Positions 1 to 64,000 of a stretch of 64,000 nt of DNA are shown piece by piece. Positions within the stretch are counted from its first letter, which is position 1, and each line of letters opens with the position of its first letter. The DNA comes from Thermoplasmata archaeon (GTDB taxonomy: Archaea; Thermoplasmatota; Thermoplasmata; Sysuiplasmatales; Sysuiplasmataceae), in assembly GCA_021806165.1 (NCBI GenBank), contig JAJZXY010000008.1, positions 11,334 to 75,333 of the forward strand. The letters run 5' to 3'. The notes beneath the pieces are model-generated. The model did no database searches, was not told the DNA's origin, and was given only the letters and a program-made list of their open reading frames with translations. Made by a program: the position numbers and the translations under genes.

Positions 1-680
1 CAACGAACACCGAGATACTCGAGTCCTCGTGGCTCGGGGAGAAGTTTCACCTACTGCTGGACACCGCAAAGGAGATTGGTGACGTCCAGGTAAGGAACAG
101 GGGCACGATTGGCGGGAATCTTGCCCAGGCGGATTCATCCACAGACTGGCCCGCAACCATGGTGGCGCTCAGGGCCAAGCTTGTATCCAAAGGGCCCAGG
201 GGAGAGAAGGTGCATGAAATTGACAGCTTCTATTCCGACCAGTATACTACCGCACTTGAGGCGGATGAGCTGCTCACCCATATCAGGATTCCCAAGCCCG
301 GCAGCTATTCTGCAGGTGCATCACATGTCAAGCTCGAAAGGAGAAAGGGGGATTATGCAATTGGCATTGTGAGCGCCCAGCTTGAGGTGGACGGAGATGG
401 AAAGGTAACGAGCGCTGGAATAGGCATAGGCGCAGTGGGCATCACTGCGGTCAGGGGAACAAAGGTCGAAGAGCTGCTGAACGGGAAGAAAGTCGACGAC
501 GCAGTCCTTGCAAGTGTGCCTGGGGCAGCAAGGGCTTCGCTGGAGGGATCGGACATACTCTCGGACATCAAGGCGCCTGCCGTGTACAGGCTTGATGTGA
601 TAGGCACGCTTGCGTCAAGATGTGTCGGGGAAGCATATCACATGGCAGTTTCAAGGAAATCAGCAAGGAGTGAGAGGTGA
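1..680 (+). CDS. Mo-hydroxylase FAD-binding medium subunit (CoxM/XdhB family), 5'-partial
   Basis: Frame 3 is open from the window edge ([44 protein letters not shown]...) with no start codon in the window. IGGNLA motif and CO-dehydrogenase-flavoprotein-like C-terminus. Directly followed by small and large subunit genes. Confidence 0.7.
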
Positions 681-1183
681 TTCAAATGTCGCGCATACAG
701 GCAATAGTAAACGGCAGAAAGGTTGAAGCTGACGTTGAGCCGAGGAAGCTGCTCATCGATTTCATCAGGGAGGATCTTGGTCTCACCGGACCGCATATAG
801 GCTGTGACACGAGCAACTGCGGCGCATGCACAGTCCTTTACAACGGCAGGGCGATAAAGTCATGCACGATGTTTGCCGTTCAGGCTGACGGCGCTGAAAT
901 ACTCACGATAGAGGGCGTTTCCACGGACGGCAAGCTGCATCCCCTGCAGCAGGCATTCCATGAAAACCATGCACTTCAGTGCGGCTACTGCACGCCCGGT
1001 ATGATAATGTCATCCATAGACCTCCTTACAAGGAACCCCAACCCCACGGAGGAGGAAATCCGCCTGGGAATTTCGGGCAACCTCTGCAGGTGCACCGGCT
1101 ACCACAACATAGTGAAGGCAATTTCCAGCGTGGCGAAGTCCCATATCTTCGTAAGCCCGCTGAAGAAGGCGAAGGAGGAGTGA
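677..1183 (+). CDS. Mo-hydroxylase [2Fe-2S] small subunit (CoxS family)
   Basis: 168 aa with two Cys clusters ([11 protein letters not shown]; CGYCTPG...CRCTGY) typical of the 2Fe-2S subunit. GTG at 677 or ATG at 686. Overlaps the upstream stop by 4 nt. GGAG-like RBS. Confidence 0.8.
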
Positions 1184-1185
1184 AG

Positions 1186-3606
1186 ATGACCGAGTCTGTC
1201 ACCCTTCACAGGGAGGAGACAAAGAATGTCAAGTGGGTCGGCAGCAGGTATCCAAGGAAGGAGGACTTGCGTTTCGTCACAGGCAACGGGATGTATGCTT
1301 CGGACATACGCATTCCAGGCCTGGCGCACGTGGCAATTGCGCGCAGCCCTTATGCAAGTGCGAAGATAAAGGGAATTGACAAGAGCAAGGCGCTTGAAGT
1401 TCCGGGCGTCGTTGCAGTCTTCACAGGCGAGGAGATCGTTGCAGAACTCGATCCTCTCCCCAACCTGCTTCCGTCCCCGTATGACAAGGTCAAGGATTAC
1501 GGGATTGCCGTCGACCGGGTGCGCTATGCAGGTGAGCCCATAGCTGTCGTGGTTGCGGAGAGCAACTATGCGGCATGGGACGCCGTGGAGCAGCTCGAGG
1601 TCGACTATGAACCACTGTCCCCAGTCCTGACAGCGAAGTCAGGGTGCGAGAAGGGCGCCCCCCTGGTCCATGAGAACGTTCCCACAAACGTTGTCTGGCA
1701 GAGAAAATTCACCTACGGGGACGTTGATGAGGTGTTCAAGACAGCTGATCTTGTGGTATCCAAGAAATTCAAGTGGCACAGGTTCACCTCCGCTCCACTT
1801 GAACCGAATGTTGTCGTGGTGGATTATGACAAGAGGCATGTGATATTCAACATCTGGAGCAACAACCAGCGCCCGGCGTTCAACCAGGCCGCCATTGCAA
1901 AAGCCCTCCGCATTGATGCAAACAGGCTTCACTTCATAAGCCCCGACATAGGCGGCGGGTTCGGAATCAAGAACGAGAATTACCCGTACATCATACTGCT
2001 GGCAGTTGCGGCAAGAAGGATAGGCAGGCCCGTTAGGTGGATAGAGACGAGGACGGAGCACATGGTCGCCTCCGCTCACGGCAGCGAGATCAACTACGAA
2101 GGGGAGATGGCCTTCTCCAGAGATGGCAAAATACTCGGATTGCGCGCCAAGGCATACCATGATGAGGGGGCGTACATGAGGAGGGAGCCCATCGCGGCAT
2201 TCAACTTCATCAGGCACGCCACGCTGACATACACCTTCAGGAACCTGGAGATGGACATTTATGCGGTAGTCACCAACAAGTGCCCAGTCGGCCCGAACAG
2301 GTCCTACGGGAAGATGCAGCAGGGTTTCCTTGTTGAGCGCCTCCTTGAACTTGGCGCCAAGAAGCTTGGCATCGACCCCATAGAGATCAGGCTCAGGAAT
2401 TTCGTTTCCTCGGAGCAGATGCCATATGAGACTCCAACGGGCGCCATACTTGACGGCGGCGACTATTCGAGAGCCCTGAAGAAGGTCCTGGAGAATATGG
2501 ACTACGCTGCCCTTGTAAAGGAGCGAGACAGGCTGAGGAGTGAGGGAAAGCTAGCCGGCGTGGGAATTTCGATGGGGATGGACGCCTGCCCCATAAACTT
2601 CTCCTCAAACAGGCTGATCAACCCCAAGTCGACCGCTTCAGGTGAAAGCGAGGCGGCCTGGGTCAAGATAGATGAGGATGGGAACATCTCGGCCGCCGTG
2701 GGCACATCACCGCAGGGCCATGGACATGAGACAGTCGTGTCGCAGATTGTTGCCGACGTCCTGGGTGTCCACCCGGAGCAAGTTTATGCCCTCCCAGGTT
2801 TTGATTCGTGGACGCACCCGTCAACCCCGCATTCAGGCACATACGCAAGCCGATTCGCCATAGCAGGCGCCTCGGCAGTCAACGAGGCCGCAAGAAGGGT
2901 AAGGGGGAAGGTCCTGCGAATCGCAGCATTTGCGCTGAAGGAGGATGTGGAGAACCTTGAGCTTGCCGACGGCAGCGTCGTTTCCACGAAGGGAAAGGGA
3001 AAGGTGCCGCTGAAGGAAGTGGCGAGGCTGGCATGGAGGGATCTTGCGAATCTCCCCGAGGATGAGGAGCCGGGTCTCTACTCCAATGTCATCTACAAGA
3101 CACCGTTCAAGCTCCCGATTGACAGCCAGAGGGGCAACTTCTCGCTGACATACAGCTACAGCGCCTGCGTGGTACTGCTTGAAATCGACCCGGGTACGGG
3201 TGTTTCCAGGGTGAAGCGCGTCGGAATTGTGGAGGACGCGGGCAACCAGATCAACCCGCTGATTGTCGAAGGGCAGGTCCATGGGCAGATGGGACACCAG
3301 CTTGGTGCCGCCCTCTACGAGGATCTGGTCTATGACGAGGCTGGCCAGCTGCTGACAGCGACATTCAAAGACTACCTTGCACCGACAGCCTCAGACCTTC
3401 CATCGTACGAGACAGGTTCCATAGTCGTCCCCTCGCTGTTCACACCCCTGGGAACGAGGGGCACGGGTGAGGGCGGCGGTGCGCCACTGATCGCCTGCGC
3501 GAATGCAATGGATGACGCCCTCCTCCCACTGGGTGTGGAATACGACAGCTCCTACCTGAGCCCGATAAAGATAAGGGAGCTTGTGAAAAGCGCATCCGGG
3601 AAGTAG
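1186..3606 (+). CDS. Mo-hydroxylase molybdopterin-binding large subunit (CoxL/XdhA aldehyde-oxidase family)
   Basis: The ORF track fuses it with an upstream frame. Real start is ATG 1186 (MTESVTLHREE...), 3 nt after the coxS stop, preceded by GGAGGAG. N-terminus RKEDLRFVTGNGMYASD; GGGFG(I/Q)K Mo-cofactor motif. 806 aa. Confidence 0.85.
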   Translation: MTESVTLHREETKNVKWVGSRYPRKEDLRFVTGNGMYASDIRIPGLAHVAIARSPYASAKIKGIDKSKALEVPGVVAVFTGEEIVAELDPLPNLLPSPYDKVKDYGIAVDRVRYAGEPIAVVVAESNYAAWDAVEQLEVDYEPLSPVLTAKSGCEKGAPLVHENVPTNVVWQRKFTYGDVDEVFKTADLVVSKKFKWHRFTSAPLEPNVVVVDYDKRHVIFNIWSNNQRPAFNQAAIAKALRIDANRLHFISPDIGGGFGIKNENYPYIILLAVAARRIGRPVRWIETRTEHMVASAHGSEINYEGEMAFSRDGKILGLRAKAYHDEGAYMRREPIAAFNFIRHATLTYTFRNLEMDIYAVVTNKCPVGPNRSYGKMQQGFLVERLLELGAKKLGIDPIEIRLRNFVSSEQMPYETPTGAILDGGDYSRALKKVLENMDYAALVKERDRLRSEGKLAGVGISMGMDACPINFSSNRLINPKSTASGESEAAWVKIDEDGNISAAVGTSPQGHGHETVVSQIVADVLGVHPEQVYALPGFDSWTHPSTPHSGTYASRFAIAGASAVNEAARRVRGKVLRIAAFALKEDVENLELADGSVVSTKGKGKVPLKEVARLAWRDLANLPEDEEPGLYSNVIYKTPFKLPIDSQRGNFSLTYSYSACVVLLEIDPGTGVSRVKRVGIVEDAGNQINPLIVEGQVHGQMGHQLGAALYEDLVYDEAGQLLTATFKDYLAPTASDLPSYETGSIVVPSLFTPLGTRGTGEGGGAPLIACANAMDDALLPLGVEYDSSYLSPIKIRELVKSASGK

Positions 3607-3639
3607 AAAGAAGGCGGGATGGACGGATTGCCATAAGGA

Positions 3640-4122
3640 GTGATACAAATGGATATAGAAGGCAGCTTCGTGCTGCAGGGATCACCTGAGAGGGTGTACG
3701 GCTACCTTGTGGACCCCGGGTTCATAGGGGACCACCTCGCAGACGTCGAGAACGTCGAAGTCATTGACAATGACAATTTCAACGTCAGGGCAAAGGTGGG
3801 AATAGGCTTCATGAAGGGGAAGGTGGATTTCAAGTTCCACTTCGATGAGAAGGTTGCCCCGAAGAGCGGGAAGCTGGTGGGGAACGGCACGGGTCTTGGC
3901 AGCAAGGTCGACGTAACAATACTCTTCACCCTTGCCGACGGCGGTGAATCCACAACCATCGGATGGAAATCGCATGCAAGCCTCAGCGGGAAAATTGCCT
4001 CCATTGCGGGCGGCGCCCTGCAGTCTGTTGTGAAAAAGAACACCCAGAGGTTCATCGAGTCGATAAAGCAGGGCATTGATGCCGAACTCTCTGCAGCAGG
4101 CGCGGCGGCCGGCCGCAGCTGA
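3640..4122 (+). CDS. CoxG-like SRPBCC-fold protein
   Basis: 160 aa, SRPBCC/CoxG-like pattern, positioned immediately after coxL as in cox clusters. Confidence 0.6.
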   Translation: MIQMDIEGSFVLQGSPERVYGYLVDPGFIGDHLADVENVEVIDNDNFNVRAKVGIGFMKGKVDFKFHFDEKVAPKSGKLVGNGTGLGSKVDVTILFTLADGGESTTIGWKSHASLSGKIASIAGGALQSVVKKNTQRFIESIKQGIDAELSAAGAAAGRS

Positions 4123-4149
4123 AGGGGCCTGCCTGCCTGAGGTGAGAAA

Positions 4150-5064
4150 ATGGCAAGAAAGATGAACCTTCCGGGGATAATCGTTCCCCCCCTGACGCCC
4201 TTTGATTCACAGCTGAATGTCGACTACGACGCTCTCAGGCGGGAGGTCGACTATGTCGTTGAGGACTGCCACGCGGATGCAATCAGCGTTGCGGCTGTCG
4301 AGACGCAGGAGTACCAGTACCTTGACATGGAAGAGAGGGAGGAGCTAATCCGCAGGACCGCGGAGTACGCGGACGGCAGATGCTATGTCATAGTTGGCAT
4401 CTCCCACCCTTCGCTGTCGTCGGTCAGGAAGCTAACGGACCTCGCCGTGGAAGTGGGTGCAGATGCGGTCCAGCTGCTTGCTCCCAACCGCCCCTTCGGG
4501 GGGAAACCGACGCAGGCGGAAATAGTATCATACTTCAGGGCCGCCGCAGAGTATTCCAAGCTCCCCATGGTCGCCTACCACAATCCGGGCCCCGGTGCCG
4601 AGGTAAGCCCTGAAACCATGGTGGAGCTGGCCGGGATTGAGCGGGTGGAGTTCTTCAAGGAGAGCTCCAGGGACATGAAGCGCGTCGGCAGGCTGATACA
4701 GGAGATAGACGTGGCCGGCCTCGGCAGATACCTCACAACGATGGAGGTGCTGCTTCCAACGCTGCTTCTGGGCGGCTCGGGAGGAACAATGCCACCGCCA
4801 GCAGCATCGATAGGCCATGAGATGGTCGAGGCTGTCAGGGAGGGTGACATGAAGCGGGCTATCGAGGCCCAGAGGAGGTTCTTCCACTTCCCGGGACGGT
4901 GGAGCCCCTACGGGCTCGCACCTCTGATGAAGTTCGCCCTGAAGCGCATCGGGCTCGACATAGGCCAGCCCTATCCACCGTTCCAGCCCATATCGACTAA
5001 GGACGAGGCAGAGCTGTCCGCCGCGGTGGACGGGGCCTCCTTTGCAAAACCGGGACAGCGCTGA
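4150..5064 (+). CDS. DHDPS/NAL-family class I aldolase (possible 2-keto-3-deoxy-sugar-acid aldolase)
   Basis: N-terminus GIIVPPLTPF and overall dihydrodipicolinate-synthase-family pattern. 304 aa. Confidence 0.6.
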   Translation: MARKMNLPGIIVPPLTPFDSQLNVDYDALRREVDYVVEDCHADAISVAAVETQEYQYLDMEEREELIRRTAEYADGRCYVIVGISHPSLSSVRKLTDLAVEVGADAVQLLAPNRPFGGKPTQAEIVSYFRAAAEYSKLPMVAYHNPGPGAEVSPETMVELAGIERVEFFKESSRDMKRVGRLIQEIDVAGLGRYLTTMEVLLPTLLLGGSGGTMPPPAASIGHEMVEAVREGDMKRAIEAQRRFFHFPGRWSPYGLAPLMKFALKRIGLDIGQPYPPFQPISTKDEAELSAAVDGASFAKPGQR

Positions 5065-5101
5065 GCGCTGCAAACTTTTTTGTTGAGGGGAAAGGACATT
5101 T

Positions 5102-5515
5102 TCAGCTCCTATCGCCCGACTCCCTGAATTCACTTATTGCCTGCCTTGCAACCTTGAACGCCTCGACTCCGGCCGGGACGCCGCAATAGATGGTGGCCTG
5201 CATCAGGACCTCCCTGATCTCTTCTTCGGTGCAGCCGTTCCTGAGGGCTCCCTTCACATGGATCTTCAGCTCGCTTGCCCTGTTGAGGGCCGTCAGCATT
5301 GCCAGGTTTATCATGCTGCGCTCCCTCCTTTCCAGCCCGGGCCTGGACCAGATGCTCCCCCAGCAGTACTCTGTTACAAGCTCCTGAAACGGCTTTGCAA
5401 ATTCCGTCACTCCAGCCATTGCCGCCCTGACATACTCTTCCCCCAGAACCTCCTTCCTGATTCTCAGGCCAGTATCCAGCAGGCTCTTCCCTTCCCTTGA
5501 CTCTTCTTCACTCAT
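5102..5515 (-). CDS. Carboxymuconolactone decarboxylase (CMD/AhpD-like) family protein
   Basis: 137 aa; ...HVKGALRNGCTEEEIREVLMQATIYCGVPAG... matches the CMD family signature region. Confidence 0.6.
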   Translation of the reverse strand: MSEEESREGKSLLDTGLRIRKEVLGEEYVRAAMAGVTEFAKPFQELVTEYCWGSIWSRPGLERRERSMINLAMLTALNRASELKIHVKGALRNGCTEEEIREVLMQATIYCGVPAGVEAFKVARQAISEFRESGDRS

Positions 5516-5576
5516 TTGAACGCCCGACCCTTATCCCGAAGCCGACTATTTTACAGTGGTGAAAGACAGCCCGGAT

Positions 5577-7079
5577 TCAGGCGCCGTCCTTCCTGAGAAT
5601 GCCGTTTCCCAGTCTGTCAAGCTGGAAGGTCCATCCAGGTGAGATAACTATGTTCGTGTCATCCCCCTCTGTGACTGCAAGGCCCGGGATCGTATTGCAG
5701 CTCTTCAGCTTCGCCCTGTCGTAGATCGGTGTTTTCACATCGCCTAGGGCATCATTCCAGTAGACCTCCCTCACACCCTTCAGCGCTCCTGAAGGGTCCT
5801 CGGTCATCGAATCCTCAGACTTGAACTCCGCAGTCTCCACAGGTACGCTTGCCTTCAGTGTGAAATGCTCTATGTCAACGCCGTTCTGCGGCACCGCAGA
5901 CAGGGAGCTGAAGGTCTCGATGTACTCTTTCTCGAAAGCATCGTACAGCTGCCTGCAGTCATCGCTGTTCTTCAGCTCCAGCCGCGGGCTCGTCACCCTC
6001 CTCACATTTATCTGACCGCCATACCTAATTTCAAGGTCCAGCGTGAATCTCATCTGGCTCTCCCCGAACCCTTCACCTGTTATGTCCCTCACGGCCTTCT
6101 GCTTCAGCGACTCCACTATGCCGTTGAATTCGTCAAAGCTGCTGAAGTACTTCCCGTCAGTCTCGAGCAGCGTGAAGTGCTTCGGCTGCTCGTAAAGGTG
6201 GAGTATATCCATGGTTGAGGAGCCGAATGCGCAGAAGACTGCAGATTAGGGGAATGTAGCGACCAGCGGGATCTTCGCCGCCTCTGCAAAACCGCAGGCA
6301 TGCGTCGGGCCGCCTCCGCCACAGGCAAACATGATGAACTCCCTCGGGTCGAGACCGGTAAGCGCTATCTCCTTGTAGATGGTGATTCCCATATGCTCGT
6401 CCACAATCCTCTTGATAAGGTGCCCCGCGCTCTCCACCGAAATGCCAAGCGTGTCGGCGATCTTCTTCTTTATGGCCGCATATGCCTTCTTCGCATCAGG
6501 CTTCTTCCTCCCACCGAGGAAGCAGTCGGGGTCGACCATTCCCAGCATGACATAAGCATCTGAGACAGTGGGCTCCTCACCGCCAGGGCCGAAAGAGGCA
6601 GGTCCGGGTATGGAGCCTGCGCATTCGGGGCCACTGAAAGACCCTTTCCATCTGTCCTTGCGATTGAACCGCCACCTGCTCCAAACGTGTGTATCTTAAG
6701 CAGTGGAAGGTCTACTGGAATGGATGAAATCTTGCTCCTCTCATCATAAGTGACTCCCGTCACTGAGTTTACCGATGTCGGTGTTTGTCACTCCTACTTC
6801 CATCGTCAGCACATTTTTCACGGAACGGCCGTGAGCCATGAAGGAAGAATCGTAAATGCCTCCTGCCGGGCCCGAGTTGTACGTGTCAATAGCCCTTGCC
6901 TTTGCCACTCTGGCCACGCCTCCGTCGCCGTGGCCTATCAGCAGCTGTATTGCCAGACCCGAGCTTCTGAGCTGGTCTCCGACACTGTAAAGACCTGATA
7001 GCACCTGCAGGAAGCTGAGCGGGATCGCCTGAACGATGCGCAGCAGGCGTGTCGCTGCCGGCATCGGCTGCGCCAGCAA
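5577..7079 (-). pseudogene. Hydantoinase/oxoprolinase A-subunit (HyuA family) gene fragmented by frameshifts
   Basis: Four overlapping minus-strand ORFs in different frames (5577-6212, 6246-6548, 6470-6763, 6744-7079) each carry consecutive HyuA-like segments (e.g. FGAGGGSIA..., ...ACGGGGPTHACGFAEAAKIP...). Summed length is about 520 aa against about 680 aa expected. Confidence 0.55.
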
Positions 7080-7288
7080 TATTTTTCCATTACTGGGCGT
7101 ACTTCACCGGTTTTCTTGACCACGGCCGTTTCCTTTCTTTCTTTATGGAAAACAATAAGCGGATAAAAGGAAGTATGGGAAAAAGATACACTTAAAAGTG
7201 GTGCATTGAGGCGTAAAGCTGTCCGACATGTTGAATTTACCATGAAAAAAAGTTAATAAGGGAAGAGCATTTTCGGTGCAATGAATTT

Positions 7289-8644
7289 TTGCAGGGGGTA
7301 ATGGCCACGTCTACTGCAGTCGTTAATCAATCTGAGCCGTTTCAGCACGTCACGCGAAGGGACCTCGCGAAAATAACGGTGGGTTCGACATTCGGAACAA
7401 TTATGGAGTGGTACGATTTCTTCCTCGCGGCTCTTGCAGCCACGACGGTGTGGCCACACCTGTTCTTCCCTACGCTTAACCCGGCAGTGGGACTCGCTGC
7501 CGCTGCAGCTGCCTACGCCATAACCTACTTCACCAGGCCGATTGGCGCTTACATCTTCGGTCACTACGGCGATCGTTTGGGGAGAAGAACGATGCTTGTC
7601 TGGACGCTCATGATAATGGGTGGTGCCATGACAGGAATTGCGGTGCTTCCGATTTATGATTCAATAGGCATACTCGCACCGGCTCTTCTCATCCTGTTCA
7701 GGCTTGTAATTGGAATAGGTGTGGGAGGCGAATGGGGAGGTGCTGCAACCTGGGTTATTGAATTTGCGGCAAAGTCGAAGCGCAGGGGATTCTGGGAAGG
7801 CTGGGTCATGTCTGCCACCCCGGGCGGTCTCGCGCTTGCTGTCGGCATATTCACTCTGATAAGGATATACTCGCCAACAACTCTCTTCTTCGTAGACTAC
7901 GGATGGAGGATTGCGTTTGCGATAGGCGCCATCCTTCTCGTGGTCGGTGTCATTGTCAGGTACAGGCTCTCCGAGAGCCCGATATTCGATGAGCAGAGAA
8001 AGAGGGGTGCGCTGATGAGGTCTCCCGCAACTGACGTGCTGAAAAAGCACTGGGGAGCAATCATACTGCTCGGACTTTCATGGGCCTTTGTCATAGCGCT
8101 CACATCCGGCCTCGTGATTGATACGGCCATTCCTCTGTTCCTGGCAATGAAGGTGCCTCTGACCTTTGTCGATATAACTGTATTCGGAGCTTCGATAGCT
8201 GCCGTCATCGGCTCAGTTGTTGGAGGTGTCATAGGCGATAGGATAGGGAATAAGAGGACTCTCATTGTCTCTGCCGTACTTTCAATACTGTTCACATATC
8301 CGTACTTCGTGATAGTCCGGACAGGCAACCATTCACTGATGATCATAGCAATGGCGATCATATTGTTCCTGCCATTCCTGGGATTCGGAGTCCTCGGAAG
8401 ATGGTTTACCGAGTATTTCGAAGCCAAGTACAGGTACTCGGGAGCTGGAATGTCGTACCAGCTAGGTGCAGTATTCGGTTCGCTGCCCACCGTTGCACCA
8501 ACATTGCTCGCAATAGCCTACGGCGGCTATCTCAAGGCATGGCCATATATCGCTGTGCTGATGATTGCCACATCCGTGATATCGATAGCGGCTGCGCTTG
8601 CATCAAAGGAATTCGTCAGGCTGGAGCATGCGGACGACTCGTAG
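7289..8644 (+). CDS. MFS transporter (metabolite:H+ symporter-like)
   Basis: 451 aa, about 12 predicted TM helices, MFS motifs (GHYGDRLGRR after TM2). Confidence 0.75.
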   Translation: MQGVMATSTAVVNQSEPFQHVTRRDLAKITVGSTFGTIMEWYDFFLAALAATTVWPHLFFPTLNPAVGLAAAAAAYAITYFTRPIGAYIFGHYGDRLGRRTMLVWTLMIMGGAMTGIAVLPIYDSIGILAPALLILFRLVIGIGVGGEWGGAATWVIEFAAKSKRRGFWEGWVMSATPGGLALAVGIFTLIRIYSPTTLFFVDYGWRIAFAIGAILLVVGVIVRYRLSESPIFDEQRKRGALMRSPATDVLKKHWGAIILLGLSWAFVIALTSGLVIDTAIPLFLAMKVPLTFVDITVFGASIAAVIGSVVGGVIGDRIGNKRTLIVSAVLSILFTYPYFVIVRTGNHSLMIIAMAIILFLPFLGFGVLGRWFTEYFEAKYRYSGAGMSYQLGAVFGSLPTVAPTLLAIAYGGYLKAWPYIAVLMIATSVISIAAALASKEFVRLEHADDS

Positions 8645-8845
8645 ATTCTGTCAACAAAGGAAGGGGGATCGTCTGCCGAGAAACAGTGAGAGCACGGCGG
8701 AATCGGGTCAAGGCCTGCAAACTGCTCTCGCGTGTAGCAGTCATGCAGCTGTGCCATCCCTCGAAACCATTACGGAAGTCAGAAGTTGCGGTGGAGTTCC
8801 AGGGTTGATGTTATGAAGGGTGCTGAAGGGAAGAAGGGGAAGGAG

Positions 8846-9628
8846 ATGTCATTCTCATTCTTCAGGCTCGCAGATAGGGAGCAGAAGCCAAGATCGCGGG
8901 GACTGACGGAAATAAGGGATATGGGTCTGAGCCTCAGGCAGCTCGACGACCTCTTCGAGATGTCTTCAGACTATATCGACATACTGAAGATGTCGAGCGG
9001 CACGCAGAGGCTGACAGACCGCGAGATTGTCAGGAAGAAGATCAGGAAATGCCACGACAACGGAATCGAGGTGTCCACAGGCGGATTTCTAGAGCGCGTC
9101 CTTCTTCAGGGCGGCCATGCCGTTGACAGGTTTCTTGATGAGGCAAGGAGCCTGGAATATGACGTTGTCGAGATTTCAAACGGGATGGCTATCCTTTCAC
9201 TCGCCGACAGGATCAGGCTCGTAAAGCGCGTCGCCAGGGAAGGATTCAAGACCAAGCCAGAGGTTGCCCAGGCATACGGCTTAAGCGCCGGGGAGAAGGT
9301 TGAAGTCCATTCATCCGGGTTCATTTCCGAAATTCGTTCACTTCTCGAAAGCGGCGCATGGATGGTTATGATAGAGTCGGAGGGGCTGACCGAGAACGTC
9401 AGCGAGTGGAATACGAAGGTGATCCGGGATATTGCTGCCTCCGCTGACACAGGGAGGCTGATGTTCGAAGCTGCCGACGTAGAGGTTTTTGACTGGTACA
9501 TCAGGACATTCGGGCCGGACATCAACCTCTATATCGACTGGAGTCAGGTCAATGCGCTGGAAATGGTAAGGACAGGTCTGTGGGGAAAAAGGTTCTCCTG
9601 GGGCAGGGTTGCCTCCTACAGGGAGTGA
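8846..9628 (+). CDS. comA: (2R)-phospho-3-sulfolactate synthase (ComA) family protein
   Basis: Recalled similarity to the methanogen ComA pattern (KPRSRGLTE..., GGFLER, VEISNG, LMFEAA, EMVRTGLWG). Best start is ATG 8846 (MSFSFF...) with GGAGATG RBS, inside the longer track ORF 8786-9628. Confidence 0.65.
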   Translation: MSFSFFRLADREQKPRSRGLTEIRDMGLSLRQLDDLFEMSSDYIDILKMSSGTQRLTDREIVRKKIRKCHDNGIEVSTGGFLERVLLQGGHAVDRFLDEARSLEYDVVEISNGMAILSLADRIRLVKRVAREGFKTKPEVAQAYGLSAGEKVEVHSSGFISEIRSLLESGAWMVMIESEGLTENVSEWNTKVIRDIAASADTGRLMFEAADVEVFDWYIRTFGPDINLYIDWSQVNALEMVRTGLWGKRFSWGRVASYRE

Positions 9629-9694
9629 TCCTTCCGGTTCATCTGTCGACAGCCTGACCGCAGGGAAAAGAAAAACATACAAACAGGTTCCATT

Positions 9695-10987
9695 ATGCCT
9701 CCCTCGTTCATGCAGTCCGCCAGTCAGGGCAAGAATTTGCTTCCATCGATCACAGCCAAGCTTGTACTCGGAACATCTCTCCAGTGGTTCAATTTCTTCA
9801 TTGCCGCCGTCGCTGCCGCTCTTGTATGGCCGACTGTTTTTTTCAAGGGCACCGCCGAAGGCGTACCCCTGTCGATTGTCGCATTTGCCTCGGCTTTCGT
9901 GACCAGGCCAATAGGGGCCCTCCTCTTTGGCTACGTCGGTGACAACTTCGGAAGGAAGACTTCGCTGGTCTTGGCTCTCTTCCTCATGTCCGCAGGGACG
10001 CTGGCAATCGGTCTTACCCCGTCCTATGCGTCCATCGGCGTCGCCGCTTCGGTCATGCTGATAATGTTCAGGGCGGTGCAGGGGTTCGGGATAGGCGGGC
10101 ACTGGGGTGGTGTCGCCTCCTACATTTCAGAGCTGGCCTCAAACTCAAAATGGAAAACATTCTGGACGAGCTGGATACAGGCATCACTCAGCTTTGGCAT
10201 GTCACTTGCCACGTTCTCCCTCGCCATCGCGGATTTCATCCTTCCCCACAAGATGTTCCTGGATACAGGATGGAGGGTGGTCTTCATTCTCGGCGCGGTC
10301 GCAGTGATGGCCGGCGGCTTGATTTCCTACAGGCTGGAGGAGAGCCGCGATTTTGTTGAGCTTAAGAAGGACAGGTCACAGAATACGCCGCTTCTGGAGC
10401 TGCTCAGGAACGAAGGCAGGAAGATATTCTCACTCTCCCTCCTGGAAGTCTACGAGGTGGGGACAAGCAGCATAGTGATACTCCCTCTTTCCATTATCTA
10501 CCTGGAGTCCCTGAAGCTTCCAACATATGTGGCAACCACGACAGTGACACTTGCCTCATTCACCACAGGCATACTGGTGGTCACCGTTGGCGCGCTGCTG
10601 AGCGTTGTCGGAAAGAAGAAGTACGCACTGCTCGTTTCGACCGCAGTTGCCGCAGTCGTTTCAGTCTATCCATACCTCGCTCTCCTCCGGACGGGTGAAG
10701 CACTCTATGCCTACCTGGGCCAGATCCTGCTTCTTGCATCTATCGAAACGGGCTATGCTGTGATGGCTGCTGTTTCCGCAGAAAGGTTCACAACGAAGAA
10801 CAGGTCATCTGCAATTGGCGTCTCCTACCAGCTCTCGGCGGCAATTGCGGGCGTGATAAACATCACCCTCGTATCGTGGATGATCACTTTCTTCAACGGA
10901 CCTGTCAGCGCCATGGGCCGCATAGTGTTCGTCTCCACAGCTCTCTGCTCGCTATCGTTTGTTGTGGGACTCCTGACGCTCAGGTAG
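9695..10987 (+). CDS. MFS transporter, paralog of 7289-8644
   Basis: 430 aa; same architecture and shared motifs with the upstream MFS (GHWGGVASYISELA vs GEWGGAATWVIEFA). Confidence 0.75.
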   Translation: MPPSFMQSASQGKNLLPSITAKLVLGTSLQWFNFFIAAVAAALVWPTVFFKGTAEGVPLSIVAFASAFVTRPIGALLFGYVGDNFGRKTSLVLALFLMSAGTLAIGLTPSYASIGVAASVMLIMFRAVQGFGIGGHWGGVASYISELASNSKWKTFWTSWIQASLSFGMSLATFSLAIADFILPHKMFLDTGWRVVFILGAVAVMAGGLISYRLEESRDFVELKKDRSQNTPLLELLRNEGRKIFSLSLLEVYEVGTSSIVILPLSIIYLESLKLPTYVATTTVTLASFTTGILVVTVGALLSVVGKKKYALLVSTAVAAVVSVYPYLALLRTGEALYAYLGQILLLASIETGYAVMAAVSAERFTTKNRSSAIGVSYQLSAAIAGVINITLVSWMITFFNGPVSAMGRIVFVSTALCSLSFVVGLLTLR

Positions 10988-11001
10988 CCCCTTCCCTGAA
11001 A

Positions 11002-11742
11002 TCAGCGGGTTGCCATCCAGTCGACCAGTCTCAGGAGGCCGTAACCCATCGCATCTTCTGTCGAGAGGTGCCTGGACTCATGCATGTACTGCTTGCTTAT
11101 CTTCAGGGCTACGCTGCTCTTTGACATCAGAAGCTTCTGCCATCTTGCAACCGCGGTCTCAAGCTGGTCGTCAGGAACAACCTCGTTGACCATGCCTAGA
11201 GACAGCGCCTCCGGCGCATGCACCTCCCTGCCTGTTATTATGAGTTCGAATGCCTTCTTCCTTGGCATCCAGTCGCCCACGTATGAGAGTACTATGGCAG
11301 GCGCGAGACCGCCGTTTATCTCGGGGAAGCTGAAGACCGAACTGTCGGATGAAATTGTGACGTCGGTCTGAAGGGCAAGCCCGCAGCCGAATCCCTCCGC
11401 CTTTCCCCTGACCTCGGACATTGTTACGCAGGGAAGGGACCAGAGAAGTTTGTTTATTTCAGATATGTCTGTAAGCGCCTTCTTGAAGTCTGCCGGGGAG
11501 GGCTTCTCTTTGGGAGGCTCCCTTCCCGCACAGAAATTACCGCCGTTGCCCCTGAAGAGTGCTATGCGCACTTCCTCCCTGTCCTTGAGTTTCTCAAGTA
11601 TCTCCCTCAATTCTCCCAGCATCTCACCGTCCACGGCGTTCTCCGCCTCCGGCCTGTTGAGGGTTACAACAGCGACCAGGCCATCAGTCCCTTCAACCTG
11701 CTTCTCTTCGTAGATTATCCTGTCAGACATTCTTCCCACCAA
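11002..11742 (-). CDS. Enoyl-CoA hydratase/isomerase (crotonase) family protein
   Basis: 246 aa; crotonase-fold pattern (ALFRGNGGNFCAG...; FSFPEINGGLAP). Overlaps the upstream CoxL-like gene by about 8-20 nt. Confidence 0.7.
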   Translation of the reverse strand: MVGRMSDRIIYEEKQVEGTDGLVAVVTLNRPEAENAVDGEMLGELREILEKLKDREEVRIALFRGNGGNFCAGREPPKEKPSPADFKKALTDISEINKLLWSLPCVTMSEVRGKAEGFGCGLALQTDVTISSDSSVFSFPEINGGLAPAIVLSYVGDWMPRKKAFELIITGREVHAPEALSLGMVNEVVPDDQLETAVARWQKLLMSKSSVALKISKQYMHESRHLSTEDAMGYGLLRLVDWMATR

Positions 11743-14164
11743 GTTTTTCCATGATAAGTGATTTGATGTAAACAGGACTCAGAGGCGTCTTCCTTAACTT
11801 GATACCCAGCGGTTTCAGAGCATCCTCGACCGAATTTGAAATAGCCGGCGGAGGCCCAATCGTTCCTGTTTCGCCCGCACCCTTGTAACCCCCCGGTGTG
11901 AAGGGGTTGGGCGTTATGAGGTGGGAGAGCACAAATTCAGGGACTTCCATCGATGTGGGCAGAAGATAATCCTTGAACGTTGTGTTCAGCGGCTGGCCGT
12001 TGGCATCGTATGCCAGCTCCTCGTAGAGAGCCCCTCCAATGCCATGTGCAAGTGCTCCTGTGTGCTGGCCTTCAACAATCATCGGGTTCAGCATGTTGCC
12101 GCAGTCGTGGACGGAGACGAATTTCACAATCTTGACAAATCCGGTGTTGATGTCCACTTCGGTGATGGCTATCTCGGCATCGTAGGGGAAGCTGCTGAAC
12201 ATGGCGACCCTGCCCCTCTCATCGCTCTGGAACTGGATATTGGGATCGCGGTAGTGGTAGAGCATTTCAAGACCGGGCTCCATACCCTCGGGAAGCCTGA
12301 AGACTTCGTAGTATGCAGCCTGCGCTATCTGCTGCATCGTTAGTGAATCGTCCGGCCGGGCCTTCCTGAAAACCTTTCCAGAGGCCAGATCAAGCTCCTC
12401 GACGCTGCATTTCATCAATGCGGCTGCTATTGCCAGTATCTTGTCACGGAGAATCCCTGCGGCCCCAAATACCCCGGAAGTCCCAACGACTGAAAAGCGG
12501 CTTGAGTATGAACCTGAACCAACCGGGCATGCTAGCGTGTCGCCTTCCACAACGTGTATATCATCAAAGGGCACCTGCAGTATCTCTCCTGCAATCTGAG
12601 ACGATGTGGTGATGTGTCCCTGGCCCTCTTCGCCTCCGCTCAGGAATATAAAGACCCTGGCGTCAGGGTCCATCCTTATCCGCACACTGTAATATCCAGC
12701 ATTGTAGGAACCCATCCTTGTTGAACTCGAGGGCTCGACCACGAGCGCCATGCCAATGCCCACATACCTCCCCTGTTCCCTGAGCTCCTTCTGCTTCTGC
12801 CTGAAGCCCCAGTAGTCTGCCAGGGACATTGCCTGCCTCAGAGCCTCCGGGTAGTTGCCGCTGTCATACCTTGGACCTGTTGCCGAAACGTAGGGAAATT
12901 CCGATGGAGGGATAAAATTCCTGAAACGGATCTCGCTCGGATCCATCGACAGCCTGTCTGCGATTATATCGACGAGCCTCTCGATGACATAGGCAGGTTC
13001 CGCCTTCCCGAATCCCCTGTGCGCACCGTATGGCGTCTTGTTTGTTGCAGCAGCGGTTATGTCTGCCTCGTAGTCCTGAATCTTGTATGCCCCGGGAACG
13101 AAGAACGCGCTTGTGACAATGGATGCCAGTCCGCCGACAGGGTATGCAGCACCCGCATTGGCTACTATGTGATCCCTGATCCCCACTATCCTGCCGTCCT
13201 TCATGACGCCGGCCTCGACCTCGTGCACCTGCTCCCTTGCGTGTGCGGTGCCTACCATGTGCTCGCTCCTGGTCTCAACCCACTTTACAGGCCTGCGGGA
13301 AACGATCGAGAGCAGTGGAACTATGATCTCCTCCGGATAGAAGCCCCACTTCTGGCCGAAGCCTCCTCCCACCCTTGACTGGAAGACCCTCGCCTTCATC
13401 CCTGGCAGGTCGATGGTCTGCTGTATGAGCCTGGCGATGTTGTGCGGGATCTGCGTCGAGTCCCACACGCTCAGAAGATTTGACGGGGCATCATAGTCGG
13501 CCACCACGGAGCGCGGCTCGATAGGCGTTCCCGTGAACCTTCCGCTGTATATCTTTTCCTTGACAATTATGTCCGCCTTCTTCATGGCGGCGTCCACATC
13601 CCCACCTGAAACGTGGAAGTAGAGTGCCCTGTTGTCACCCCAGTCGTTGTAGAGCAGTGGAGAATCCTTCTTCAGTGCCTCCTCCGAGTCCAGCACCGGT
13701 TCGAGCGGCTCGAATTCAGCTTCTATCGCCTCCAGTGCATCCTCGACAAGATACCTGTCAGTCCCGGCTATGGCGGCCACGGGCTCACCGACATACCTCA
13801 CCTTGTCAGTTGCAAGGCAGTAATGATCAAAGAACTTGATCCTCGGGTTGCCCCTCCTGAACGGATCCCTGCTCTGGAACGGGAACGGGGACAGGGGCTT
13901 GAGATAGCCGAGAGCCGTCATGTCGCTGCCCTTCAGTCCTGCTATTATGCCGTCCATCTTCAGCGCCTTTGACAGATCCACCTTCCTTATGATGGCATGA
14001 GCATAAGGGCTGCGGTAGATTCCGGCGTATAGCATGTTCTTGAATTTGACGTCGGCCCCGAACACCGCCTTTCCAACAAGCTTTTCATTGTCCTCTTTCC
14101 TCTTTACAGACCTGCCAATCAGGGTTTCCTTTTCAGTCAGCTGAACAAACTGGGAAGACGTCAT
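11723..14164 (-). CDS. Second Mo-hydroxylase large subunit (CoxL/XdhA family), without adjacent S/M subunit genes
   Basis: 813 aa; N-terminus RKEDxxLVxG; GGGFGQK motif; aldehyde-oxidase/xanthine-DH C-terminal domain pattern. Confidence 0.8.
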   Translation of the reverse strand: MTSSQFVQLTEKETLIGRSVKRKEDNEKLVGKAVFGADVKFKNMLYAGIYRSPYAHAIIRKVDLSKALKMDGIIAGLKGSDMTALGYLKPLSPFPFQSRDPFRRGNPRIKFFDHYCLATDKVRYVGEPVAAIAGTDRYLVEDALEAIEAEFEPLEPVLDSEEALKKDSPLLYNDWGDNRALYFHVSGGDVDAAMKKADIIVKEKIYSGRFTGTPIEPRSVVADYDAPSNLLSVWDSTQIPHNIARLIQQTIDLPGMKARVFQSRVGGGFGQKWGFYPEEIIVPLLSIVSRRPVKWVETRSEHMVGTAHAREQVHEVEAGVMKDGRIVGIRDHIVANAGAAYPVGGLASIVTSAFFVPGAYKIQDYEADITAAATNKTPYGAHRGFGKAEPAYVIERLVDIIADRLSMDPSEIRFRNFIPPSEFPYVSATGPRYDSGNYPEALRQAMSLADYWGFRQKQKELREQGRYVGIGMALVVEPSSSTRMGSYNAGYYSVRIRMDPDARVFIFLSGGEEGQGHITTSSQIAGEILQVPFDDIHVVEGDTLACPVGSGSYSSRFSVVGTSGVFGAAGILRDKILAIAAALMKCSVEELDLASGKVFRKARPDDSLTMQQIAQAAYYEVFRLPEGMEPGLEMLYHYRDPNIQFQSDERGRVAMFSSFPYDAEIAITEVDINTGFVKIVKFVSVHDCGNMLNPMIVEGQHTGALAHGIGGALYEELAYDANGQPLNTTFKDYLLPTSMEVPEFVLSHLITPNPFTPGGYKGAGETGTIGPPPAISNSVEDALKPLGIKLRKTPLSPVYIKSLIMEKLGGKNV

Positions 14165-14335
14165 GAAATCGGTTGCTGAAATAGTTAAATGTAAGTGATT
14201 AACTTTTCTATGAATTTTCGGGATGGTTGAGCCTATTTGCCGTATATCCCGGCCTTCGGAGAAAAATATGCCGGGGCCAGGGAGCCGCCCCGGGCCGCAG
14301 TGTAACGGGAAGGGTGAGGCACCCCTTCCGGGGAC

Positions 14336-14761
14336 TCACTTGTTCTTCCCGTTGAAATAGTCGATGGCAGCCTTCGCAACCGTTTCATCCTCTGCTGCTG
14401 TCCCACCGCTGACTCCAACGCTGCCAACTATTGCGCTCCCGTCGAACACAGGGATGCCCCCGCCAATGATCGTGAAGCGTGACTGGTTGGTTGTGTGAAT
14501 GCCAAAGGTTGGCTTTCCAGGAACAGCTATTTCGTTGTAGTCCTTCGTAGCCCTCTTTGCGGCTGCAGCTGTGAATGCCTTGTTGATTGCTATGTCGACG
14601 CTTGTGATCTTTGCATCATCCATCCTCGTAAATGCAATCATGTTGCCTGTCTCGTCAGCAATTGCTGTGCACATGGGGACTTTCATCTCCGCTGCTTTGA
14701 GCTCCGCTCCTTCAAGCAGTATCTTTGCTTCCTTCAGCGACAATCTCTTGATTTCAAGCAT
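14336..14761 (-). CDS. GlcG/HbpS-like (DUF336) protein
   Basis: 141 aa; IIGGGIPVFDGSAIVGSVGVSGGTAAEDE matches the GlcG family glycine-rich core. Confidence 0.6.
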   Translation of the reverse strand: MLEIKRLSLKEAKILLEGAELKAAEMKVPMCTAIADETGNMIAFTRMDDAKITSVDIAINKAFTAAAAKRATKDYNEIAVPGKPTFGIHTTNQSRFTIIGGGIPVFDGSAIVGSVGVSGGTAAEDETVAKAAIDYFNGKNK

Positions 14762-14845
14762 GGTTCCAGCGTTAGGAAAATTCAGTACATTAACCTATCT
14801 GGAATGCTCCTGGCGGGAGAGGTCCTGCAGGATTCTGTCCAAATC

Positions 14846-15541
14846 CTACTTTGTGTCTTCGCCTCTGATATGACTGACAATTTCAGAGGTGTCAAGAACA
14901 TCAGCATATTTCATATCCATGTCAAACAGGCTGGTATAGTGTGAACTCCTGAACCTGTCTGCGCAAGCATCCGCCGCGACTATGTTCCTGTAACTCAGGG
15001 AGTGCCCGTCAACAACAGTTCCCCTGACGCAGCCTGATGTCACAAAGCCACATACAATCAGTGTATCCACTCCCTCCCTGACAAGAAAACTCTGTGCAGG
15101 CGTCCCGTTGAACATTGATGCAAAACGCTTCTTAATTACCACCTCACCCCTCCTGGGGCGAAGTTCATACATTATGTCAGCTGGAGCCGGCAGACCCATC
15201 CTTTCGGGCTCATTCCCGGTGAGCTTCTGTTTCGCTGCAAATGAATCGAACCTCCTCTCCTCTGGCGGATTCCACTGCTGGCTGAAATAGACTGGCAAAT
15301 CAGCTTTCCTAGCCGCCGACAGCAGAGCCTTAATCTTCACGGCAGCGCCCCATGCGTCCGCTCCCACGCTTCTGGGGTAAATCTTAATCGAATCCTCTAT
15401 TGGTCCGTCGACGCCGGCGAAATCATATTGCGCATCTATGACAAGCAGGGCAGGCCTGGTTCCCCAGCCCATCCTCTTCCCCTGCCCGCTCAGCTTCGCA
15501 ACCTTCAGATCCCTCTCATCGATAATACCCTTCCAGTTCAT
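14846..15541 (-). CDS. Isochorismatase-family cysteine hydrolase (amidase-type)
   Basis: 231 aa; LLVIDAQYDF (catalytic Asp region), K, and VCGFVTSGCVR (catalytic Cys) motifs. Confidence 0.7.
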   Translation of the reverse strand: MNWKGIIDERDLKVAKLSGQGKRMGWGTRPALLVIDAQYDFAGVDGPIEDSIKIYPRSVGADAWGAAVKIKALLSAARKADLPVYFSQQWNPPEERRFDSFAAKQKLTGNEPERMGLPAPADIMYELRPRRGEVVIKKRFASMFNGTPAQSFLVREGVDTLIVCGFVTSGCVRGTVVDGHSLSYRNIVAADACADRFRSSHYTSLFDMDMKYADVLDTSEIVSHIRGEDTK

Positions 15542-15768
15542 CCAGTTTCACGACCCGTCCGCTGGGGATAGGCAACAGACCGATAATAAAAGTCGTCAGC
15601 TTGCATCCTCACACGACGCAATAGGCTGACAGCTGCAGTGTGTGCAACATCAATTGAATGAGCATTGCTATAATTGTCAGTCATTTGACTGTTATATGCA
15701 ATAATTTTGTAAAACAACTTTGATTTTACCGGCGTTTGGATCAATTACTGCATCTCTGATTTCACCGC

Positions 15769-16164
15769 ATGCACTCATTTCAGGAACTCACAGTCCGCCG
15801 GGGAGGGATGGAGGATCTTGAAGACGTGCTTGACATCTGCAACCACTATGTTCTTTCAAGCGTGGCCACATTCGATACAGTCCCCTTCCGCCCGGAGGAT
15901 CGACGGACCTGGATGCAGGAACACCTTGGAGATGGAACAGGAAGGAGGCTATACAATGAACTGCTTGCCTCGCTCCTCCCCTATGACCTGGAGATGGCAT
16001 TTGCAGGCGTGACTCTTCCCAATACCCAGTCCGTGAAGCTTCACCAGTCACTGGGATTCGGGCACGTTGGGACATTCGGGAGGGTTGGCAGGAAATTCGG
16101 GAAGTACTGGGATGTGGTCTGGTTCGAGCGTCCTTTCAGGCCCTCATTTTCTGAATGGGCATGA
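15769..16164 (+). CDS. GNAT acetyltransferase remnant (phosphinothricin-acetyltransferase-like) with internal deletion
   Basis: 131 aa. PAT-like N-terminus (ICNHYVLSSVATFDTVPFRPEDRRTWM) and C-terminus (KLHQSLGFGHVGTFGRVGRKFGKYWDVVWFER). The central beta-strands and acetyl-CoA-binding core appear to be missing. Confidence 0.4.
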   Translation: MHSFQELTVRRGGMEDLEDVLDICNHYVLSSVATFDTVPFRPEDRRTWMQEHLGDGTGRRLYNELLASLLPYDLEMAFAGVTLPNTQSVKLHQSLGFGHVGTFGRVGRKFGKYWDVVWFERPFRPSFSEWA

Positions 16165-16193
16165 TTCCCAGCCGAGTCAATCGCCCTCCGGTC

Positions 16194-18362
16194 TCACCTG
16201 AATGTAACGTATATCGGGCTGCTCCAGGCTGCCGCGCCGTCGGTCTGCAATACCTTCACGTGGTATGCAGCGGTAGTGCCAGGTTCACCCTTCACATCGG
16301 TGAATGCGCCTGAGAATGTCTCGCCAAGGGGACCGGGCAGCCTTTCCACTGTCACATGCAGGTCAAGCCCCCCGCACTCAAAGGTGCGCGGGCCGGCAAT
16401 TTCGGAAGTCCTGATGCTGAAGCTGTATATGCCCGTGCTGAACTCGAGCACCGTACCCTCGCTCTCATCCGCCTGCATGACAAACCCCTCCTCGTTGCCA
16501 GACGTGCTCGAGTGCCAGGCTACTGCCGATTCACCCCCCACCTCCAGAGTCTCCGCAGGGGACTGGAAGGCGTATGGAACAGCGCTCCTTATCCTTCCGT
16601 TGACAAGCCGTGCGCTGCCGTCCCAGACGGCAGTCCTTCCCCTGCCCCTGTTCCTTGCCCCTCCCCATTTGATCCTTATCGGCGATCCGCTCCCACCGGA
16701 AGGACCGCACCATTCATGGACCTTTTCCCATCCCCTCCTTATCTCCACCCTCTCAATCGGGGCGGTGCCTGCTGCTTTCACTCTTATTTCTGGGGCGTCT
16801 GCTGTTTCATAGGCTTCACCAATCATTCTGCCGTCAGAGCGCACATCCAGAAGTATGCGCTGCCCTGTAGTGGCGTAGCATCTTCTGGAGAAAAGCGCGT
16901 CCCAGATGGATTTCCTGGTAAGCTCCGTCGCCAGTATGCACGTCAGCCCGCCGCGCACGGCGAACTCCCTCCCGGGGTAGCTGGCTCCCGGTCTGCCAGT
17001 GTGGTCGTCGCTTCCGCCAACGAAGCCGATCCTGTATCCCCTCTCAAGCGCCTCCCTTGCAAACCATTCGAAATACCCCCAGGCCGAGCAGATCTCAACG
17101 CACGGTTCCACCGAGGCATCGTGGAAGGCAAGGTTCGCATACCTTCCGCCCACGTGGGCTACGGCCATTCCGCCCTCCCTGCGAAGGGCGTTGAAGAGCA
17201 GTTCGGCGCTGATGTAATCCTCCTCTCCCTCCTTTTCATCGATGAGCGTATGGCTCGAGTGAAGGACTTCACCCTCATCTCCAGGATAATAGATGTTCCT
17301 GTCCCCGCCGGTGCCTGTGTTTCCCGACCATTCGAAGCCCAGAAGCGCCACCATCCTGCTAGGCTCGTCTGTCTCGGCAACGACCTTCCTGATTTTTTCC
17401 CAGACCTCGGGCGACATCTCGAAGTCATTTCCCTGGTGGCCCACGAAATCAATTCCGCTTGCCTCTTTCGCATACCACATGTACTCCTCAATGGGGTTGA
17501 TGCCGACCGTCTCCTCACTCTGGCCGTGCAGATCCCCCCAGAACCGCCTCAGCTTATCGCTGTGCGGGGTGCAGTCGATATGGTTGCACTCGACTGCAAG
17601 GCTGCCGGAGGAGGCACTGATCTTATGCACACCCTCCTTCACTGCCCTTACGCCCGTGATCCTTGCCGCGCCTTTCCCCGTCACATGCAGCATGCCAGGC
17701 AACCCCTCCAGGTGGCTGTTGCCCGCGAAGTCGACTGTGAGATCGCATCCCTTTGCAAGATTCCCCCACCTGTCCTCAACCCTGACGGTAACAGCAAATT
17801 CCTCCCCTGGCTCAACGGCCGTGGGGGCAACAACCGCAACCTTCGCAGGCTTCCCTGCAACTATCCTTACCGGGTGCCCCTCCAGCTCCCTGTAAATCCC
17901 GGTTCCGAAATTGTCCACGAGCAGCTTGAACTCGAATGTCTCCTCGCAGTATGTCTGTACCTGATAGCCGGGCGAGCCGCCGTCCCCGCTGCCGATCTTC
18001 AGAATCACAGTGTCTCCAGGAGAAAGATTGCCGTCGTAAACCTCTATCATGAACGCCCTCTTCCAGGGCCGCACATAGCCTCTAGGGTAGCGGCTGCCGC
18101 GCAGGCTGGCATTGCCGGTTGTGCTGATATGGACATAATTGCTTCCAGCCGGATCACTGCTCTGTATAAGGCCGCCGTCGCTCACATCCCTGGTGCAGAC
18201 GATAATCGAGCCCCCGTCGTCAATGCCGAAGGCGCCTACGCGGATGGTGATGTCGAATGTCGCGATATCGCCGGCAACCACCTCTGCCGGGAAGATTTCA
18301 TAGCTTCCGTACCTCTCCTGGAGCTGGCTCTCGGAACCGGTTTTGAAAGGCTGGGAATTCAT
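16194..18362 (-). CDS. DUF3604-like large protein (possible PHP-type metal-dependent hydrolase)
   Basis: 722 aa. Central FWGDLHGQSEET segment and His/Asp-rich region recall DUF3604; the assignment is tentative and from memory. The long plus-strand ORF 16356-18533 opposite it is a GC-driven shadow. Confidence 0.4.
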   Translation of the reverse strand: MNSQPFKTGSESQLQERYGSYEIFPAEVVAGDIATFDITIRVGAFGIDDGGSIIVCTRDVSDGGLIQSSDPAGSNYVHISTTGNASLRGSRYPRGYVRPWKRAFMIEVYDGNLSPGDTVILKIGSGDGGSPGYQVQTYCEETFEFKLLVDNFGTGIYRELEGHPVRIVAGKPAKVAVVAPTAVEPGEEFAVTVRVEDRWGNLAKGCDLTVDFAGNSHLEGLPGMLHVTGKGAARITGVRAVKEGVHKISASSGSLAVECNHIDCTPHSDKLRRFWGDLHGQSEETVGINPIEEYMWYAKEASGIDFVGHQGNDFEMSPEVWEKIRKVVAETDEPSRMVALLGFEWSGNTGTGGDRNIYYPGDEGEVLHSSHTLIDEKEGEEDYISAELLFNALRREGGMAVAHVGGRYANLAFHDASVEPCVEICSAWGYFEWFAREALERGYRIGFVGGSDDHTGRPGASYPGREFAVRGGLTCILATELTRKSIWDALFSRRCYATTGQRILLDVRSDGRMIGEAYETADAPEIRVKAAGTAPIERVEIRRGWEKVHEWCGPSGGSGSPIRIKWGGARNRGRGRTAVWDGSARLVNGRIRSAVPYAFQSPAETLEVGGESAVAWHSSTSGNEEGFVMQADESEGTVLEFSTGIYSFSIRTSEIAGPRTFECGGLDLHVTVERLPGPLGETFSGAFTDVKGEPGTTAAYHVKVLQTDGAAAWSSPIYVTFR

Positions 18363-18600
18363 ACGCGCGCGATTACACTTGTTGATTATATTGTTTCCCC
18401 ACGACCACCTTTTCCACGACCGTCAGGACTCATGCGGCATGCCGCGGATCTCGAAAATGAGCCATCTCCTTTAGAAACAGGTGTTTTTCGGCTTTCCCCC
18501 CTTTCCCGTTTTGTAAGAAATATATTCTTGTAATTGTCCGTTTTTGTGCAATGACGGTGCATCTGAATCTTTAAATAAGAAAAGTTCTTGGACCCTGACA

Positions 18601-20388
18601 ATGAAGAACACAGTGGTCCTGGCGGTACTGTTTTCTGCCATAATTGTTGCTTCCAGTTCGGTCGTGACGGTTGCAACCGTCTCCGGGCAGCAAGTGGCAG
18701 GCAGCTCCGCCACGGCATCGTCTAACTCAACGGTGACAGTTGGGTGGTTCGGGACCTCTATAAACACGCTGAATCCCTACACCACCTATTCGGCCCTTGG
18801 GAGATGGATTGGATCGAACATCTACCTCCCGCTGGTCTACTACGATGCGGCAAACCGGACTGTAACTCCAGCGCTTGCCAGCTCGTGGAGCATCAACTTC
18901 GCCAACCATACTGCGCTCTTCACTATCAACCCAAAAGCCGTCTGGTCTGACGGTGTGCCTGTTACAGCGCAGGATGTCGTCTATTCCTACAAGCTTGCAT
19001 CACAGAACTACAGCGTCCTTGAGCAGTACGTCAGCCCCGTCAGCAGCATGGTGGCACTCAATCCACACACAGTCGAAGTCACAATGACCAGCGTCCTGTG
19101 GACGACCTGGGCGGCGTACGTTGCAGTTGTCCCCTACCATGTATGGGACAAGGTCAACGCATCGACCTACCCTGCCTACAACACCACGGGCAGCCAGTAC
19201 TTCGTCGGTGACGGTCCATATGTCCTCTCGAAGTACGTTGTCAACCAGTATACCGAGATACAGAAGAACCCGAGGGCATTCCTAGCCGGGCACATGCCTG
19301 GTGTCAGCAACGTCATATTCCAGTTCTTCAACAGCGAGAGTTCTGCAATCTCATCCCTGCAGGCTGGCTCCATCCAGGGACTCACCGGCATACTTCCATC
19401 CGACGTTTCACTCTTCCAGAACAACAGCAAGTTCACAGTGACGACAAGTCCCGGCCTTGAATACTTCTACCTCGCGATAAACGTGAATCCACAGGGCAAC
19501 GGCAACCCGACCCTCAGGAACCTCACCGTAAGGCAGGCAATGGCTCACGCCATAAACCTGACATACATCGCAAAAACCGTCTATCACGGCAACGCTCAGG
19601 TGCTGGACAGTGTGCTCACTCCCACCAACCAGTACTATGATGGCAACCTCACTCCTGCCTACAACTACAGCGTTGCCTACGCCAACAAGCTCCTTACGCA
19701 GGCCGGCTTCCAGATGACTTCGTCGGGATACAGGGAGAATGCATCCAACACATCGCAGAAGCTCTCCTACACGGTCCTTGTTCCAAGCGGTGATACGCTT
19801 GAGGTCGAGGCGGCAAACATGATTGCGCAGAATCTCAGCGCCGTGGGGATAAAGCTCACCGTCACGGCAGAGACCACAGGCACCATGGTGGCCACGATAT
19901 GGCCGCACTACTCCCAGGACATGGATCTCTGGGACTGGTTCGACTACACCCAGAACTCACCCTACAGGCTGCTGGGCATGTTCCTGCCCAACCAGATTGC
20001 GGCAGGGAACTCGGACAGCGGCTTTGTCAACTCCACCTACCAGCAGGTATGGAACAAGCTTGAGAATGCCACATCCCTTTCGCAGGTGACCAACCTGAGC
20101 GACCAGCTCCAGCAGATACTGCACCAGCAGCTGCCATACATACCGCTGTTCATCCCGTCGGCAATCACCGTCTATTCATCGCAGATCGGCAATGTTTCCG
20201 CATACCCCGGAGGCCCGTTCGGAGGATATGACTACCTCACATTCACCCAGATGCACTACAGCACCGCCGGCAGCAAGCCGTCGTCGTCCTCGAACACGAC
20301 CTACTACGTCGTGGGCGGAGTGATTGCGGTGGTTGTCTTTGTTGCAGCCGCGGGCGTCCTGGTGTCGAGGAGAAGGCGGAACAACTGA
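18601..20388 (+). CDS. ABC transporter substrate-binding protein, family 5 (Opp/Dpp type) with N-terminal signal/TM and C-terminal TM anchor
   Basis: Start at MKNTVVLAVLFSAIIVASSS (18601). Family-5 SBP length and pattern. C-terminus YYVVGGVIAVVVFVAAAGVLVSRRRRNN is a TM helix plus basic tail. About 18 N-x-S/T sequons. Confidence 0.75.
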   Translation: MKNTVVLAVLFSAIIVASSSVVTVATVSGQQVAGSSATASSNSTVTVGWFGTSINTLNPYTTYSALGRWIGSNIYLPLVYYDAANRTVTPALASSWSINFANHTALFTINPKAVWSDGVPVTAQDVVYSYKLASQNYSVLEQYVSPVSSMVALNPHTVEVTMTSVLWTTWAAYVAVVPYHVWDKVNASTYPAYNTTGSQYFVGDGPYVLSKYVVNQYTEIQKNPRAFLAGHMPGVSNVIFQFFNSESSAISSLQAGSIQGLTGILPSDVSLFQNNSKFTVTTSPGLEYFYLAINVNPQGNGNPTLRNLTVRQAMAHAINLTYIAKTVYHGNAQVLDSVLTPTNQYYDGNLTPAYNYSVAYANKLLTQAGFQMTSSGYRENASNTSQKLSYTVLVPSGDTLEVEAANMIAQNLSAVGIKLTVTAETTGTMVATIWPHYSQDMDLWDWFDYTQNSPYRLLGMFLPNQIAAGNSDSGFVNSTYQQVWNKLENATSLSQVTNLSDQLQQILHQQLPYIPLFIPSAITVYSSQIGNVSAYPGGPFGGYDYLTFTQMHYSTAGSKPSSSSNTTYYVVGGVIAVVVFVAAAGVLVSRRRRNN

Positions 20389-20409
20389 CGGTACCGGAGT
20401 GAGGCGGAT

Positions 20410-21381
20410 ATGGGCTGGGCAGGCTACCTGCTCAAGAGGGTCGCATTCGCTGCCGTTTCCATATTCGCGATAGTCACATTCGACTTCTTCCTCTTCCGCC
20501 TCATGCCCGGAAACCCTATACAGATACTTTACAGGAGTCCGGCCCTCAGCCCGGCGCAGATCACCTCCCTCAAGAGCCAGTTCGGCCTCAACCTGCCCCT
20601 CTACCAGCAGTACCTGCTGTTCATCAGGAACAGCTTCACTGGCAACTTCGGGATATCCATAAACTACCTGCAGCCTGTTTCCCAGGTCCTCTTCCCTGCC
20701 ATACTGAACAGCCTTGTGCTGCTCATACCTGCAAATATACTGGCAATACTGCTCGGCGTGTTTGCGGGGAGGTATGCAGCCTGGAAGAGGGGAGGGGCGG
20801 CGGACGGCATCATAACAGGTTCATCCATGGCGCTCTTCTCCATACCCACCTTCTGGCTCGGCGGCATTCTGATACTGGTAGCTATCTTCACAGGCACGCT
20901 GCCCGTTTCAGGGATGTATACACTTGGTGCTGCCTACCCGTCCCCCCTCGCCCGGTTCTCCGATCTGCTCAGCCATCTCATACTTCCGCTGATCACGCTC
21001 ACACTTGTCCTGTTCGGGCAGTATGCGGTCATAATGAGGAATTCCCTGATAGATGTCCTCAGCGAGGATTACATAATATTCGCCAGGAGCAAGGGGGCGA
21101 GGGATGCATACGTGATGCGCAAGCACGCGATGCCCAACGCATCCCTGCCTATGATCAGCATCATAGCAGTCAACCTGGGCAACACCTTTGCAGGTGCCAT
21201 TCTCACCGAGGTTGTCTTCTCCTGGCCCGGTATTGGCTATCTGATATACGAGTCGATACTCGCAAGGGACTACCCGGTCCTTCAGGCAGCATTCCTGATA
21301 GTTGCAATTGCCATTGTGGCGGCAAATGTCTGTGCAGATCTGCTCTACTCGCTCATAGACCCGAGGGTGAGATACTCGTGA
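20410..21381 (+). CDS. ABC transporter permease (DppB/OppB type)
   Basis: 323 aa, 6 TM helices; binding-protein-dependent permease pattern. 4-nt overlap with the next gene. Confidence 0.8.
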   Translation: MGWAGYLLKRVAFAAVSIFAIVTFDFFLFRLMPGNPIQILYRSPALSPAQITSLKSQFGLNLPLYQQYLLFIRNSFTGNFGISINYLQPVSQVLFPAILNSLVLLIPANILAILLGVFAGRYAAWKRGGAADGIITGSSMALFSIPTFWLGGILILVAIFTGTLPVSGMYTLGAAYPSPLARFSDLLSHLILPLITLTLVLFGQYAVIMRNSLIDVLSEDYIIFARSKGARDAYVMRKHAMPNASLPMISIIAVNLGNTFAGAILTEVVFSWPGIGYLIYESILARDYPVLQAAFLIVAIAIVAANVCADLLYSLIDPRVRYS

Positions 21382-22232
21382 GGGGCACTGGGCTTTTCAT
21401 TGAATTCCTTCACAACAGGAAGGGGGCCGCGGGCCTGGCAATAGTGGCGGCATTCACCTTCATGGCCCTCTTCGCCCCTTTCATCAGCCCCTACAATCCC
21501 ACGAGCACGAACCCGCAGGCATTCCTCCTCCCGCCGAGTCCCAGCCACCCGTTCGGGACAGACAACCTGGGACAGGACCTCCTGTCCAGGGATCTCTACG
21601 GGGCGCAGATATCACTTATAGTGGGCCTCGCTGCAGCCGGCGTCGCGGTTGCAATCGGCCTCGTGACAGGGCTCGTCAGCGGCTACTTCGGCGGCCTTGT
21701 CGACGAAGTGATAATGCGCATTGTCGACTTCTTCATAGTCATCCCGGCGCTTGTGATAATGATAGTCGTGGCCGCACTTCTTGGCCCGGGGCTGCTGAAT
21801 GTGATTGCAGTCATAGGCTTCCTCAGCTGGGCCCCCGTGGCGAGAATCATAAGGTCCATGGTCCTCTCGCTGAGGGAGAGGCCATTCGTGGAATCTGCCA
21901 GGGCAAACAACGGAGGCTCCCTCTACATCATGTTCAGGCACATATTTCCCAACGTGTCATCTGTGCTGTACGGCAACGCCATGCTCGCCGTCTCCTCCGC
22001 CATTTTCACACAGGCCGCCCTTGTCTTCCTGGGAGTGGGCAACGTTACATCGATCAGCTGGGGCGGGATAATACGGGAGGCGTACACAACAGGCGCGCTT
22101 ACTGCAGGTGACATGGCCTGGGTGGTCCCCCCGGGGATATTCATTTTCACGCTGATTTTCGGTTTCATCCTTATCGGCTATGCGGTGGAAGAGATCATGA
22201 ATCCAAGACTCAGGGGAGGGGGCAGCGGATGA
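21378..22232 (+). CDS. ABC transporter permease (DppC/OppC type)
   Basis: 284 aa permease. Coupled to the flanking genes by 4-nt overlaps. Confidence 0.8.
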   Translation: MRGTGLFIEFLHNRKGAAGLAIVAAFTFMALFAPFISPYNPTSTNPQAFLLPPSPSHPFGTDNLGQDLLSRDLYGAQISLIVGLAAAGVAVAIGLVTGLVSGYFGGLVDEVIMRIVDFFIVIPALVIMIVVAALLGPGLLNVIAVIGFLSWAPVARIIRSMVLSLRERPFVESARANNGGSLYIMFRHIFPNVSSVLYGNAMLAVSSAIFTQAALVFLGVGNVTSISWGGIIREAYTTGALTAGDMAWVVPPGIFIFTLIFGFILIGYAVEEIMNPRLRGGGSG

Positions 22233-23200
22233 TTGTGGAAATAAGGGGGCTGACAGTAAGGTACGGTCCGGAGGGCAGTGGTGTTCGGGCAGTGGATCAT
22301 GTGAGCTTAGATGTTGATGAGGGCATCCTCTACGGGATAGTGGGAGAATCGGGCAGCGGGAAGAGCACCATTGCCATGGCCATGATGGGCCTTCTACCCC
22401 ACGGGGCATCTGTCGAAGGCGGGAGCATCAGCATCGACGGTTTCGAAGTGACTGGGAGGAAGGAAAGCCAGCTCGCCTCATTCAGGGGCAGGACGGCGTC
22501 TCTTGTCTTCCAGGGTGCGATGAACAACCTGAATCCCCTCATGCGGATAGAGGATCAGGTGGCTGAAACGCTCCTCCTCCACAGGATGTGCGGCAGGAAG
22601 GAGGCTCTCGAGAGGGCAAGGAGATCCCTCGAGCTTGTAGGCCTTGGAAAGCAGGTGTGGCGTCTCTACCCGCACGAGCTCAGCGGCGGCATGAAGCAGA
22701 GGGCCATGATTGCGGCTGCCGTTGTTGCCGAGCCGAGGGTGCTGATTGCCGATGAACCGACGACCGCACTGGACGTCATAACCCAGGTCCAGATAGTGAA
22801 TCTGCTCAGGCAGCTCAGGGAGAAGCTTGGGATGACCGTAATTCTCATAAGCCATGACTTCCCGCTTGTGTCCGAGGCATCTGACAGGATATGCATCCTC
22901 TACGGCGGCAAGGTGTGCGAGGTGGGCTCCAACTCGCATATTGTGCGAAAGCCGCTCCACCCCTATACCGCCGGGCTCCTCAACTCTGTCGTCTCCCTTC
23001 GTGAAAGGAGGGAGATAATGACTATCCCGGGCGAGCCGGTGGATCTCTCACGCCCGCCGAAGGGCTGCCGGTTCATGCCGAGATGCGGCAGCGCCATGGA
23101 GAAGTGCTCCCTCTACGCCTACGATTCATACTCCCCCGAGCCTGGAAGGCTTGTTTACTGCGAAATGTACAGTGGTCCCGATGGAAATACTGAAGCTTGA
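22229..23200 (+). CDS. ABC transporter ATP-binding protein (DppD/OppD type)
   Basis: Walker A GESGSGKST, signature LSGGMKQR, Walker B VLIADEPT. C-terminal oligopeptide-type extension. Confidence 0.85.
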   Translation: MIVEIRGLTVRYGPEGSGVRAVDHVSLDVDEGILYGIVGESGSGKSTIAMAMMGLLPHGASVEGGSISIDGFEVTGRKESQLASFRGRTASLVFQGAMNNLNPLMRIEDQVAETLLLHRMCGRKEALERARRSLELVGLGKQVWRLYPHELSGGMKQRAMIAAAVVAEPRVLIADEPTTALDVITQVQIVNLLRQLREKLGMTVILISHDFPLVSEASDRICILYGGKVCEVGSNSHIVRKPLHPYTAGLLNSVVSLRERREIMTIPGEPVDLSRPPKGCRFMPRCGSAMEKCSLYAYDSYSPEPGRLVYCEMYSGPDGNTEA

Positions 23201-24146
23201 GAATCTGGAAAAACATTTCGAGGTGCATTCAAGGAGCAGGGTCAGGCGAAACCTGATCAGGGCGGTCGACGGCGTCTCCCTCGCAATCCCTGAGGGTGAA
23301 ATTCACTCAATTGTCGGAGAATCGGGGAGCGGCAAGACAACCCTTGGAAGGATGGTAGCAGGCCTGCTGGAACCTACCTCGGGCAGCGTGGTTCTCGGAG
23401 GGGTGGACATGTTCCGCTCCGGAAGGGGGGAAATACGGAATCTCAGGAAGAGCATCCAGATAATCTTCCAGGACCCTTACGCATCACTGAACCCCAGGTT
23501 CACAGTCAGGCAGATACTGGAGGAACCGCTCAGGCTGAACAGGCTTCCGGTCCAGGAAGGCGATTTGCTCGATACACTGAGGCAGGTGGGACTCACCCCC
23601 CCAGAAGATTTTACAGGAAGGTATCCGCACGAGCTCAGCGGGGGGCAGAGACAGCGCGTCGCGATTGCACGCGCCATGATAGTCAGGCCAAGGTTCATAG
23701 TTGCAGACGAGCCCGTATCCATGCTGGATGCCTCGATGAGGGGTTCCTTCCTCCAGCTCATCCTCTCGCTCAGGAAGAGGGACGGCATCACCATGATGAT
23801 GATCACCCACGACATCTCTATTGCACATTACGTGAGTGACAGGATCAGCATCTTCTACAGGGGGAAGGTGGTCGAGCAGGGACGGGCCGACGACGTGGTC
23901 CTGAATCCTGCGCACCCGTACACCAGGGCGCTCATCGAATCTGTCCCCTCATTCTCTCGGGGTGACAGCGAGGGCAGCAGGCACCCGGAGGTCCCCTCCG
24001 ATGTTCCCGATCCGGCGACGGGATGCATGTTCAGGAACAGGTGCCCAAAGGCGATGGTAGCCTGCGAAGCTGTACCGGGTGCCACGGAGATCGCCCCGGC
24101 CCATTTTGTCTCATGCCATCTCTACGGCGGGACAGGAGTGAAGTGA
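23181..24146 (+). CDS. ABC transporter ATP-binding protein (DppF/OppF type)
   Basis: Walker A GESGSGKTT, LSGGQRQR, FIVADEP. Probable start MEILKLENL at 23181. Confidence 0.85.
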   Translation: MEILKLENLEKHFEVHSRSRVRRNLIRAVDGVSLAIPEGEIHSIVGESGSGKTTLGRMVAGLLEPTSGSVVLGGVDMFRSGRGEIRNLRKSIQIIFQDPYASLNPRFTVRQILEEPLRLNRLPVQEGDLLDTLRQVGLTPPEDFTGRYPHELSGGQRQRVAIARAMIVRPRFIVADEPVSMLDASMRGSFLQLILSLRKRDGITMMMITHDISIAHYVSDRISIFYRGKVVEQGRADDVVLNPAHPYTRALIESVPSFSRGDSEGSRHPEVPSDVPDPATGCMFRNRCPKAMVACEAVPGATEIAPAHFVSCHLYGGTGVK

Positions 24147-24168
24147 GCCCGAGGGGGGGGCAGGCTGT

Positions 24169-25200
24169 CTATGTAATCTTCCCTATTACATCAGCGGCAA
24201 AGTCAGCTGTGCTCATGTTCCCGCCGAGGTCCCGCGTCCGGGCTCCGGAAGAGAGTGCCGCGTCCACACCCCCGCGCATAAGGTTTGCAGCCTTCCAGCA
24301 GGCTCCGTCACCCCTGGTGGACGCAAGCCATTCAAGCATCATTGCAGCCGTGAGCATTGTCGCTGTCGGGTTTGCCCTTCCAGTTCCCGCTATGTCCGGT
24401 GCCGAGCCGTGAACAGGCTCGAATATGGCATACCTCTCCCCTATGTTTGCGGAGGGGGCGAGGCCTAGCCCGCCCACCACCTGCGCAGCCTCGTCAGATA
24501 GAATGTCACCGTAGAGGTTGGTCGTGACTATCACGTCGAACTGGGACGGCTTCCTGACAATGTTCATGGCTGCCGAATCAACAAGCATGTCATCGGCTGC
24601 TATCCCGGGAAAGTCCTGTGCGACTCCATAGAATGAAGAGAGGAAGAGGCCGTCGCTCTTCTTCAGCACATTGTTCTTGTGCACGCAGACCACCCTTTTT
24701 CCCAGCGACCGGCTAGAGCTCATGTTGAATGCGAATCTCGCTATCCGCTCGGAAGCCCGCTTGGTGATCGGCCTGAAGGCAAGCACCCCGCCGTCAAATT
24801 CCATCTCCATCCCCCTGTAGAGGTCCTCTGTATTCTCCCTGACAATGACAAAGTCTGCCGCCCTGTCGAGGGCCGGCACACCGGGCAGGCACCTGGCAGG
24901 CCTGACATTCGCATAGAGCTCAAGCTCCTGCCTGAGCCTCACGATCACAGATGCTGCGCTGCGGCCTACAGGTCCCTTCAGGCATGCATCAGAGCCCGTA
25001 ATTATGTCTATGCTCACCTGCGGGAGCGCCTCTCCCCTTTTCTCAAGGCATCCGTCGCCCGCCTCTACTTCCACAATCTTGAGTGATACGCCAGCAAGGG
25101 ACGAGGCATGGAGCAGAACATTCTCGCATGCGCCGACCACCTCGGGACCGATGCCGTCTCCCCTAATGAGTGAAATCCTGTACGAAGACATTGCTTCCAC
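24169..25200 (-). CDS. leuB: 3-isopropylmalate dehydrogenase
   Basis: 343 aa; isocitrate/isopropylmalate DH family N-terminus (ISLIRGDGIGPEV); last gene of the leuA-C-D-B operon. Confidence 0.75.
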   Translation of the reverse strand: MEAMSSYRISLIRGDGIGPEVVGACENVLLHASSLAGVSLKIVEVEAGDGCLEKRGEALPQVSIDIITGSDACLKGPVGRSAASVIVRLRQELELYANVRPARCLPGVPALDRAADFVIVRENTEDLYRGMEMEFDGGVLAFRPITKRASERIARFAFNMSSSRSLGKRVVCVHKNNVLKKSDGLFLSSFYGVAQDFPGIAADDMLVDSAAMNIVRKPSQFDVIVTTNLYGDILSDEAAQVVGGLGLAPSANIGERYAIFEPVHGSAPDIAGTGRANPTATMLTAAMMLEWLASTRGDGACWKAANLMRGGVDAALSSGARTRDLGGNMSTADFAADVIGKIT

Positions 25201-25201
25201 G

Positions 25202-25720
25202 CTATTCGCTCTTGGCAGAAAGCCTTTCCCTGAGCCTGCCGCGGACGTATTCCAGCGTATCCCTCGTTTCGAATCTCCTCAGGTCGCTGGGGCTGTTCAG
25301 GAGAGGAGTCTCAGTGCCGGCGGTGATATTCCGCGCAACGCCACTGGCCGTGTCAATCTCGATCCTGTCACCCTCCCTCATTCCGGTGGTGTCTGACTTC
25401 GCAACCACCAGCCCGTTGTTTATCGCATTTCTGTAGAAAATGTCGGGATATGATTGTGCAATGACGAACACTACCCCATTGTTCCTGATCGCATGCACCG
25501 CCTGCTCCCTGGAGCTGCCGCAGCCGAAGTTGCTCCCTGCCACAACAACGTTGTCCTTCCTGCCTGCGCATCTACCAACGAACTCCTGGTCGTATTTCTC
25601 GAAGGCGTGCTTTGCAAAGAAGTCCGCATCCCAGCTCTCCTGGAGCAGGTCGGCAGATATGATGTAGTCCGTGTTTATGTTCTCGCCGAATTTCCTTACG
25701 GCTGTTCCTCCAAGCATCAT
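25202..25720 (-). CDS. leuD: 3-isopropylmalate dehydratase small subunit
   Basis: Start at MMLGGTAVRKFGENINTDYI. The track ORF is extended upstream, but ATGATGA coupling with the leuC stop fixes the start near 25720. Confidence 0.75.
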   Translation of the reverse strand: MMLGGTAVRKFGENINTDYIISADLLQESWDADFFAKHAFEKYDQEFVGRCAGRKDNVVVAGSNFGCGSSREQAVHAIRNNGVVFVIAQSYPDIFYRNAINNGLVVAKSDTTGMREGDRIEIDTASGVARNITAGTETPLLNSPSDLRRFETRDTLEYVRGRLRERLSAKSE

Positions 25721-27039
25721 GCGCCTGCACCAACATACTTTCTTGGATCCGCGATTCTCCCCTCGACCGCGCTGGCCGCCGCCGTGGCAGGGGATGACAG
25801 GTAGACGAATGCCTTCTCGGAGCCCATCCTCCCCCTGTAGTTCCTGTTGCTTGTGCTGAGGCACTTCTGCCCCTCGGCCAGGACCCCCATGTGCTTCCCG
25901 AAGCATGGTCCGCAGTTTGACGATTCAATGTTCGCCCCCGCTTCGGCGAGCACCGACATTATTCCTGTCTCAAGGGCCCAGTTGTAAATTCTCCTGCTCG
26001 CAGGAATGACGATGAGATTCACTCCCGGATGCACCTTCCGCCCCTTCAGTATTCTGGCAACCTCCGTCAGGTCATCCCGCCTGGCATTTGCGCATGAGCC
26101 TATGAACACCGTGTCAATTTCCTCGTCAACTTCTCCCACGGGCCTTGCATTCGCTGGCGAGTGCGGGAGTGAAACTGTCGGCTCGATCGAGGCAGCATCT
26201 ATCTCCCTGACCTGTTCGTATGATGCACCTTCATCGCTCCTCATCACACGTGACGCATCGGCTTCAGACCACTCGCCACCGGCAGAGGCAACGGCCTCCC
26301 TGGTGTATTCAACCGTCCTGCCATCAGGCTCTACCATACCGCTCCGCGCTCCCATTTCAACGCAGAGGTTGCACATAGTGAAACGTCCGTCCATGTCCAT
26401 TTCGCTGACACAGCTGCCTCCGAACTCTGCTATCCTTCCGCTGCACCCGCCCTCACCCATCATTCCAAGGATGTGGAGTATGATGTCCTTCGCGTACACG
26501 CCCCTCCCGGGCCTTCCGGAGATATCGAATCTTATTGTCTGCGGGACCGTGAATGAATACAGTTCGCCGTTTGCAAGGGCATATTCTGCCTCCTTCGTGC
26601 CTATGCCGAATGCCAGCGCTCCCAGTGCACCCTGCGTGCATGTGTGGGAATCCGTGGCTACCACTATATCACCGGGCCTGACTGTGCCGTTTTCAGAAGC
26701 GACCGTGTGCTCTATCCCATCGCCCTGCTTGAGCATCCTTATGCCCTGTGATGCGCTGAAGCGCTTCATCATCGAGATGCCCTCGCTCACCTTCTCTGAG
26801 CTGGAGGGCACCGTGTGGTCAGGGAAGAATGTCACCCTCGAGCTGTCGAATACCCTCAGCTCCTTCCCGAGTCCGCTGAATGTGCTTCCGAAGTCGCGCT
26901 CGAAGCCTATCAGCGCCGGCGGGGCAATCACCTCGTTGAGGTACACATGGTCGAGAGGCAGCACCTCAAGGAAGTCCCCTGCAGCCACGTTCCTGCCCGA
27001 CGCCCTGGAAACTATCTTCTCTGTTATTGTCATACTCAC
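25717..27039 (-). CDS. leuC: 3-isopropylmalate dehydratase large subunit
   Basis: 440 aa aconitase-family protein, archaeal-type LeuC size; Cys ligands present (GSCANARRDDL...NCGPC). Confidence 0.8.
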   Translation of the reverse strand: MSMTITEKIVSRASGRNVAAGDFLEVLPLDHVYLNEVIAPPALIGFERDFGSTFSGLGKELRVFDSSRVTFFPDHTVPSSSEKVSEGISMMKRFSASQGIRMLKQGDGIEHTVASENGTVRPGDIVVATDSHTCTQGALGALAFGIGTKEAEYALANGELYSFTVPQTIRFDISGRPGRGVYAKDIILHILGMMGEGGCSGRIAEFGGSCVSEMDMDGRFTMCNLCVEMGARSGMVEPDGRTVEYTREAVASAGGEWSEADASRVMRSDEGASYEQVREIDAASIEPTVSLPHSPANARPVGEVDEEIDTVFIGSCANARRDDLTEVARILKGRKVHPGVNLIVIPASRRIYNWALETGIMSVLAEAGANIESSNCGPCFGKHMGVLAEGQKCLSTSNRNYRGRMGSEKAFVYLSSPATAAASAVEGRIADPRKYVGAGA

Positions 27040-28229
27040 TGGGCCACCCCGGTTCCTGCACCTGCGTTCTCGATATTTCTTTCCATCGATCTTTCACCTG
27101 GCCCGGCCACTTCGAGCGCCATGCGTCTGAGATCATCCCCACTGACGGAAAAACCGCTGTCCCCCCTCTCCTTCACCCACCTGACGACCATATCAAGCGA
27201 CTCGGGTGAAAGTGTGAAACCCATTCCCCTGAGCATTGAATCAACACCGTGCCTCCCCGCATGCTTCCCGGCCTGCAGCCACCTCCCCCTGCCCACATCG
27301 GCCGGGTCGAATGGTTCATAGGTGCTGGGCTCCGAGAGCACGCCGTGGGTGTGTATGCCCGACTCGTGGCCGAATGCATTCCTTCCCACAATTGCCTTGT
27401 TGCCTGGAACCTGGAAACCTGTCATTTCTGCTACAAGCTGCGAAACCCTGCAGAGTTCGACCGTCCTGATGCCAGTCTCGAAACCATACAGCCTCGATGC
27501 CGACATGACGAACTCTTCAAGCGAAGTGTTTCCCGTCCTCTCCCCGATCCCGTTTACAGTCACATGTGCCTGAGATGCCCCGGCCCCGGCTGCAGAAAGC
27601 GTGTTTGCCACCGCAAGGCCGAAGTCGTTGTGGCAGTGGACGCTGACATCTATTCCCGCACCGTCCCTTATTGCCGCAGTGTACTGGGCCATCAGCTCAG
27701 GTGTGGCAGTCCCGACGGTGTCTGCGATGTCGAACATGGATGCTCCCGCTTCCCTGACTGCCCTTGCAACATTCACAAGCGAGCCTATGTCTGTGCGTGT
27801 GCTGTCCTCGCCAGAAAACTCTACCCGGAGGCCCATCGAGGATGCATATTCCACCGAGTCCCTTGCCTTCTCGATCATCTGGTCGTAATTCATCCTGAGC
27901 TTGTGCCTGAGGTGAATTGGCGAGGTCGCTATGAAAAGGTGAATGCTCGAAACGCCGCATCTCACTGCCTCGTCGATGTCTCCCCTGTCTGCCCTTGCAA
28001 GGCACACCACCCTTGCCTTGAGCCCCATCTGGGCAATTCTTCTGACAGCCTCAGACTCCCCCCTGGACGTCACAGGAAATCCAGCCTCTATAGTATCGAC
28101 GCCCAGCCCGTCAAGCGCCTCGGCTATCCTCGCCTTCTTGTCCGGGGTTAGGGTAATGCCCGGCGTCTGTTCTCCGTCCCTGAGCGTGGTGTCAAACACG
28201 GACACCCTTCTTCCGCTGCTGCCGCTCAT
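27036..28229 (-). CDS. leuA: 2-isopropylmalate synthase / citramalate synthase family, short form
   Basis: VFDTTLRDGEQ N-terminal motif and HxH metal site (HCHNDFGLAVANTL). About 397 aa from MSGSSGRRVSVFDTT; lacks the long LeuA regulatory C-terminal domain. Confidence 0.7.
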   Translation of the reverse strand: MSGSSGRRVSVFDTTLRDGEQTPGITLTPDKKARIAEALDGLGVDTIEAGFPVTSRGESEAVRRIAQMGLKARVVCLARADRGDIDEAVRCGVSSIHLFIATSPIHLRHKLRMNYDQMIEKARDSVEYASSMGLRVEFSGEDSTRTDIGSLVNVARAVREAGASMFDIADTVGTATPELMAQYTAAIRDGAGIDVSVHCHNDFGLAVANTLSAAGAGASQAHVTVNGIGERTGNTSLEEFVMSASRLYGFETGIRTVELCRVSQLVAEMTGFQVPGNKAIVGRNAFGHESGIHTHGVLSEPSTYEPFDPADVGRGRWLQAGKHAGRHGVDSMLRGMGFTLSPESLDMVVRWVKERGDSGFSVSGDDLRRMALEVAGPGERSMERNIENAGAGTGVAQ

Positions 28230-28731
28230 GAGGTCACCCCATGGAGGGAGGCGCATACGCTGACAATCCTGCACACGCATCCCTGAGGGCGCGATGCTCC
28301 GCACACAGTATTCAGATCGATGGAAACAGCTTCCACTCTATCACCTTTGAAACACGAAATGGCTGGACAGCCCGCAGAAGGGCGGCAGTCCTTTCAGGCC
28401 AACAAGAGCATTCCAGCTGCCGTCTTCTCCAATAAGTCAGACTGCAGCATCCTCTGCTCCATTGGCCTGCCATAAATAGTCATTGTAGATAAGCCTTGTG
28501 CGTCATTTCCGCGCCTGCCGCAATAACACAATCGCGGCACAGGCGGATACCTGTGTCTCCCTGGGGACAGTAACGAAGTTACTTTTTTGTTGCGACTCTT
28601 CCCAGGACTCCCCCTCGGGTGGAGATTCAAACTTGGTTGATATCATTTGAAGAAATAATTTTACTTTAACTAAACAAATGAATCATATTATGTTCTAAAA
28701 CTCGTCAAATGAAAGGCAATTCAGTGAAAAA

Positions 28732-28745
28732 GGCAAAATATTGCC
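28732..28745. promoter_or_regulatory. Palindrome GGCAA-N4-TTGCC about 50 nt upstream of amt
   Basis: GGCAAAATATTGCC read directly; preceded by a second AAGGCAA copy at 28712-28718. GGAGG RBS 9 nt before the ATG. Confidence 0.3.
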
Positions 28746-28795
28746 ATCGGATACGATAAAAAACAGCACACTATATCACCCGGAGGCTGTGAAAA

Positions 28796-30250
28796 ATGAT
28801 CGATACCGGAGACACTGCGTGGGTCCTGGCTTCGGCGGCGCTGGTCATGATAATGACCCCGGCGCTTGGTTTTTTCTACGGAGGCATGGCTGGTCGAAAG
28901 AACATACTTTCCCTTATTGGGCAGTCATTTGTTGTCCTCGCGATTGTCAGTGTGCAGTGGGTCCTCTTCGGCTTCTCGCTCGCATTCGGTCCAGGACCGG
29001 CCGGCCCCCTTTCCGGCTTCATAGGCGGAACCTACTACATGGGCATGGCGAACATGGGCTACACGGCGATGTACCCGGGTGTCGACGGCATAAACGTCAG
29101 CACTGTGATGATCTTCCAGGCAATGTTCGCCATAATAACCCCCGCTCTCGTGAGCGGTGCCTTCGTCGGGAGAATGAAGTTCTCCACCTTTGTTGTGTTC
29201 ACAATCCTCTGGAGCTTCCTTGTGTATGACCCGGTGGCACACTGGGTCTGGGCATATGACGGATGGCTTCACGGTCTTGGCGCTCTCGACTTTGCAGGCG
29301 GGACAGTCATACACATCAACTCAGGGGTTGCAGGACTTGCGGCAGCGATGTTCATAGGGCCCAGGCTGGTAAAGCACGACGGACCTGAGCATGCGGAGCC
29401 CACCCTGACACTCCTTGGAGCGGCATTTCTCTGGTTCGGATGGTTCGGCTTCAACGCAGGCTCGGCCCTTGGTGCCGGGCCTCTTGCAGTCAACGCGTTC
29501 ATAGTCACAAATACCGCTGCTGCCCTGGCCGCTCTTACATGGCTCGGCCTCTCCTGGCACTATAATGGGAAGGCGAGCATGCTGGGGGCTGCCTCCGGCT
29601 CTGTGGCAGGGCTTGTCGCGATAACCCCGGCCTCGGGCTTTGTGGATATCTGGGGTGCGCTGGTCATTGGAATAGGAGCGGGAGCTCTCTGCTTCTATGC
29701 TGTGGCATGGCGCAACAAGACAAAGGTGGATGACACGCTGGACACATTCGGGGTCCACGGCGTGGGGGGCATGTGGGGAGCTCTAGCAACGGGGCTCTTC
29801 GCAACGACGCTCGTGAACTCCGGTGGAGCCAACGGACTCTTCTACGGCAATCCACACCAGGTCCTTGTCCAGATGCTGGCAATAGCCTGCTCCTCGGCTT
29901 ACTCGTTTGCGATGACCATAGGCATACTGAAACTCCTTGACCTCGTGATGGGCGTCAGAGTCCCCGAACAAGACGAACACCTTGGCCTGGATCTTGCTCA
30001 CCACGGGGAGAGGGGATATTCAGCCGTGGACCACCACTCTGCCTATGAAAAGGGTATCAGGCTGGTCCTGTCGGTTCCGAGGGAGGAGAGGGGCTATGTT
30101 GCAGACCTTGTAGCATCGGGTATGAACATAGTGCTCTCTGTTTCCAGTGAAGACCGCAACCTGATATCCGGGTTGCTGAAAACTGACGGGCACGTGTCAG
30201 CTATCGTCACGGGTCCAGCCAATATGAAGGAGGCGGGAGCCGCCGAGTAG
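28796..30250 (+). CDS. amt: Ammonium transporter Amt with about 70-aa C-terminal extension
   Basis: MIDTGDTAWVLASAALVMIMTPALGFFYGGM... canonical Amt N-terminus and 11-TM body. Extra C-terminal segment after ...HHGERGYSAV. Confidence 0.85.
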   Translation: MIDTGDTAWVLASAALVMIMTPALGFFYGGMAGRKNILSLIGQSFVVLAIVSVQWVLFGFSLAFGPGPAGPLSGFIGGTYYMGMANMGYTAMYPGVDGINVSTVMIFQAMFAIITPALVSGAFVGRMKFSTFVVFTILWSFLVYDPVAHWVWAYDGWLHGLGALDFAGGTVIHINSGVAGLAAAMFIGPRLVKHDGPEHAEPTLTLLGAAFLWFGWFGFNAGSALGAGPLAVNAFIVTNTAAALAALTWLGLSWHYNGKASMLGAASGSVAGLVAITPASGFVDIWGALVIGIGAGALCFYAVAWRNKTKVDDTLDTFGVHGVGGMWGALATGLFATTLVNSGGANGLFYGNPHQVLVQMLAIACSSAYSFAMTIGILKLLDLVMGVRVPEQDEHLGLDLAHHGERGYSAVDHHSAYEKGIRLVLSVPREERGYVADLVASGMNIVLSVSSEDRNLISGLLKTDGHVSAIVTGPANMKEAGAAE

Positions 30251-30451
30251 CAGTAAACACCCGGGTGCCGCAGCCAGGACCAGAACCCCCTTTTTAACCA
30301 CGGCGGCGGTGCCCATAACACTGGCGTGCCCCCGGATATGGGCAGAGTCCACTGCCATTGCAGCAAGTGGGCGGCCGGACAGGCCGTATTTAGCTGTTTT
30401 TTCGATTATCGCACGGAATCACTAGAAAAATTCTTTTATAAGCTCCATTCT

Positions 30452-30471
30452 TGGCATTTCATCAAATGCCA
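30452..30471. promoter_or_regulatory. Perfect 8-4-8 palindrome TGGCATTT-CATC-AAATGCCA upstream of gltB, downstream of a TTTATAAG TATA-like box
   Basis: Read directly from sequence. TATA-like box at about 30435-30442; gltB start 30509. Confidence 0.35.
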
Positions 30472-30508
30472 CGCTATTGTTTAGCGTGATAAGGATGGTC
30501 GCGCCGAA

Positions 30509-32848
30509 ATGCTTGAATATCCGCCCGGAACGAGGCTTATCGAAAAATACCTGAGGCTGCCCAGGACGACGCGGAAGGAGTTCTGGTCAGAGTGGAAGAT
30601 TGAGCACATAAGAAGACTCGCTTCCGGCGATATTTGCAGGGATTCCCCCTTCATCCCGGCATCCGAAAGGGGCAGCAGGCTTCTGGACAGGCTCGAGCTT
30701 GTCCGCTCGGCCAATCCGCTCGATACCTCTGAGATTGACACCACCATGCGGTTCTGCGGTGACGGCAGCAACGTACTGTCGGCACCTCTATATCTGGGCG
30801 ACATGTCATTCGGCTCCCTTTCTGGCACGCCGAACGTGGCAATAGCCGAGGCTGCAAGGATCACTGGAATCATGGCCGGAACCGGGGAGGGTGGCCTTCA
30901 TCCGGACATCCCGCGCGGCAGCCATCTGACAGTGCAGTGGGCTTCAGCCAGATTCGGCGTCGACCTGCACACGCTGGGAGCAGGCGCTGCTGTGGTGATA
31001 AAGATCGGGCAGGGCGCAAAGCCCGGAATAGGCGGGCACCTGCCTGGAATCAAGGTGACTCAGCCAATATCGGAGACGAGAAGGGTTCCGCGCGGGGTGG
31101 ATGCCATTTCACCGGCACCCCATCACGACATCTATTCCATCGAAGACCTTGGACAGAGGATAGATGCGCTGAAGCAGGCTACAGGCAAGCCTGTCCTTGT
31201 CAAGGTTGCCGCCACGAATTATATACCGTACATCGCAAGCGGTATTGCGAGGATGGGAGCGGCAGGCGTGATTATAGACGGCGCAGGCGCAGGGACCGGG
31301 GCCGCGCCCACCGCCATAAGGGACAATGTCGGCCTGCCAATTGAGCTGGCTGTTGCTGCAACCGACAGCGTGCTGAGGAGGGAGGGGTTGCGGGAGGGAT
31401 TCACCGTGATTGCCTCGGGAAGGGTCAGCCATCCGGAGGACTCGGTAAAGCTGATGGCGCTTGGCGCCGACATGACAAGCCTGGGCACTGCCCCGCTGCT
31501 GGCGCTAGGTTGCCTGATGGTCAGGAAATGCCATCTCGGTCACTGCCCCGCCGCTCTGACGAACATGATTGGCGAGAGGCAGCTGAGGGCCATATCACTG
31601 GACTGGTCTGTTCTTCTGCTGAAGCGGTTCGTGGAGGGATGGACTGCTGAAATGAGGGAGATAATGGCGGCCGCCGGCGCAAGGGACGCGGTCGATCTCA
31701 CTGGCAGCAGGTCCATTCTCAGGGGCATCCACCTCAATGGCGACACATCGGGTGTTCTGGGCGTTGACGTGGATGAATGCTGCGGGTGCAATCACCTGGA
31801 GAGGGAGGACATAATCCAGAGATGGCAGAGGGTCAGGTCCTCCGGCACCTGGAGGCCTTCAGCGGTTGCGCATATAGAGGAGCTTGCGGGCGTTAACGGA
31901 AGGAATGCAGGTGAAACACACATGTCCAGCATGGGAAACTCCAGCCCGCCTTTTGTTGAACTGCCCGACAGGATTGCAGATTTCATTGTATCGGACGGGG
32001 CACAGGTCACAAGGCCAAGCATCGACCCTTACAGGGAAGAAATAGAGACGGAAGCATTCGTCGGAAGGGAGGGCATCAGGCTTTCCGCACCCTTCTACTT
32101 CTCCCCCCTTCCCGCCGAGGCTCCCCAGGCCGTTTGCGACGCAGTTGCTGTTGCCGCATCCAGGATGGGCCTCCTCTTTGATCCCGGCTCGGAAGCGGCT
32201 GTCCTGCCTTCCAGGGTTACAAGAAGAACCATTGCCAGGCTCGACACGGTATTCCCAGGCATGGAGAGGGCGGTGAGGTGCCTGCCGGGGTCATCCGTGC
32301 TTTTCCTGGATTCGCCGCGCGGACGGTCGCTGTTCCTGAAGTTCCCGTCGACCGCTTCAAATGCGGCGGCCGCAGCCGAAAGTGCGGGCACGCTCCTGTC
32401 TGCCGGAATATCATCGCTGGTGGTGGACGAGGATCTCCCGTCCTCCGACATTCCGCTGGAGATGTCCGTTTCACTTCTGGACAGCCTTCTGGCCAAGTCA
32501 GGGCAGCGCTATAGTTTCTCCCTGCTCGCACAGGGATCGTATATCAGGGGCTCAGGCGACATATTCAAGCTGAAGGCGCTTGGCGCAGATGCAGTCGGAA
32601 TGAGCTACCCGGCTGTCATCGCCTCAGGCATTCTCAGGAGGGATGCAGCAGTCTCCAGGGAGACACTTGTGGAAAGGATTGAGAACATGGTGTCGGGCAT
32701 CACAAAGGAGATAAGGCTCTTTGCCGGGGCCGCAGGCATAAGCGACATATCCTCCTCCCTGACTTCCAGCAGGGAGCTGCTCCGATCAGTCGAGCTTGAC
32801 CCTGCGATAAGACAGCTGCTGTCGGTCAAGCCTGCAGGCTCATTCTGA
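30509..32848 (+). CDS. Archaeal-type glutamate synthase FMN-binding domain protein (GltB domain-2 type) with extra C-terminal TIM-barrel-like region
   Basis: FMN domain motifs (GDMSFGSLSGTPNVAIAEAA..., GEGG, KIGQGAKPGIGGHLPG). Residues about 500-779 repeat a weaker version of the same pattern (FKLKALGADAVGMS vs VKLMALGADMTSLG). Confidence 0.7.
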   Translation: MLEYPPGTRLIEKYLRLPRTTRKEFWSEWKIEHIRRLASGDICRDSPFIPASERGSRLLDRLELVRSANPLDTSEIDTTMRFCGDGSNVLSAPLYLGDMSFGSLSGTPNVAIAEAARITGIMAGTGEGGLHPDIPRGSHLTVQWASARFGVDLHTLGAGAAVVIKIGQGAKPGIGGHLPGIKVTQPISETRRVPRGVDAISPAPHHDIYSIEDLGQRIDALKQATGKPVLVKVAATNYIPYIASGIARMGAAGVIIDGAGAGTGAAPTAIRDNVGLPIELAVAATDSVLRREGLREGFTVIASGRVSHPEDSVKLMALGADMTSLGTAPLLALGCLMVRKCHLGHCPAALTNMIGERQLRAISLDWSVLLLKRFVEGWTAEMREIMAAAGARDAVDLTGSRSILRGIHLNGDTSGVLGVDVDECCGCNHLEREDIIQRWQRVRSSGTWRPSAVAHIEELAGVNGRNAGETHMSSMGNSSPPFVELPDRIADFIVSDGAQVTRPSIDPYREEIETEAFVGREGIRLSAPFYFSPLPAEAPQAVCDAVAVAASRMGLLFDPGSEAAVLPSRVTRRTIARLDTVFPGMERAVRCLPGSSVLFLDSPRGRSLFLKFPSTASNAAAAAESAGTLLSAGISSLVVDEDLPSSDIPLEMSVSLLDSLLAKSGQRYSFSLLAQGSYIRGSGDIFKLKALGADAVGMSYPAVIASGILRRDAAVSRETLVERIENMVSGITKEIRLFAGAAGISDISSSLTSSRELLRSVELDPAIRQLLSVKPAGSF

Positions 32849-32852
32849 GGAG

Positions 32853-34868
32853 GTGGACTGGATGTCATATCTCCCCGGGATGAAGTACGGAATGCCGCAT
32901 GTCAAGGACGGATGCGGCGTATTCGGAATACTCTCCAGGGACTGCTCGAAACCAGTACCGTCTGACTTGGCCGTGTTCGGTATGAACACCGCCAGGCACA
33001 GGGGAAGCAGTTTCGGCGCCGGCTACGCATCCATGAACCTCGGCGACGGGGAGCGCGATGTTTTCAGGCTCAGGGCGTTCGTCCTCGACAGGGAGGTGGC
33101 CGCGGAGGTTGCGGAGGCGGTTGCGGAGGAGATCTCAGAGGTGCTGGGCACCCGCTACACCGATTTCGGCGGCTCTCCAATCGCCGGGATGCCCGTTCTG
33201 GAAATCGAGGTCAGCCCCCCGGACAGGGCCGGAGTTTCAATCCAGGTGGACAGGATCAACGGACTGCTTCTTTCCGATTCGGGCATAAGGGGAAGGATAT
33301 ATTCCTACGGCAGCTGCATGGATGTGTACAAGGGCGTTGGTTACCCAGATGATGTGGCATCGCTGTACGGACTGCAGGAGGGGAGCCATGCCGGAATTGC
33401 ATGGGTCGCCCACAGCAGGCAGCCCACCAACTCTCCCGGAGCCCTTCCAATATGGTCTCATCCGTTCGCATCAATGGATTGCGCCATAGTCCACAACGGG
33501 GACATAAGCTCGTTCGGGGCAAACATGGCCTTCCTTGAATCAAGGGGATACCACAGCCACGTTGGCACCGACAGCGAAATAATCGCCAGGCTGGTGGAGA
33601 TACTGGTATGGGATGAAGGGCTGAGCCTCGAGGACGCGCTGATGGTCCTTTCCAACCCGTACTCCAGGAAGCTCCCGTCTCCTGCGAAGGAGCTCATATC
33701 CGCCTACAGGAACGCAAGGCTTGACGGCCCATTCAGCATAGTGGGGACGCTCGGGACTGGCGATGACTGCTACCTCTTTGCAGCCGCGGACAGATCCAAG
33801 TTCAGGCCGCTGCTTCTCGGCGAGGATGAGCATTACTTCTTCGCTGCGAGCGAGGAGTCCCAGATACGCGCGATCTCACCCGGTGCGGATGTCTGGAGGG
33901 CCGAGGCAGGCTCAGTCTTCAGCTGCTCTGCAAGGAGGGGGCTCATCTCCAGGGGCGGGAGAGGGATGCTTCATCGGCCGGCCCTTCTCTCAGCAGCGGG
34001 GCATGCCGGTGGCGGATGCACCATCGAGCCGGCACCGGGGGACGGGCCGGTACCTGCGGCGGCTGAAGGGGGGCGCTTCATAGGCGTCGGCATGTCATTC
34101 AGGGATTCACCCGCTACGGGGAAGATAGTCGTCAGTGGCAGCGCGGGCAACTGCCTTGCAAACCTCAACGACGGCGGAGTTTTCGAGGTGACCGGCAATG
34201 TTGCCGACGACCTTGCCGACACCATGTCAGATGGCATCGTTGCAGTGCATGGAAGCGCGGGGGATGTTGCCGCACAGGCAATGCAGGGCGGTCGCATATT
34301 CATTCGCGGCAGCGTAGGGAACAGGGCTGCGATACAGATGAGGGAGTTCGGCAGCAGGAGACCCTACATGGTCATATGCGAGACAGCAGGGGACTACCTC
34401 GGCGAATACATGGCAGGGGGAAGGGTGGTAGTCCTGAACCTTTCCAACTCCCCTCTCCCAACGGGCAGTTACCTGGGAACCGGTATGGTGGGTGGAACGA
34501 TATATGTGCGCGGCGAGGTGCGTCCGGCCCAGCTCGGCCTCCTTCCAAGGTCCGAGGATGTAATGACCTACCTGGAGTCGGCATGTGATGAGGGCCACAT
34601 CGATCCTCAGGCGCTCAAGTCGGTGGACCCCTTCGACGTCGACGGGATGCGCCCTCTGCTGCCCGGCTGGCTTTACGGGCGCGTGGTCAGGCTCTTCTAC
34701 ACATCAAAACATTCGAACACACCGTCGATGGAGAGAAGGCCGCTCTCTCCGGACGAAAAGGAGGAACTGCGCCCGGTGCTGGAGGAATGCTTCGCCTCGC
34801 TCAGCCTGGACCATTCAGCCCTTCCTGATATCCTGGAGTCAGACTACTGCGTCGTGTCTGTGAAATAG
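32853..34868 (+). CDS. Fused glutamate synthase GATase (Ntn class II) plus GXGXG C-terminal domain protein
   Basis: N-terminus ...KDGCGVFGILSRD with the class II amidotransferase catalytic Cys after a 20-aa leader. C-terminal GXGXG repeats (SGSAGNCLANLNDGG, HGSAGDVAAQAMQGG, GSVGNRAAIQM). Confidence 0.7.
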   Translation: MDWMSYLPGMKYGMPHVKDGCGVFGILSRDCSKPVPSDLAVFGMNTARHRGSSFGAGYASMNLGDGERDVFRLRAFVLDREVAAEVAEAVAEEISEVLGTRYTDFGGSPIAGMPVLEIEVSPPDRAGVSIQVDRINGLLLSDSGIRGRIYSYGSCMDVYKGVGYPDDVASLYGLQEGSHAGIAWVAHSRQPTNSPGALPIWSHPFASMDCAIVHNGDISSFGANMAFLESRGYHSHVGTDSEIIARLVEILVWDEGLSLEDALMVLSNPYSRKLPSPAKELISAYRNARLDGPFSIVGTLGTGDDCYLFAAADRSKFRPLLLGEDEHYFFAASEESQIRAISPGADVWRAEAGSVFSCSARRGLISRGGRGMLHRPALLSAAGHAGGGCTIEPAPGDGPVPAAAEGGRFIGVGMSFRDSPATGKIVVSGSAGNCLANLNDGGVFEVTGNVADDLADTMSDGIVAVHGSAGDVAAQAMQGGRIFIRGSVGNRAAIQMREFGSRRPYMVICETAGDYLGEYMAGGRVVVLNLSNSPLPTGSYLGTGMVGGTIYVRGEVRPAQLGLLPRSEDVMTYLESACDEGHIDPQALKSVDPFDVDGMRPLLPGWLYGRVVRLFYTSKHSNTPSMERRPLSPDEKEELRPVLEECFASLSLDHSALPDILESDYCVVSVK

Positions 34869-35134
34869 GCAGCGCGTCCGGCGATGCTGTCCTCCCGCTC
34901 CTCTGCGGCGGAGTATTCGACGCTGAAGACGCCGTAGATCTTCTTCAGGCTCTTTACCACCTTCGCCGTCTCCTCCTCGCAGCTGAGCGTCACCCGTATC
35001 CTGCTCAGACCCTCCTCGTGTGAATAGGCGAGCCTGCCTATCTCTATGTTCCTTCTGCTGAATTCGAATACCGTCCTCTGCAGGACGCCGTCTTCGTGCG
35101 CCGCAACTATGTTTACAACTGTCATGTAGACCAT
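34844..35134 (-). CDS. ACT-domain protein (acetolactate-synthase small-subunit-like)
   Basis: About 90 aa; ACT-like pattern (...VAAHEDGVLQRTVFEFSRRNIEIGRLAYSH...SRIRVTLS...). Convergent with the gltB end (25-nt overlap). Confidence 0.45.
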   Translation of the reverse strand: MVYMTVVNIVAAHEDGVLQRTVFEFSRRNIEIGRLAYSHEEGLSRIRVTLSCEEETAKVVKSLKKIYGVFSVEYSAAEEREDSIAGRAAYFTDTTQ

Positions 35135-35488
35135 TCCCTGTTTTCACCGCCGACCGAATCGAAATAAGATGCTGAAAGACAAGCAAAGAACAAACAATAC
35201 ACCACCACGAAGCAGCAGACCGCATGCCAGCCCGAAGCTTCAGCCGATGACAGGCAGCGTAAAGCCTGCGATACCCTGCAACAAAATGGCCGTAGGCGTA
35301 CTGCTGTCCATCAGGTGCAGACCATGCGGACGCCATATAAATACATTGCCACATCATGACATGTTACAGTCTTTCAGCGCCTTCCGCCCGATTCAGCCGC
35401 TTCACGCGGCGCCAGCTCCGGGCCCAGAGTGCTTGCTAAGGGCATCTAGTTAAAATATGGCACGAGGTTTAGGTCGCCCCGTATTCAG

Positions 35489-36313
35489 ATGGACAAGAAG
35501 AGAGTGGGCTTCCAGGGTGAGCCCGGGGCATACAGCGAGGAGGCTATTTACCAGCATTTCGGCGAGGGGGCTGAAGCCGTCCCCCTGAAGATAGTGGCTG
35601 ACGTGTTTGAGCGGGTTTCTGGCGGGGAGGTCGACTTCGGAATGATTCCGGTGGAGAACTCTATCGGAGGCAATGTATACGAGTCGTACGACAGGCTGAT
35701 TTCATCCGATCTTTCGGTAGTCGCGGAAGTCTACCTCAGGGTCCATCACTGCCTGATAGCAAACCGGGGAACCGAGCTTTCCATGGTGAAGCGCGTCTAT
35801 TCTCATCCGCAGGCGCTCGAGCAGTGCAGGAATTTCATATCAGGACTGGGCTCAGAAATGGCCAGCACGTTCGACACCGCAGGCAGCGCGAGGATGATCA
35901 GGGATTCGGGCAGCATGGATGCTGCCGCTATTGCAAGCGTCAGGGCCGCCGACATCTACGGATTGAATGTGCTCAGGAGGAATGTGGAGGACAGCCCCAA
36001 CAACATAACCAGGTTTCTGGTCATCTCCCGGTCCCCTGTTTCGCCTTCAGGCGAATGCAAAACCTCCATAGTCTTCCAGGTCCCGCACAGGCCCGGCAGG
36101 CTGCATGACGCCATGGGTATATTCGCAAGGCACGGCATCAACCTGACCAAGATAGAATCGCGGCCGACCAGAGAAAGGCCGTGGGAATACTACTTCCTGA
36201 TAGACTTCGAAGCCTCTTCCAGCGACCCTGAGACCGCGGCAGCCCTGGGCGAGCTTGCGGGCCGGGCCACATTCCTCAGGGTCATCGGCTCCTACCCGAG
36301 GGGCACCTTCTGA
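35489..36313 (+). CDS. pheA: Prephenate dehydratase (PDT plus ACT domains)
   Basis: 274 aa; FQGEPGAYSEEA, VENSIGG, TRF, ESRPT motifs. Confidence 0.8.
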   Translation: MDKKRVGFQGEPGAYSEEAIYQHFGEGAEAVPLKIVADVFERVSGGEVDFGMIPVENSIGGNVYESYDRLISSDLSVVAEVYLRVHHCLIANRGTELSMVKRVYSHPQALEQCRNFISGLGSEMASTFDTAGSARMIRDSGSMDAAAIASVRAADIYGLNVLRRNVEDSPNNITRFLVISRSPVSPSGECKTSIVFQVPHRPGRLHDAMGIFARHGINLTKIESRPTRERPWEYYFLIDFEASSSDPETAAALGELAGRATFLRVIGSYPRGTF

Positions 36314-36771
36314 GCACACCTGCATCAGCTGCGGCTTTCCAAAAGGACGAAGCAGCTTCGGGATACCGATATTATCTATCCACGGACAGGCAGCGGCGCA
36401 ATGCTGCGATCGCATCTCTCGGCATGAAAGCGATGTCTGTCACTGCCCTGTCAGGAGTAGTATTTGCGCTTGGTGGATTTTCTGATAATTCAGTTTCGTT
36501 CACCATGTCCGCGCGGGATTCATCTTCTCATTTGTGTTCCACGGAGCTCTGGCAGGAACGATCAACAGGAGGTTTACCGGCAGGGTGGAGTCGCAGGCAA
36601 TCTCCTCAGCTCCTGCCCCTCCAACCGGCCGACATGTCTGCCAGCCTTGCGGTCTCCTTTTCCAGCCACGTGTATGAATACCGGTGTGCTTTTCAGCCTT
36701 ATGCCAGTCATGGCCTCAATCAGCACGGGTTATTTTTAAGGCTCCCCCTTTGGGGTCATCGATGCGGTGGC

Positions 36772-38823
36772 CTACTTGATCCTGCCAAGGAAGAAGGAGC
36801 CTATGCTGAGCTCGCTCTTGCCCGCTGTATATTCCACCCTCTCCCTGGTCTGGGTTTCGCATATGCCCTGGACGGAGAGGAAATTGGTCCTCCCGTCGGT
36901 GCTGAATTCCATGACCCCGTCCATAATGCTGCTGATGATCTGCAGGTCCTGCTCGGACATGATACCCTTCTCGATGCTGTAGGCTGCGACGCATCCGTCC
37001 TTGCGCCTTCTCGCGACGAACTGCCTTAGGAGGGAGAATATGCTCTTTATGTCATGGTTCGTGCTGAGGCTGGAAACAGACCTGAAGACAAGCCTGTAGC
37101 CCTTCTCTCCGATCCTGTCGCCGATGCGTGCAAGGTGCGCGTCCACCAGAGCACCAATTTCCTCCACGTCCGCATCCTCCTCCAGGTAGGATGCATTCTC
37201 CTCCACCGAGCTGTCCCCGACCACCCTGGAGTATGCGTCCACGTAGAAGACCAGCCCCTGCTTCTCATAGTCGCCGAACGAAGCAGTGAAGCGCGACATC
37301 TCCTCCCTTATTTCCTCTATAGTCTTGTCCGTGGTAACCCATATCAGAGGAACGCCGTCGGCGATGCCCTGGGCGGCAAATGCGTCCATGGCTGTCTCCT
37401 TCCCTATGAACGACGGCCCGTAGACAACCATCTGCGAACCCACCGGAATGCCTCCGTTCAGCAGGTCGTCCAGCCTGGGAGTCCCTGACTTCACCTTGTC
37501 CTGCTGCTCCGTCTCAGGCGGTGTGAAGGATGGTGCCTCCATATCCATGAAATCGCTACCCCCAATCCTGACGTAACTGCTCTTGCTGGCCATTTCCTCC
37601 TCAAGTGCCTTCACCCTTTCATCCTTGACGGCAAGCATCTCCTTCAGCTCATCCGCGCTCCTGGCCAGCTCATCCCTTTCCTCCAGATAGGCATCAGACT
37701 GGCGCAGGCTCTCCTTCAGCCTCTCAAGGTCTTCGCTCATAAGCCTGATCCTTTCCTCCCTTTCCTTCAGCTGTTCGGAAAGGAGGTCGTACCCCCTCTT
37801 CAGCTCCTCCATGCCCGCCGACTCGGACAATGCGCGACTTGCGCTCTCCCTGGCTTTCTCCTGCTGCTCGCGTGCTGAAGCCTCAAGCCTGTCCACCTCG
37901 GCCCGGAGCCTGCCGATCTCCCCGTCCCTCCGTTCGAGTTCAGCCTGGAGCTCTTTCACCCTCTCATCCCTGAGCCTTAGCTCGCTCTTGAGCTCTTTTG
38001 CCGTCCTGTCAGCGACCCTGAGCCTTGCCTCGAACAGCTGTGTGGTCTTAACAAGCTCGCTCTCTGCCCTTCCCGGGGCTGCGGGCTGCACCTTGGCCCG
38101 AGTCTCCTTCTTTACTCCCTCAGCCCCCCCAAACTCCTGTCTGAGGAAGGATGCAAAGAGGGTGTTTGTCCACTCCGCAAGATTGTTTTTCCTGAATTCA
38201 GTCAGCGCCAGGTTCAGCAGTTCGAACTTCTGCCCCTCAGTCAGAAGTGAATATTCCTTCCTGAAATGCTGTATCGATCTGTCCATGTAATCCATGCCCA
38301 GGGCGGTGGAGTAGCGCTCCATCTCCTCGGCCCTGAAGATCGGTATGACGAAGTCTGAATAGTACAGGGAGAGGAGCTTCTTGGCAATCTCCTTCTCCCC
38401 GCCGAAACCAGGGATCACACCCCAGTTCTGGTCTATCTTGGAGGAGATGCTCTTCTTGTCGGAAACAAGCACCGTGAGGAGCACCTTGAAGAAATCGAAT
38501 CGCCGCACAGCCTCCTGGAATATAGCAGGGCTCATCGGCTGCACAGCGCCGACTGAGGATGTCCTGTCCTGCAGCCAGTTGAAGAACCTGTCATCGGCCG
38601 CCCCCTCAAAAAGGTCGTCCGGTGTCATTGCCCTCAGGAGGTCAGCCCTTTCCTTGTACGGGTATCGACCCACAAACTCACTTATCTGCTGCCTCGCCGT
38701 GCGCTCGCTGACAGCAATGTCTCCCGAGGCGGCAAAATCCAAAGCCCGGGCTATAACCTCCTTGGTATCCATGCGGATCTCACTTCCATTGATATATTTT
38801 AACAGTTCACCCTGATTATTCAT
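36772..38823 (-). CDS. Three-part protein: unknown N-domain, long coiled coil, C-terminal KaiC/RecA-like ATPase domain with degenerate Walker A
   Basis: 683 aa. Residues about 250-430 are heptad-rich (ELKSELRLRDERVKELQAELERRDGEIGRLRAEVDRLE...). C-terminus LDDLLNGGIPVGSQMVVYGPSFIGKETAM... is KaiC-like, but the Walker A position has GKE instead of GK[ST]. Confidence 0.5.
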   Translation of the reverse strand: MNNQGELLKYINGSEIRMDTKEVIARALDFAASGDIAVSERTARQQISEFVGRYPYKERADLLRAMTPDDLFEGAADDRFFNWLQDRTSSVGAVQPMSPAIFQEAVRRFDFFKVLLTVLVSDKKSISSKIDQNWGVIPGFGGEKEIAKKLLSLYYSDFVIPIFRAEEMERYSTALGMDYMDRSIQHFRKEYSLLTEGQKFELLNLALTEFRKNNLAEWTNTLFASFLRQEFGGAEGVKKETRAKVQPAAPGRAESELVKTTQLFEARLRVADRTAKELKSELRLRDERVKELQAELERRDGEIGRLRAEVDRLEASAREQQEKARESASRALSESAGMEELKRGYDLLSEQLKEREERIRLMSEDLERLKESLRQSDAYLEERDELARSADELKEMLAVKDERVKALEEEMASKSSYVRIGGSDFMDMEAPSFTPPETEQQDKVKSGTPRLDDLLNGGIPVGSQMVVYGPSFIGKETAMDAFAAQGIADGVPLIWVTTDKTIEEIREEMSRFTASFGDYEKQGLVFYVDAYSRVVGDSSVEENASYLEEDADVEEIGALVDAHLARIGDRIGEKGYRLVFRSVSSLSTNHDIKSIFSLLRQFVARRRKDGCVAAYSIEKGIMSEQDLQIISSIMDGVMEFSTDGRTNFLSVQGICETQTRERVEYTAGKSELSIGSFFLGRIK

Positions 38824-38984
38824 AGAGATAACGTCTCCATAAACTCCAGCAGCAGGAATCGCACTCCGCCTCTGCCCGCGCGCACAGAATCATGCCTCCA
38901 GCTTAACAGCATGTGTCAGTATTCCCTGCCGTGAAAGCCGCGTGCCAAGTTATTTAGCAAGAGCGGTTTCTCCGGGTCAGGAAA

Positions 38985-40646
38985 ATGAAGGCCTTCGGCA
39001 AATTCCTGATCATTCTGTTCATAATCTCCCTTCTCCTGCTGCTGCCCCCCGTCGTTCCGGGCGCCGCCGCCATAATCCTCGGAACCAGCACCGTCTCAGG
39101 AATCTACCAGCTGCTGGAGCAGTATGCCCTGATGGGCATCGCGGCCGCCTTTGCTGTCACGCTGGCATATGCCCTTGCCCGAAGACACATGGGGACGCAC
39201 AGGGGACTTTATGCCCTCTACGGGCTGGCGCTCATTGCGGTCAACTACCTTTCAGGCAATCCTCTTCCCCCCCTGTACATCAGGCTTGCAGCCCTCGCTG
39301 CAATTGCAGCTGTGGATGCCGCATACGTGGCTGCCGTCTGGGGAAGGCTCAGGCGGATATCATTCCTCTCCATGAGCATCCCCGCCGTCTACCTGGTCAT
39401 TGCCTACCCCCTCTACTACCTTGAGCTGGCAGGATTTGCGGTATTCGTTCTCTCGTTTTCGGTCATGCGGCGGACGGTAGGCGACTCGGTCGTATCCGTG
39501 AATCTCGATACTGTCCGAAGGGCCAGCGGCAACAAGTCCGCGCCTTCAACGCGGCAGCCTGGCAGCGTGATCGGTAATGCTGCCGGAGGCGGAAAGGGAA
39601 GGAAGGCACGAAGGCTGGAAGCCGCGGCAGCAGCCTCTGCCTCCCAGCCGGCCGCGCCTTCCCCCAAGCCATCGCCAGCCCAGCCACCGAAGCGGAAGCA
39701 GGCAGAACCGCCGTCAAACGTGCCGTGGCCGGCACAGAGCGACTATGCCAGGGCGATGCAGAACATTGCATTCAGCATATCCGCATCCTATCCGGAGATG
39801 CGTTCGTCGAAGGTTGTTCCGAATCCATACGTAAAGCTTGCAGGCAACATAGTCTACTCGTCTGGCAACTACGGGACCATATTCAAGCTGGAGAACGGCG
39901 GCTCCGCCCAGGCACTGAAGTGCTTCACAAGAAGCAAGCCGGACATCAATGGCCGCTACTCATCAATTTCGAAGGAGCTCAAGTCCCTGTCCAGGAAGAA
40001 GCTGGCTTTTGTAGACTTCCAGTACCTTCCGGGGGCAATCAGAACCTTCAAGGAGCCGTCCATGTTCTTCCCTGTCCTCCTCATGGACTGGGTCGAAGGA
40101 AGCAACCTCAACACATATGTTTCTGAGCACCTGCGCAGCCCCGAGAGCCTGAAGAGGATGGCATCCTCCTTCCTGGATGAAATGGTGAGAATAAGGAAGG
40201 CAGGCATAGCACACGGCGACATTGCAGGTGACAACATAGTCATCGGGACGGCAGGCGGGCTTACCCTGGTGGACTATGACGGAATGTATGTGCCAGCTTT
40301 CAGGGGATTCAAGTCCCAGGAGCTGGGGCACGATAATTTCCAGCATCCTGCCAGGGGTTCTGATGATTTCTCAGAGAGACTGGACAACTTCTCCATCCTT
40401 GTCACATACCTGAGCCTGCTGGCTGTTGCAGGCGACCAGTCTCTGTGGGGAAAGTACAACAAGGGGGACCAGGACTGCCTGATTTTCAGAAAGGCGGACT
40501 TCCAGAATCCATCCCAGTCAACTGTGCTGAAGGAACTCGGAAGGCAGAAGGGGAAGGTAAGGGACCTCGCAGCGCTCATGGAGGATTCGTTGCGCCATCC
40601 GCCACTCTGGTCAGGGTGCGACCCGCAGCAGATACTCAAGGCATAG
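38985..40646 (+). CDS. Membrane-anchored Ser/Thr protein-kinase-like protein (Hanks-type catalytic-loop variants)
   Basis: N-terminal about 170 aa with about 4 TM helices; Pro/Ala/Lys-rich linker; C-terminal domain with VAIK-like K (QALKCF), hinge LLMDWVEG, catalytic loop HGDIAGDNIVI and DFG-variant VDYDG. Confidence 0.55.
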   Translation: MKAFGKFLIILFIISLLLLLPPVVPGAAAIILGTSTVSGIYQLLEQYALMGIAAAFAVTLAYALARRHMGTHRGLYALYGLALIAVNYLSGNPLPPLYIRLAALAAIAAVDAAYVAAVWGRLRRISFLSMSIPAVYLVIAYPLYYLELAGFAVFVLSFSVMRRTVGDSVVSVNLDTVRRASGNKSAPSTRQPGSVIGNAAGGGKGRKARRLEAAAAASASQPAAPSPKPSPAQPPKRKQAEPPSNVPWPAQSDYARAMQNIAFSISASYPEMRSSKVVPNPYVKLAGNIVYSSGNYGTIFKLENGGSAQALKCFTRSKPDINGRYSSISKELKSLSRKKLAFVDFQYLPGAIRTFKEPSMFFPVLLMDWVEGSNLNTYVSEHLRSPESLKRMASSFLDEMVRIRKAGIAHGDIAGDNIVIGTAGGLTLVDYDGMYVPAFRGFKSQELGHDNFQHPARGSDDFSERLDNFSILVTYLSLLAVAGDQSLWGKYNKGDQDCLIFRKADFQNPSQSTVLKELGRQKGKVRDLAALMEDSLRHPPLWSGCDPQQILKA

Positions 40647-41370
40647 TTATTGTGATTAGTGTGATATCGTCATTCTTGATGCTGCCTGATGCTATGAGTC
40701 CGCCTATGTAGGAGTCGAAGTCGCCTGCTTTCGAAGCAAGCTCCTCCCAGGGTCTGCCCCCCTTGTTCTGCAGAATCCATTTTGAGAGTGCGTCCGTGGC
40801 CAGCATGATGCTGTCACCCTGCTTCAGCCATCCGTACTTCACCTCAATACCCGGTATCTCCACTTCCCTGCCGCGTCCCGCCTTCCCGCCGAGCCCGCTC
40901 CACATCAGCCTTGGTGTGTTGCCGAGGTCCCTGCTGTCTGCAAAGGGGAATGATTCCATCCTCTGGCCGCTGACAAGGAACATGCATGAATCTCCCACCG
41001 TGAAGCACCTGAACCTCCTCCTCTCCCCTTCAGCCTCCACCTGGAGGCCGAGCAGCGTCGCGTATGAGCCCATGAACGCCTTGTTCCTCTGGTACCACGG
41101 GAGTCCCTCCCAGTCAATTCCTCCGTACCAGCGATCCCTGGCAGCAGTCAGGACATCCCTCATGACATCCCTGTCGTTCCTGCCGAAGTCCGGCGGGCTT
41201 TCCACGAAGGTTGTCACCAGCGCCCTTGCCCAGACGTCTGCGAAGCTCGACTCAGTCGCACCGTCCGCTACTGCAAAGACTCCCCTGGCGCCGTCGTATG
41301 CGAAAGCATCCTCGTACTCGCTTTCGCTGTTTCCCGTCTTGGGCCTGTGGAATTCCTTAACGGTGAACAA
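40636..41370 (-). CDS. PP2C-family protein phosphatase
   Basis: 244 aa; FAVADGATESSFADVWA and C-terminal DDITLITI PP2C motifs. Confidence 0.65.
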   Translation of the reverse strand: MFTVKEFHRPKTGNSESEYEDAFAYDGARGVFAVADGATESSFADVWARALVTTFVESPPDFGRNDRDVMRDVLTAARDRWYGGIDWEGLPWYQRNKAFMGSYATLLGLQVEAEGERRRFRCFTVGDSCMFLVSGQRMESFPFADSRDLGNTPRLMWSGLGGKAGRGREVEIPGIEVKYGWLKQGDSIMLATDALSKWILQNKGGRPWEELASKAGDFDSYIGGLIASGSIKNDDITLITITMP

Positions 41371-42210
41371 CTACTGCATCTGCCCCTGTGGTCCCCTGGT
41401 CCCTATGTCAATGAACTGGACGAGCTGTTCGAGCTGTGCATTGAAGACATATGCCCTGGCCTCGTCGCCCAGGTTTATCTGCATCTCCCTGGCATACCCT
41501 ATGTACTGCTGCGGCAGCCTGCTTGATATGGTGAACAGCGACTTCGCGTACTTGTCATCCGGAAGCTCCGTTTCGGCAGCAGGGAATGAAACCGGGACTG
41601 CCGGATTCGACGAAAGGTGGCAGTTCCATACAAGCGGAGCCCCGTCGGCGGAATTCAGCGACATGATTTCCTCTGCGATGTCAGCCGGGTTGCCGTCCGT
41701 TGCCTGGCCGTCTGTGATGTTTATGAGTATTGGAGGGTATGAGGACGGGTGGTTGCCCATCCACTCCTTTATGATGTCCCTTGCAAGGCCAAGCGCCTTG
41801 CACATGGGCGTGTCACCGCTCGCAGTGGGATCAAACCAGACACCGAAATCGTAATCGACCTCGGTTATACCGCCCGCTCCATCTGACACCTTCATCTGCC
41901 TCTTCTCCACGCGAAGCGTGCTCGAGGCGAGCTGCGATATCGGGTTAACCCTGTCACCCCTGAGGATGGAGTCGGCCTTGCCTGTCGTGAAACCGTAGCC
42001 TATGACACCTATGTGGAAGTAGTCCCTGATTCCGTCGCTCTTGGTGCACCTGAGCACAAATTCCCCTATCTGCCTGTTTATTGCGTCGGATGCCTCCTGC
42101 GCCTTCGATCTGTCACCGCCCGGAAGCTTGTAGCTCATAGATTTGGACTGGTCGATCATGAAGAGCACTAGTGAAGGATTTGACCTGCTGATCTCTGCTT
42201 CGTACGACAT
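41371..42210 (-). CDS. von Willebrand factor A (vWA) domain protein (TerY-like)
   Basis: 279 aa; MIDAS motif LVLFMIDQSKSM and later ITDGQATDG. Stop-start adjacent to the PP2C gene. Confidence 0.7.
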   Translation of the reverse strand: MSYEAEISRSNPSLVLFMIDQSKSMSYKLPGGDRSKAQEASDAINRQIGEFVLRCTKSDGIRDYFHIGVIGYGFTTGKADSILRGDRVNPISQLASSTLRVEKRQMKVSDGAGGITEVDYDFGVWFDPTASGDTPMCKALGLARDIIKEWMGNHPSSYPPILINITDGQATDGNPADIAEEIMSLNSADGAPLVWNCHLSSNPAVPVSFPAAETELPDDKYAKSLFTISSRLPQQYIGYAREMQINLGDEARAYVFNAQLEQLVQFIDIGTRGPQGQMQ

Positions 42211-42595
42211 GCTGCAAAAAAAATCAATACTTTATAAATACCCTCGCTCCTGATTGTCCCACCTTAATTCCAGCACCGAAAATCGTGCGCATTCCACAAC
42301 TCCATTCCGGACCCCCTGCACGGGATCCTGCATAGCTTTCTCGCTGTCACAAGGCGTCGGGGGGAGGCAAATAAGGTATATTGAAAGGCGCACTCCATGT
42401 ACTTTGTCAGCGGCACAATACGATTTGCAGAATGCGGTTGCTCCCCGCAGGAGTGCAGCTAGTCAGGGACGGCATCAGACTGCCCAGTCTGCACAACCAC
42501 CCCCTGCTGCCGAATCCCAGCTGCATGGATTGATTTCCGGTGCTGCTCGGGGCAGCATTCAGCCCGAACAGCCGTCGGCAGCCAATGCCGATGAC

Positions 42596-43033
42596 TCAGG
42601 ACGGAGGAACAGCTGCAGGCGCACCCCATGGCTTCTCAGGCATACTCTCGTGGATCGGGAAGTGTGCTGCCGCGGTCACAATCTGTGCCACAGGCGGTAT
42701 GACGAATCCGACCATGACGATGGAAAATGCAGCCACTATGAAGTAGAGCAGGCCTTCCGTATGGAATGTGTGCACATCAAGACCCTCACCTGCCGCATTG
42801 TAGCTCCTCCTGAGGTACACTGCCGACATCATGAATAGAATCCATGCCGCCACCAGGCCTATGGCCATAATCAGTGCGAAGGCCAGCCACCGGGCCCGCG
42901 TTACGCCAGGTGCAGGGGTCAATGGATCCATCCCGGTGAAATAGTCATTCTGGAATGCATTCAGCACCGTTGCTGTGACCACCACTGATGCCGCGACCCT
43001 TGCAGCAAACGGGAATATCACGGCTGCAATCAT
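42596..43033 (-). CDS. Hypothetical small membrane protein
   Basis: Track ORF 42596-43180 has about 4 hydrophobic helices. Its upstream part runs into the IS left end, so a start near MIAAVIF (about 43033) is more plausible. Weak. Confidence 0.25.
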   Translation of the reverse strand: MIAAVIFPFAARVAASVVVTATVLNAFQNDYFTGMDPLTPAPGVTRARWLAFALIMAIGLVAAWILFMMSAVYLRRSYNAAGEGLDVHTFHTEGLLYFIVAAFSIVMVGFVIPPVAQIVTAAAHFPIHESMPEKPWGAPAAVPPS

Positions 43034-43118
43034 GCTTCGGAATATCTCCGTGCCTCCCGGGTCGTAAAGATTTGAGGATCTGATATTTGAAACAGCTGGT
43101 TGCAGGGGCTGTGGGACA

Positions 43119-44165
43119 CTATTGCTGAGGTCTTCCCATATTGAGCAGATTATGCCACACGCCTGTACAGAACAGCGCATTGTCTATCCTGTCACTCCTC
43201 TTCTGCGCTATGTTCCATCCAAGCATCTTCTTGTCCGCAGAGAAGCCCGATTCCGAGTTGCTTCTCTGATGATACTCTCCGAGATACTCCATAGTGTTTT
43301 CGACAAAGTACTTCATGGTGTGTTTCCACTTCAGCGAGCCGTTCAGTGTGGCATTGCTCTTAGGTATGATGTACACCTTCGCACTGCCGAACCTGTCCAC
43401 ATATGACGGTGATGAATAGTACCTGTCGAGTCTGACGGAAGACATCTCGATATCCAGGGACGAAAGCATGGTCATGGCCCTGTCGAACGCCTCCCTCTCC
43501 GATTTCATGCTCGAGCCGAATGCCATGTACATCACTGTCTTCAGATCCATCAGTGCAAAGGAGTATGCAAAGAGGCGCCTCTTACGCTCCTTCGGCGCAG
43601 CTGCTGCGCCGTTCTCTGCATCCTTCCCCGGATTCTCCTTTGCAAGATCCTTGAGTTTCTGTGCATGTGACTCGTAGTTCTTCTTTACAGTCAGCGAGTA
43701 ACCTGTTCCGTCACCGGTTGCATCCGAACTCCGTATATCCTTCCTGCCGAGTATGAGCACATGCAGATTGTGTATCGCCAGCTGCACCTCCTCATCCGAA
43801 TACAGCCGTTCGACTGTCTTGTACGACACGTCGATGCCTGAGAGCATGGAATACATCACAAGCATGTTGGCGAACATGCGGTTGCTCCCGCCAGCAAGCT
43901 GCTTGATCAGCAGCAGCTTCACCCTCTGTTCGAGTGTCAGGGAGTGAGGATGTCCCGGTCCCTGCAGAATGTGAATGACGGACACCGCCTGGTGTATGAG
44001 CGGATCGAGTTCATTCATCGCAGTCCTGATCCTCAGTGCGAACTGCTGCTCGTATGTGCGCCAGTCACGTTTCTTCGGCGGATGCTCAAGCACATATTTC
44101 CTGCCAAGGTAGTCGTCTATCTCATGCAGTTTGCGCTGAATATCGTCGCTCGAAATTATCGCCAT
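43119..44165 (-). CDS. DDE transposase (IS4/IS5 superfamily)
   Basis: 348 aa; C-terminal Y-x2-R-x3-E-x6-K signature (YHQRSNSESGFSADKK) and upstream D-containing motifs (SSDATGDGTG). Confidence 0.7.
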   Translation of the reverse strand: MAIISSDDIQRKLHEIDDYLGRKYVLEHPPKKRDWRTYEQQFALRIRTAMNELDPLIHQAVSVIHILQGPGHPHSLTLEQRVKLLLIKQLAGGSNRMFANMLVMYSMLSGIDVSYKTVERLYSDEEVQLAIHNLHVLILGRKDIRSSDATGDGTGYSLTVKKNYESHAQKLKDLAKENPGKDAENGAAAAPKERKRRLFAYSFALMDLKTVMYMAFGSSMKSEREAFDRAMTMLSSLDIEMSSVRLDRYYSSPSYVDRFGSAKVYIIPKSNATLNGSLKWKHTMKYFVENTMEYLGEYHQRSNSESGFSADKKMLGWNIAQKRSDRIDNALFCTGVWHNLLNMGRPQQ

Positions 44166-44226
44166 TTGATTACAGTATAACCGGCACGGATATAAACATG
44201 TCTATAGACATCTTTATTACACACCG

Positions 44227-44430
44227 TTGCATTTACCGTCTGTGAGCAGGAAGATCTTTGTTCTCAATAACAAGATGACAATCACAGACGATGAGATAGA
44301 AGGGATTCTGGAGAGAACAGTCACACCTCAAGGCACATCCGCCAAAGCAGATGTGCCGAGGCGGTACATGGGCAAGAGAGTCTATGTGATAATTACAAAG
44401 TCGGAAGGAGAGAAGAGGGACGAACAATAG
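44227..44430 (+). CDS. Small AbrB/SpoVT-like swapped-hairpin protein inside the IS
   Basis: 67 aa; ...VTPQGTSAKADVPRRYMGKRVYVIITK resembles the AbrB/MazE-type fold pattern. Lies between the transposase start and the right terminal repeat. Confidence 0.35.
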   Translation: MHLPSVSRKIFVLNNKMTITDDEIEGILERTVTPQGTSAKADVPRRYMGKRVYVIITKSEGEKRDEQ

Positions 44431-44494
44431 TGTCCCACAGCCGGTTGCAGGGCAAAGTCAGTGACCGGTACATTTTTCGATCGAAAAGACATGC

Positions 44495-44525
44495 CCCTTC
44501 TGGGACGGGCAAAGTCCCAGAAGGG
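44495..44525. repeat. Perfect 11-bp-arm hairpin (CCCTTCTGGGA ... TCCCAGAAGGG, 9-nt loop) between the two transposase genes
   Basis: Read directly. Adjacent 14-nt palindrome TTTTCGATCGAAAA at 44474-44487. Confidence 0.5.
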
Positions 44526-45745
44526 TGTTACCAAACATGTCGGAAATGGATGTAGATGGCAGGATAAGAAAGTATTGGCAGAGAAAGGAGCTGATGCTGT
44601 CCGATGAGGACAGCACAAGGCTGGATGAACTTGTCGCATCCTTGGAGTTCAGGGATGCAACCGCCGGCACTCCTGTGTCGGCAATAGAGTTCTGCTCGCA
44701 CCTGAACTGTGAAGGGCTCATGCCCTTCATGGAAGGGGCATACAGCCGCTTCAATACCGTCAGGGACAGGCTCGTGCCGAGAATGCGTTTCACTGCATTC
44801 ATGTGCATGAGCGGGAGGCGGAACATAAGAGATGCCTACAACGCCGTTGTCTCGGACAACGGCTGGAAGCGCCTCGGCTTCCATGAAAAGCCTGTGTATG
44901 GGACATTGCGCGAATTCATCAACGAACGCATTGGTGACAGCAGGTTGCATGAACTCTTTCATGCAATCGTCACCGAATGTGTCCGCATGGCATCCTCCAT
45001 GGGCATGGAGATTGGAAGGAGGACAGGTGAGGATGCAACCGACGTGCACTCGCTGAAATTCGATGATGAGGCTGAATACAGCGGCTACTACAGACATAAT
45101 GGATACAAGGTCGACATAGTGCACGACCTCGACGACCCCTCACTTGTCCTGGACTACACACCAATGGGCATCAGCGGCGATGAGGGTGCATGCCTCATTC
45201 CGTCGCAGCAGAGGCTTGCTGCAGACGGCATATGCACGGTGGAACAGAAGGTTGACGGCAAATACACATCATACAGGAACATAGCGCATTCAGGCATAAA
45301 CGGCATACGCCTCCAGTAAAGCATGGAGAAGGACTGGGTTCTAAATCCTGCAGGCAACGGGAATGAGATAAGACGCCTCTACCAGAAATATCATGGCGAT
45401 GAGCATTTCAGGACAGGCGCAGCAGTCGCTGAAATGCTCATATTCCTCTGCAACAGGGGAGAGTATGAGGCTGTCGGCTCATACTTCCGCAACAGCGTGA
45501 TGGCCGTGGCGGAGACAAATCCGGAAGGCCATGTGCGCATCTGCAATGAGCGAAGCGGAAAGACCGAAGGGTTCATGGCTGTAACCAAGTCCACGACAGC
45601 AATCGATGCAAGACCATACAGACGTGGCAGGAAATGGTTTGAGCGCTCATGCCATTTCACATTCCTTGGCAGGATATTCGCCGCGCTTGTGAGGCTGCAG
45701 CATGGCATCGGGAAGCATCTCGGCTCACTGACATGCATAACATGA
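44525..45745 (+). pseudogene. Second, related DDE transposase interrupted by an in-frame TAA
   Basis: ORFs 44525-45319 and 45323-45745 are in the same frame, separated only by TAA at 45317-45319. Combined 406 aa with EDATDVHS and RSGKTEGFMAVTK segments paralleling the intact transposase (SSDATGDGTG; RSNSESGFSADKK), but the Y of the YREK motif is replaced. Confidence 0.45.
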
Positions 45746-46158
45746 CGGCATCGGCCGCAGCAGTGGACAGCTGCGGCAAAAGCAGACGCAATCTGGTGTT
45801 TATGGAGAACCGGCATGTAAGAAGGGAATAAAGATCACGGAAGGGCTAATCTGTACGACCCCCTCCCAGTATGTCTTAAATGTACTTGACTGCAATCATG
45901 ATCATGATGAATCCCGCCACCCCAAATACGTTTCTTCATGCGGGGATGAATGAGAGTCGCAGAAGAATCGCACCCGCGCCGCCTATTGCCTTCGCACAGG
46001 AAAGAGAAGGCATCTTCCATTACCTCCTGGCAGCACGTTGCATCAATCAGTTACTTCATACTGCCCTTACAGACTCGACAGGGAGGTGTTCAATACTGCC
46101 TTCCGGGCAGTCAGCAATATACTAAGGAATATAGCCTAACAGATCATTAAGGTCTGCG

Positions 46159-46998
46159 ATGCCCCGCAAAAAAGAATTTTCCACGGAGATTTCACAGGTT
46201 TATCCTGATAAGATCATACTCAGGGGTTTTGACCTCTGCGACGACATCATGGGCAGGATATCATTCGGCGACGCGGTGTTCATAACACTCACGGGGCGCA
46301 AGCCGACAAAGCAGGAGTCTGTCCTTACCAACGCAATTCTTGCAAGCGGCATTGACCACGGCATTACGCCGAGCGCGATGGTGGCACGACTCATCAACAA
46401 CGGAGCCCCGGAGGCATTCCAGGCGGCTGTGAGCGGGGGTCTGCTTTCGCTGGGCGACCAGTTCGGCGGCGTCATTGAGATGAGCGCAAGGATGCTGCAG
46501 GAGGGTGTGTCCCTGATACACAGTGAAAAGAGGCCTGCGAGGGAAATTGCCATCAGCGTAGTGGCAGACTATTCCTCAAAGCAGACCAGGATACCCGGAC
46601 TGGGCCACCTGCTACACAGGTCGGAGGACCCCAGGACCAGGAGGCTTTTCGAGATAGCACGAAAGGTGCGCCTACTCGGCGAGCACACCGCGCTCATGGA
46701 ACTCATTGCCAGGGAAGCATCCGCCAAGAGAGAAAGGGAGCTTTCAATCAACGTCAACGGCGCAATAGGCGCCCTCATATCGGACATGGGCTTTCACTGG
46801 TCTGTCGGCAAGTCCTTTTTCCTTATTGGAAGGACAGCAGGACTCGCTGCCCATGTAATGGAGGAGAGGGAAAACCACATGGCGTGGACCCCAATAAAGC
46901 TCTCAGGATATGTCGAAAAACCTGCCAGGGAAGGTGCGAAGCGGACAGGTAGGCGCTCCCGTGTCACTTCGCGGGAGCAGAAGCCGGCCGGCAAGTAA
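46159..46998 (+). CDS. Short citrate-synthase-family protein (citryl-CoA-lyase-like)
   Basis: 279 aa; GLGHLLHRSEDPR matches the citrate synthase GxGHxxxxxxDPR active-site motif. Too short for a full citrate synthase. Confidence 0.5.
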   Translation: MPRKKEFSTEISQVYPDKIILRGFDLCDDIMGRISFGDAVFITLTGRKPTKQESVLTNAILASGIDHGITPSAMVARLINNGAPEAFQAAVSGGLLSLGDQFGGVIEMSARMLQEGVSLIHSEKRPAREIAISVVADYSSKQTRIPGLGHLLHRSEDPRTRRLFEIARKVRLLGEHTALMELIAREASAKRERELSINVNGAIGALISDMGFHWSVGKSFFLIGRTAGLAAHVMEERENHMAWTPIKLSGYVEKPAREGAKRTGRRSRVTSREQKPAGK

Positions 46999-47533
46999 CG
47001 TCATGCGGCACGCTGCGATGCGCATCCTCTGTTTTTGGACCTGCCCGTTTCCCTGTCACAGGTGTTCCTGCGGATGTCTGTACCGTCGTCCCATAGCTAT
47101 TGCCTCTCGGCACTCTGCGTCCTGGTCCTACGCACGCTGTCCCTGAACTCCACGTACCCCCTGGAATCTTGAATCGTGCGAGCCACTCTTCGCGCCAAGA
47201 CGGTGCTCTGAAAACAGGTTTAGCACATGATGCGATTGTGGTCATGAGAAGCCAGCTGAATTGACATCCACCATTGGCTGAGGTCGAAACGCATTTGGAA
47301 CACTGCAGGGAAATCTCATTGAATGCGTGAAGGTGCCAAAACTCACGCTTGCACCTGCAGATATAGCTAGGGTTGTGTCAAGCGCCGAATCGCCGGCCAG
47401 GTGGTGGAAGAAGAACCTTGGCTTCGAATCTCATTCGATAGGCATATCAGGACATGCGGTAATTTCCTCCGCTGTTGCATTCCAGCCGCCACGACATCAA
47501 AGGGGTAAAATACCATTTCCATGAATTGTATTC

Positions 47534-48304
47534 ATGATGAATGCGGATGCTGAAGCGAACTTGAATGCCAGTGCCACATCCGCAGCGCGCAAGGCGGACG
47601 ACTGCGGCTGCACCGAGCAGTCGTGCGAATATTGCTCAAACCCTTCAGAATGCCTCAATTGCTCAGATTGCTGCTGCCCCACTTCCCACAGGGAGTGGAG
47701 ACGCTCGGCTGTCCGCAGAAGCCTGGTTGTCCAGTATCTAAACAACTCATGGATGGCTGTCGAGGTGGCTGCCGGCCTCCTGGCAGGCTTCGCCGCACTG
47801 AATTTCGCCCTGCTTGCATTCGGCGGGGACAGTGTGATCGAACTGATATCCGGGATGGTGGTATTGCTGCATCTCAGGAATAATGACACGGGCAGCTGGA
47901 GAGGTGAGCTTGGTGCTTCCAGAATAGGCAGATACCTGCTGTTGGCGCTCCTGCCTGCAATAGGCGGCGGAGCCGTCTATTCATACATGGCCGGTATAAG
48001 ACCGGAAGCTTCACTCCCTGGAATGGTGGTGGCGGCCCTTGCGGTTGTAATCATGCCCTTCTTCTGGTTTGAAAAGAGAAGGCTGGGAAGGGAGACCAAC
48101 TGCGCACCGCTCAGGATTGACGCTGTAGAATCAGCCACATGCCTCTCGCTGTCTGCGGTGCTACTTGCGGGCCTTCTCATCCAGTGGCTGCTGCACACCT
48201 ACTGGGTCATGTACATCGCGCTCGGGCTGATGCTGTTCCTTATCGGAAGGGAGGCATTGGAGGGAACCGGTTCACACAAATCGGGGAAGTTATTGTCCGG
48301 CTGA
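47534..48304 (+). CDS. Cys-rich N-terminal membrane protein (possible cation-transport-related)
   Basis: 256 aa; N-terminal CGCTEQSCEYCSNPSECLNCSDCCCP cluster then about 5 TM helices. Confidence 0.35.
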   Translation: MMNADAEANLNASATSAARKADDCGCTEQSCEYCSNPSECLNCSDCCCPTSHREWRRSAVRRSLVVQYLNNSWMAVEVAAGLLAGFAALNFALLAFGGDSVIELISGMVVLLHLRNNDTGSWRGELGASRIGRYLLLALLPAIGGGAVYSYMAGIRPEASLPGMVVAALAVVIMPFFWFEKRRLGRETNCAPLRIDAVESATCLSLSAVLLAGLLIQWLLHTYWVMYIALGLMLFLIGREALEGTGSHKSGKLLSG

Positions 48305-48347
48305 CCCGGGTTGAATCCGGAATATTCCATCTCCCCTGAATCCTGTA

Positions 48348-49238
48348 TCAGTCGTTTCCCTCTTTCTCGAGCTGCCGGCGAATATCTTCCAATTCCTTCC
48401 TTCTTTCCTTGCTCAATTTCGGGTATTCCAGGTCAAGGCTACCAAGCGTGTTAAGGAGTATCTGGGAAACCATCAGTCTCGCATTCTCCTTGTCATCTGC
48501 CGGAATGATGTACCACGGTGAATGTTCAGTGCTTGTTGCTCCAAGGCATTTTTCGTATGCCTTCCTGTATTTGTGCCAGTATTTTCTCTCTTCTATGTCC
48601 GCCGAGCTGAATTTCCAGTTCTTTTCGGGATCGTCGATTCTTTCCAGGAACCTCTTTCGCTGCTCCTCCTTTGAGATGTGAAGGAAGAACTTGACAATTC
48701 TTGTTCCATTCCTGTGCAGATGCTTCTCGAGTTCAGTTATTGATCGAAATCTCTCCGTCCAGAATGATTCTCCGTCAGGAATCCCGTCGTGGACACCCTC
48801 ACCCTGCAGCAGTTCAGGATGGACCCTCACTATCAGCACCTCTTCATAGTATGACCTGTTGAAAATGCCAATTCTTCCACGTTCAGGCAGGTCCCGCGTG
48901 GTTCTCCAGAGGAAATCGTGCTGCAGCTCTTTCGCACTCGGATGTCTGTAGCTGAAAACCTGGCAGCCCTGCGGATTCACCCCCGACATCACATGCCTGA
49001 TGGTTCCGTCCTTACCCGCCGCATCCATCGCCTGGAATATCATCAGGATGGCATAACGGTCTGATGCGTACAATAGCTGTTGCAGCGAACTCAGTTTATC
49101 TACATGCGACTCCAGCAGCTTCTGGTATTGCCTCTTGCTGCCGTATACTGGCCTGGAAACGGTAGGCCACCTGCTGAGATTGACCTTTTTTCCCTCCTTT
49201 ACCCGGCAGTCATCAACCTTTATGTCCATGAATATCAT
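48348..49238 (-). CDS. ppk2: Polyphosphate kinase 2 (PPK2) family
   Basis: 296 aa; Walker-A-like [13 protein letters not shown] and FNRSYYEEV lid motif. Confidence 0.8.
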
Positions 49239-49364
49239 CGCCGTGCCGCCCGGGTTGCGGGGCGGCGCTGTGCACTACTGACACCTATCCACCGGGCCAC
49301 ATACTGTAATTCGAACGCAAGGCACAGAAGGTGGCGCGGGCGTGGGCTCAGGATGACAGAAGGA

Positions 49365-51401
49365 CTACTTCTCCTCGGCCATTTTCCTTATCGACTCCAC
49401 GACTTCAGCATTCGCGAGCGTAGTCACATCACCCATTTCCATCTGGTTTGTGATTGATGCAAGAATTCTTCTCATGATCTTGCCTGAACGGGTCTTGGGA
49501 AGATCCGGAACGATGTAAATCTCCTTTGGCTTTGCGATAGGTCCGAGTTCTTTGGCGATTGTTGTGGTGATCTTCTCCTTGAGGCTATCTGTTGCCACAA
49601 AACCAGGCTTGAGTGATACGAACATTATAGGGACGCGGCCCTTTATGGGATCCTTCATCGGAACGGCAGCTGCCTCAGCAACCTCCTCCGTCATTAGTGC
49701 AGCGTTTTCAAGCTCCTTTGTGCCGAGCCTATGGCCGGATACGTTGATGACGTCATCCACTCTTCCCAGGATCCTGTAATATCCGTCAGCACTCTGAACG
49801 GCCCCATCCCCTGCAAAGTACGGCCAATCCTGCCATGACTTGCTGTTCGGGTTGGTGCAATATTTCTTGTAGTAGACATCCACAAACTTCTGCGGATCTC
49901 CCCATATGGTCTGCATGATACCCGGCCATGGATTCCTTATGCAAATGTTACCTGCTATACCCTTTCCCTTTTCAATAGTCTTGCCGTTTTCGTCTAATAT
50001 TACCGGATATATCCCAGGCATACCTGGACCGGCACTTCCGGGTTTCATGGGCGTAAGCGCAGGCAGTGTGCTGCAAAGGAATCCACCGTTTTCAGTCTGC
50101 CACCAGGTATCTGTTATTACAGCCTTCCCCTTTCCGACTACATCGTAGTACCATTTCCACACATCCGGCTCAATCGGTTCACCCACAGTAGTCATGCACT
50201 TGAAAGAATACTTGTACTTCTTTGGTTCATCAGGGTCAGCCTTCCTAAGAGTCCTGATAGTTGTAGGTGCGGTGTGGAATATGTTCACACCCAGCCTTTC
50301 TGCAATTCTCCACGGCCTGCCCTTGTCGGGGAAGAGGGGAACACCTTCGTACATTACGGAAGTGGCCGCGAGGGCAAGCGGGCCGTACACAATATACGAA
50401 TGGCCCGTTATCCAGCCTATGTCTGCAAAGCACCAGTAAACATCCTCAGGATGTATGTCCTGAACGAACTTTGACGTCCCGGCGACGTACGCCAGATAGC
50501 CCCCTGTCCTGTGCTGCACTCCCTTTGGCCTTCCAGTTGAGCCGCTCGTATACATCAGGAAAAGAGGCGCTTCAGCGTCCATAGAGGCAGGTGCGATGGT
50601 TTTCCCCTCGAAGGGCTTTACCAATTCATCAACAAAGAAGTCACGTCCTTCCACCATTGCAGACTGGGACATGTATTTGTCCTGGTACCTCTTCCAGACC
50701 AGAACCTTCTTTATCTTGACGCCCAGCTTGTCTGCTTCCTCGACTGTCAGATCCGCCTCTTTCTTCTTGTCTATGACCTTTCCATTCCTGTAATAGCCAT
50801 CACATGTGACAAGAATATCACTCTTGGAATCCTCCATCCTCTCAGCACATGCTTTAGGGCTGAATCCGCCGAAAACCTGGTTGTGGATTATGCCGAGCCT
50901 TGCGGCCGCGAGCATAGAGATAGGAAGTTCTGGAATCATTGGCAGGTGAAATGTGACTCTGTCCCCGGCCTTCAACCCCAGTGACTGAAGGACAAGCGCA
51001 AACTCATTGACCCTCTTGTAAAGCTCGCGGTAAGTAATAACAACGTCCGGCTCGCCTTCAGGTTCAGGGACCCAGATGATGGCAGCCTTGTCCCCGTACT
51101 TCTCAAGATGCCTGTCAACACAATTGTAGCTCGCATTCAGCTTTCCTCCCACGAACCACTTCCAGAAAGGCGGGTTGCTGGTATCGAGCGTCTTGTCCCA
51201 CTTCCTTTCCCAGGTGAGCATATCGGCGTATTCGTGGAAACACTCTGGAAAATTCTTTTCGCTGAATCTTTCGTAGACCTTCGGATCTTTCATGTTTGCC
51301 TGAGCAACAAAGGAGGGTGGTGGATTGATAAGTGGTTCTTCCTTCCAGTGTACAGCGATTTCAGCCTCGCTTAATTCCATTTTCTCTCTCTCAGAAACCA
51401 T
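49365..51401 (-). CDS. acs: Acetyl-CoA synthetase (AMP-forming)
   Basis: 678 aa; YTSGSTGRPKG AMP-binding motif, Acs-typical N-terminus and C-terminal ...SGKIMRR. Confidence 0.85.
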   Translation of the reverse strand: MVSEREKMELSEAEIAVHWKEEPLINPPPSFVAQANMKDPKVYERFSEKNFPECFHEYADMLTWERKWDKTLDTSNPPFWKWFVGGKLNASYNCVDRHLEKYGDKAAIIWVPEPEGEPDVVITYRELYKRVNEFALVLQSLGLKAGDRVTFHLPMIPELPISMLAAARLGIIHNQVFGGFSPKACAERMEDSKSDILVTCDGYYRNGKVIDKKKEADLTVEEADKLGVKIKKVLVWKRYQDKYMSQSAMVEGRDFFVDELVKPFEGKTIAPASMDAEAPLFLMYTSGSTGRPKGVQHRTGGYLAYVAGTSKFVQDIHPEDVYWCFADIGWITGHSYIVYGPLALAATSVMYEGVPLFPDKGRPWRIAERLGVNIFHTAPTTIRTLRKADPDEPKKYKYSFKCMTTVGEPIEPDVWKWYYDVVGKGKAVITDTWWQTENGGFLCSTLPALTPMKPGSAGPGMPGIYPVILDENGKTIEKGKGIAGNICIRNPWPGIMQTIWGDPQKFVDVYYKKYCTNPNSKSWQDWPYFAGDGAVQSADGYYRILGRVDDVINVSGHRLGTKELENAALMTEEVAEAAAVPMKDPIKGRVPIMFVSLKPGFVATDSLKEKITTTIAKELGPIAKPKEIYIVPDLPKTRSGKIMRRILASITNQMEMGDVTTLANAEVVESIRKMAEEK

Positions 51402-51802
51402 AAGGAGGTGAATAGCCGATCATAAGTTTATATTTTTGCTAATTTGAACCGGCTCCGTTCAGATTGGAAGCATGCCAGAGGCCAGCTACATGTGGTCAGG
51501 TCCATACACAAGGCATGTTGCATTGAAATAATATGTTGTAAAGGTTAATCACAGGAAAAATTATGAAGTATTTCCTTTATAACACACGCTAATTTCGCTT
51601 TGCTGTTTATGGAGCCATAAATTATTTTTGTATGCATAATTCGTAAGTTTTCTCAAACATAAGAAAAATATTGCAGATCTGAATTCAATTGCGGATTTGG
51701 TTGTAACATGCTTATTACTTGACCACTTCTACACTAGGTTATTATACGTCCAAGGCGTTTCGTGTCTAATCACTTCGGCGCTATTCAGTTGAAAGAGGGG
51801 GA

Positions 51803-52405
51803 TTGATGGCAACATCGTTGGAGAATCCATTTGGCAAAGCATTGACGGCAGATCCTGCCCCGTTGGGACTCGCAGGCTTCGCTTTTACAACATTCCTGCT
51901 AAGTTTCTACAATGCAGGCTTCCTTTCGGGCCCTGACGTGGTAATCCCGCTTGCAATCGCATACGGAGGGCTTGGGCAACTGTTTGCCGGCGCGTTTGAG
52001 ATGAGGAAGGGGAACACATTCGGCTTTACCGCCTTTTCAAGTTATGGCGGATTCTGGCTATTCTATGCAATGCTGGTCATATTCGCATCGCTGCACATCA
52101 TAGCACCCACCGGAAAGGAAATTGGCTTTGCTCTGATTCTGTGGGGCTTCTTTACACTGTATATGTGGGTGCCGGCCATGATGGCCAACACGACACTGAA
52201 TCTGACATTCCTGTTCCTTTGGCTGGCATTCTTTGTTCTGGGTGCAGGCGCAATCTACAACAGCACCACTCTGGACCACATCGGCGGATATCTCGGGTTC
52301 CTTACTGCCTTCTTCGCAGCCTATACAAGCTTCGCAATCGTGACCAATTCCGTCAGACCGCACACCCTGCCTCTTGGCCCGGGGATCTTAAAGAAAAAGT
52401 CCTGA
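51803..52405 (+). CDS. GPR1/FUN34/YaaH (SatP) acetate/succinate channel family
   Basis: 200 aa, 6 TM; N-terminal NPAPLGLAGFA-type motif (ADPAPLGLAGFAFTTF). Confidence 0.75.
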   Translation: MMATSLENPFGKALTADPAPLGLAGFAFTTFLLSFYNAGFLSGPDVVIPLAIAYGGLGQLFAGAFEMRKGNTFGFTAFSSYGGFWLFYAMLVIFASLHIIAPTGKEIGFALILWGFFTLYMWVPAMMANTTLNLTFLFLWLAFFVLGAGAIYNSTTLDHIGGYLGFLTAFFAAYTSFAIVTNSVRPHTLPLGPGILKKKS

Positions 52406-53521
52406 ACTGGGACGCACCGTCAGCCGTATTGCTAACAGGCTGGCGGTCAACAAACCTATTCCCCGCATTCTCCCCTACTACCCCCGCCCGCAGGCTGTGC
52501 AAGTGCCACCTTCCATGGCAGGGAATGCATGCAGTCGATTGTAGGAGCATTGTGTGGAGGGCATGGGTCATATTTCAGCAATGCAGCGAAGCTTCAGGAA
52601 GGGAAGCATGCCACATTTTGCCACGTCAGCCTTTGCGGTTGCGTATGATTTTTGGGCCTCATGTGAGGACCTGGAACCATCTGATGCCGTTGCCGTCAGG
52701 ATCCCTGATATAGAAGAAGCTGATGACTTGTGGCACTGTCCTGACACCCTTTGCGGCTACGCCGGATGTACGAAGTCTGTCACGTTCCCTTTAGAAGTCC
52801 CCGACTTACAGCTGCAGATTCCAGTTGGTGGCTTAACCTTGTGTTATTCAATCTGCACCCTCGTCTCACTTACTTTGCATTCCATGTTGCCAGGAAAAAG
52901 CTCAAGGTCAGGGTCCTTGCCGAAGGGACGATTGTGACAGCAAGGGCCAGGGGTGCCAGTTCTTGCGCCAAGGGCCTGTCCGTCTTCTTCGTTCCAGCCA
53001 AACGGAATGACGGCACGAGCAATTATGCCGTGAGAAGACTGAAGGAAAAACTCGGGACGATATCTGTGCCGACTGGGGAGGTCGAGATGTAGGACTTGCA
53101 GGCATTCATGCTGGGTGAGAAGTAAAAGGGCATCTACTATTTTATGTAGATTTTGACAATATCAAGAATAGATGATGAGCTGGCTGCTGCAGGCATCGCA
53201 AGCAAGGCTCTATGGGAGGCGTGCAAGTATTCAAGCTGACAGGGCGAAAATATCTTAGTTTGGAAGAGATTTGAGGTGAATATATTGAAATTACAGGATC
53301 AGGAAATTACAGCAGTTCTGGTACACTATCCGCATCCCCCGATGTTTCTGCTTTTTCATGTTTGCTGATGTTGTTGGATCCTCCTGGAAATTGCCAGATT
53401 GTTGTAAATTCACCTCTTGTTCCAATCCTGCAAGGAACGATGTTGTTCCCATAGCATTGTTTATCGGCTGGTATTCTCAGTTTGTGGTTAGGTCGATAGG
53501 TAACAAGCGAAAGTTATAATA

Positions 53522-54187
53522 TTGTATAATTATTACTTCTTTTATATGGAACCAATTGCAGACCTCATTACCGGTGACAGGTTAAGACTTGCAGAACTGC
53601 AGGATGGGGTGATAGATATCATCTACAATCGTATTGAACCTGATGCGATACTCTATGGCGGAACTGCTATTTGGCGCTGTTATGGCGGCAACAGATTTTC
53701 TGAGGACATCGATATATACTTGAGCAACAGAGGGCTGAACAAATTCATTCGGTCATTACCTAAATACGGCATTCGCCTGCTTTCCCGGGACAAAGAATTA
53801 CCGTCAATAATCAGGATTGCGAAAGGGGAAACAAGTTTGTTGCTGGAGACGAAGGAAGGGCACTCGGAGAGCATGATAAGGCAATATGTCCGAGTCGATG
53901 GCAGCTCTACAACTGTCAGCGTGTTCACTCCAGCTGAAATGTTAATCAGGAAGATAGAAGCATACCAAGGAAGGAGATTTGTTCGAGATGTCTATGACAT
54001 CTTCATACTAACCAGGTTTCTGGACAAAAGTGACCATGTTGTTGCTTCGTCGCTCTCCTCCTTCCTGGCAAAATCCAAACCGCCTGTTGACGAAGATGTG
54101 CTCAAATCACTGATATACACAGGAAAGGGCGATTTTCGATATAGTGAAATGCTGGGCTACATCAAGAGGTGGTTAAGCGAAGTATGA
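53522..54187 (+). CDS. AbiEii/AbiGii-family nucleotidyltransferase (type IV TA toxin-like)
   Basis: 221 aa; ILYGGTAIWRCYGGNRFSEDIDIY matches the AbiEii GGTAL...R.SeDiD motif. Confidence 0.6.
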   Translation: MYNYYFFYMEPIADLITGDRLRLAELQDGVIDIIYNRIEPDAILYGGTAIWRCYGGNRFSEDIDIYLSNRGLNKFIRSLPKYGIRLLSRDKELPSIIRIAKGETSLLLETKEGHSESMIRQYVRVDGSSTTVSVFTPAEMLIRKIEAYQGRRFVRDVYDIFILTRFLDKSDHVVASSLSSFLAKSKPPVDEDVLKSLIYTGKGDFRYSEMLGYIKRWLSEV

Positions 54188-54188
54188 A

Positions 54189-54773
54189 CGTTCATTTGCA
54201 GAGTACTTCGGAAGGCTTCCTCTGTTTACCGCCGGAGACGCCAAGAGGTATCTTGCAAGCCTAGGTTCTAGTGAGGAATACTCCAGGCTGCTCCTTCATA
54301 ATCTGGTGAGGGGCAAGCGGTTGGTGCGAATTAAGAAAGGGTTTTACACATTCTCAAATGATGAGAACGTAATTGGCTTCGCCTTCAGGCCCTTCTATTA
54401 TGGCATGGAGTACGCTCTCACGCTTCGGAAGATATGGACACAGCAAGCAAATCCAGTAATCATAACCACCTCAAAGGCAAATGCCGGATTGAGAGAGGTG
54501 ATGAAATCAAAGGTGATAGTTCGGAGGATTGATTCTCACGCATTCTTTGGGTTCGAGTACCTGAGCTTCTCTGGACTATTCGTTCCAGTGTCATTACCAG
54601 AGAAGATACTGCTGGACTTCCTGTACTTTCGTGCTGACATCGATCCAGTAACTCGACAGGCATTGATTAATGAATCCAACCGGAAAGTTCTGAGGGAGTT
54701 TGCAGAGAGAATGGGTAGCCGTTACTCGACGCAGATTGATTCCCTAATCAGTGACAGTATGGTTGGGGACTGA
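54189..54773 (+). CDS. AbiEi_4-family antitoxin-like wHTH protein; start codon unresolved
   Basis: The frame is open from directly after the upstream stop (RSFAEYFGRLPLFTAGDAKRYLASLGSSEEYSRLLLHNLVRGKRLVRIKKGFYTF...) and matches the AbiEi N-terminal wHTH. The first start codon is GTG 54306. C-terminal ...VSLPEKILLDFLYF matches the family. Confidence 0.5.
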   Translation, partial: RSFAEYFGRLPLFTAGDAKRYLASLGSSEEYSRLLLHNLVRGKRLVRIKKGFYTFSNDENVIGFAFRPFYYGMEYALTLRKIWTQQANPVIITTSKANAGLREVMKSKVIVRRIDSHAFFGFEYLSFSGLFVPVSLPEKILLDFLYFRADIDPVTRQALINESNRKVLREFAERMGSRYSTQIDSLISDSMVGD

Positions 54774-54958
54774 GGTTCCTTGGTCCACTCTTCCATTCGT
54801 CTCACCAATCTCGTCAATAGGTATTAACCAACAAGAGAACCAGTCAGGTCATACTTCAAAGGTTGCGAATTGTTGTAATTTCGTTCCTTTCACATTGAGT
54901 TGATCTCTTGTGGTATCTGCTCACGGACAACAATAGTCGGTGAAGTGTAAGGGCTGTT

Positions 54959-56005
54959 TCAGTGGGTTGAGGTGCTGAATACAGCCCTTCTTCTGTAAGC
55001 AAAGATCCTTCTTACTGGTTTTTCAAGGTGTATGTAAATGATTGCAATCACAGGCTGTATCATTGGGATTATGGCCGGGGCGAGAGCCGCAGATGATGAA
55101 AGCGCCATGGTTGCAATGGCGGCAGTTACGCTCTGATTCTTTGTCACGGAGATGAATGCCACCGATTGATGATCCTCGTATGACAGCCTGAGGGCACGAC
55201 TTACAACTATCGCAAGCAGCAGCAGGCCGACTATTATGGCGGTCTGGTACCCGATAATGTAGCCGACTATTTCCGGCTTGGAAATTATGACGCCAGCTTC
55301 CTTGTCGACCAGGACAAAGATCAGAGCGAACATCGAATGCATTGTCGCGAGTGAAAGATGCGGCTTGATGGTCTTTCCCACATAGTCAGAACCCCTGTAC
55401 CTTATCAGAATGAAGCGCGTGACCTGGCCAATTATGAACTGCAGCACGAGTATGTAGATGACTGACGTCATAATCGGCCTGACTGATGCAGTGGCCGCCA
55501 GATTCCTACTGTAAATATCCAGAAAGAGGGGTATTGCAGGAATTGCAACAGCCAGGCTCAGAACTGCCAAGGCGGTTGCGAGCTCAAGACTCCCTCCTGC
55601 TATCAGCACATAGCCGAGTGAAGCGCTTGATGCTGGGGCAATGTTGGCTGTCACGAAGCCAAGGCCTACGGAACTATTTCCCAGTGACGGTGCCAATGTG
55701 AATGCTATCACCGGCGATAGAGCGAAGACACAGATCATCGAGACGACAATTGCCTTCCACGACCTGAAGGACTTGCCCATTCCTTCAGTCTTCAACTGAA
55801 CCATTGATGGATATATCGTGAGAATTGCAAAGACAAGCACAAGATCGGAAAAGAGCGACTTGTTGGCGGATGTGAAGACTCTGGTGTAGTAACCCACCGG
55901 TAGCGCTATTGCCAGAGAAAGAACCGTCTATATTATCAGGTACTTTCTCACATGCTCAGCAATTGCCGCAACACCTCTTAGACTTTGCATTTCTCCATCA
56001 GCCAT
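54959..56005 (-). pseudogene. ACR3-family arsenite carrier gene with in-frame TAG
   Basis: ATG at 56005 gives MADGEMQSLRGVAAIAEHVRKYLII, then TAG (55930-55928), then TVLSLAIALPVGYYTRVF... continuing in frame to 54959. Total 348 codons, ACR3 size. The TAG sits where ACR3 proteins have the Trp of RYLT(I/L)WIF. Confidence 0.55.
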
Positions 56006-56442
56006 AACTAAATTCTACCGCTGGGATCTTTAGATAACCGTGTCCATTGATATCTTAGGTTGGCTGTTCTTATACCCTCCCAGCCGAACATCATGCCTAG
56101 ATAAACCTACAGATTCCCAAGAGCCTGGTTTGTTGGATTGGCCAGTCACTGTCTTGTCCATGCAGGAATCGTGGCTCATTCTTTGATAACAGGTCACATC
56201 GCCATGAACTCACCAAATGATCATATTCACCGGAGCGATTCACTCCTCAAACAAGATATCGCCCGTTAACCTTGTCGGGCAGTGGCTCCTACCGGCATTA
56301 GTAACTGAAAGTTGTAATTTTCTACAATTATTACTTCCTTCAAATCTCAGAGAAGGCCTTTCCACATAGCATCAACGGTTGTCGGATTACCCAGCACGAT
56401 GTATAAATATGGGTAAGACTTTAGTATAACCCAAGGTTAGAC

Positions 56443-56700
56443 ATGCTTGAAGAAGAAATGAAAGTCGGGCCTAAAGGGCAGGTAGTCATACCGAAATCAT
56501 TCAGGAAGATACTGAAGATTCTTCCAGGCTCGAAGGTAAATTTCAGGTTGGAAGGTGACTCTGTTGTCATCGAAAAGGTTAGCTCCGACTCTGTCGACAT
56601 ATTCAATAGGATTGCCCATTCAGGTGGTTCTGTTAAGAAGATTTCCCCACATGAGTATGAAGCAGAGCTTGCGGGAAGGAATCCCAGTGAAATATCTTGA
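56443..56700 (+). CDS. vapB: VapB-type antitoxin (AbrB/SpoVT swapped-hairpin)
   Basis: 85 aa; VGPKGQVVIPKSFRKILKILPGSKV. Confidence 0.65.
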   Translation: MLEEEMKVGPKGQVVIPKSFRKILKILPGSKVNFRLEGDSVVIEKVSSDSVDIFNRIAHSGGSVKKISPHEYEAELAGRNPSEIS

Positions 56701-57085
56701 TGCAAACGTCTTCATCTATGCCGCACTCAACGTTGAGCAGCAAGGTGAAAGAGCTAGAGCATTGCTTCAAAGAGTTCAGGATGGTAAGGACAAATGTTGT
56801 TCATCGGCTCTGACCTTTGACGAAATCGTTTACGTTGTCGGAAAACACAAGAACCTTGAACTTGGGAGAATAGCGGGCGAGGCATTCCTCGAACTGCAAG
56901 GGCTTGACATCATTCCGGTGGATGAGAAACTCCTGCATGACACGGCGCGTCTGATTAGGATTTATAACCTGAAGCCTCGAGACGCAATCCATGCTTCCAG
57001 TGCCCTTTTGCGAGGAGTGCAAGTGATGGTTTCCACTGACTCGGATTTCGACAAAGTCAAGGAATTGAAAAGAGTTGGAATTTGA
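56651..57085 (+). CDS. vapC: PIN-domain toxin VapC
   Basis: YLDANVFIYA N-terminal Asp motif, STDSDFDK C-terminal acidic motif. Start is ATG 56651/56657 or GTG 56687, overlapping vapB. Confidence 0.65.
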   Translation: MSMKQSLREGIPVKYLDANVFIYAALNVEQQGERARALLQRVQDGKDKCCSSALTFDEIVYVVGKHKNLELGRIAGEAFLELQGLDIIPVDEKLLHDTARLIRIYNLKPRDAIHASSALLRGVQVMVSTDSDFDKVKELKRVGI

Positions 57086-57421
57086 GAGGGGACCATTTGG
57101 CATTGCTTCCTTGTAGAGCGGGTGTAGGAGCCTTGAAATGGCCACATGGTTGCGAACTCAGCACCCGATTGGATTTTCACTAGGAGCAAAGCAAGTTTCT
57201 GAAATGCTTTCATTAAATTTTCCTGTTTTAGGCACCTGGGATCCAATGGATATCTTGTTGATGGAACATCAATGACCGGCGAATCCAATTGTAATGCTTC
57301 GGGTGACTATCGTCTGTTTGTCACTTCATTGAAGGTATTATCAGCGTCGTCTAGAAGGCAGTTGGTACAAACAGAATCACAATTGCAATGGCGGAAAGTA
57401 AAAAATGGTTCAGCAGTGGTT

Positions 57422-57829
57422 TCAGTAGTCAACAATCTCGAGATCTCGAATTCTGTTGAAGTGCTCCCTGTTTCTTGTCACCAGCTTGAATCCATAGCGG
57501 AGTGCTGTGGCCGCAATGTATGTGTCATTTATTCCAATCTGTCTTCCTTGCCTCGCTAAGACCGCATGTATCTCGGCGCTGATCTGAGCTATTTCATGAT
57601 CTAGCGGTAATATGTCGAATTGCTCCAGTTCCTGAATCGCAGCTTTCAGTTTCTCGTTGAAGTTGGCAGTTTTGTGAAATCTGTAGCGGATTCCAAATAG
57701 ATACTCATGTACAGAAATAGCGGAGATAGCAACCACAGACTCTTCCTCATCAGCCTTGTTGGCAAGTTCCTTGGCTCCCTCATCCGAATTGATAAGGTCT
57801 ATGATGAAGGAGGTATCGTAGAGCGTCAT
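57422..57829 (-). CDS. vapC: PIN-domain toxin VapC
   Basis: Start MTLYDTSFIIDLIN (57829); GINDTYIAATAL C-terminal motif. ATGA-type overlap with the upstream antitoxin. Confidence 0.65.
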   Translation of the reverse strand: MTLYDTSFIIDLINSDEGAKELANKADEEESVVAISAISVHEYLFGIRYRFHKTANFNEKLKAAIQELEQFDILPLDHEIAQISAEIHAVLARQGRQIGINDTYIAATALRYGFKLVTRNREHFNRIRDLEIVDY

Positions 57830-57830
57830 T

Positions 57831-58055
57831 TTAGAGTCCTTTCTTGAGCTTCTTGGATGTAGCGAACTCCGATGTCGCAAGATGCTGCATCGCTTCCTGC
57901 CAGTCTTTTCGACCGATTGTCCTCCTTCCTGCAAGGTCTGAAATGCGACCTCTCTTGAAGTTCCGTTTTATAACCGAAGAGAAGCTCTCGTTCGGCAACT
58001 TCGCCTTCTTCAGGAGTCTGTAGACTTCATCTGATATTGCAATAGTTTTTGCCAT
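57831..58055 (-). CDS. vapB: VapB-type antitoxin
   Basis: 74 aa; MAKTIAISDEVYRLLKKAK... typical small antitoxin N-terminus. Coupled to the vapC. Confidence 0.6.
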   Translation of the reverse strand: MAKTIAISDEVYRLLKKAKLPNESFSSVIKRNFKRGRISDLAGRRTIGRKDWQEAMQHLATSEFATSKKLKKGL

Positions 58056-58324
58056 TTACAGAATCTCCTATGTATGCATATGTATATAATTTTATTCAGG
58101 AGCTCATAGACTCCGTCGTCAGTGAGTCGCACTATATGGGCGACTTCTGTCAACGAGTTGAGTATTTGAGAATTGACATGGGTCTCTGCACGAAATGGCC
58201 GAATAGTTGCCTATTTGGGACAAATTCAACTAAGAATCCCGAAGGTCTAGATTCAGCAAAAACTCTTGACAAGGGTCATATGCTAGCTAAGTTTGTATAC
58301 ACATTTCGTGTACTTTGATTAGCA

Positions 58325-59398
58325 TTAGGCGTGAGTGACTTCACACATGTCTGCAGGGTATATGCCAGTTGACTTTTTCCTGGTATGCTTACTCACTCTC
58401 TTCTGTAAAATCGCCCTATGTTCTTCATTATCAATCCCATTCTTCAAGGAATATAGGACTTCCTTGGACATGGAATACATCAAACCTCTAGCTCCAACAA
58501 ACATGCAATTTATGGAGGCTAGCTTTTGTCCTTCATCTATGGAATGTTGTATGACTTCTTTTTTTGGTCTGTTGTGGTCGATTCCACCATTCACAAATAA
58601 GCTCGATAAAAATCCAGCTGAAAACCAATCACCCGCGCCCGCTGTATCCCTAACGACTATAGCTTTATACCCCTTTACTGTTCGCCACTTTCCTCCATTC
58701 AGGCTAAATTTTACTCCTTTTTCACCTCTTGTCACTATGGTGATAGGTGGTTTTGGCCAGCTCCCGTTGCTTCTGATAACCAACCTTCTATAGACTCTTT
58801 CGTTGCACTTCAAAACATGAGAGAGTTTCAATGCTCTCTTGAAATAACCCTCATTACCAATGTTGTTAGGTTCGAAAAATACAAGGGCTTGTTTATTGCT
58901 AAGTACTTCCGCCATTCTAAGAGAAGCGGGAAATGCTCTGTCGAAATAGAAAACTTTTGGTCGAACAGCATTGGAGGGCAACTCAGGAACTTCTGCAAGT
59001 CTCGGGGGTTTGAATTTAGGAAATCTAGTGTTACATAGAGGACATTTCATAGAATAGTTGTGCATTACATTATTGGACTTCTCTCTTAACACTTTTTCAA
59101 GAACTACCGGAGTTCTCCCATTACTAGATCTTCTGATAAGAGAAACGTTTACCCCCTGATCTTTCATATCTGAAACGACCAAATCTGATGCCAACCCCTT
59201 TGACAAATTCGCTATGGGGTATGTCGACCAGCCTAAGTAAGATAGGATAGTCAAGACATTTCCGCACGAGCCACCAACTCTCATACTAACTTCTTGTCTG
59301 TCACCATCTATCACAATCAAATCGAGTGTAACAAATCCCATTCCCACAGCAACGAGATTTTTCCCTTTTTCTTGCGTATACAATGCTTTCCTAATCAT
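58325..59398 (-). CDS. PfkB-family (ribokinase-like) sugar/nucleoside kinase with an internal insertion
   Basis: GGSCGNVLTILSYLG N-terminal GG motif and an exact match to PfkB signature 2 (DTAGAGDWFSAGFL). About 50 extra aa including MKCPLCNTRFPKFKPP between them. Confidence 0.65.
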   Translation of the reverse strand: MIRKALYTQEKGKNLVAVGMGFVTLDLIVIDGDRQEVSMRVGGSCGNVLTILSYLGWSTYPIANLSKGLASDLVVSDMKDQGVNVSLIRRSSNGRTPVVLEKVLREKSNNVMHNYSMKCPLCNTRFPKFKPPRLAEVPELPSNAVRPKVFYFDRAFPASLRMAEVLSNKQALVFFEPNNIGNEGYFKRALKLSHVLKCNERVYRRLVIRSNGSWPKPPITIVTRGEKGVKFSLNGGKWRTVKGYKAIVVRDTAGAGDWFSAGFLSSLFVNGGIDHNRPKKEVIQHSIDEGQKLASINCMFVGARGLMYSMSKEVLYSLKNGIDNEEHRAILQKRVSKHTRKKSTGIYPADMCEVTHA

Positions 59399-59450
59399 AT
59401 CTCAATTGCCTAATTTCCGGGTTAGTTATAAAGACAACTCAAACCTGCAA

Positions 59451-60587
59451 TCAGTCATAGAACTCACCAAACAGTCCTACCAAGAAAAGTTGACTTTGGC
59501 TATCTAATTCGTCCAGATTGTTTGTTTTGGGCATATCATAGCCTTGCACTTGTACATGTGCGAGACTTGAGCTGTAGCCTTTCCTGTTTAGTTCATATGC
59601 TGCCATTAAGCCACCTAGGGATAATAACTTGCTCGAATGTGCACTTATTGCAATGTTACACCCTCCGAGAGAATCAAGTGCTTTCCGATACCTTTCCGCG
59701 GTTAAAGAAATCTGTCTGTAGGCTTCGAATGGATTGTTTTCGGAGACGTAGATTATATTGTGAGGTTCAATATCCCATTCATCGAAAAGTAACTGTCTGT
59801 GCGACAAGACAATATCGTCGCTTCTGCGAGGATTAATTGAAGGATTTGGCAAGACCGGTGAAATCTCGTCCGGATTTACCAATTCGTGCACCTTTCTTAG
59901 TTGGTCAGTTTGATCTTCGCCAAGTATGGGTATCCATATTCTTGGTAAATTGCCTGATCCCTCTAGGTCGAATCCACTACCGAATCCTCTAACATATTCT
60001 GCCGCGTCATCTATTCCCACTTTCCTAATCTGTTTATCCAAAGCAGCGTTTTCTGCTGCGACAATGAGCAGATTTCTCCTTTTATCTTCGCCGCGTTTCT
60101 TGGCGTCATCAAGCAACGAAAGGATCTTTCCAATCAGAGGAAAGAACACACTTCGTGGCAGCGAGCTAATATCCACGACAATTGAATCATATTCGAGATC
60201 GTCTATTGATTTGATCAGTGCCGCCGCATTTTGACTTGTCACTCTTCTCCTTCCAGAACCTTGTCCTTTCCACATTTCCACAGTCTTCTGAAGGATGGAT
60301 CCACCGTAACCTTCGACTATCTGCTTTGCCTTATTCACGTTCTCAATTAAGAGAGCCTCATGTTTGCGAGAGGGAGATTCCTTGCCTTCTTCAAATTCCA
60401 CCATTATGCAGTCTTTTCTTCCGTTACTGCTGTGGCTGAATATGGATTCCAATCCTAGAGTCATTCTTGGGTCGAATCCCACTCCGCTAAAGTACAGTAA
60501 ATCACAATTTTCGCTGGAAAAGAAAGAGCTGAGAAAGGAAGTCACCTCCTCATTTTTCTTTGTGAAGTACGGATCCCATCTCAACAC
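59451..60587 (-). CDS. Hypothetical protein (378 aa), operon member
   Basis: No motif I can assign; alternating hydrophobic strand and helix pattern suggests a Rossmann-like fold. 3-nt gap to the upstream NTPase gene. Confidence 0.4.
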   Translation of the reverse strand: MLRWDPYFTKKNEEVTSFLSSFFSSENCDLLYFSGVGFDPRMTLGLESIFSHSSNGRKDCIMVEFEEGKESPSRKHEALLIENVNKAKQIVEGYGGSILQKTVEMWKGQGSGRRRVTSQNAAALIKSIDDLEYDSIVVDISSLPRSVFFPLIGKILSLLDDAKKRGEDKRRNLLIVAAENAALDKQIRKVGIDDAAEYVRGFGSGFDLEGSGNLPRIWIPILGEDQTDQLRKVHELVNPDEISPVLPNPSINPRRSDDIVLSHRQLLFDEWDIEPHNIIYVSENNPFEAYRQISLTAERYRKALDSLGGCNIAISAHSSKLLSLGGLMAAYELNRKGYSSSLAHVQVQGYDMPKTNNLDELDSQSQLFLVGLFGEFYD

Positions 60588-60590
60588 AGA

Positions 60591-62522
60591 TCACTTCTTC
60601 TTTTGCTTTCTTATCTGACGCAGATCGCCCGCGATCCAAGTGTTCATCTCATCCAATTTAACATGTCTCCAACCGCCATATTGCAGCGGTAAACCGAACA
60701 AAAGGCATAACCATCTGTTAAGATACATCACCATCCATTTCTTCCCGGCGTATCCTTGGGATCTATCCATATGCACCTCAAGAAGGTTGTTCGAGATCGA
60801 TGTGGACAGCACATTAGTCAATAGACTATATTTACCGTCAGGACTAGCTCTGTTGTAATCTATAAGTCTTTTACGTTCATACATGCTGATGGCAATGCCA
60901 GATATGGATCCTGCTGCTCCATATGAAGCAGTCCCTTTCAACCATTCTGACTTAGCTATCTCCTTTATCGCAGTCAGTAGATTCACAACTTCGGTTCCGT
61001 ATGGGATCTTAAGTCCCATATTCTCCCATCGCGATTTTGCAATTCTATTCAATATCAATTCTTGTCTATCTGTTGGCAAGATAGACTTTCCGCTGAGCAA
61101 GTTCAATGCAAGTATCTCTTCAAAAAGATCAGCTGCGAATGTAAGAAATTGATCGAAATTAGAGCTAGACAAAAGGGCGAGTCTGTCAGGCCCAAAGTAA
61201 TACGGCACTTTGAACTCATCGGAGACCATCCTATCGGCAGCATTCCGAAGAACGCTATCCTCCAATTTTTCGAGGTTACCAAGATGTGTTGGGATGCCAA
61301 CTTGTAATCTTTGTTGGTTCTTTGACAAATCCCTTCTTAACAATATCTCTAACACTCGTAGGGCTATCATCTTTTCTCTAGGGGTGGACTGAGTTTCAAG
61401 TATGGCGCGCTCTAGTGGTAGTATGTTTGAAAAGTGTCTGTCCGCTTCTTTGATGCGATTTTGAATAGTATCGAGGCCCAGTTCATATTGTTCTTCCCAA
61501 GAAGAGCTGTCTATCGTATCTTCCAAGCAAGCACGGAAAGAGGTTAAGGATATTTCAGGCACCAACGCCAATCTTCTATCCGCAATGTCAAACGCTGCTT
61601 TTTCAAATGACTTATACCTGTCTCTCCAAAATTTTTCAAGATCGATTGGTTTACCATAATCTCTCCCTTCATTGGCCCCATCCCCCGTCAAATCCTGGAA
61701 GTCAAGAGCTTCCAGTCTTTGAGCAACCCAGACTGTCGGTCTCGGTCGTGTCTGCAGTATTGTCTCTGTTAGGATCTTTCTTTGTTTTTGTGAAAGCTTG
61801 TGGGCATCATCCAGTTCAATGATGACCCTTGAAATGACTTCCTCTCCGTCGATTGTGAAGTTTCGGGGTTGAAGAAGTGTAAGAGAAATAAGTGACTCAT
61901 GACCAGAGACTTCCAAGTTAGTTGGCCTTATGAAACTGTCAACTACTTTGGCCGCGTCTCTCTCAAGATTGCAGGCCCAGTCGTAGATATCTCTCCCCGA
62001 GCAAGGGAATTCAATAACTCTACCCAGTTCTATATTATGTTCTAGGTCAACGGTTATTCTGGAAAGGTCGTTGGGATAATTCAGTTTCTTGAGTTCACTC
62101 ATTCCCCTTAAGGCTGCAAGGATTAATCTTGAGTCTAAGATAGCGAAGAAGAGTCTGTTCATTTGGGCCGGACTTAAGTTCATATCCTCCAAAGATGCGT
62201 AGTTCCTAGCACATGAATGAAGGACGCCTAGCACCCTCGGCCCTTGTTCAGATACGGCATCAAGCATGACCAATTTTCCATAGAGTTCTTTGAGGTCTTC
62301 ATTTCTTCTAAGGCTAAATAACGTAGTCAAAGAACTTGGTGTGAATAGTCTCAATAGAGTAGTCTTGCCGCCACCTGGAGCACTCTGTATGACGTGAAGA
62401 TTGTTCCAAAAATTATTGGTGTCGAGCACGTCAAGAGCGGCGGGAGCAAATAGCCTCAGGAACTCATCCACGTCGTTAATATCTTCTGCTGTTCTAAGCC
62501 TAAATGGATTGCGTGGTATCAT
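60591..62522 (-). CDS. P-loop NTPase (STAND/AAA-like), about 643 aa
   Basis: Walker A SAPGGGKTTLLRLF, Walker B IIELDDAHKL, long helical C-terminal region. Start placed at MIPRNPF (62522), which forms an ATGA overlap with the upstream stop; the track ORF extends to 62654. Confidence 0.55.
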   Translation of the reverse strand: MIPRNPFRLRTAEDINDVDEFLRLFAPAALDVLDTNNFWNNLHVIQSAPGGGKTTLLRLFTPSSLTTLFSLRRNEDLKELYGKLVMLDAVSEQGPRVLGVLHSCARNYASLEDMNLSPAQMNRLFFAILDSRLILAALRGMSELKKLNYPNDLSRITVDLEHNIELGRVIEFPCSGRDIYDWACNLERDAAKVVDSFIRPTNLEVSGHESLISLTLLQPRNFTIDGEEVISRVIIELDDAHKLSQKQRKILTETILQTRPRPTVWVAQRLEALDFQDLTGDGANEGRDYGKPIDLEKFWRDRYKSFEKAAFDIADRRLALVPEISLTSFRACLEDTIDSSSWEEQYELGLDTIQNRIKEADRHFSNILPLERAILETQSTPREKMIALRVLEILLRRDLSKNQQRLQVGIPTHLGNLEKLEDSVLRNAADRMVSDEFKVPYYFGPDRLALLSSSNFDQFLTFAADLFEEILALNLLSGKSILPTDRQELILNRIAKSRWENMGLKIPYGTEVVNLLTAIKEIAKSEWLKGTASYGAAGSISGIAISMYERKRLIDYNRASPDGKYSLLTNVLSTSISNNLLEVHMDRSQGYAGKKWMVMYLNRWLCLLFGLPLQYGGWRHVKLDEMNTWIAGDLRQIRKQKKK

Positions 62523-63655
62523 CTCGAAGTACCACCTTGTTTGTGCCTGCTCACACGAGGGAAGAGCCCATGATAGTTGAAGCCTCCCCCGAACCATAAG
62601 ATCGGAATCGAATTGTTGGGGGTATTGTGAAAAAGGATGAGTGGTAGAGCACACTCATCAAATCCATATTGTGGATTGTCTGTCTTGCCCTTTTCGTAAT
62701 TCGTGTCGACTACTCTTGGATCAAAATAATGCTTCAGCAATGATTCCAATCTCATATCGCTGTAATTATTCACACCCAGCGCAGTTGGTAGCTCTTGGAT
62801 TGTCATCAGTCGAAAATCACATGAACAATCAAATACTTTCTGAAATTCGCTTACGGTTTCGTTGATTTTTCTCTCTGCACGTTCGGTCGCAGAATAAAGA
62901 ACTACAATTACCCTTAAGTTAGCCTTGTCAAAAAGGGTGTTTAGAGCCAAGCCCGAATAATAGATAGATTTCAATATTCTTATTATCTTTCCATCATAAT
63001 CTTCTTCATCCTTCCTTGCATAGCTATAACCACTCCCTGAGAAGTCGTCCAGTAGGAACAAGTTCACGAATTTTGCGTCATCCTCATCTATTGAAGACTC
63101 CTTCGGAAGATCTTCCCGCAACTTAAGAAGGAGGTCCCTTGCTTCTTCATCATCTATCCTGTAGTATGGCAAGATTTGTTCATGGGTAAGTGATGGGTTG
63201 GCGCGTCGAAAGATGTCAATGTGGGCTCCATCACTCATGGCTAGGAATAAGCTCTTCCTCAGAGCGGTCTTGTAATGCTTTCCATTTATCAGCTGGTCTA
63301 GTTTGAAAGGTGAGTTGCCGCTCAATTCTGAAGCCTGTTGCATAAGAAATGGCCTTATGAAGTCTGGAAACGCAATAGTGACCAAGTGCTGCATTTCGAG
63401 TTCTGATATGAAAATCAATCGTCTCCGGACAAAATCATAAGCACAAATCCGCTCTTCTTTAGTCTCGAACTGTTGAAGCCACAAAGCGAGACTCTCAACG
63501 AAACGCATGCCTGGGGCAAACTGCTGATAGTCATTGTATTTCATCGATGAAATGACTTGGAGGTCTCTCCTTTGACTTGCAACATCCTCAGCCGTCCAGT
63601 CCATAATCCTAGCAAGAAGTTTCTCGGCGAGCGCATCTTTCATTGTTACCTCCAA
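62519..63655 (-). CDS. Hypothetical protein with PRTase-like PRPP-binding motif (tentative)
   Basis: 378 aa; VNLFLLDDFSGSGYS resembles the type I phosphoribosyltransferase hhhhDDxxxTGGT loop. The rest is unassigned. Confidence 0.35.
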   Translation of the reverse strand: MEVTMKDALAEKLLARIMDWTAEDVASQRRDLQVISSMKYNDYQQFAPGMRFVESLALWLQQFETKEERICAYDFVRRRLIFISELEMQHLVTIAFPDFIRPFLMQQASELSGNSPFKLDQLINGKHYKTALRKSLFLAMSDGAHIDIFRRANPSLTHEQILPYYRIDDEEARDLLLKLREDLPKESSIDEDDAKFVNLFLLDDFSGSGYSYARKDEEDYDGKIIRILKSIYYSGLALNTLFDKANLRVIVVLYSATERAERKINETVSEFQKVFDCSCDFRLMTIQELPTALGVNNYSDMRLESLLKHYFDPRVVDTNYEKGKTDNPQYGFDECALPLILFHNTPNNSIPILWFGGGFNYHGLFPRVSRHKQGGTSR

Positions 63656-63658
63656 AAC

Positions 63659-64000
63659 CTATAAATCGATATCTAGTTGCCATTTGTATTCTTCCTTAAG
63701 CTTCAACCAGCAGAAGTACCTTGCAGTTAGTATCGTTCCGAGTTCTCCTTCAGCCCCCATATTCCAACATTTTTCCTTATCATTAGAGACTTCATCAACA
63801 CTTAATCCAAGTCTATGATTCAGCAGTTCAAAGTCATTACCAGGCCATGCACCTTGATCGCCTATTCTAAGAATTTCATCATCTTTGCATTTGACTCGAG
63901 CCTTCAGGAAGTCTATTATTCTTGCCTTAGAGAGCTTGTGGTCTATAATATCAACCGAGTGACCCGACATAATGGCCTTCAACGGCAATGCATTTCCTAT
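63659..64000 (-). CDS. HAD-superfamily hydrolase-like protein, 5'-partial (continues past window end)
   Basis: Frame is open to position 64000. C-terminal ...ILRIGDQGAWPGNDFELL resembles HAD motif IV (GDGxND). The track start at 63988 is TTG. Confidence 0.35.
   Translation of the reverse strand: MGNALPLKAIMSGHSVDIIDHKLSKARIIDFLKARVKCKDDEILRIGDQGAWPGNDFELLNHRLGLSVDEVSNDKEKCWNMGAEGELGTILTARYFCWLKLKEEYKWQLDIDL

What the first reader, a model, noticed from the sequence alone, without database searches (positions are those of the whole stretch)
38985..42210. TerY-P-type triad (vWA, PP2C phosphatase, Ser/Thr kinase) with a membrane-anchored kinase
vWA with an intact MIDAS motif, a PP2C gene directly adjacent, and a convergent Hanks-type kinase correspond to the TerY-P triad described in comparative-genomics work on Ter systems, a predicted phosphorylation switch. 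Here the kinase carries an N-terminal 4-TM domain and a Pro/Ala-rich linker, and its catalytic motifs are variant (HGDIAGDN, DYDG).
Basis: partly seen in the sequence, partly recalled or inferred. Interest (0 to 1): 0.55.

Follow-up and report, generated by a model that had tools for sequence, protein, structure and literature searches.

The report
Membrane-tethered TerY-P phospho-switch in Thermoplasmata
Three neighbouring genes encode a metal-binding adaptor protein, a phosphatase and a membrane-anchored protein kinase; they are an archaeal version of a known bacterial anti-virus module (TerY-P), its usual nucleic-acid-binding tail replaced by a six-helix membrane anchor, and they are inherited like a core gene set across a whole class of acid-loving archaea.

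Summary
ORFs 41371-42210(-), 40636-41370(-) and 38985-40646(+) encode a TerY-type vWA protein, a PP2C phosphatase and a protein kinase. All three match the PADLOC TerY-P models (E 6e-91, 3e-26, 2e-55). MIDAS, PP2C and kinase catalytic residues are conserved.

- The anchor has six helices, not four.
- HGD....N and DYDG are signatures of the whole TerY-P kinase family, not oddities of this gene.
- TerY-P is now an experimentally shown anti-phage system in bacteria.

What differs here:
- The kinase lacks the C-terminal OB-fold (or zinc ribbon) of described TerY-P kinases. It ends with the kinase domain.
- It carries an orphan N-terminal 6-TM domain and a disordered linker instead.
- The triad, with the kinase convergent on PP2C, recurs in 48 Thermoplasmata genomes among housekeeping genes. 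It diverges in step with a linked housekeeping gene.
- The membrane-anchored kinases form a single clade.

Verdict: a new variant of a known kind, moderately interesting. Whether it serves virus defence or has become a resident membrane-proximal signalling switch is unresolved.

The parts
41371..42210 (-). TerY-type vWA protein (279 aa) with intact MIDAS (D20, S22, S24, T134, D167)
   Evidence: PADLOC TerY PDLC02224, E 6e-91, residues 1-275 on profile 1-275/277. MIDAS residues are at least 95% conserved in 53 archaeal relatives. 53 of 279 positions are at least 95% identical across 119 archaeal and bacterial relatives.
40636..41370 (-). PP2C-family phosphatase (244 aa); TTG start abuts the vWA stop codon (translational coupling inferred)
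   Evidence: Pfam PP2C_2 above its cut-off. PADLOC PP2C PDLC02222, E 2.9e-26, full length. E20, D21, D36, G37, D127, D193, D234 and D235 are conserved in 52 relatives. Junction sequence read. The vWA-stop/PP2C-start junction abuts or overlaps (-4 to 0) in most loci.
38985..40646 (+). Membrane-tethered TerY-P-family protein kinase (553 aa), convergent on PP2C
   Evidence: PADLOC STK_OB, E 2.2e-55, residues 292-532 on profile 41-280/562. Pfam Pkinase, E 3e-6. AlphaFold2 mean pLDDT 79.5. Foldseek PDB top hits are protein kinases.
38985..39479 (+). N-terminal six-helix membrane domain (residues 1-165), an orphan fold with predicted N-in/C-in topology
   Evidence: AlphaFold2 of the domain alone: pLDDT 86, pTM 0.80. 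No PDB fold match (best E 0.59). Only 5 hits among 1.8 billion representative proteins; 2 are full-length kinases of this family and 3 are short 194-255-aa proteins of unknown context. No Pfam family.
39480..39716 (+). Disordered Pro/Ala/Ser/Lys-rich tether (residues 166-244)
   Evidence: pLDDT below 50 for residues 182-238. Length varies from 56 to 135 aa and net charge from -10 to +18 among relatives, so the segment is a spacer and not a conserved binding module.
39717..40643 (+). Kinase domain (residues 245-553): K312, H410-G-D412, N417, D430-Y-D-G433, E446, D467. The protein ends with the kinase domain.
   Evidence: These residues are invariant in 20 close relatives and conserved across 120 archaeal and bacterial relatives. 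All archaeal members end about 124 aa after DYDG.
40636..40646 (.). 11-bp tail-to-tail overlap of the kinase and PP2C reading frames
   Evidence: An overlap of 8-17 bp occurs in 36 of 46 related loci.
42231..42240 (-). TATA-like box (TATTTATAAA) centred about 26 nt upstream of the vWA ATG; likely promoter of a leaderless vWA-PP2C transcript
   Evidence: Read directly from the sequence. The promoter function is inferred from the known archaeal TATA position and was not tested.
38950..38957 (+). Weak TATA-like element (TTATTTAG) about 31 nt upstream of the kinase ATG, in the 161-bp divergent intergenic region
   Evidence: Read directly from the sequence. Inference only.

Best explanation
This is a TerY-P-family three-gene phosphorylation switch that has become a resident, vertically inherited module of Thermoplasmata. 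Its kinase is tethered to the cytoplasmic face of the membrane. The vWA (TerY) and PP2C genes form one translationally coupled unit. The kinase gene is transcribed separately from the opposite strand and overlaps the PP2C gene tail to tail. The kinase has a six-helix anchor (N-in/C-in), a flexible tether of about 65-80 residues, and a catalytically complete kinase domain in the cytoplasm. Inferred steps: a membrane-level event (virus entry or egress, or membrane, pH or metal stress) changes kinase activity or access. The kinase then phosphorylates the soluble TerY vWA protein, and possibly its own Ser/Thr-rich tether. Phosphorylation changes what the MIDAS face of TerY binds, and the PP2C resets the system. 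The membrane domain takes the place of the OB-fold or zinc ribbon of bacterial TerY-P kinases as the input or localisation module. Shown here: homology of all three proteins, intact catalytic and MIDAS residues, the architecture, the conserved gene arrangement, and the pattern of inheritance. Not shown: the substrate, the trigger and the physiological output.
For: All three proteins match the TerY-P models. The kinase fold is confirmed. K312, D412, N417, D430, the APE-like E446 and the subdomain-IX-like D467 are conserved across 120 relatives. That pattern fits a full eukaryotic-type protein kinase C-lobe better than a RIO- or APH-type small kinase (inference from established ePK anatomy). MIDAS and PP2C metal ligands are conserved. 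The KIN> <PP2C <VWA arrangement occurs in 48 of 53 Thermoplasmata loci; the other five are cut by contig ends, one of them after an IS insertion. Neighbours are housekeeping genes and synteny holds within lineages. Against the syntenic relative L006 the triad is 65-80% identical, compared with 58-67% for the adjacent GltB-like and PheA genes. Pairwise identities of vWA, kinase and PP2C track those of a linked NreA-like gene (Spearman 0.92, 0.89, 0.69). Archaeal kinases form one clade and the polytopic-membrane ones a sub-clade (NJ tree). The six-helix domain is modelled with confidence. Precedent for a kinase-regulated vWA protein in archaea: ArnB (PMC5007285).
Against: No experiment on any archaeal member was found. 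The mechanism of TerY-P itself is unknown, even in bacteria. The catalytic-loop Lys of HRDLKxxN is Ala here (Ser or Ala in all archaeal members, Gln or Lys in bacteria). No conserved alpha-C Glu could be identified in the alignment (E331 varies), so activity and substrate class are not certain. The linked-gene correlation could also arise from co-transfer of larger blocks. The NJ tree has no support values. The membrane domain has almost no conserved polar residues, so it may be only an anchor and not a sensor. vWA conservation (about 50% identity even to bacterial TerY) is a property of the whole family and says nothing about domestication.
Confidence: 0.6

Rival explanations
1. It is simply an anti-virus TerY-P defence system of the kind shown in bacteria. 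It is carried by this archaeon as accessory immunity, and the membrane domain detects virus attack at the envelope.
For: Strong matches to all three PADLOC TerY-P models. Bacterial TerY-P protects against T7-like and Autographiviridae phages without culture collapse. Variable input domains on the kinase (OB, zinc ribbon, LRR, WD40 in bacteria; 6-TM, 2-TM or soluble N-domains in archaea) resemble the sensor diversification seen in immune genes. An IS element and a TA/conflict island lie elsewhere in the same window.
Against: The triad sits among metabolic genes, more than 11 kb from the low-GC TA/conflict island. It keeps its place within lineages, next to PCNA-like and NreA-like genes in several of them. 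It occurs in small genomes such as T. volcanium. It diverges at the pace of housekeeping neighbours. No close relative was found in viral contigs, though that scan has limited sensitivity. None of this excludes a conserved immune role.
Confidence: 0.27
2. The kinase-like protein is not a protein kinase acting on TerY. It is instead a pseudokinase scaffold or a small-molecule or lipid kinase (RIO/ABC1/APH-like) working at the membrane, and the gene adjacency reflects regulation of something else.
For: The Pfam Pkinase score is below its gathering threshold (27.3 versus 31.7 bits). Weak side-hits to Bud32, RIO, ABC1 and APH models. The catalytic-loop Lys is missing and the alpha-C Glu was not identified. 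The protein is membrane-attached.
Against: K312, D412, N417 and D430 are invariant, which does not fit a pseudokinase. The full C-lobe after DYDG (about 124 aa) has invariant APE-like Glu and subdomain-IX-like Asp. The best structural matches are protein kinases such as PknB. Strict co-inheritance with a protein phosphatase.
Confidence: 0.08
3. It is part of a Ter (tellurite or metal) stress-resistance system, as TerY is in the classical ter clusters.
For: TerY-P was first described in the Ter context as a proposed metal-sensing switch (as summarised in PMC11090510). A cation-efflux (CDF) gene lies 5 kb away.
Against: No TerB, TerC, TerD or TerZ-type genes are among the neighbours scanned in the window. 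No gene is conserved next to the triad across the 53 loci.
Confidence: 0.05

Closest known systems
Stand-alone TerY-P anti-phage system (Gao et al. 2020; PADLOC models TerY / PP2C / STK_OB)
   Same: The same three protein families, with strong profile matches. The vWA is about 46-51% identical to bacterial TerY proteins of the same length. The kinase shares the family signature A-x-K-C-F, HGD....N, DYDGM, E-x-G, D-x-F.
   Different: A canonical bacterial example (L058) has vWA>PP2C>kinase on one strand, and its 557-aa kinase covers the whole STK_OB profile (E 8e-217). The window kinase aligns only to residues 39-287 of that kinase (29% identity). It has no OB region and carries a 6-TM domain plus tether at the N-terminus. 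Its gene is convergent and overlaps PP2C. The context is chromosomal housekeeping genes, not mobile or defence genes.
TerY-P triads embedded in Type II/III-A CoCoNuT (McrBC-related) systems
   Same: vWA + PP2C + Ser/Thr kinase triad (PMC11090510).
   Different: There the kinase carries a C-terminal zinc ribbon and the triad is part of a large restriction-like operon. Here there is no zinc ribbon, and no CnuB/C/H/E-type genes were seen among the neighbours scanned.
ArnA/ArnB-ArnC/ArnD-PP2A archaellum regulatory network of Sulfolobus acidocaldarius
   Same: An archaeal vWA protein whose interactions are switched by eukaryotic-type kinases and reset by a phosphatase (PMC5007285; papers listed). 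It is the best experimental precedent for 'kinase phosphorylates vWA protein' in archaea.
   Different: No FHA/zinc-finger partner gene is present here. The phosphatase is PP2C, not a PPP-type PP2A. The genes are not homologous at a detectable level (no ArnB hit in the PDB sequence search). The Arn genes do not form a fixed triad.
Deinococcus radiodurans DRA0331-DRA0334 operon (vWA, STPK, FHA protein, FHA-PP2C)
   Same: An operon that links a vWA protein, a Ser/Thr kinase and a PP2C, with demonstrated kinase-phosphatase antagonism (bioRxiv 10.64898/2026.01.23.701218).
   Different: It contains FHA docking modules that are absent here. Membership in the TerY-P families was not tested.
Bacterial receptor-type Hanks kinases with PP2C partners (PknB/PstP type)
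   Same: A membrane-anchored eukaryotic-type kinase paired with a PP2C. PknB is among the best structural matches.
   Different: PknB has an N-terminal kinase, one TM helix and extracellular PASTA sensors (own knowledge). Here a polytopic 6-TM domain precedes the kinase, there is no extracellular domain of any size, and the catalytic loop lacks the Lys.

Membership tests
TerY-P triad | TerY-type vWA protein with intact MIDAS | tested here: met
   PADLOC TerY, E 6e-91, full length. D20, S22, S24, T134 and D167 conserved.
TerY-P triad | PP2C-family phosphatase encoded next to the vWA gene | tested here: met
   PADLOC PP2C, E 2.9e-26. Pfam PP2C_2 30.5 bits against a cut-off of 24. Metal-binding Asp residues conserved. 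The genes abut.
TerY-P triad | Kinase of the TerY-P-associated family in the same cluster | tested here: met
   PADLOC STK_OB, E 2.2e-55, on the kinase part of the profile. Shared signature with bacterial members. Kinase fold confirmed.
TerY-P triad | Kinase fused at its C-terminus to an OB-fold (stand-alone defence form) or a zinc ribbon (CoCoNuT-linked form) | tested here: not met
   Profile positions 281-562 are unmatched. The protein ends about 124 aa after DYDG, as in all 50 archaeal members. A bacterial control covers the whole profile. The pairwise alignment stops at residue 287 of the control.
TerY-P triad | Conserved co-occurrence of the three genes | tested here: met
   48 of 53 Thermoplasmata loci have all three genes; the rest are truncated by contig ends. 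The T. volcanium locus also has them.
TerY-P triad | Protection against virus infection | not testable with these tools
   Shown only for bacterial systems.
TerY-P triad | Typical context: defence island or mobile element (typical, not strictly defining) | tested here: not met
   Neighbours are an ammonium transporter, glutamate-synthase-like genes, prephenate dehydratase, a citrate-synthase-like gene, PPK2 and acetyl-CoA synthetase. Synteny and divergence resemble those of housekeeping genes.
Eukaryotic-type (Hanks) protein kinases | Beta-3 Lys, catalytic Asp, Mg-binding Asn and DFG-type Asp | tested here: met
   K312, D412, N417 and D430 are invariant.
Eukaryotic-type (Hanks) protein kinases | Catalytic-loop Lys of HRDLKxxN (Ser/Thr kinases) and alpha-C Glu | tested here: not met
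   A414 replaces the Lys; this position is Ser or Ala in all archaeal members and Gln or Lys in bacteria. E331 in the alpha-C helix is not conserved, whereas D320, R324 and Y325 are. The role of those residues is unresolved.
Classical ter (tellurite resistance) cluster | Linked TerB/TerC/TerD/TerZ-type genes | tested here: not met
   None among the neighbours scanned. No conserved extra gene in the 53 loci.
Arn (ArnA/ArnB) module | FHA/zinc-finger partner of the vWA protein; homology to ArnB | tested here: not met
   No FHA hit among the neighbours. No ArnB chain was found by the PDB sequence search at E up to 1.

The most novel reading that the evidence does not exclude
An ancestor of the Thermoplasmata captured a bacterial-type TerY-P immune module once and domesticated it. 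The nucleic-acid-binding tail of the kinase was lost, and lineage-specific N-terminal modules were added: a 6-TM domain in the clade of this window, 2 TM helices in Thermoplasma, and soluble domains elsewhere. The triad now serves as a core membrane-proximal signalling switch in organisms that lack two-component systems. It would be an example of an immune module turned into housekeeping signalling. The very slow-evolving vWA protein (about 50% identical between archaea and bacteria) would be reading out a target conserved across both domains.
Probability: 0.3. Interest if true: 0.65.

Novelty: new variant of a known kind. Interest (0 to 1): 0.42.

Why it matters
The mechanism of TerY-P is not known, even though it works as an anti-phage system in bacteria. 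This archaeal form has only three parts, no nucleic-acid-binding tail and a kinase fixed to the membrane. That narrows what the core of the switch needs: kinase, PP2C and a MIDAS vWA protein. It also offers thermostable orthologues from cultivated Thermoplasma species for biochemistry and structure work; no close TerY or partner-PP2C sequence homologue was found among solved structures. Thermoplasmatales have no two-component systems (PMC5007285). A class-wide kinase/phosphatase/vWA module is therefore a candidate for one of their main signalling devices. The results also caution against reading every TerY-P hit from defence-finder tools as accessory immunity.

Tried and rejected

2. A basic tether as a substitute for the OB-fold. 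Rejected, because net charge ranges from -10 to +18 among relatives.

3. A link to the only biochemically characterised archaeal PPM phosphatase (T. volcanium, 218 aa). The triad's PP2C in T. volcanium is TVG0571216/BAB59724.1, 232 aa, annotated hypothetical. The original paper is not held, so identity could not be established. Some Thermoplasmataceae have a second PP2C paralogue nearby. I make no claim.

4. The soluble N-terminal extensions of Thermoplasmatales kinases looked PH/GRAM-like or beta-sandwich-like by eye, but Pfam gives no support.

5. L008 seemed to lack PP2C and vWA. In fact a TnpB-like IS gene follows the kinase and the contig then ends.

6. The scan of viral contigs for close vWA relatives found nothing. 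It has low sensitivity because it uses exact peptide patterns.

7. The 2012 paper that defined TerY-P (PMC4104200) is not held. Whether it already noted Thermoplasma versions is unknown.

8. One cluster look-up was wasted on wrong minus-strand coordinates.
Full report
WHAT IS THERE.

The finding's coordinates hold three ORFs:
- A kinase-like gene, 38985-40646 (+), 553 aa.
- A PP2C gene, 40636-41370 (-), 244 aa.
- A vWA gene, 41371-42210 (-), 279 aa.

The PP2C TTG start follows the vWA stop codon directly. The kinase and PP2C reading frames overlap tail to tail by 11 bp. A TATA-like box (TATTTATAAA, 42231-42240 on the minus strand) is centred about 26 nt upstream of the vWA ATG. This suggests a leaderless vWA-PP2C transcript. 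A weaker TATA-like element lies about 31 nt upstream of the kinase ATG. Both promoter readings are inferences from the sequence.

FAMILY ASSIGNMENT.

Against PADLOC the three proteins hit the three consecutive models of the TerY-P system:
- TerY: E 6e-91, whole length.
- PP2C: E 2.9e-26, whole length.
- STK_OB: E 2.2e-55, but only profile positions 41-280 of 562.

Pfam agrees more weakly: PP2C_2 is above its cut-off, while Pkinase and the VWA models fall below theirs.

Conserved functional residues:
- vWA MIDAS: D20-x-S22-x-S24, T134 and D167 are at least 95% conserved in 53 archaeal relatives and in 119 archaeal plus bacterial relatives.
- PP2C metal ligands: E20, D21, D36, G37, D127, D193, D234, D235 are conserved.
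- Kinase: K312, H410-G-D412, N417 and D430-Y-D-G433 are invariant in 20 close relatives.

The kinase structure model (mean pLDDT 79.5) matches protein kinases such as PknB with Foldseek probability 1.00.

KINASE ANATOMY.

AlphaFold2 gives helices at 3-19 (plus a short 25-31), 35-65, 71-91, 96-117, 121-140 and 144-159, at pLDDT about 90. This holds in the full-length model and in a model of the domain alone (pLDDT 86, pTM 0.80). That makes six transmembrane helices, not four. All nine Lys/Arg of the termini and loops lie on one side (read from the sequence). The topology is therefore N-in/C-in and the kinase domain is cytoplasmic, like the signal-less vWA and PP2C proteins.

Residues 182-238 are predicted disordered. 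In relatives this tether varies from 56 to 135 aa and from net -10 to +18 charge, so it is a spacer. The kinase domain runs from about residue 245 to the C-terminus.

HGD....N and DYDG(M) are shared by all 120 archaeal and bacterial relatives examined. The 'variant motifs' are therefore the signature of this kinase family. The position of the canonical catalytic-loop Lys is Ala or Ser in archaea and Gln or Lys in bacteria. An APE-like Glu (E446) and a subdomain-IX-like Asp (D467) are invariant. That argues for a complete protein-kinase C-lobe and against a RIO- or APH-type enzyme (inference from ePK anatomy). No conserved alpha-C Glu was identified, and this remains an open point.

The membrane domain is an orphan:
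- phmmer against 1.8 billion representatives gave five hits. Two are full-length kinases of this family and three are short 194-255-aa proteins of unknown context.
- There is no Pfam match.
- There is no fold match in the PDB.
- It has almost no conserved polar residues.

WHAT IS DIFFERENT FROM DESCRIBED TerY-P.

In the literature, the stand-alone defence form has a kinase with a C-terminal OB-fold, and the CoCoNuT-linked form has a zinc ribbon (PMC11090510). I fetched a bacterial control locus (L058). It has vWA>PP2C>kinase on one strand, and its 557-aa kinase covers the whole STK_OB profile (E 8e-217). The window kinase aligns only to residues 39-287 of that protein. All 50 archaeal relatives end about 124 residues after DYDG, whereas bacterial relatives carry 150-580 further residues (LRR, WD40, TM segments and others). 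The archaeal proteins thus invert the architecture: the variable module is N-terminal.

COMPARATIVE GENOMICS.

A scan of one genome per species found 53 Thermoplasmata loci and 3 Bacteroidales loci.
- In 48 archaeal loci the arrangement is KIN> <PP2C <VWA, as in the window. The other five are cut by contig ends, one of them after a TnpB-like IS insertion.
- T. volcanium has the same arrangement.
- The kinase and PP2C frames overlap by 8-17 bp in 36 of 46 loci. The vWA-stop/PP2C-start junction abuts or overlaps in most.

Neighbours differ between lineages but are conserved within them, and they are housekeeping genes (PCNA-like, NreA-like, radical-SAM and others).

Against the syntenic relative L006:
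- The flanking glutamate-synthase-like and prephenate-dehydratase genes are 58-67% identical.
- The kinase domain is 65%, PP2C 65% and vWA 80% identical.

Across 14 genomes, pairwise identities of vWA, kinase and PP2C track those of the linked NreA-like gene (Spearman 0.92, 0.89, 0.69).

In a neighbour-joining tree of kinase domains (no support values):
- The 50 archaeal proteins form one clade.
- The 31 with a polytopic membrane domain form one sub-clade.

N-terminal modules by lineage:
- A polytopic membrane domain in 15 of the 49 archaeal loci with a complete kinase ORF, and in the window; these loci are the window's closest relatives.
- Two TM helices in Thermoplasma species.
- Unannotated soluble extensions of 130-190 aa in the other Thermoplasmatales.

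The vWA protein is about 46-51% identical even to bacterial TerY proteins. Its slow evolution is therefore a property of the family, not of the archaeal lineage.

CONTEXT IN THE WINDOW.

The triad lies among genes for an ammonium transporter, glutamate-synthase-like proteins, prephenate dehydratase, a citrate-synthase-like protein, a CDF transporter, PPK2 and acetyl-CoA synthetase. A 1.3-kb IS with perfect 18-nt inverted repeats sits about 900 bp upstream of the vWA gene. A low-GC stretch more than 11 kb away carries AbiEii, two PIN toxins and an ORC-CDC6-like/PRTase-CE pair. The window's real conflict island is there, not at the triad.

HOW IT MOST LIKELY WORKS.

Shown:
- Three intact, co-inherited components of the TerY-P kind.
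- A kinase tethered to the inner face of the membrane.
- vWA and PP2C coupled in one unit, with the kinase gene convergent and overlapping.

Inferred:
- The kinase phosphorylates the TerY vWA protein and perhaps its own Ser/Thr-rich tether.
- Phosphorylation alters MIDAS-mediated binding by TerY.
- PP2C resets the switch.
- The membrane domain, replacing the OB-fold or zinc ribbon, sets where or when the kinase acts, so the input is at the membrane and not on a nucleic acid.
- The convergent overlap may let kinase and phosphatase expression oppose each other.

I put 0.6 on this switch being a resident, vertically inherited module whose role may or may not still be antiviral. The rivals get:
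- 0.27 for ordinary accessory anti-virus defence.
- 0.08 for the kinase being a pseudokinase or a non-protein kinase.
- 0.05 for a Ter-type metal-stress role.

COMPARISON AND NOVELTY.

The triad works like TerY-P and is homologous to it. It fails one feature of the described forms (the C-terminal OB-fold or zinc ribbon) and lacks the usual defence or mobile context. The ArnA/ArnB network of Sulfolobus is the best experimental precedent for a kinase-switched vWA protein in archaea. It is not homologous at a detectable level, and no FHA partner is present here. I found no paper in the held library that describes a Thermoplasmata TerY-P. The founding 2012 paper could not be read.

I rate the finding a new variant of a known kind, with interest 0.42. 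It is solid and gives a useful handle on an immune module of unknown mechanism, but a specialist would not find it startling.

Noticed in passing
window 36772-38823 (-): A 683-aa protein with an unannotated N-domain, a long coiled coil and a C-terminal KaiC/RecA-like ATPase (Pfam KaiC 6e-18). It is divergent from the kinase gene across a 161-bp spacer. It is conserved at the same position in the two closest relatives with that flank (L001, L003; 50-51% identity) but absent in L004 and L006. It may be a lineage-specific accessory or substrate of the triad.
   Followed up: partly
window 43107-44442: An IS element bounded by perfect 18-nt inverted repeats (43107-43124 / 44425-44442). It encodes a weakly IS5-like transposase (43119-44165). 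Its end overlaps the 5' end of the DUF996 membrane-protein ORF (42596-43180), which it may have truncated or fused.
   Followed up: partly
window 44525-45745 (+): Two consecutive ORFs (264 and 140 aa) beside the IS have no hit in Pfam or NCBIfam.
   Followed up: no
window ~50000-64000: GC drops from about 57% to 41-48%. The stretch holds an AbiEii toxin (53522-54187), two PIN-domain proteins (56555-57085, 57422-57934) and an ORC-CDC6-like protein (60591-62654) overlapping a PRTase-CE protein (62519-63655). It looks like a horizontally acquired TA/conflict island.
   Followed up: partly
window 16194-18533: Two ORFs of more than 720 aa lie almost fully antisense to each other (16194-18362 on the minus strand, 16356-18533 on the plus strand). 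Only the minus-strand one has a weak family hit (CehA/McbA metallohydrolase domain).
   Followed up: no
L025 and L029 (Thermoplasmataceae MAGs): A second PP2C-cluster gene lies within a few genes of the triad. Some lineages therefore carry a PP2C paralogue.
   Followed up: no
L060 (Gemmataceae MAG): A bacterial TerY-like vWA + PP2C pair is followed by a convergent 692-aa kinase. That kinase belongs to the generic Hanks / PD-T4-6-like group, not to the STK_OB family. The kinase partner of TerY/PP2C pairs may therefore be exchangeable.
   Followed up: partly
window 979-3606 (+) and 11723-14164 (-): Two paralogous molybdopterin oxidoreductase large subunits (glyceraldehyde dehydrogenase / CODH-like). 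This is consistent with a heterotrophic Thermoplasmata archaeon.
   Followed up: no

Follow-up and report, generated by a model that had tools for sequence, protein, structure and literature searches.

The question raised by this locus is what five genes crowded at one end of a 64,000-nt stretch of Thermoplasmata archaeon DNA (the whole stretch is called the window here) do together. An earlier note had described them as tightly coupled minus-strand genes in a low-GC island, forming one transcription unit and a candidate undescribed defence or nucleotide-modifying system. Five co-directional minus-strand ORFs are present between 58325 and 64000 (Table 1), and the GC content is 0.41-0.44 over 58-64 kb versus 0.50-0.61 in the first 50 kb, which confirms a low-GC island lying among toxin-antitoxin and restriction genes; besides VapBC and AbiEii it holds a type IIG restriction-modification (RM) gene and a PLD-helicase. 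The AbiE-like pair reported in the flank is established by half, as AbiEii was recognized and the ORF adjoining it had no Pfam match. At the gene junctions, the PRTase stop overlaps the ORC start in an ATGA (62519-62522), and the ORC-CARF and CARF-PfkB spacers are 3 nt and 52 nt, as described before. The 3-nt HAD/PRTase junction of that description holds only with a TTG start at 63655; the PRTase start backed by homologues is ATG 63643, preceded by GGAGG, which leaves a 15-nt spacer to the HAD stop. Among relatives, junctions between the cassette genes are mostly 4-nt overlaps (69 complete loci), and together with the window junctions they support a single transcription unit.

Table 1. Genes of the five-gene cassette and recognized features of its flank (window coordinates)
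Feature	Position	Strand	Basis or remark
SIS-HAD fusion gene, 3' end	63659..64000	minus	ORF; gene runs past window end
PRTase-CE, 374 aa	62519..63643	minus	Pfam PF24390 match
ORC/Cdc6-like AAA+ ATPase, 643 aa	60591..62522	minus	Pfam PF24389 match
Stand-alone CARF protein, putatively tandem, no fused effector	59451..60587	minus	CARF6 model and fold comparison
PfkB/ribokinase-family kinase, 357 aa	58325..59398	minus	PF00294 match
AbiEii	53522-54187		Flank of cassette
MazE/AbrB-type antitoxin and PIN	56443-57085		Flank of cassette
VapB and PIN	57422-58055		Flank of cassette

The ORF at the window end, noted as HAD-like, represents only the last 109 aa (~113 codons) of a 635-aa gene, the remainder of which is supplied by an ENA contig (L001) that is 100% identical to the window over 5918 nt. 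The complete protein consists of an N-terminal double SIS (the GlmS/NagB-II/AgaS-like phosphosugar isomerase/deaminase fold) and a C-terminal Cof-type HAD-IIB phosphatase, and it matches the Hydrolase_3 and S6PP families; in profile comparison, residues 23-239 matched the double-SIS structures 8eol/3hba (E 1.2e-5), and the HAD part matched Cof-type HAD structures. HAD motifs I-IV are all in place, with the DxD (D388, D390) and GDxxxND (D570, D578) residues invariant and T425 nearly so. In the SIS part, the KLKE...HG catalytic motif of the GlmS/NagB-II family falls on K227, E230 and H246, positions that we take to be equivalent to the numbered catalytic residues of GlmS; conservation is complete at E230 and H246 and almost so (at least 90%) at K227. 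The PfkB call was borne out (55.3 bits, cut-off 25.8), and the kinase retains invariant G42 and G43 of the GG lid dipeptide and D251, G254, G256 and D257 of the catalytic GAGD region, and carries a family-specific insertion (residues ~100-135) with a C-P-x-C in the majority of sequences and an invariant His113. Its nearest solved relatives are the PH1459 sugar kinase, ketohexokinase and fructokinase; models of ribose-1-phosphate kinase, nucleoside kinase, fructoselysine 6-kinase and ribokinase match it weakly, far below their cut-offs, and the best score among known PfkB equivalogs (including RfaE domain I) was 45.5 bits versus an NCBIfam cut-off of 330.

The protein noted as PRTase-like belongs to the PRTase-CE family, a name reportedly due to Nicastro, Burroughs, Iyer and Aravind (in NAR, 2023). 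It scored 75.2 bits against the Pfam profile (cut-off 27, E 1e-20, profile positions 4-253 of 253), and an N-terminal helical domain of ~130 aa is followed by a type I phosphoribosyltransferase fold whose PRPP-binding loop is acidic; it is predicted to be an effector or an enzyme of N-glycosidic bonds, and for the family a role as nucleotide-degrading immune effectors has been predicted in the literature. The retron III-A PRTase models of PADLOC-DB match it as well. In type III-A retrons, PRTase-CE homologues serve as the only effector partner. A retron of this type was rejected, as none of the five proteins contains an RVT domain, no sixth gene is conserved, and no Rfam family was found within or near the cassette in a check for retron ncRNA. 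Of the STAND/AAA-like identity proposed earlier for the large NTPase, the AAA part was borne out: the protein is an ORC/Cdc6-like AAA+ ATPase (55.5 bits against its Pfam family, cut-off 27, residues 5-519). Invariant residues include G50, G52 and K53 of Walker A (PGxGKT), D238 of Walker B (hhhhD[DE]), R269 and R287, and there is a conserved C-terminal region of ~250 aa; profile search against PDB gave no match. The protein is predicted to be the ATP-driven switch, scaffold or sensor of its triad with PRTase-CE and CARF. A PADLOC-DB match to GajB was at chance level and was rejected. ORC/Cdc6-clade AAA+ ATPases do occur in defence systems, e.g., BrxC/BrxD of BREX and DUF499 (PMC12839542).

The 378-aa protein formerly left unassigned proved to be a CARF protein, since the CARF6 model of PADLOC-DB matches it end to end and structure comparison reveals a Rossmann-like CARF fold. 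The alignment extends beyond one CARF domain (228 residues to Can1, 189-195 to SAVED domains), and the secondary structure contains two beta-alpha-beta units; hhalign detected no resemblance in sequence between the halves of the chain. Three loop motifs (GFDxR, DISxLPR and SSKLLS) are conserved at the ligand-loop positions of CARF domains, and among relatives the protein is always stand-alone. It is predicted to be a small-molecule receptor with two CARF-like domains in one chain, an identity that recasts the whole system as a ligand-sensing pathway.

Relatives of the cassette were matched in 197 of 185,579 species, a patchy spread, and 80 loci were fetched from these. All 80 are composed of only these genes, in one order and on the same strand; 73 contain all five, and the other seven end at a contig edge. 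Ten archaeal lineages and over ten phyla of bacteria are represented, which shows a co-occurrence conserved in both domains, and chance is far from accounting for the gene set. The window copy, archaeal-looking, is closest to copies from Armatimonadota and Bacillota. The flanks are variable but rich in defence and mobile genes, with no conserved sixth gene, and a raw tally of neighbours includes type I/IV RM systems, GajB, PbeA, DRT, AbiC, Shedu, integrases and transposases. Relatives also reside on 19 plasmids, nine of them conjugative, and beside the Tn7-like genes TniQ/TniB, and never on phages. The cassette is therefore real, strictly conserved and horizontally mobile, and from its genomic context we infer a role in defence.

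Since the closest solved structures of the sensor are all cOA-binding CARF proteins, Can1 (PDB 6sce) being the first, and PADLOC places it among CARF families, the cassette could be read as an orphan ancillary module of type III CRISPR-Cas, an effector set activated by cyclic oligoadenylates from a Cas10 encoded elsewhere; CARF-HAD phosphatase effectors are known in type III systems. We consider this very unlikely, because no CRISPR-like array occurs within 10 kb in 84 loci or anywhere in the window, Cas families are absent from the commonest neighbour families, in many hosts the cassette is carried by a plasmid or a Tn7-like element, and the strict linkage to four enzymes would be left unexplained. 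The least probable reading, most unlikely in our estimate, is an ordinary accessory operon by which a nucleoside, amino-sugar or glycated amine would be catabolised or salvaged, CARF and AAA+ being its regulators, and which would have nothing to do with conflict with mobile elements. PfkB, SIS and HAD are indeed classic families of sugar metabolism, PGAP and other sources label the parts 'sucrose-6-phosphate hydrolase', 'fructokinase' and 'carbohydrate kinase', and several copies lie on large rhizobial plasmids rich in catabolic genes. Against this, neither a transporter nor a transcription-factor domain is linked, the spread over both domains is extremely patchy, the island is low in GC, with defence and mobile-element neighbours recurring, the PRTase comes from an effector-type family common to retrons, and an AAA+ ATPase of 640 aa that conserves its Walker motifs would be an unusual catabolic regulator. 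Nor was there an equivalog-level match to any known pathway enzyme; all NCBIfam matches are far below curated cut-offs, and the housekeeping orthology that the earlier note had named as its refutation was not found.

The internal organization of the cassette is best seen in the plasmid variants, which are built of two modules: a PRTase-ORC-CARF triad, sometimes duplicated, and one shared SIS-HAD/PfkB pair. In two of them (L089, L090) one such pair is flanked by two divergent triads, in three others (L088, L092, L095) the order of the modules is permuted, and in one (L086) PfkB is not detectable; the active sites are conserved across subtypes. A NADAR N-glycosidase adjoins the SIS-HAD/PfkB pair in six plasmid loci, and two lineages carry an extra dCTP-deaminase/dUTPase-like gene within the operon, a pointer to chemistry of the nucleotide pool.

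These variants bear on two further readings. Conceivably, though improbably in our view, the four enzymes build an odd nucleoside or nucleotide analogue that poisons invader replication, comparable to viperin products or psicofuranine-type nucleosides, in a pathway that phosphorylates and isomerises a sugar, has the PRTase attach a base and ends in dephosphorylation, with CARF and AAA+ as regulators or feedback sensor. PfkB, SIS, HAD and PRTase are the enzyme classes of nucleotide-sugar and nucleoside-antibiotic pathways (GmhA, an SIS protein, HldA of PfkB type and GmhB of HAD type make ADP-heptose in a parallel manner), and in the cassette all four are strictly co-inherited with conserved active sites. 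However, there is no pyrophosphokinase to activate sugar C1 for the PRTase and no linked transporter or resistance gene, PRTase-CE homologues work singly in retrons, and triads are duplicated without the other enzymes, which ties the PRTase to CARF and AAA+ rather than to the sugar enzymes.

Less improbable, yet still rather unlikely, is reversible phosphoribosylation with a toxin-antidote logic like that of DarT-DarG/NADAR. As the toxin, PRTase-CE would put the ribose-5-phosphate of PRPP on an amine group in a base, a nucleotide, a nucleic acid or a protein; as long as the cell is uninfected, NADAR, PfkB, the SIS deglycase and HAD would strip the adduct, also after its Amadori rearrangement or dephosphorylation, and CARF with AAA+ would determine at what point the toxin prevails. 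NADAR repeatedly accompanies the SIS-HAD/PfkB pair, and members of the NADAR family cleave N-ribosyl links to exocyclic amines, YbiA in riboflavin intermediates and DarT-associated NADAR in ADP-ribosyl-guanine. One enzyme pair for two triads is what a shared antidote would lead one to expect; the SIS is of the GlmS/NagB-II/FrlB type, suited to amino-sugar and Amadori chemistry, with catalytic Glu and His kept, and PfkB with double SIS mirrors the FrlD/FrlB kinase-deglycase pair, as the weak fructoselysine 6-kinase match suggests. That similarity is far under family cut-offs, however, and the reading gives a ligand-binding CARF no role but regulation. Moreover, NADAR is missing from the window copy and from all 80 genome loci, so its reversal cannot be the core logic.

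The reading that we prefer, tentatively and as not quite an even proposition, is a self-contained, horizontally transferred conflict (defence-type) system of two modules, the CARF triad and a ribose-phosphate pair; it is probably an uncharacterised, CRISPR-independent immune signalling pathway around CARF. The tandem-CARF receptor, the AAA+ ATPase and PRTase-CE would form the first module, and the second, acting in trans, would comprise the PfkB kinase and the double-SIS isomerase/deglycase-HAD phosphatase, joined in some lineages by NADAR or the dCTP-deaminase-like protein. For the ligand, its maker enzyme and the effector chemistry we infer the following. Upon infection or plasmid entry, the second module would yield a small molecule of the phosphorylated ribosyl or amino-pentose type and also tune its level by phosphorylation, isomerisation and dephosphorylation. 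The molecule may be bound in a single asymmetric tandem-CARF pocket, and this binding would activate PRTase-CE in concert with the AAA+ protein, which would switch or oligomerise in an ATP-dependent way. By making or breaking N-glycosidic bonds of nucleotides or PRPP, PRTase-CE would drain nucleotide pools or phosphoribosylate a target, arresting cell and invader. Known signal synthases (Cas10, CD-NTase, TIR, cyclase) are absent from the cassette, and the invader, or the PRTase itself, could alternatively be the source of the ligand. It may be held against the conflict-system reading that Cof-type HAD, double-SIS and PfkB proteins are typical of sugar metabolism, and we know of no precedent for a kinase/isomerase/phosphatase set as a messenger generator.

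As to novelty, the word 'undescribed' does not suit the parts, as PRTase-CE (PF24390) and ORC-CDC6-like (PF24389) are curated families with adjacent accessions and CARF6 is present in PADLOC-DB; it may suit the whole, since the five genes form no named system in PADLOC 2.0, where only the generic CARF6 and retron-PRTase models match and none does for PfkB or SIS-HAD. A literature search, with Nicastro et al. (NAR 2023) outside the comparison, found no paper or experimental description of the five-gene set.

Comparison with known systems places the cassette close to several of them in its parts. The coupling of nucleoside or sugar-phosphate enzymes to an NTPase was correctly anticipated, but the analogy drawn to the Ter-associated nucleoside-like pathway finds no support: both have PRTase and HAD phosphatase superfamilies, whereas TerD/TerC/TerB, ATP-grasp and HpcH/CitE-like genes are absent from the cassette, the conserved flank clusters and the top neighbour families. 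With GmhA-HldA-GmhB and FrlD-FrlB the cassette shares enzyme superfamilies, the SIS part being a double SIS of the GlmS/NagB-II/FrlB type that retains catalytic Glu and His; it differs in matches far below equivalog cut-offs, in the fusion of SIS and HAD, and in the linkage of the trio to CARF, AAA+ and PRTase on mobile elements. DarT-DarG and DarT-NADAR systems are alike in that a predicted N-ribosyl-bond-capable enzyme adjoins NADAR in several plasmid variants, and unlike in that the cassette transferase is a PRTase (a PRPP-dependent fold) rather than ART-fold, NADAR is optional and three further proteins are obligatory. With the AAA+ ATPases of BREX the cassette has in common an ORC/Cdc6-like AAA+ core, its own copy having intact Walker motifs and conserved arginines and being encoded in a defence-type island; it lacks PglZ, PglX and other BREX partners, and its ORC protein has its own family. 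PRTase-CE systems, including the retron III-A PRTase, share the family, fold and PRPP loop; the cassette has neither reverse transcriptase nor retron ncRNA, and its PRTase is coupled to CARF, ORC-like AAA+ and the kinase/isomerase/phosphatase module. Finally, the CARF fold is common to the cOA sensors of type III CRISPR-Cas (Can1, Csm6, Can2, Card1, Cam1 and Csx1). Unlike these, the cassette CARF has no fused effector and no nearby Cas10 or CRISPR array, and its partner genes code for an AAA+ ATPase, a PRTase and enzymes of sugar-phosphate chemistry; it is predicted to resemble Can1 in having two CARF domains per chain, which would form one asymmetric ligand pocket.

CARF domains receive the second messengers of CRISPR type III systems; here, a CARF receptor is fixed in a five-gene cassette whose linkage is obligatory, modular and mobile and which holds neither CRISPR nor a cyclase, a unit spread over both prokaryotic domains by way of plasmids, transposons and defence islands. 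A scan with an alignment of its CARF homologues, covering one genome for each of 185,579 species, gave relatives in 197 of them, from which the 80 best loci were taken for comparison. In tblastn with the five proteins (28-51% identity), gene order and strand never vary among these 80 loci, which carry the cassette genes only; each of the 73 loci whose contig extends far enough has the full set of five, the remaining seven ending at a contig edge. This gene-neighbourhood check across archaea and bacteria (80 of 80 for order and strand, 73 of 73 uncut loci for completeness), together with the plasmid copies, upholds the core claim of the earlier note in the form of a conserved, mobile, nucleotide-related multi-gene system. 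Archaeal hosts account for 10 of the 80 loci (Methanosarcina, Methanoregula, Methanotrichaceae, Bathyarchaeia, Nitrosopumilus and others), the bacterial ones belonging to Bacteroidota, Chloroflexota, Planctomycetota, Acidobacteriota, Myxococcota, Cyanobacteria, Nitrospirota, Armatimonadota, Bacillota and Verrucomicrobiota. Among these best 80 loci, the window copy is nearest to those of Armatimonadota (51%) and Bacillota (47%), whereas archaeal copies reach 40-44%, which indicates horizontal transfer.

Most gene junctions in the 69 complete loci are 4-nt overlaps, and clustering of 708 flanking ORFs revealed no sixth conserved gene, the biggest flank cluster occurring in eight loci. The nearest neighbours are heterogeneous, each of the commonest families making up only 2-4 of 148 neighbours: type I and type IV restriction, methylases, GajB-like helicases, PbeA, DRT, PD-T4-6, AbiC, integrases, resolvases and transposases. 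As raw counts, these are no more than suggestive of a neighbourhood of defence and mobile genes. CRISPR-like arrays were detected neither in the window nor in the 84 loci checked, and the reading of the cassette as an orphan accessory of type III CRISPR, having neither Cas10 nor array linkage, is very improbable and is counted among the rejected ones, as is the housekeeping reading, an ordinary catabolic operon, which we hold to be slightly less probable still. No Rfam family (riboswitch, retron RNA) was found within or beside the cassette. A retron was ruled out (no RT, no ncRNA), and so were BREX and the Ter pathway, the analogy with the latter, raised earlier, being abandoned.

In the window, the five ORFs (58325-64000) are co-directional on the minus strand. 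The operon extends past the window end, so that the first (HAD) gene is truncated, which the earlier note overlooked; the matching ENA contig L001, 100% identical over 5918 nt, holds this gene entire. The SIS-HAD/PRTase junction comprises the stop TAG, GTTTTGGAGGTAACA and the ATG at 63643, with a 15-nt spacer carrying a GGAGG ribosome-binding site, while the 3-nt gap assumed previously needs an upstream TTG start that has no homologue support. The PRTase and ORC ATPase genes share an ATGA stop/start overlap, a 3-nt gap separates the ATPase and CARF genes, and a 52-nt gap precedes the PfkB gene. The GC content is 0.41-0.44 in the cassette region, compared with 0.50-0.61 in the first 50 kb of the window. 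Toxin and antitoxin genes flank the cassette (see the table below); the ORF adjoining AbiEii is without a Pfam match and lies downstream of the toxin gene, not upstream, so what had been taken for an AbiE pair is not a canonical AbiEi-AbiEii arrangement. By their predicted products, the L001 genes upstream of the operon make up another defence system next to the cassette. The remainder of the window encodes an archaeal-type KaiC, glutamate synthase and glyceraldehyde-dehydrogenase-like Mo enzymes, all under equivalog cut-offs, and, judging by its gene content, looks archaeal in character. In its high-GC part, two long ORFs on opposite strands overlap almost totally; an NCBIfam scan, covering the minus-strand ORF only, gave a weak CehA/McbA metallohydrolase match, one ORF of the pair probably being a shadow ORF.

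Features of the window, its continuation and related loci
Locus	Position (strand)	Feature
Window	63659-64000 (-)	SIS-HAD gene, 3' end only
Window	62519-63643 (-)	PRTase-CE gene
Window	60591-62522 (-)	ORC/Cdc6-like AAA+ ATPase gene
Window	59451-60587 (-)	CARF gene
Window	58325-59398 (-)	PfkB kinase gene
Window		AbiEii toxin, flank gene
Window	54306-54773 (+)	ORF adjoining AbiEii toxin gene
Window		MazE/AbrB-type antitoxin and PIN toxin, flank pair
Window		VapB antitoxin and PIN toxin, flank pair
Window	16194-18362 (-)	722-aa ORF
Window	16356-18533 (+)	725-aa ORF
L001	1-4590 (opposite to operon, divergent)	Type IIG restriction-methyltransferase/DrmMI-like, 1382 aa (PADLOC REase_MTase_IIG, E 3e-117)
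L001	1-4590 (opposite to operon)	PLD and SNF2/ResIII helicase gene, 1058 aa
L085, Sulfitobacter		Canonical order, between conjugation genes
L087, L094, L098, Agrobacterium and Shinella		Canonical order, adjoining TniQ/TniB Tn7-like genes and Shedu nuclease
L088, Paenarthrobacter; L095, Rhizobium		Permuted: triad first, enzymes second
L092, Bradyrhizobium		Permuted: enzymes first, triad second
L089, Rhizobium tumorigenes	4920-9116, 11414-15574	Two divergent PRTase-ORC-CARF triads, one SIS-HAD and PfkB pair
L090, S. meliloti	1-1079, 4995-9128	Two divergent PRTase-ORC-CARF triads, one SIS-HAD and PfkB pair
L086, Burkholderia		Variant without detectable PfkB
L096		Decayed cassette copy
L086	3406-3999	NADAR gene
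L089	1301-1798	NADAR gene
L090	3985-4482	NADAR gene
L093	3925-4413	NADAR gene
L095	11970-12464	NADAR gene
L096	12909-13460	NADAR gene
L083 (= L002:6253-6912)	6232-6894	dCTP-deaminase/dUTPase-like gene
L003	5047-5706	dCTP-deaminase/dUTPase-like gene
L083	2865-3092	YlzJ-like gene
L083	12329-12547	YlzJ-like gene
L087	2617-3765	RHE_PE00001 family gene
L091	1637-2743	RHE_PE00001 family gene
L098	2653-3765	RHE_PE00001 family gene
L089	16050-16972	RHE_PE00001 family gene
L090	9222-10358	RHE_PE00001 family gene
L095	1014-1613	GTP cyclohydrolase II gene

The 378-aa protein, previously left as unknown, is the CARF sensor: it matches CARF6 of PADLOC over the full length (E 2.4e-107) and has a CARF fold. 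Fold comparison was needed, as profile searches with the CARF, PRTase and ORC families gave no match in the whole set of PDB sequences; it placed Can1 (PDB 6sce) first, with Csm6, Cam1, Can2, Card1, Csx1, Csa3, ring nuclease and SAVED domains ranking behind. The protein stands alone, without an effector domain, and is probably a tandem CARF; hhalign detected neither sequence similarity nor an internal repeat between its halves. The family is small (831 cluster representatives among 1.84 billion) and is never found fused, as nearly all representatives are 360-390 aa long. The PRTase (374 aa) belongs to the Pfam family PRTase-CE (75 bits against a cut-off of 27) and matches type III-A retron PRTase models; its PRPP loop LLDDFSxSG is kept, D199-D200, S204 and G205 are invariant, and two more motifs, SDG...RR and HNTPNNS, are conserved. 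Its structure was predicted on the basis of database homologues, and a search for effector fusions with its N-terminal helical domain alone returned gene fragments only. The ATPase (643 aa) falls into Pfam ORC-CDC6-like, with Walker A, Walker B and arginines conserved. The cassette combines a CARF fold of the ligand-binding type, a seemingly active AAA+ ATPase and a seemingly active PRTase of an effector-type family.

As for the enzymes, the C-terminal half of the 635-aa SIS-HAD protein is a Cof-type HAD-IIB phosphatase with invariant DxD and GDxxxND, and its N-terminal 340 aa match the double-SIS structures 8eol and 3hba (NagB-II/GlmS-like, E 1.2e-5), K227, E230 and H246 aligning onto the KLKE...HG catalytic motif of that family. 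The PfkB kinase (357 aa) keeps the GAGD catalytic motif, has PH1459, ketohexokinase and fructokinase as its nearest solved relatives and stays under every NCBIfam equivalog cut-off. Judging from these motifs, the kinase, isomerase/deglycase and phosphatase all appear catalytically competent. A family-specific insertion at about residues 100-135 of PfkB (consensus FxCPxCGxxLPxYKP, His113 invariant, C-P-x-C in the majority) may be a small metal-binding lid absent from ordinary sugar kinases.

The tblastn search against plasmids yielded 19 records, nine of them conjugative, in Rhizobium, Agrobacterium, Sinorhizobium, Sulfitobacter, Sphingomonas, Bradyrhizobium, Burkholderia, Paenarthrobacter and others. 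The cassette was not found in 50,697 GenBank phage records or in IMG/VR, and a BFVD viral fold search gave generic Rossmann matches only. The variants tabulated were taken from annotated regions, seven of which (L085-L091) were rechecked by tblastn. Where TniQ/TniB/transposase Tn7-like genes are adjacent (L087, L094, L098), the cassette may be transposon cargo; it goes unmentioned in the Tn7-cargo paper. In the plasmid loci with duplicated triads (L089 and L090), subtype A is about 35-40% and subtype B about 24-32% identical to the window proteins, and the catalytic and ligand-loop motifs of PRTase, ATPase and CARF are kept in both subtypes and in the permuted form. The permuted orders, duplicated triads and one common enzyme pair show that the unit consists of two modules: the sensor/switch/effector triad and a trans-acting module processing sugar or ribose phosphates. 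A gene for a patatin-like phospholipase lies between the two triads of L089, and an RHE_PE00001 family gene (DUF1612 and HTH_13) directly adjoins the cassette on five rhizobial/Devosiaceae plasmids. Between SIS-HAD and PRTase, one Armatimonadota and one Bacillota MAG carry a dCTP-deaminase/dUTPase-like gene (PF22769), which may be an extra nucleotide-pool effector. YlzJ-like genes (PF14035) stand on both cassette sides in an Armatimonadota contig and look like a duplicated insertion site or a target-gene duplication.

NADAR proteins are N-ribosyl glycosidases, and six plasmid loci of Proteobacteria have a NADAR-domain gene (Pfam E 1e-25) joined to the SIS-HAD/PfkB pair, often accompanied by a small HTH regulator. 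This linkage, like the leaning of the SIS domain towards amino-sugar/Amadori chemistry, favours reversible phosphoribosylation on the DarT-NADAR pattern, in which the enzyme module would be the antidote; however, NADAR is missing from all 80 genome loci, as well as from the window copy, and we consider this explanation unlikely. In a single case, Rhizobium locus L095, a GTP cyclohydrolase II gene stands near the cassette, with an IS66 insertion and a DUF4231 gene intervening, which is noteworthy because NADAR enzymes act on ribosylamino-pyrimidine products of GTP cyclohydrolase II.

Our preferred reading is abortive infection. The enzyme module would make and limit a small molecule of phosphorylated ribosyl or amino-pentose type, to be bound by the tandem CARF; this binding would activate PRTase-CE, the AAA+ protein serving as ATP-driven switch or scaffold, and PRTase-CE would in turn drain nucleotides or PRPP, or phosphoribosylate a target, and so abort infection. 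We propose this whole scheme tentatively, at slightly less than an even chance. The PRTase is favoured as the output over a pathway step because its homologues serve as retron effectors, because it accompanies CARF and ATPase in the duplicated triads and because its family has been named for a role in conflict as an effector. That the cassette instead makes an antiviral nucleoside analogue seems decidedly improbable. A bolder version, in which PfkB and SIS-HAD (with NADAR in some lineages) synthesise and turn over a new second messenger, a phosphorylated compound of ribosyl or amino-pentose nature other than a cyclic oligonucleotide, read by the tandem CARF, is doubtful; if true, it would be the first CARF pathway with a signal from sugar-phosphate enzymes rather than a nucleotide cyclase, and one messenger module could serve several PRTase-ORC-CARF triads per cell.

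Should the abortive-infection scheme be right, it would imply a new immune messenger or a new mode of infection sensing, a phosphoribosyltransferase as immune effector, and a modular architecture with several sensor-effector triads supplied by a single metabolic module. What a CARF protein senses without CRISPR and cyclase is of specialist interest, and the question is directly testable, since at about 7.3 kb the cassette is compact and culturable hosts are available (Agrobacterium, Rhizobium, Sinorhizobium, Sulfitobacter, Olivibacter, Chryseobacterium, Flavobacterium).

With respect to known systems, the sensor (CARF), the PRTase (PRTase-CE) and the ATPase (ORC-CDC6-like) each belong to an already-known family. 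That PF24389 and PF24390 are neighbouring Pfam accessions and that CARF6 models already exist indicates that the parts were catalogued in silico earlier, most likely by Makarova et al. 2020, reportedly a CARF classification, and Nicastro et al. 2023, said to deal with PRTase-CE. The full-text literature search found no experimental study of the cassette and no relevant paper on PRTase-CE or CARF6, but an in-silico description of the whole cassette may already stand in either work. The word 'undescribed' in the earlier note was therefore too strong for the parts, which are catalogued; it holds insofar as no experimental study was found and the cassette is not any named system in PADLOC-DB 2.0. 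We take the cassette for a putative CARF-based immune signalling system with a nucleotide-targeting effector, and give a messenger chemistry of a new type a low but real chance.
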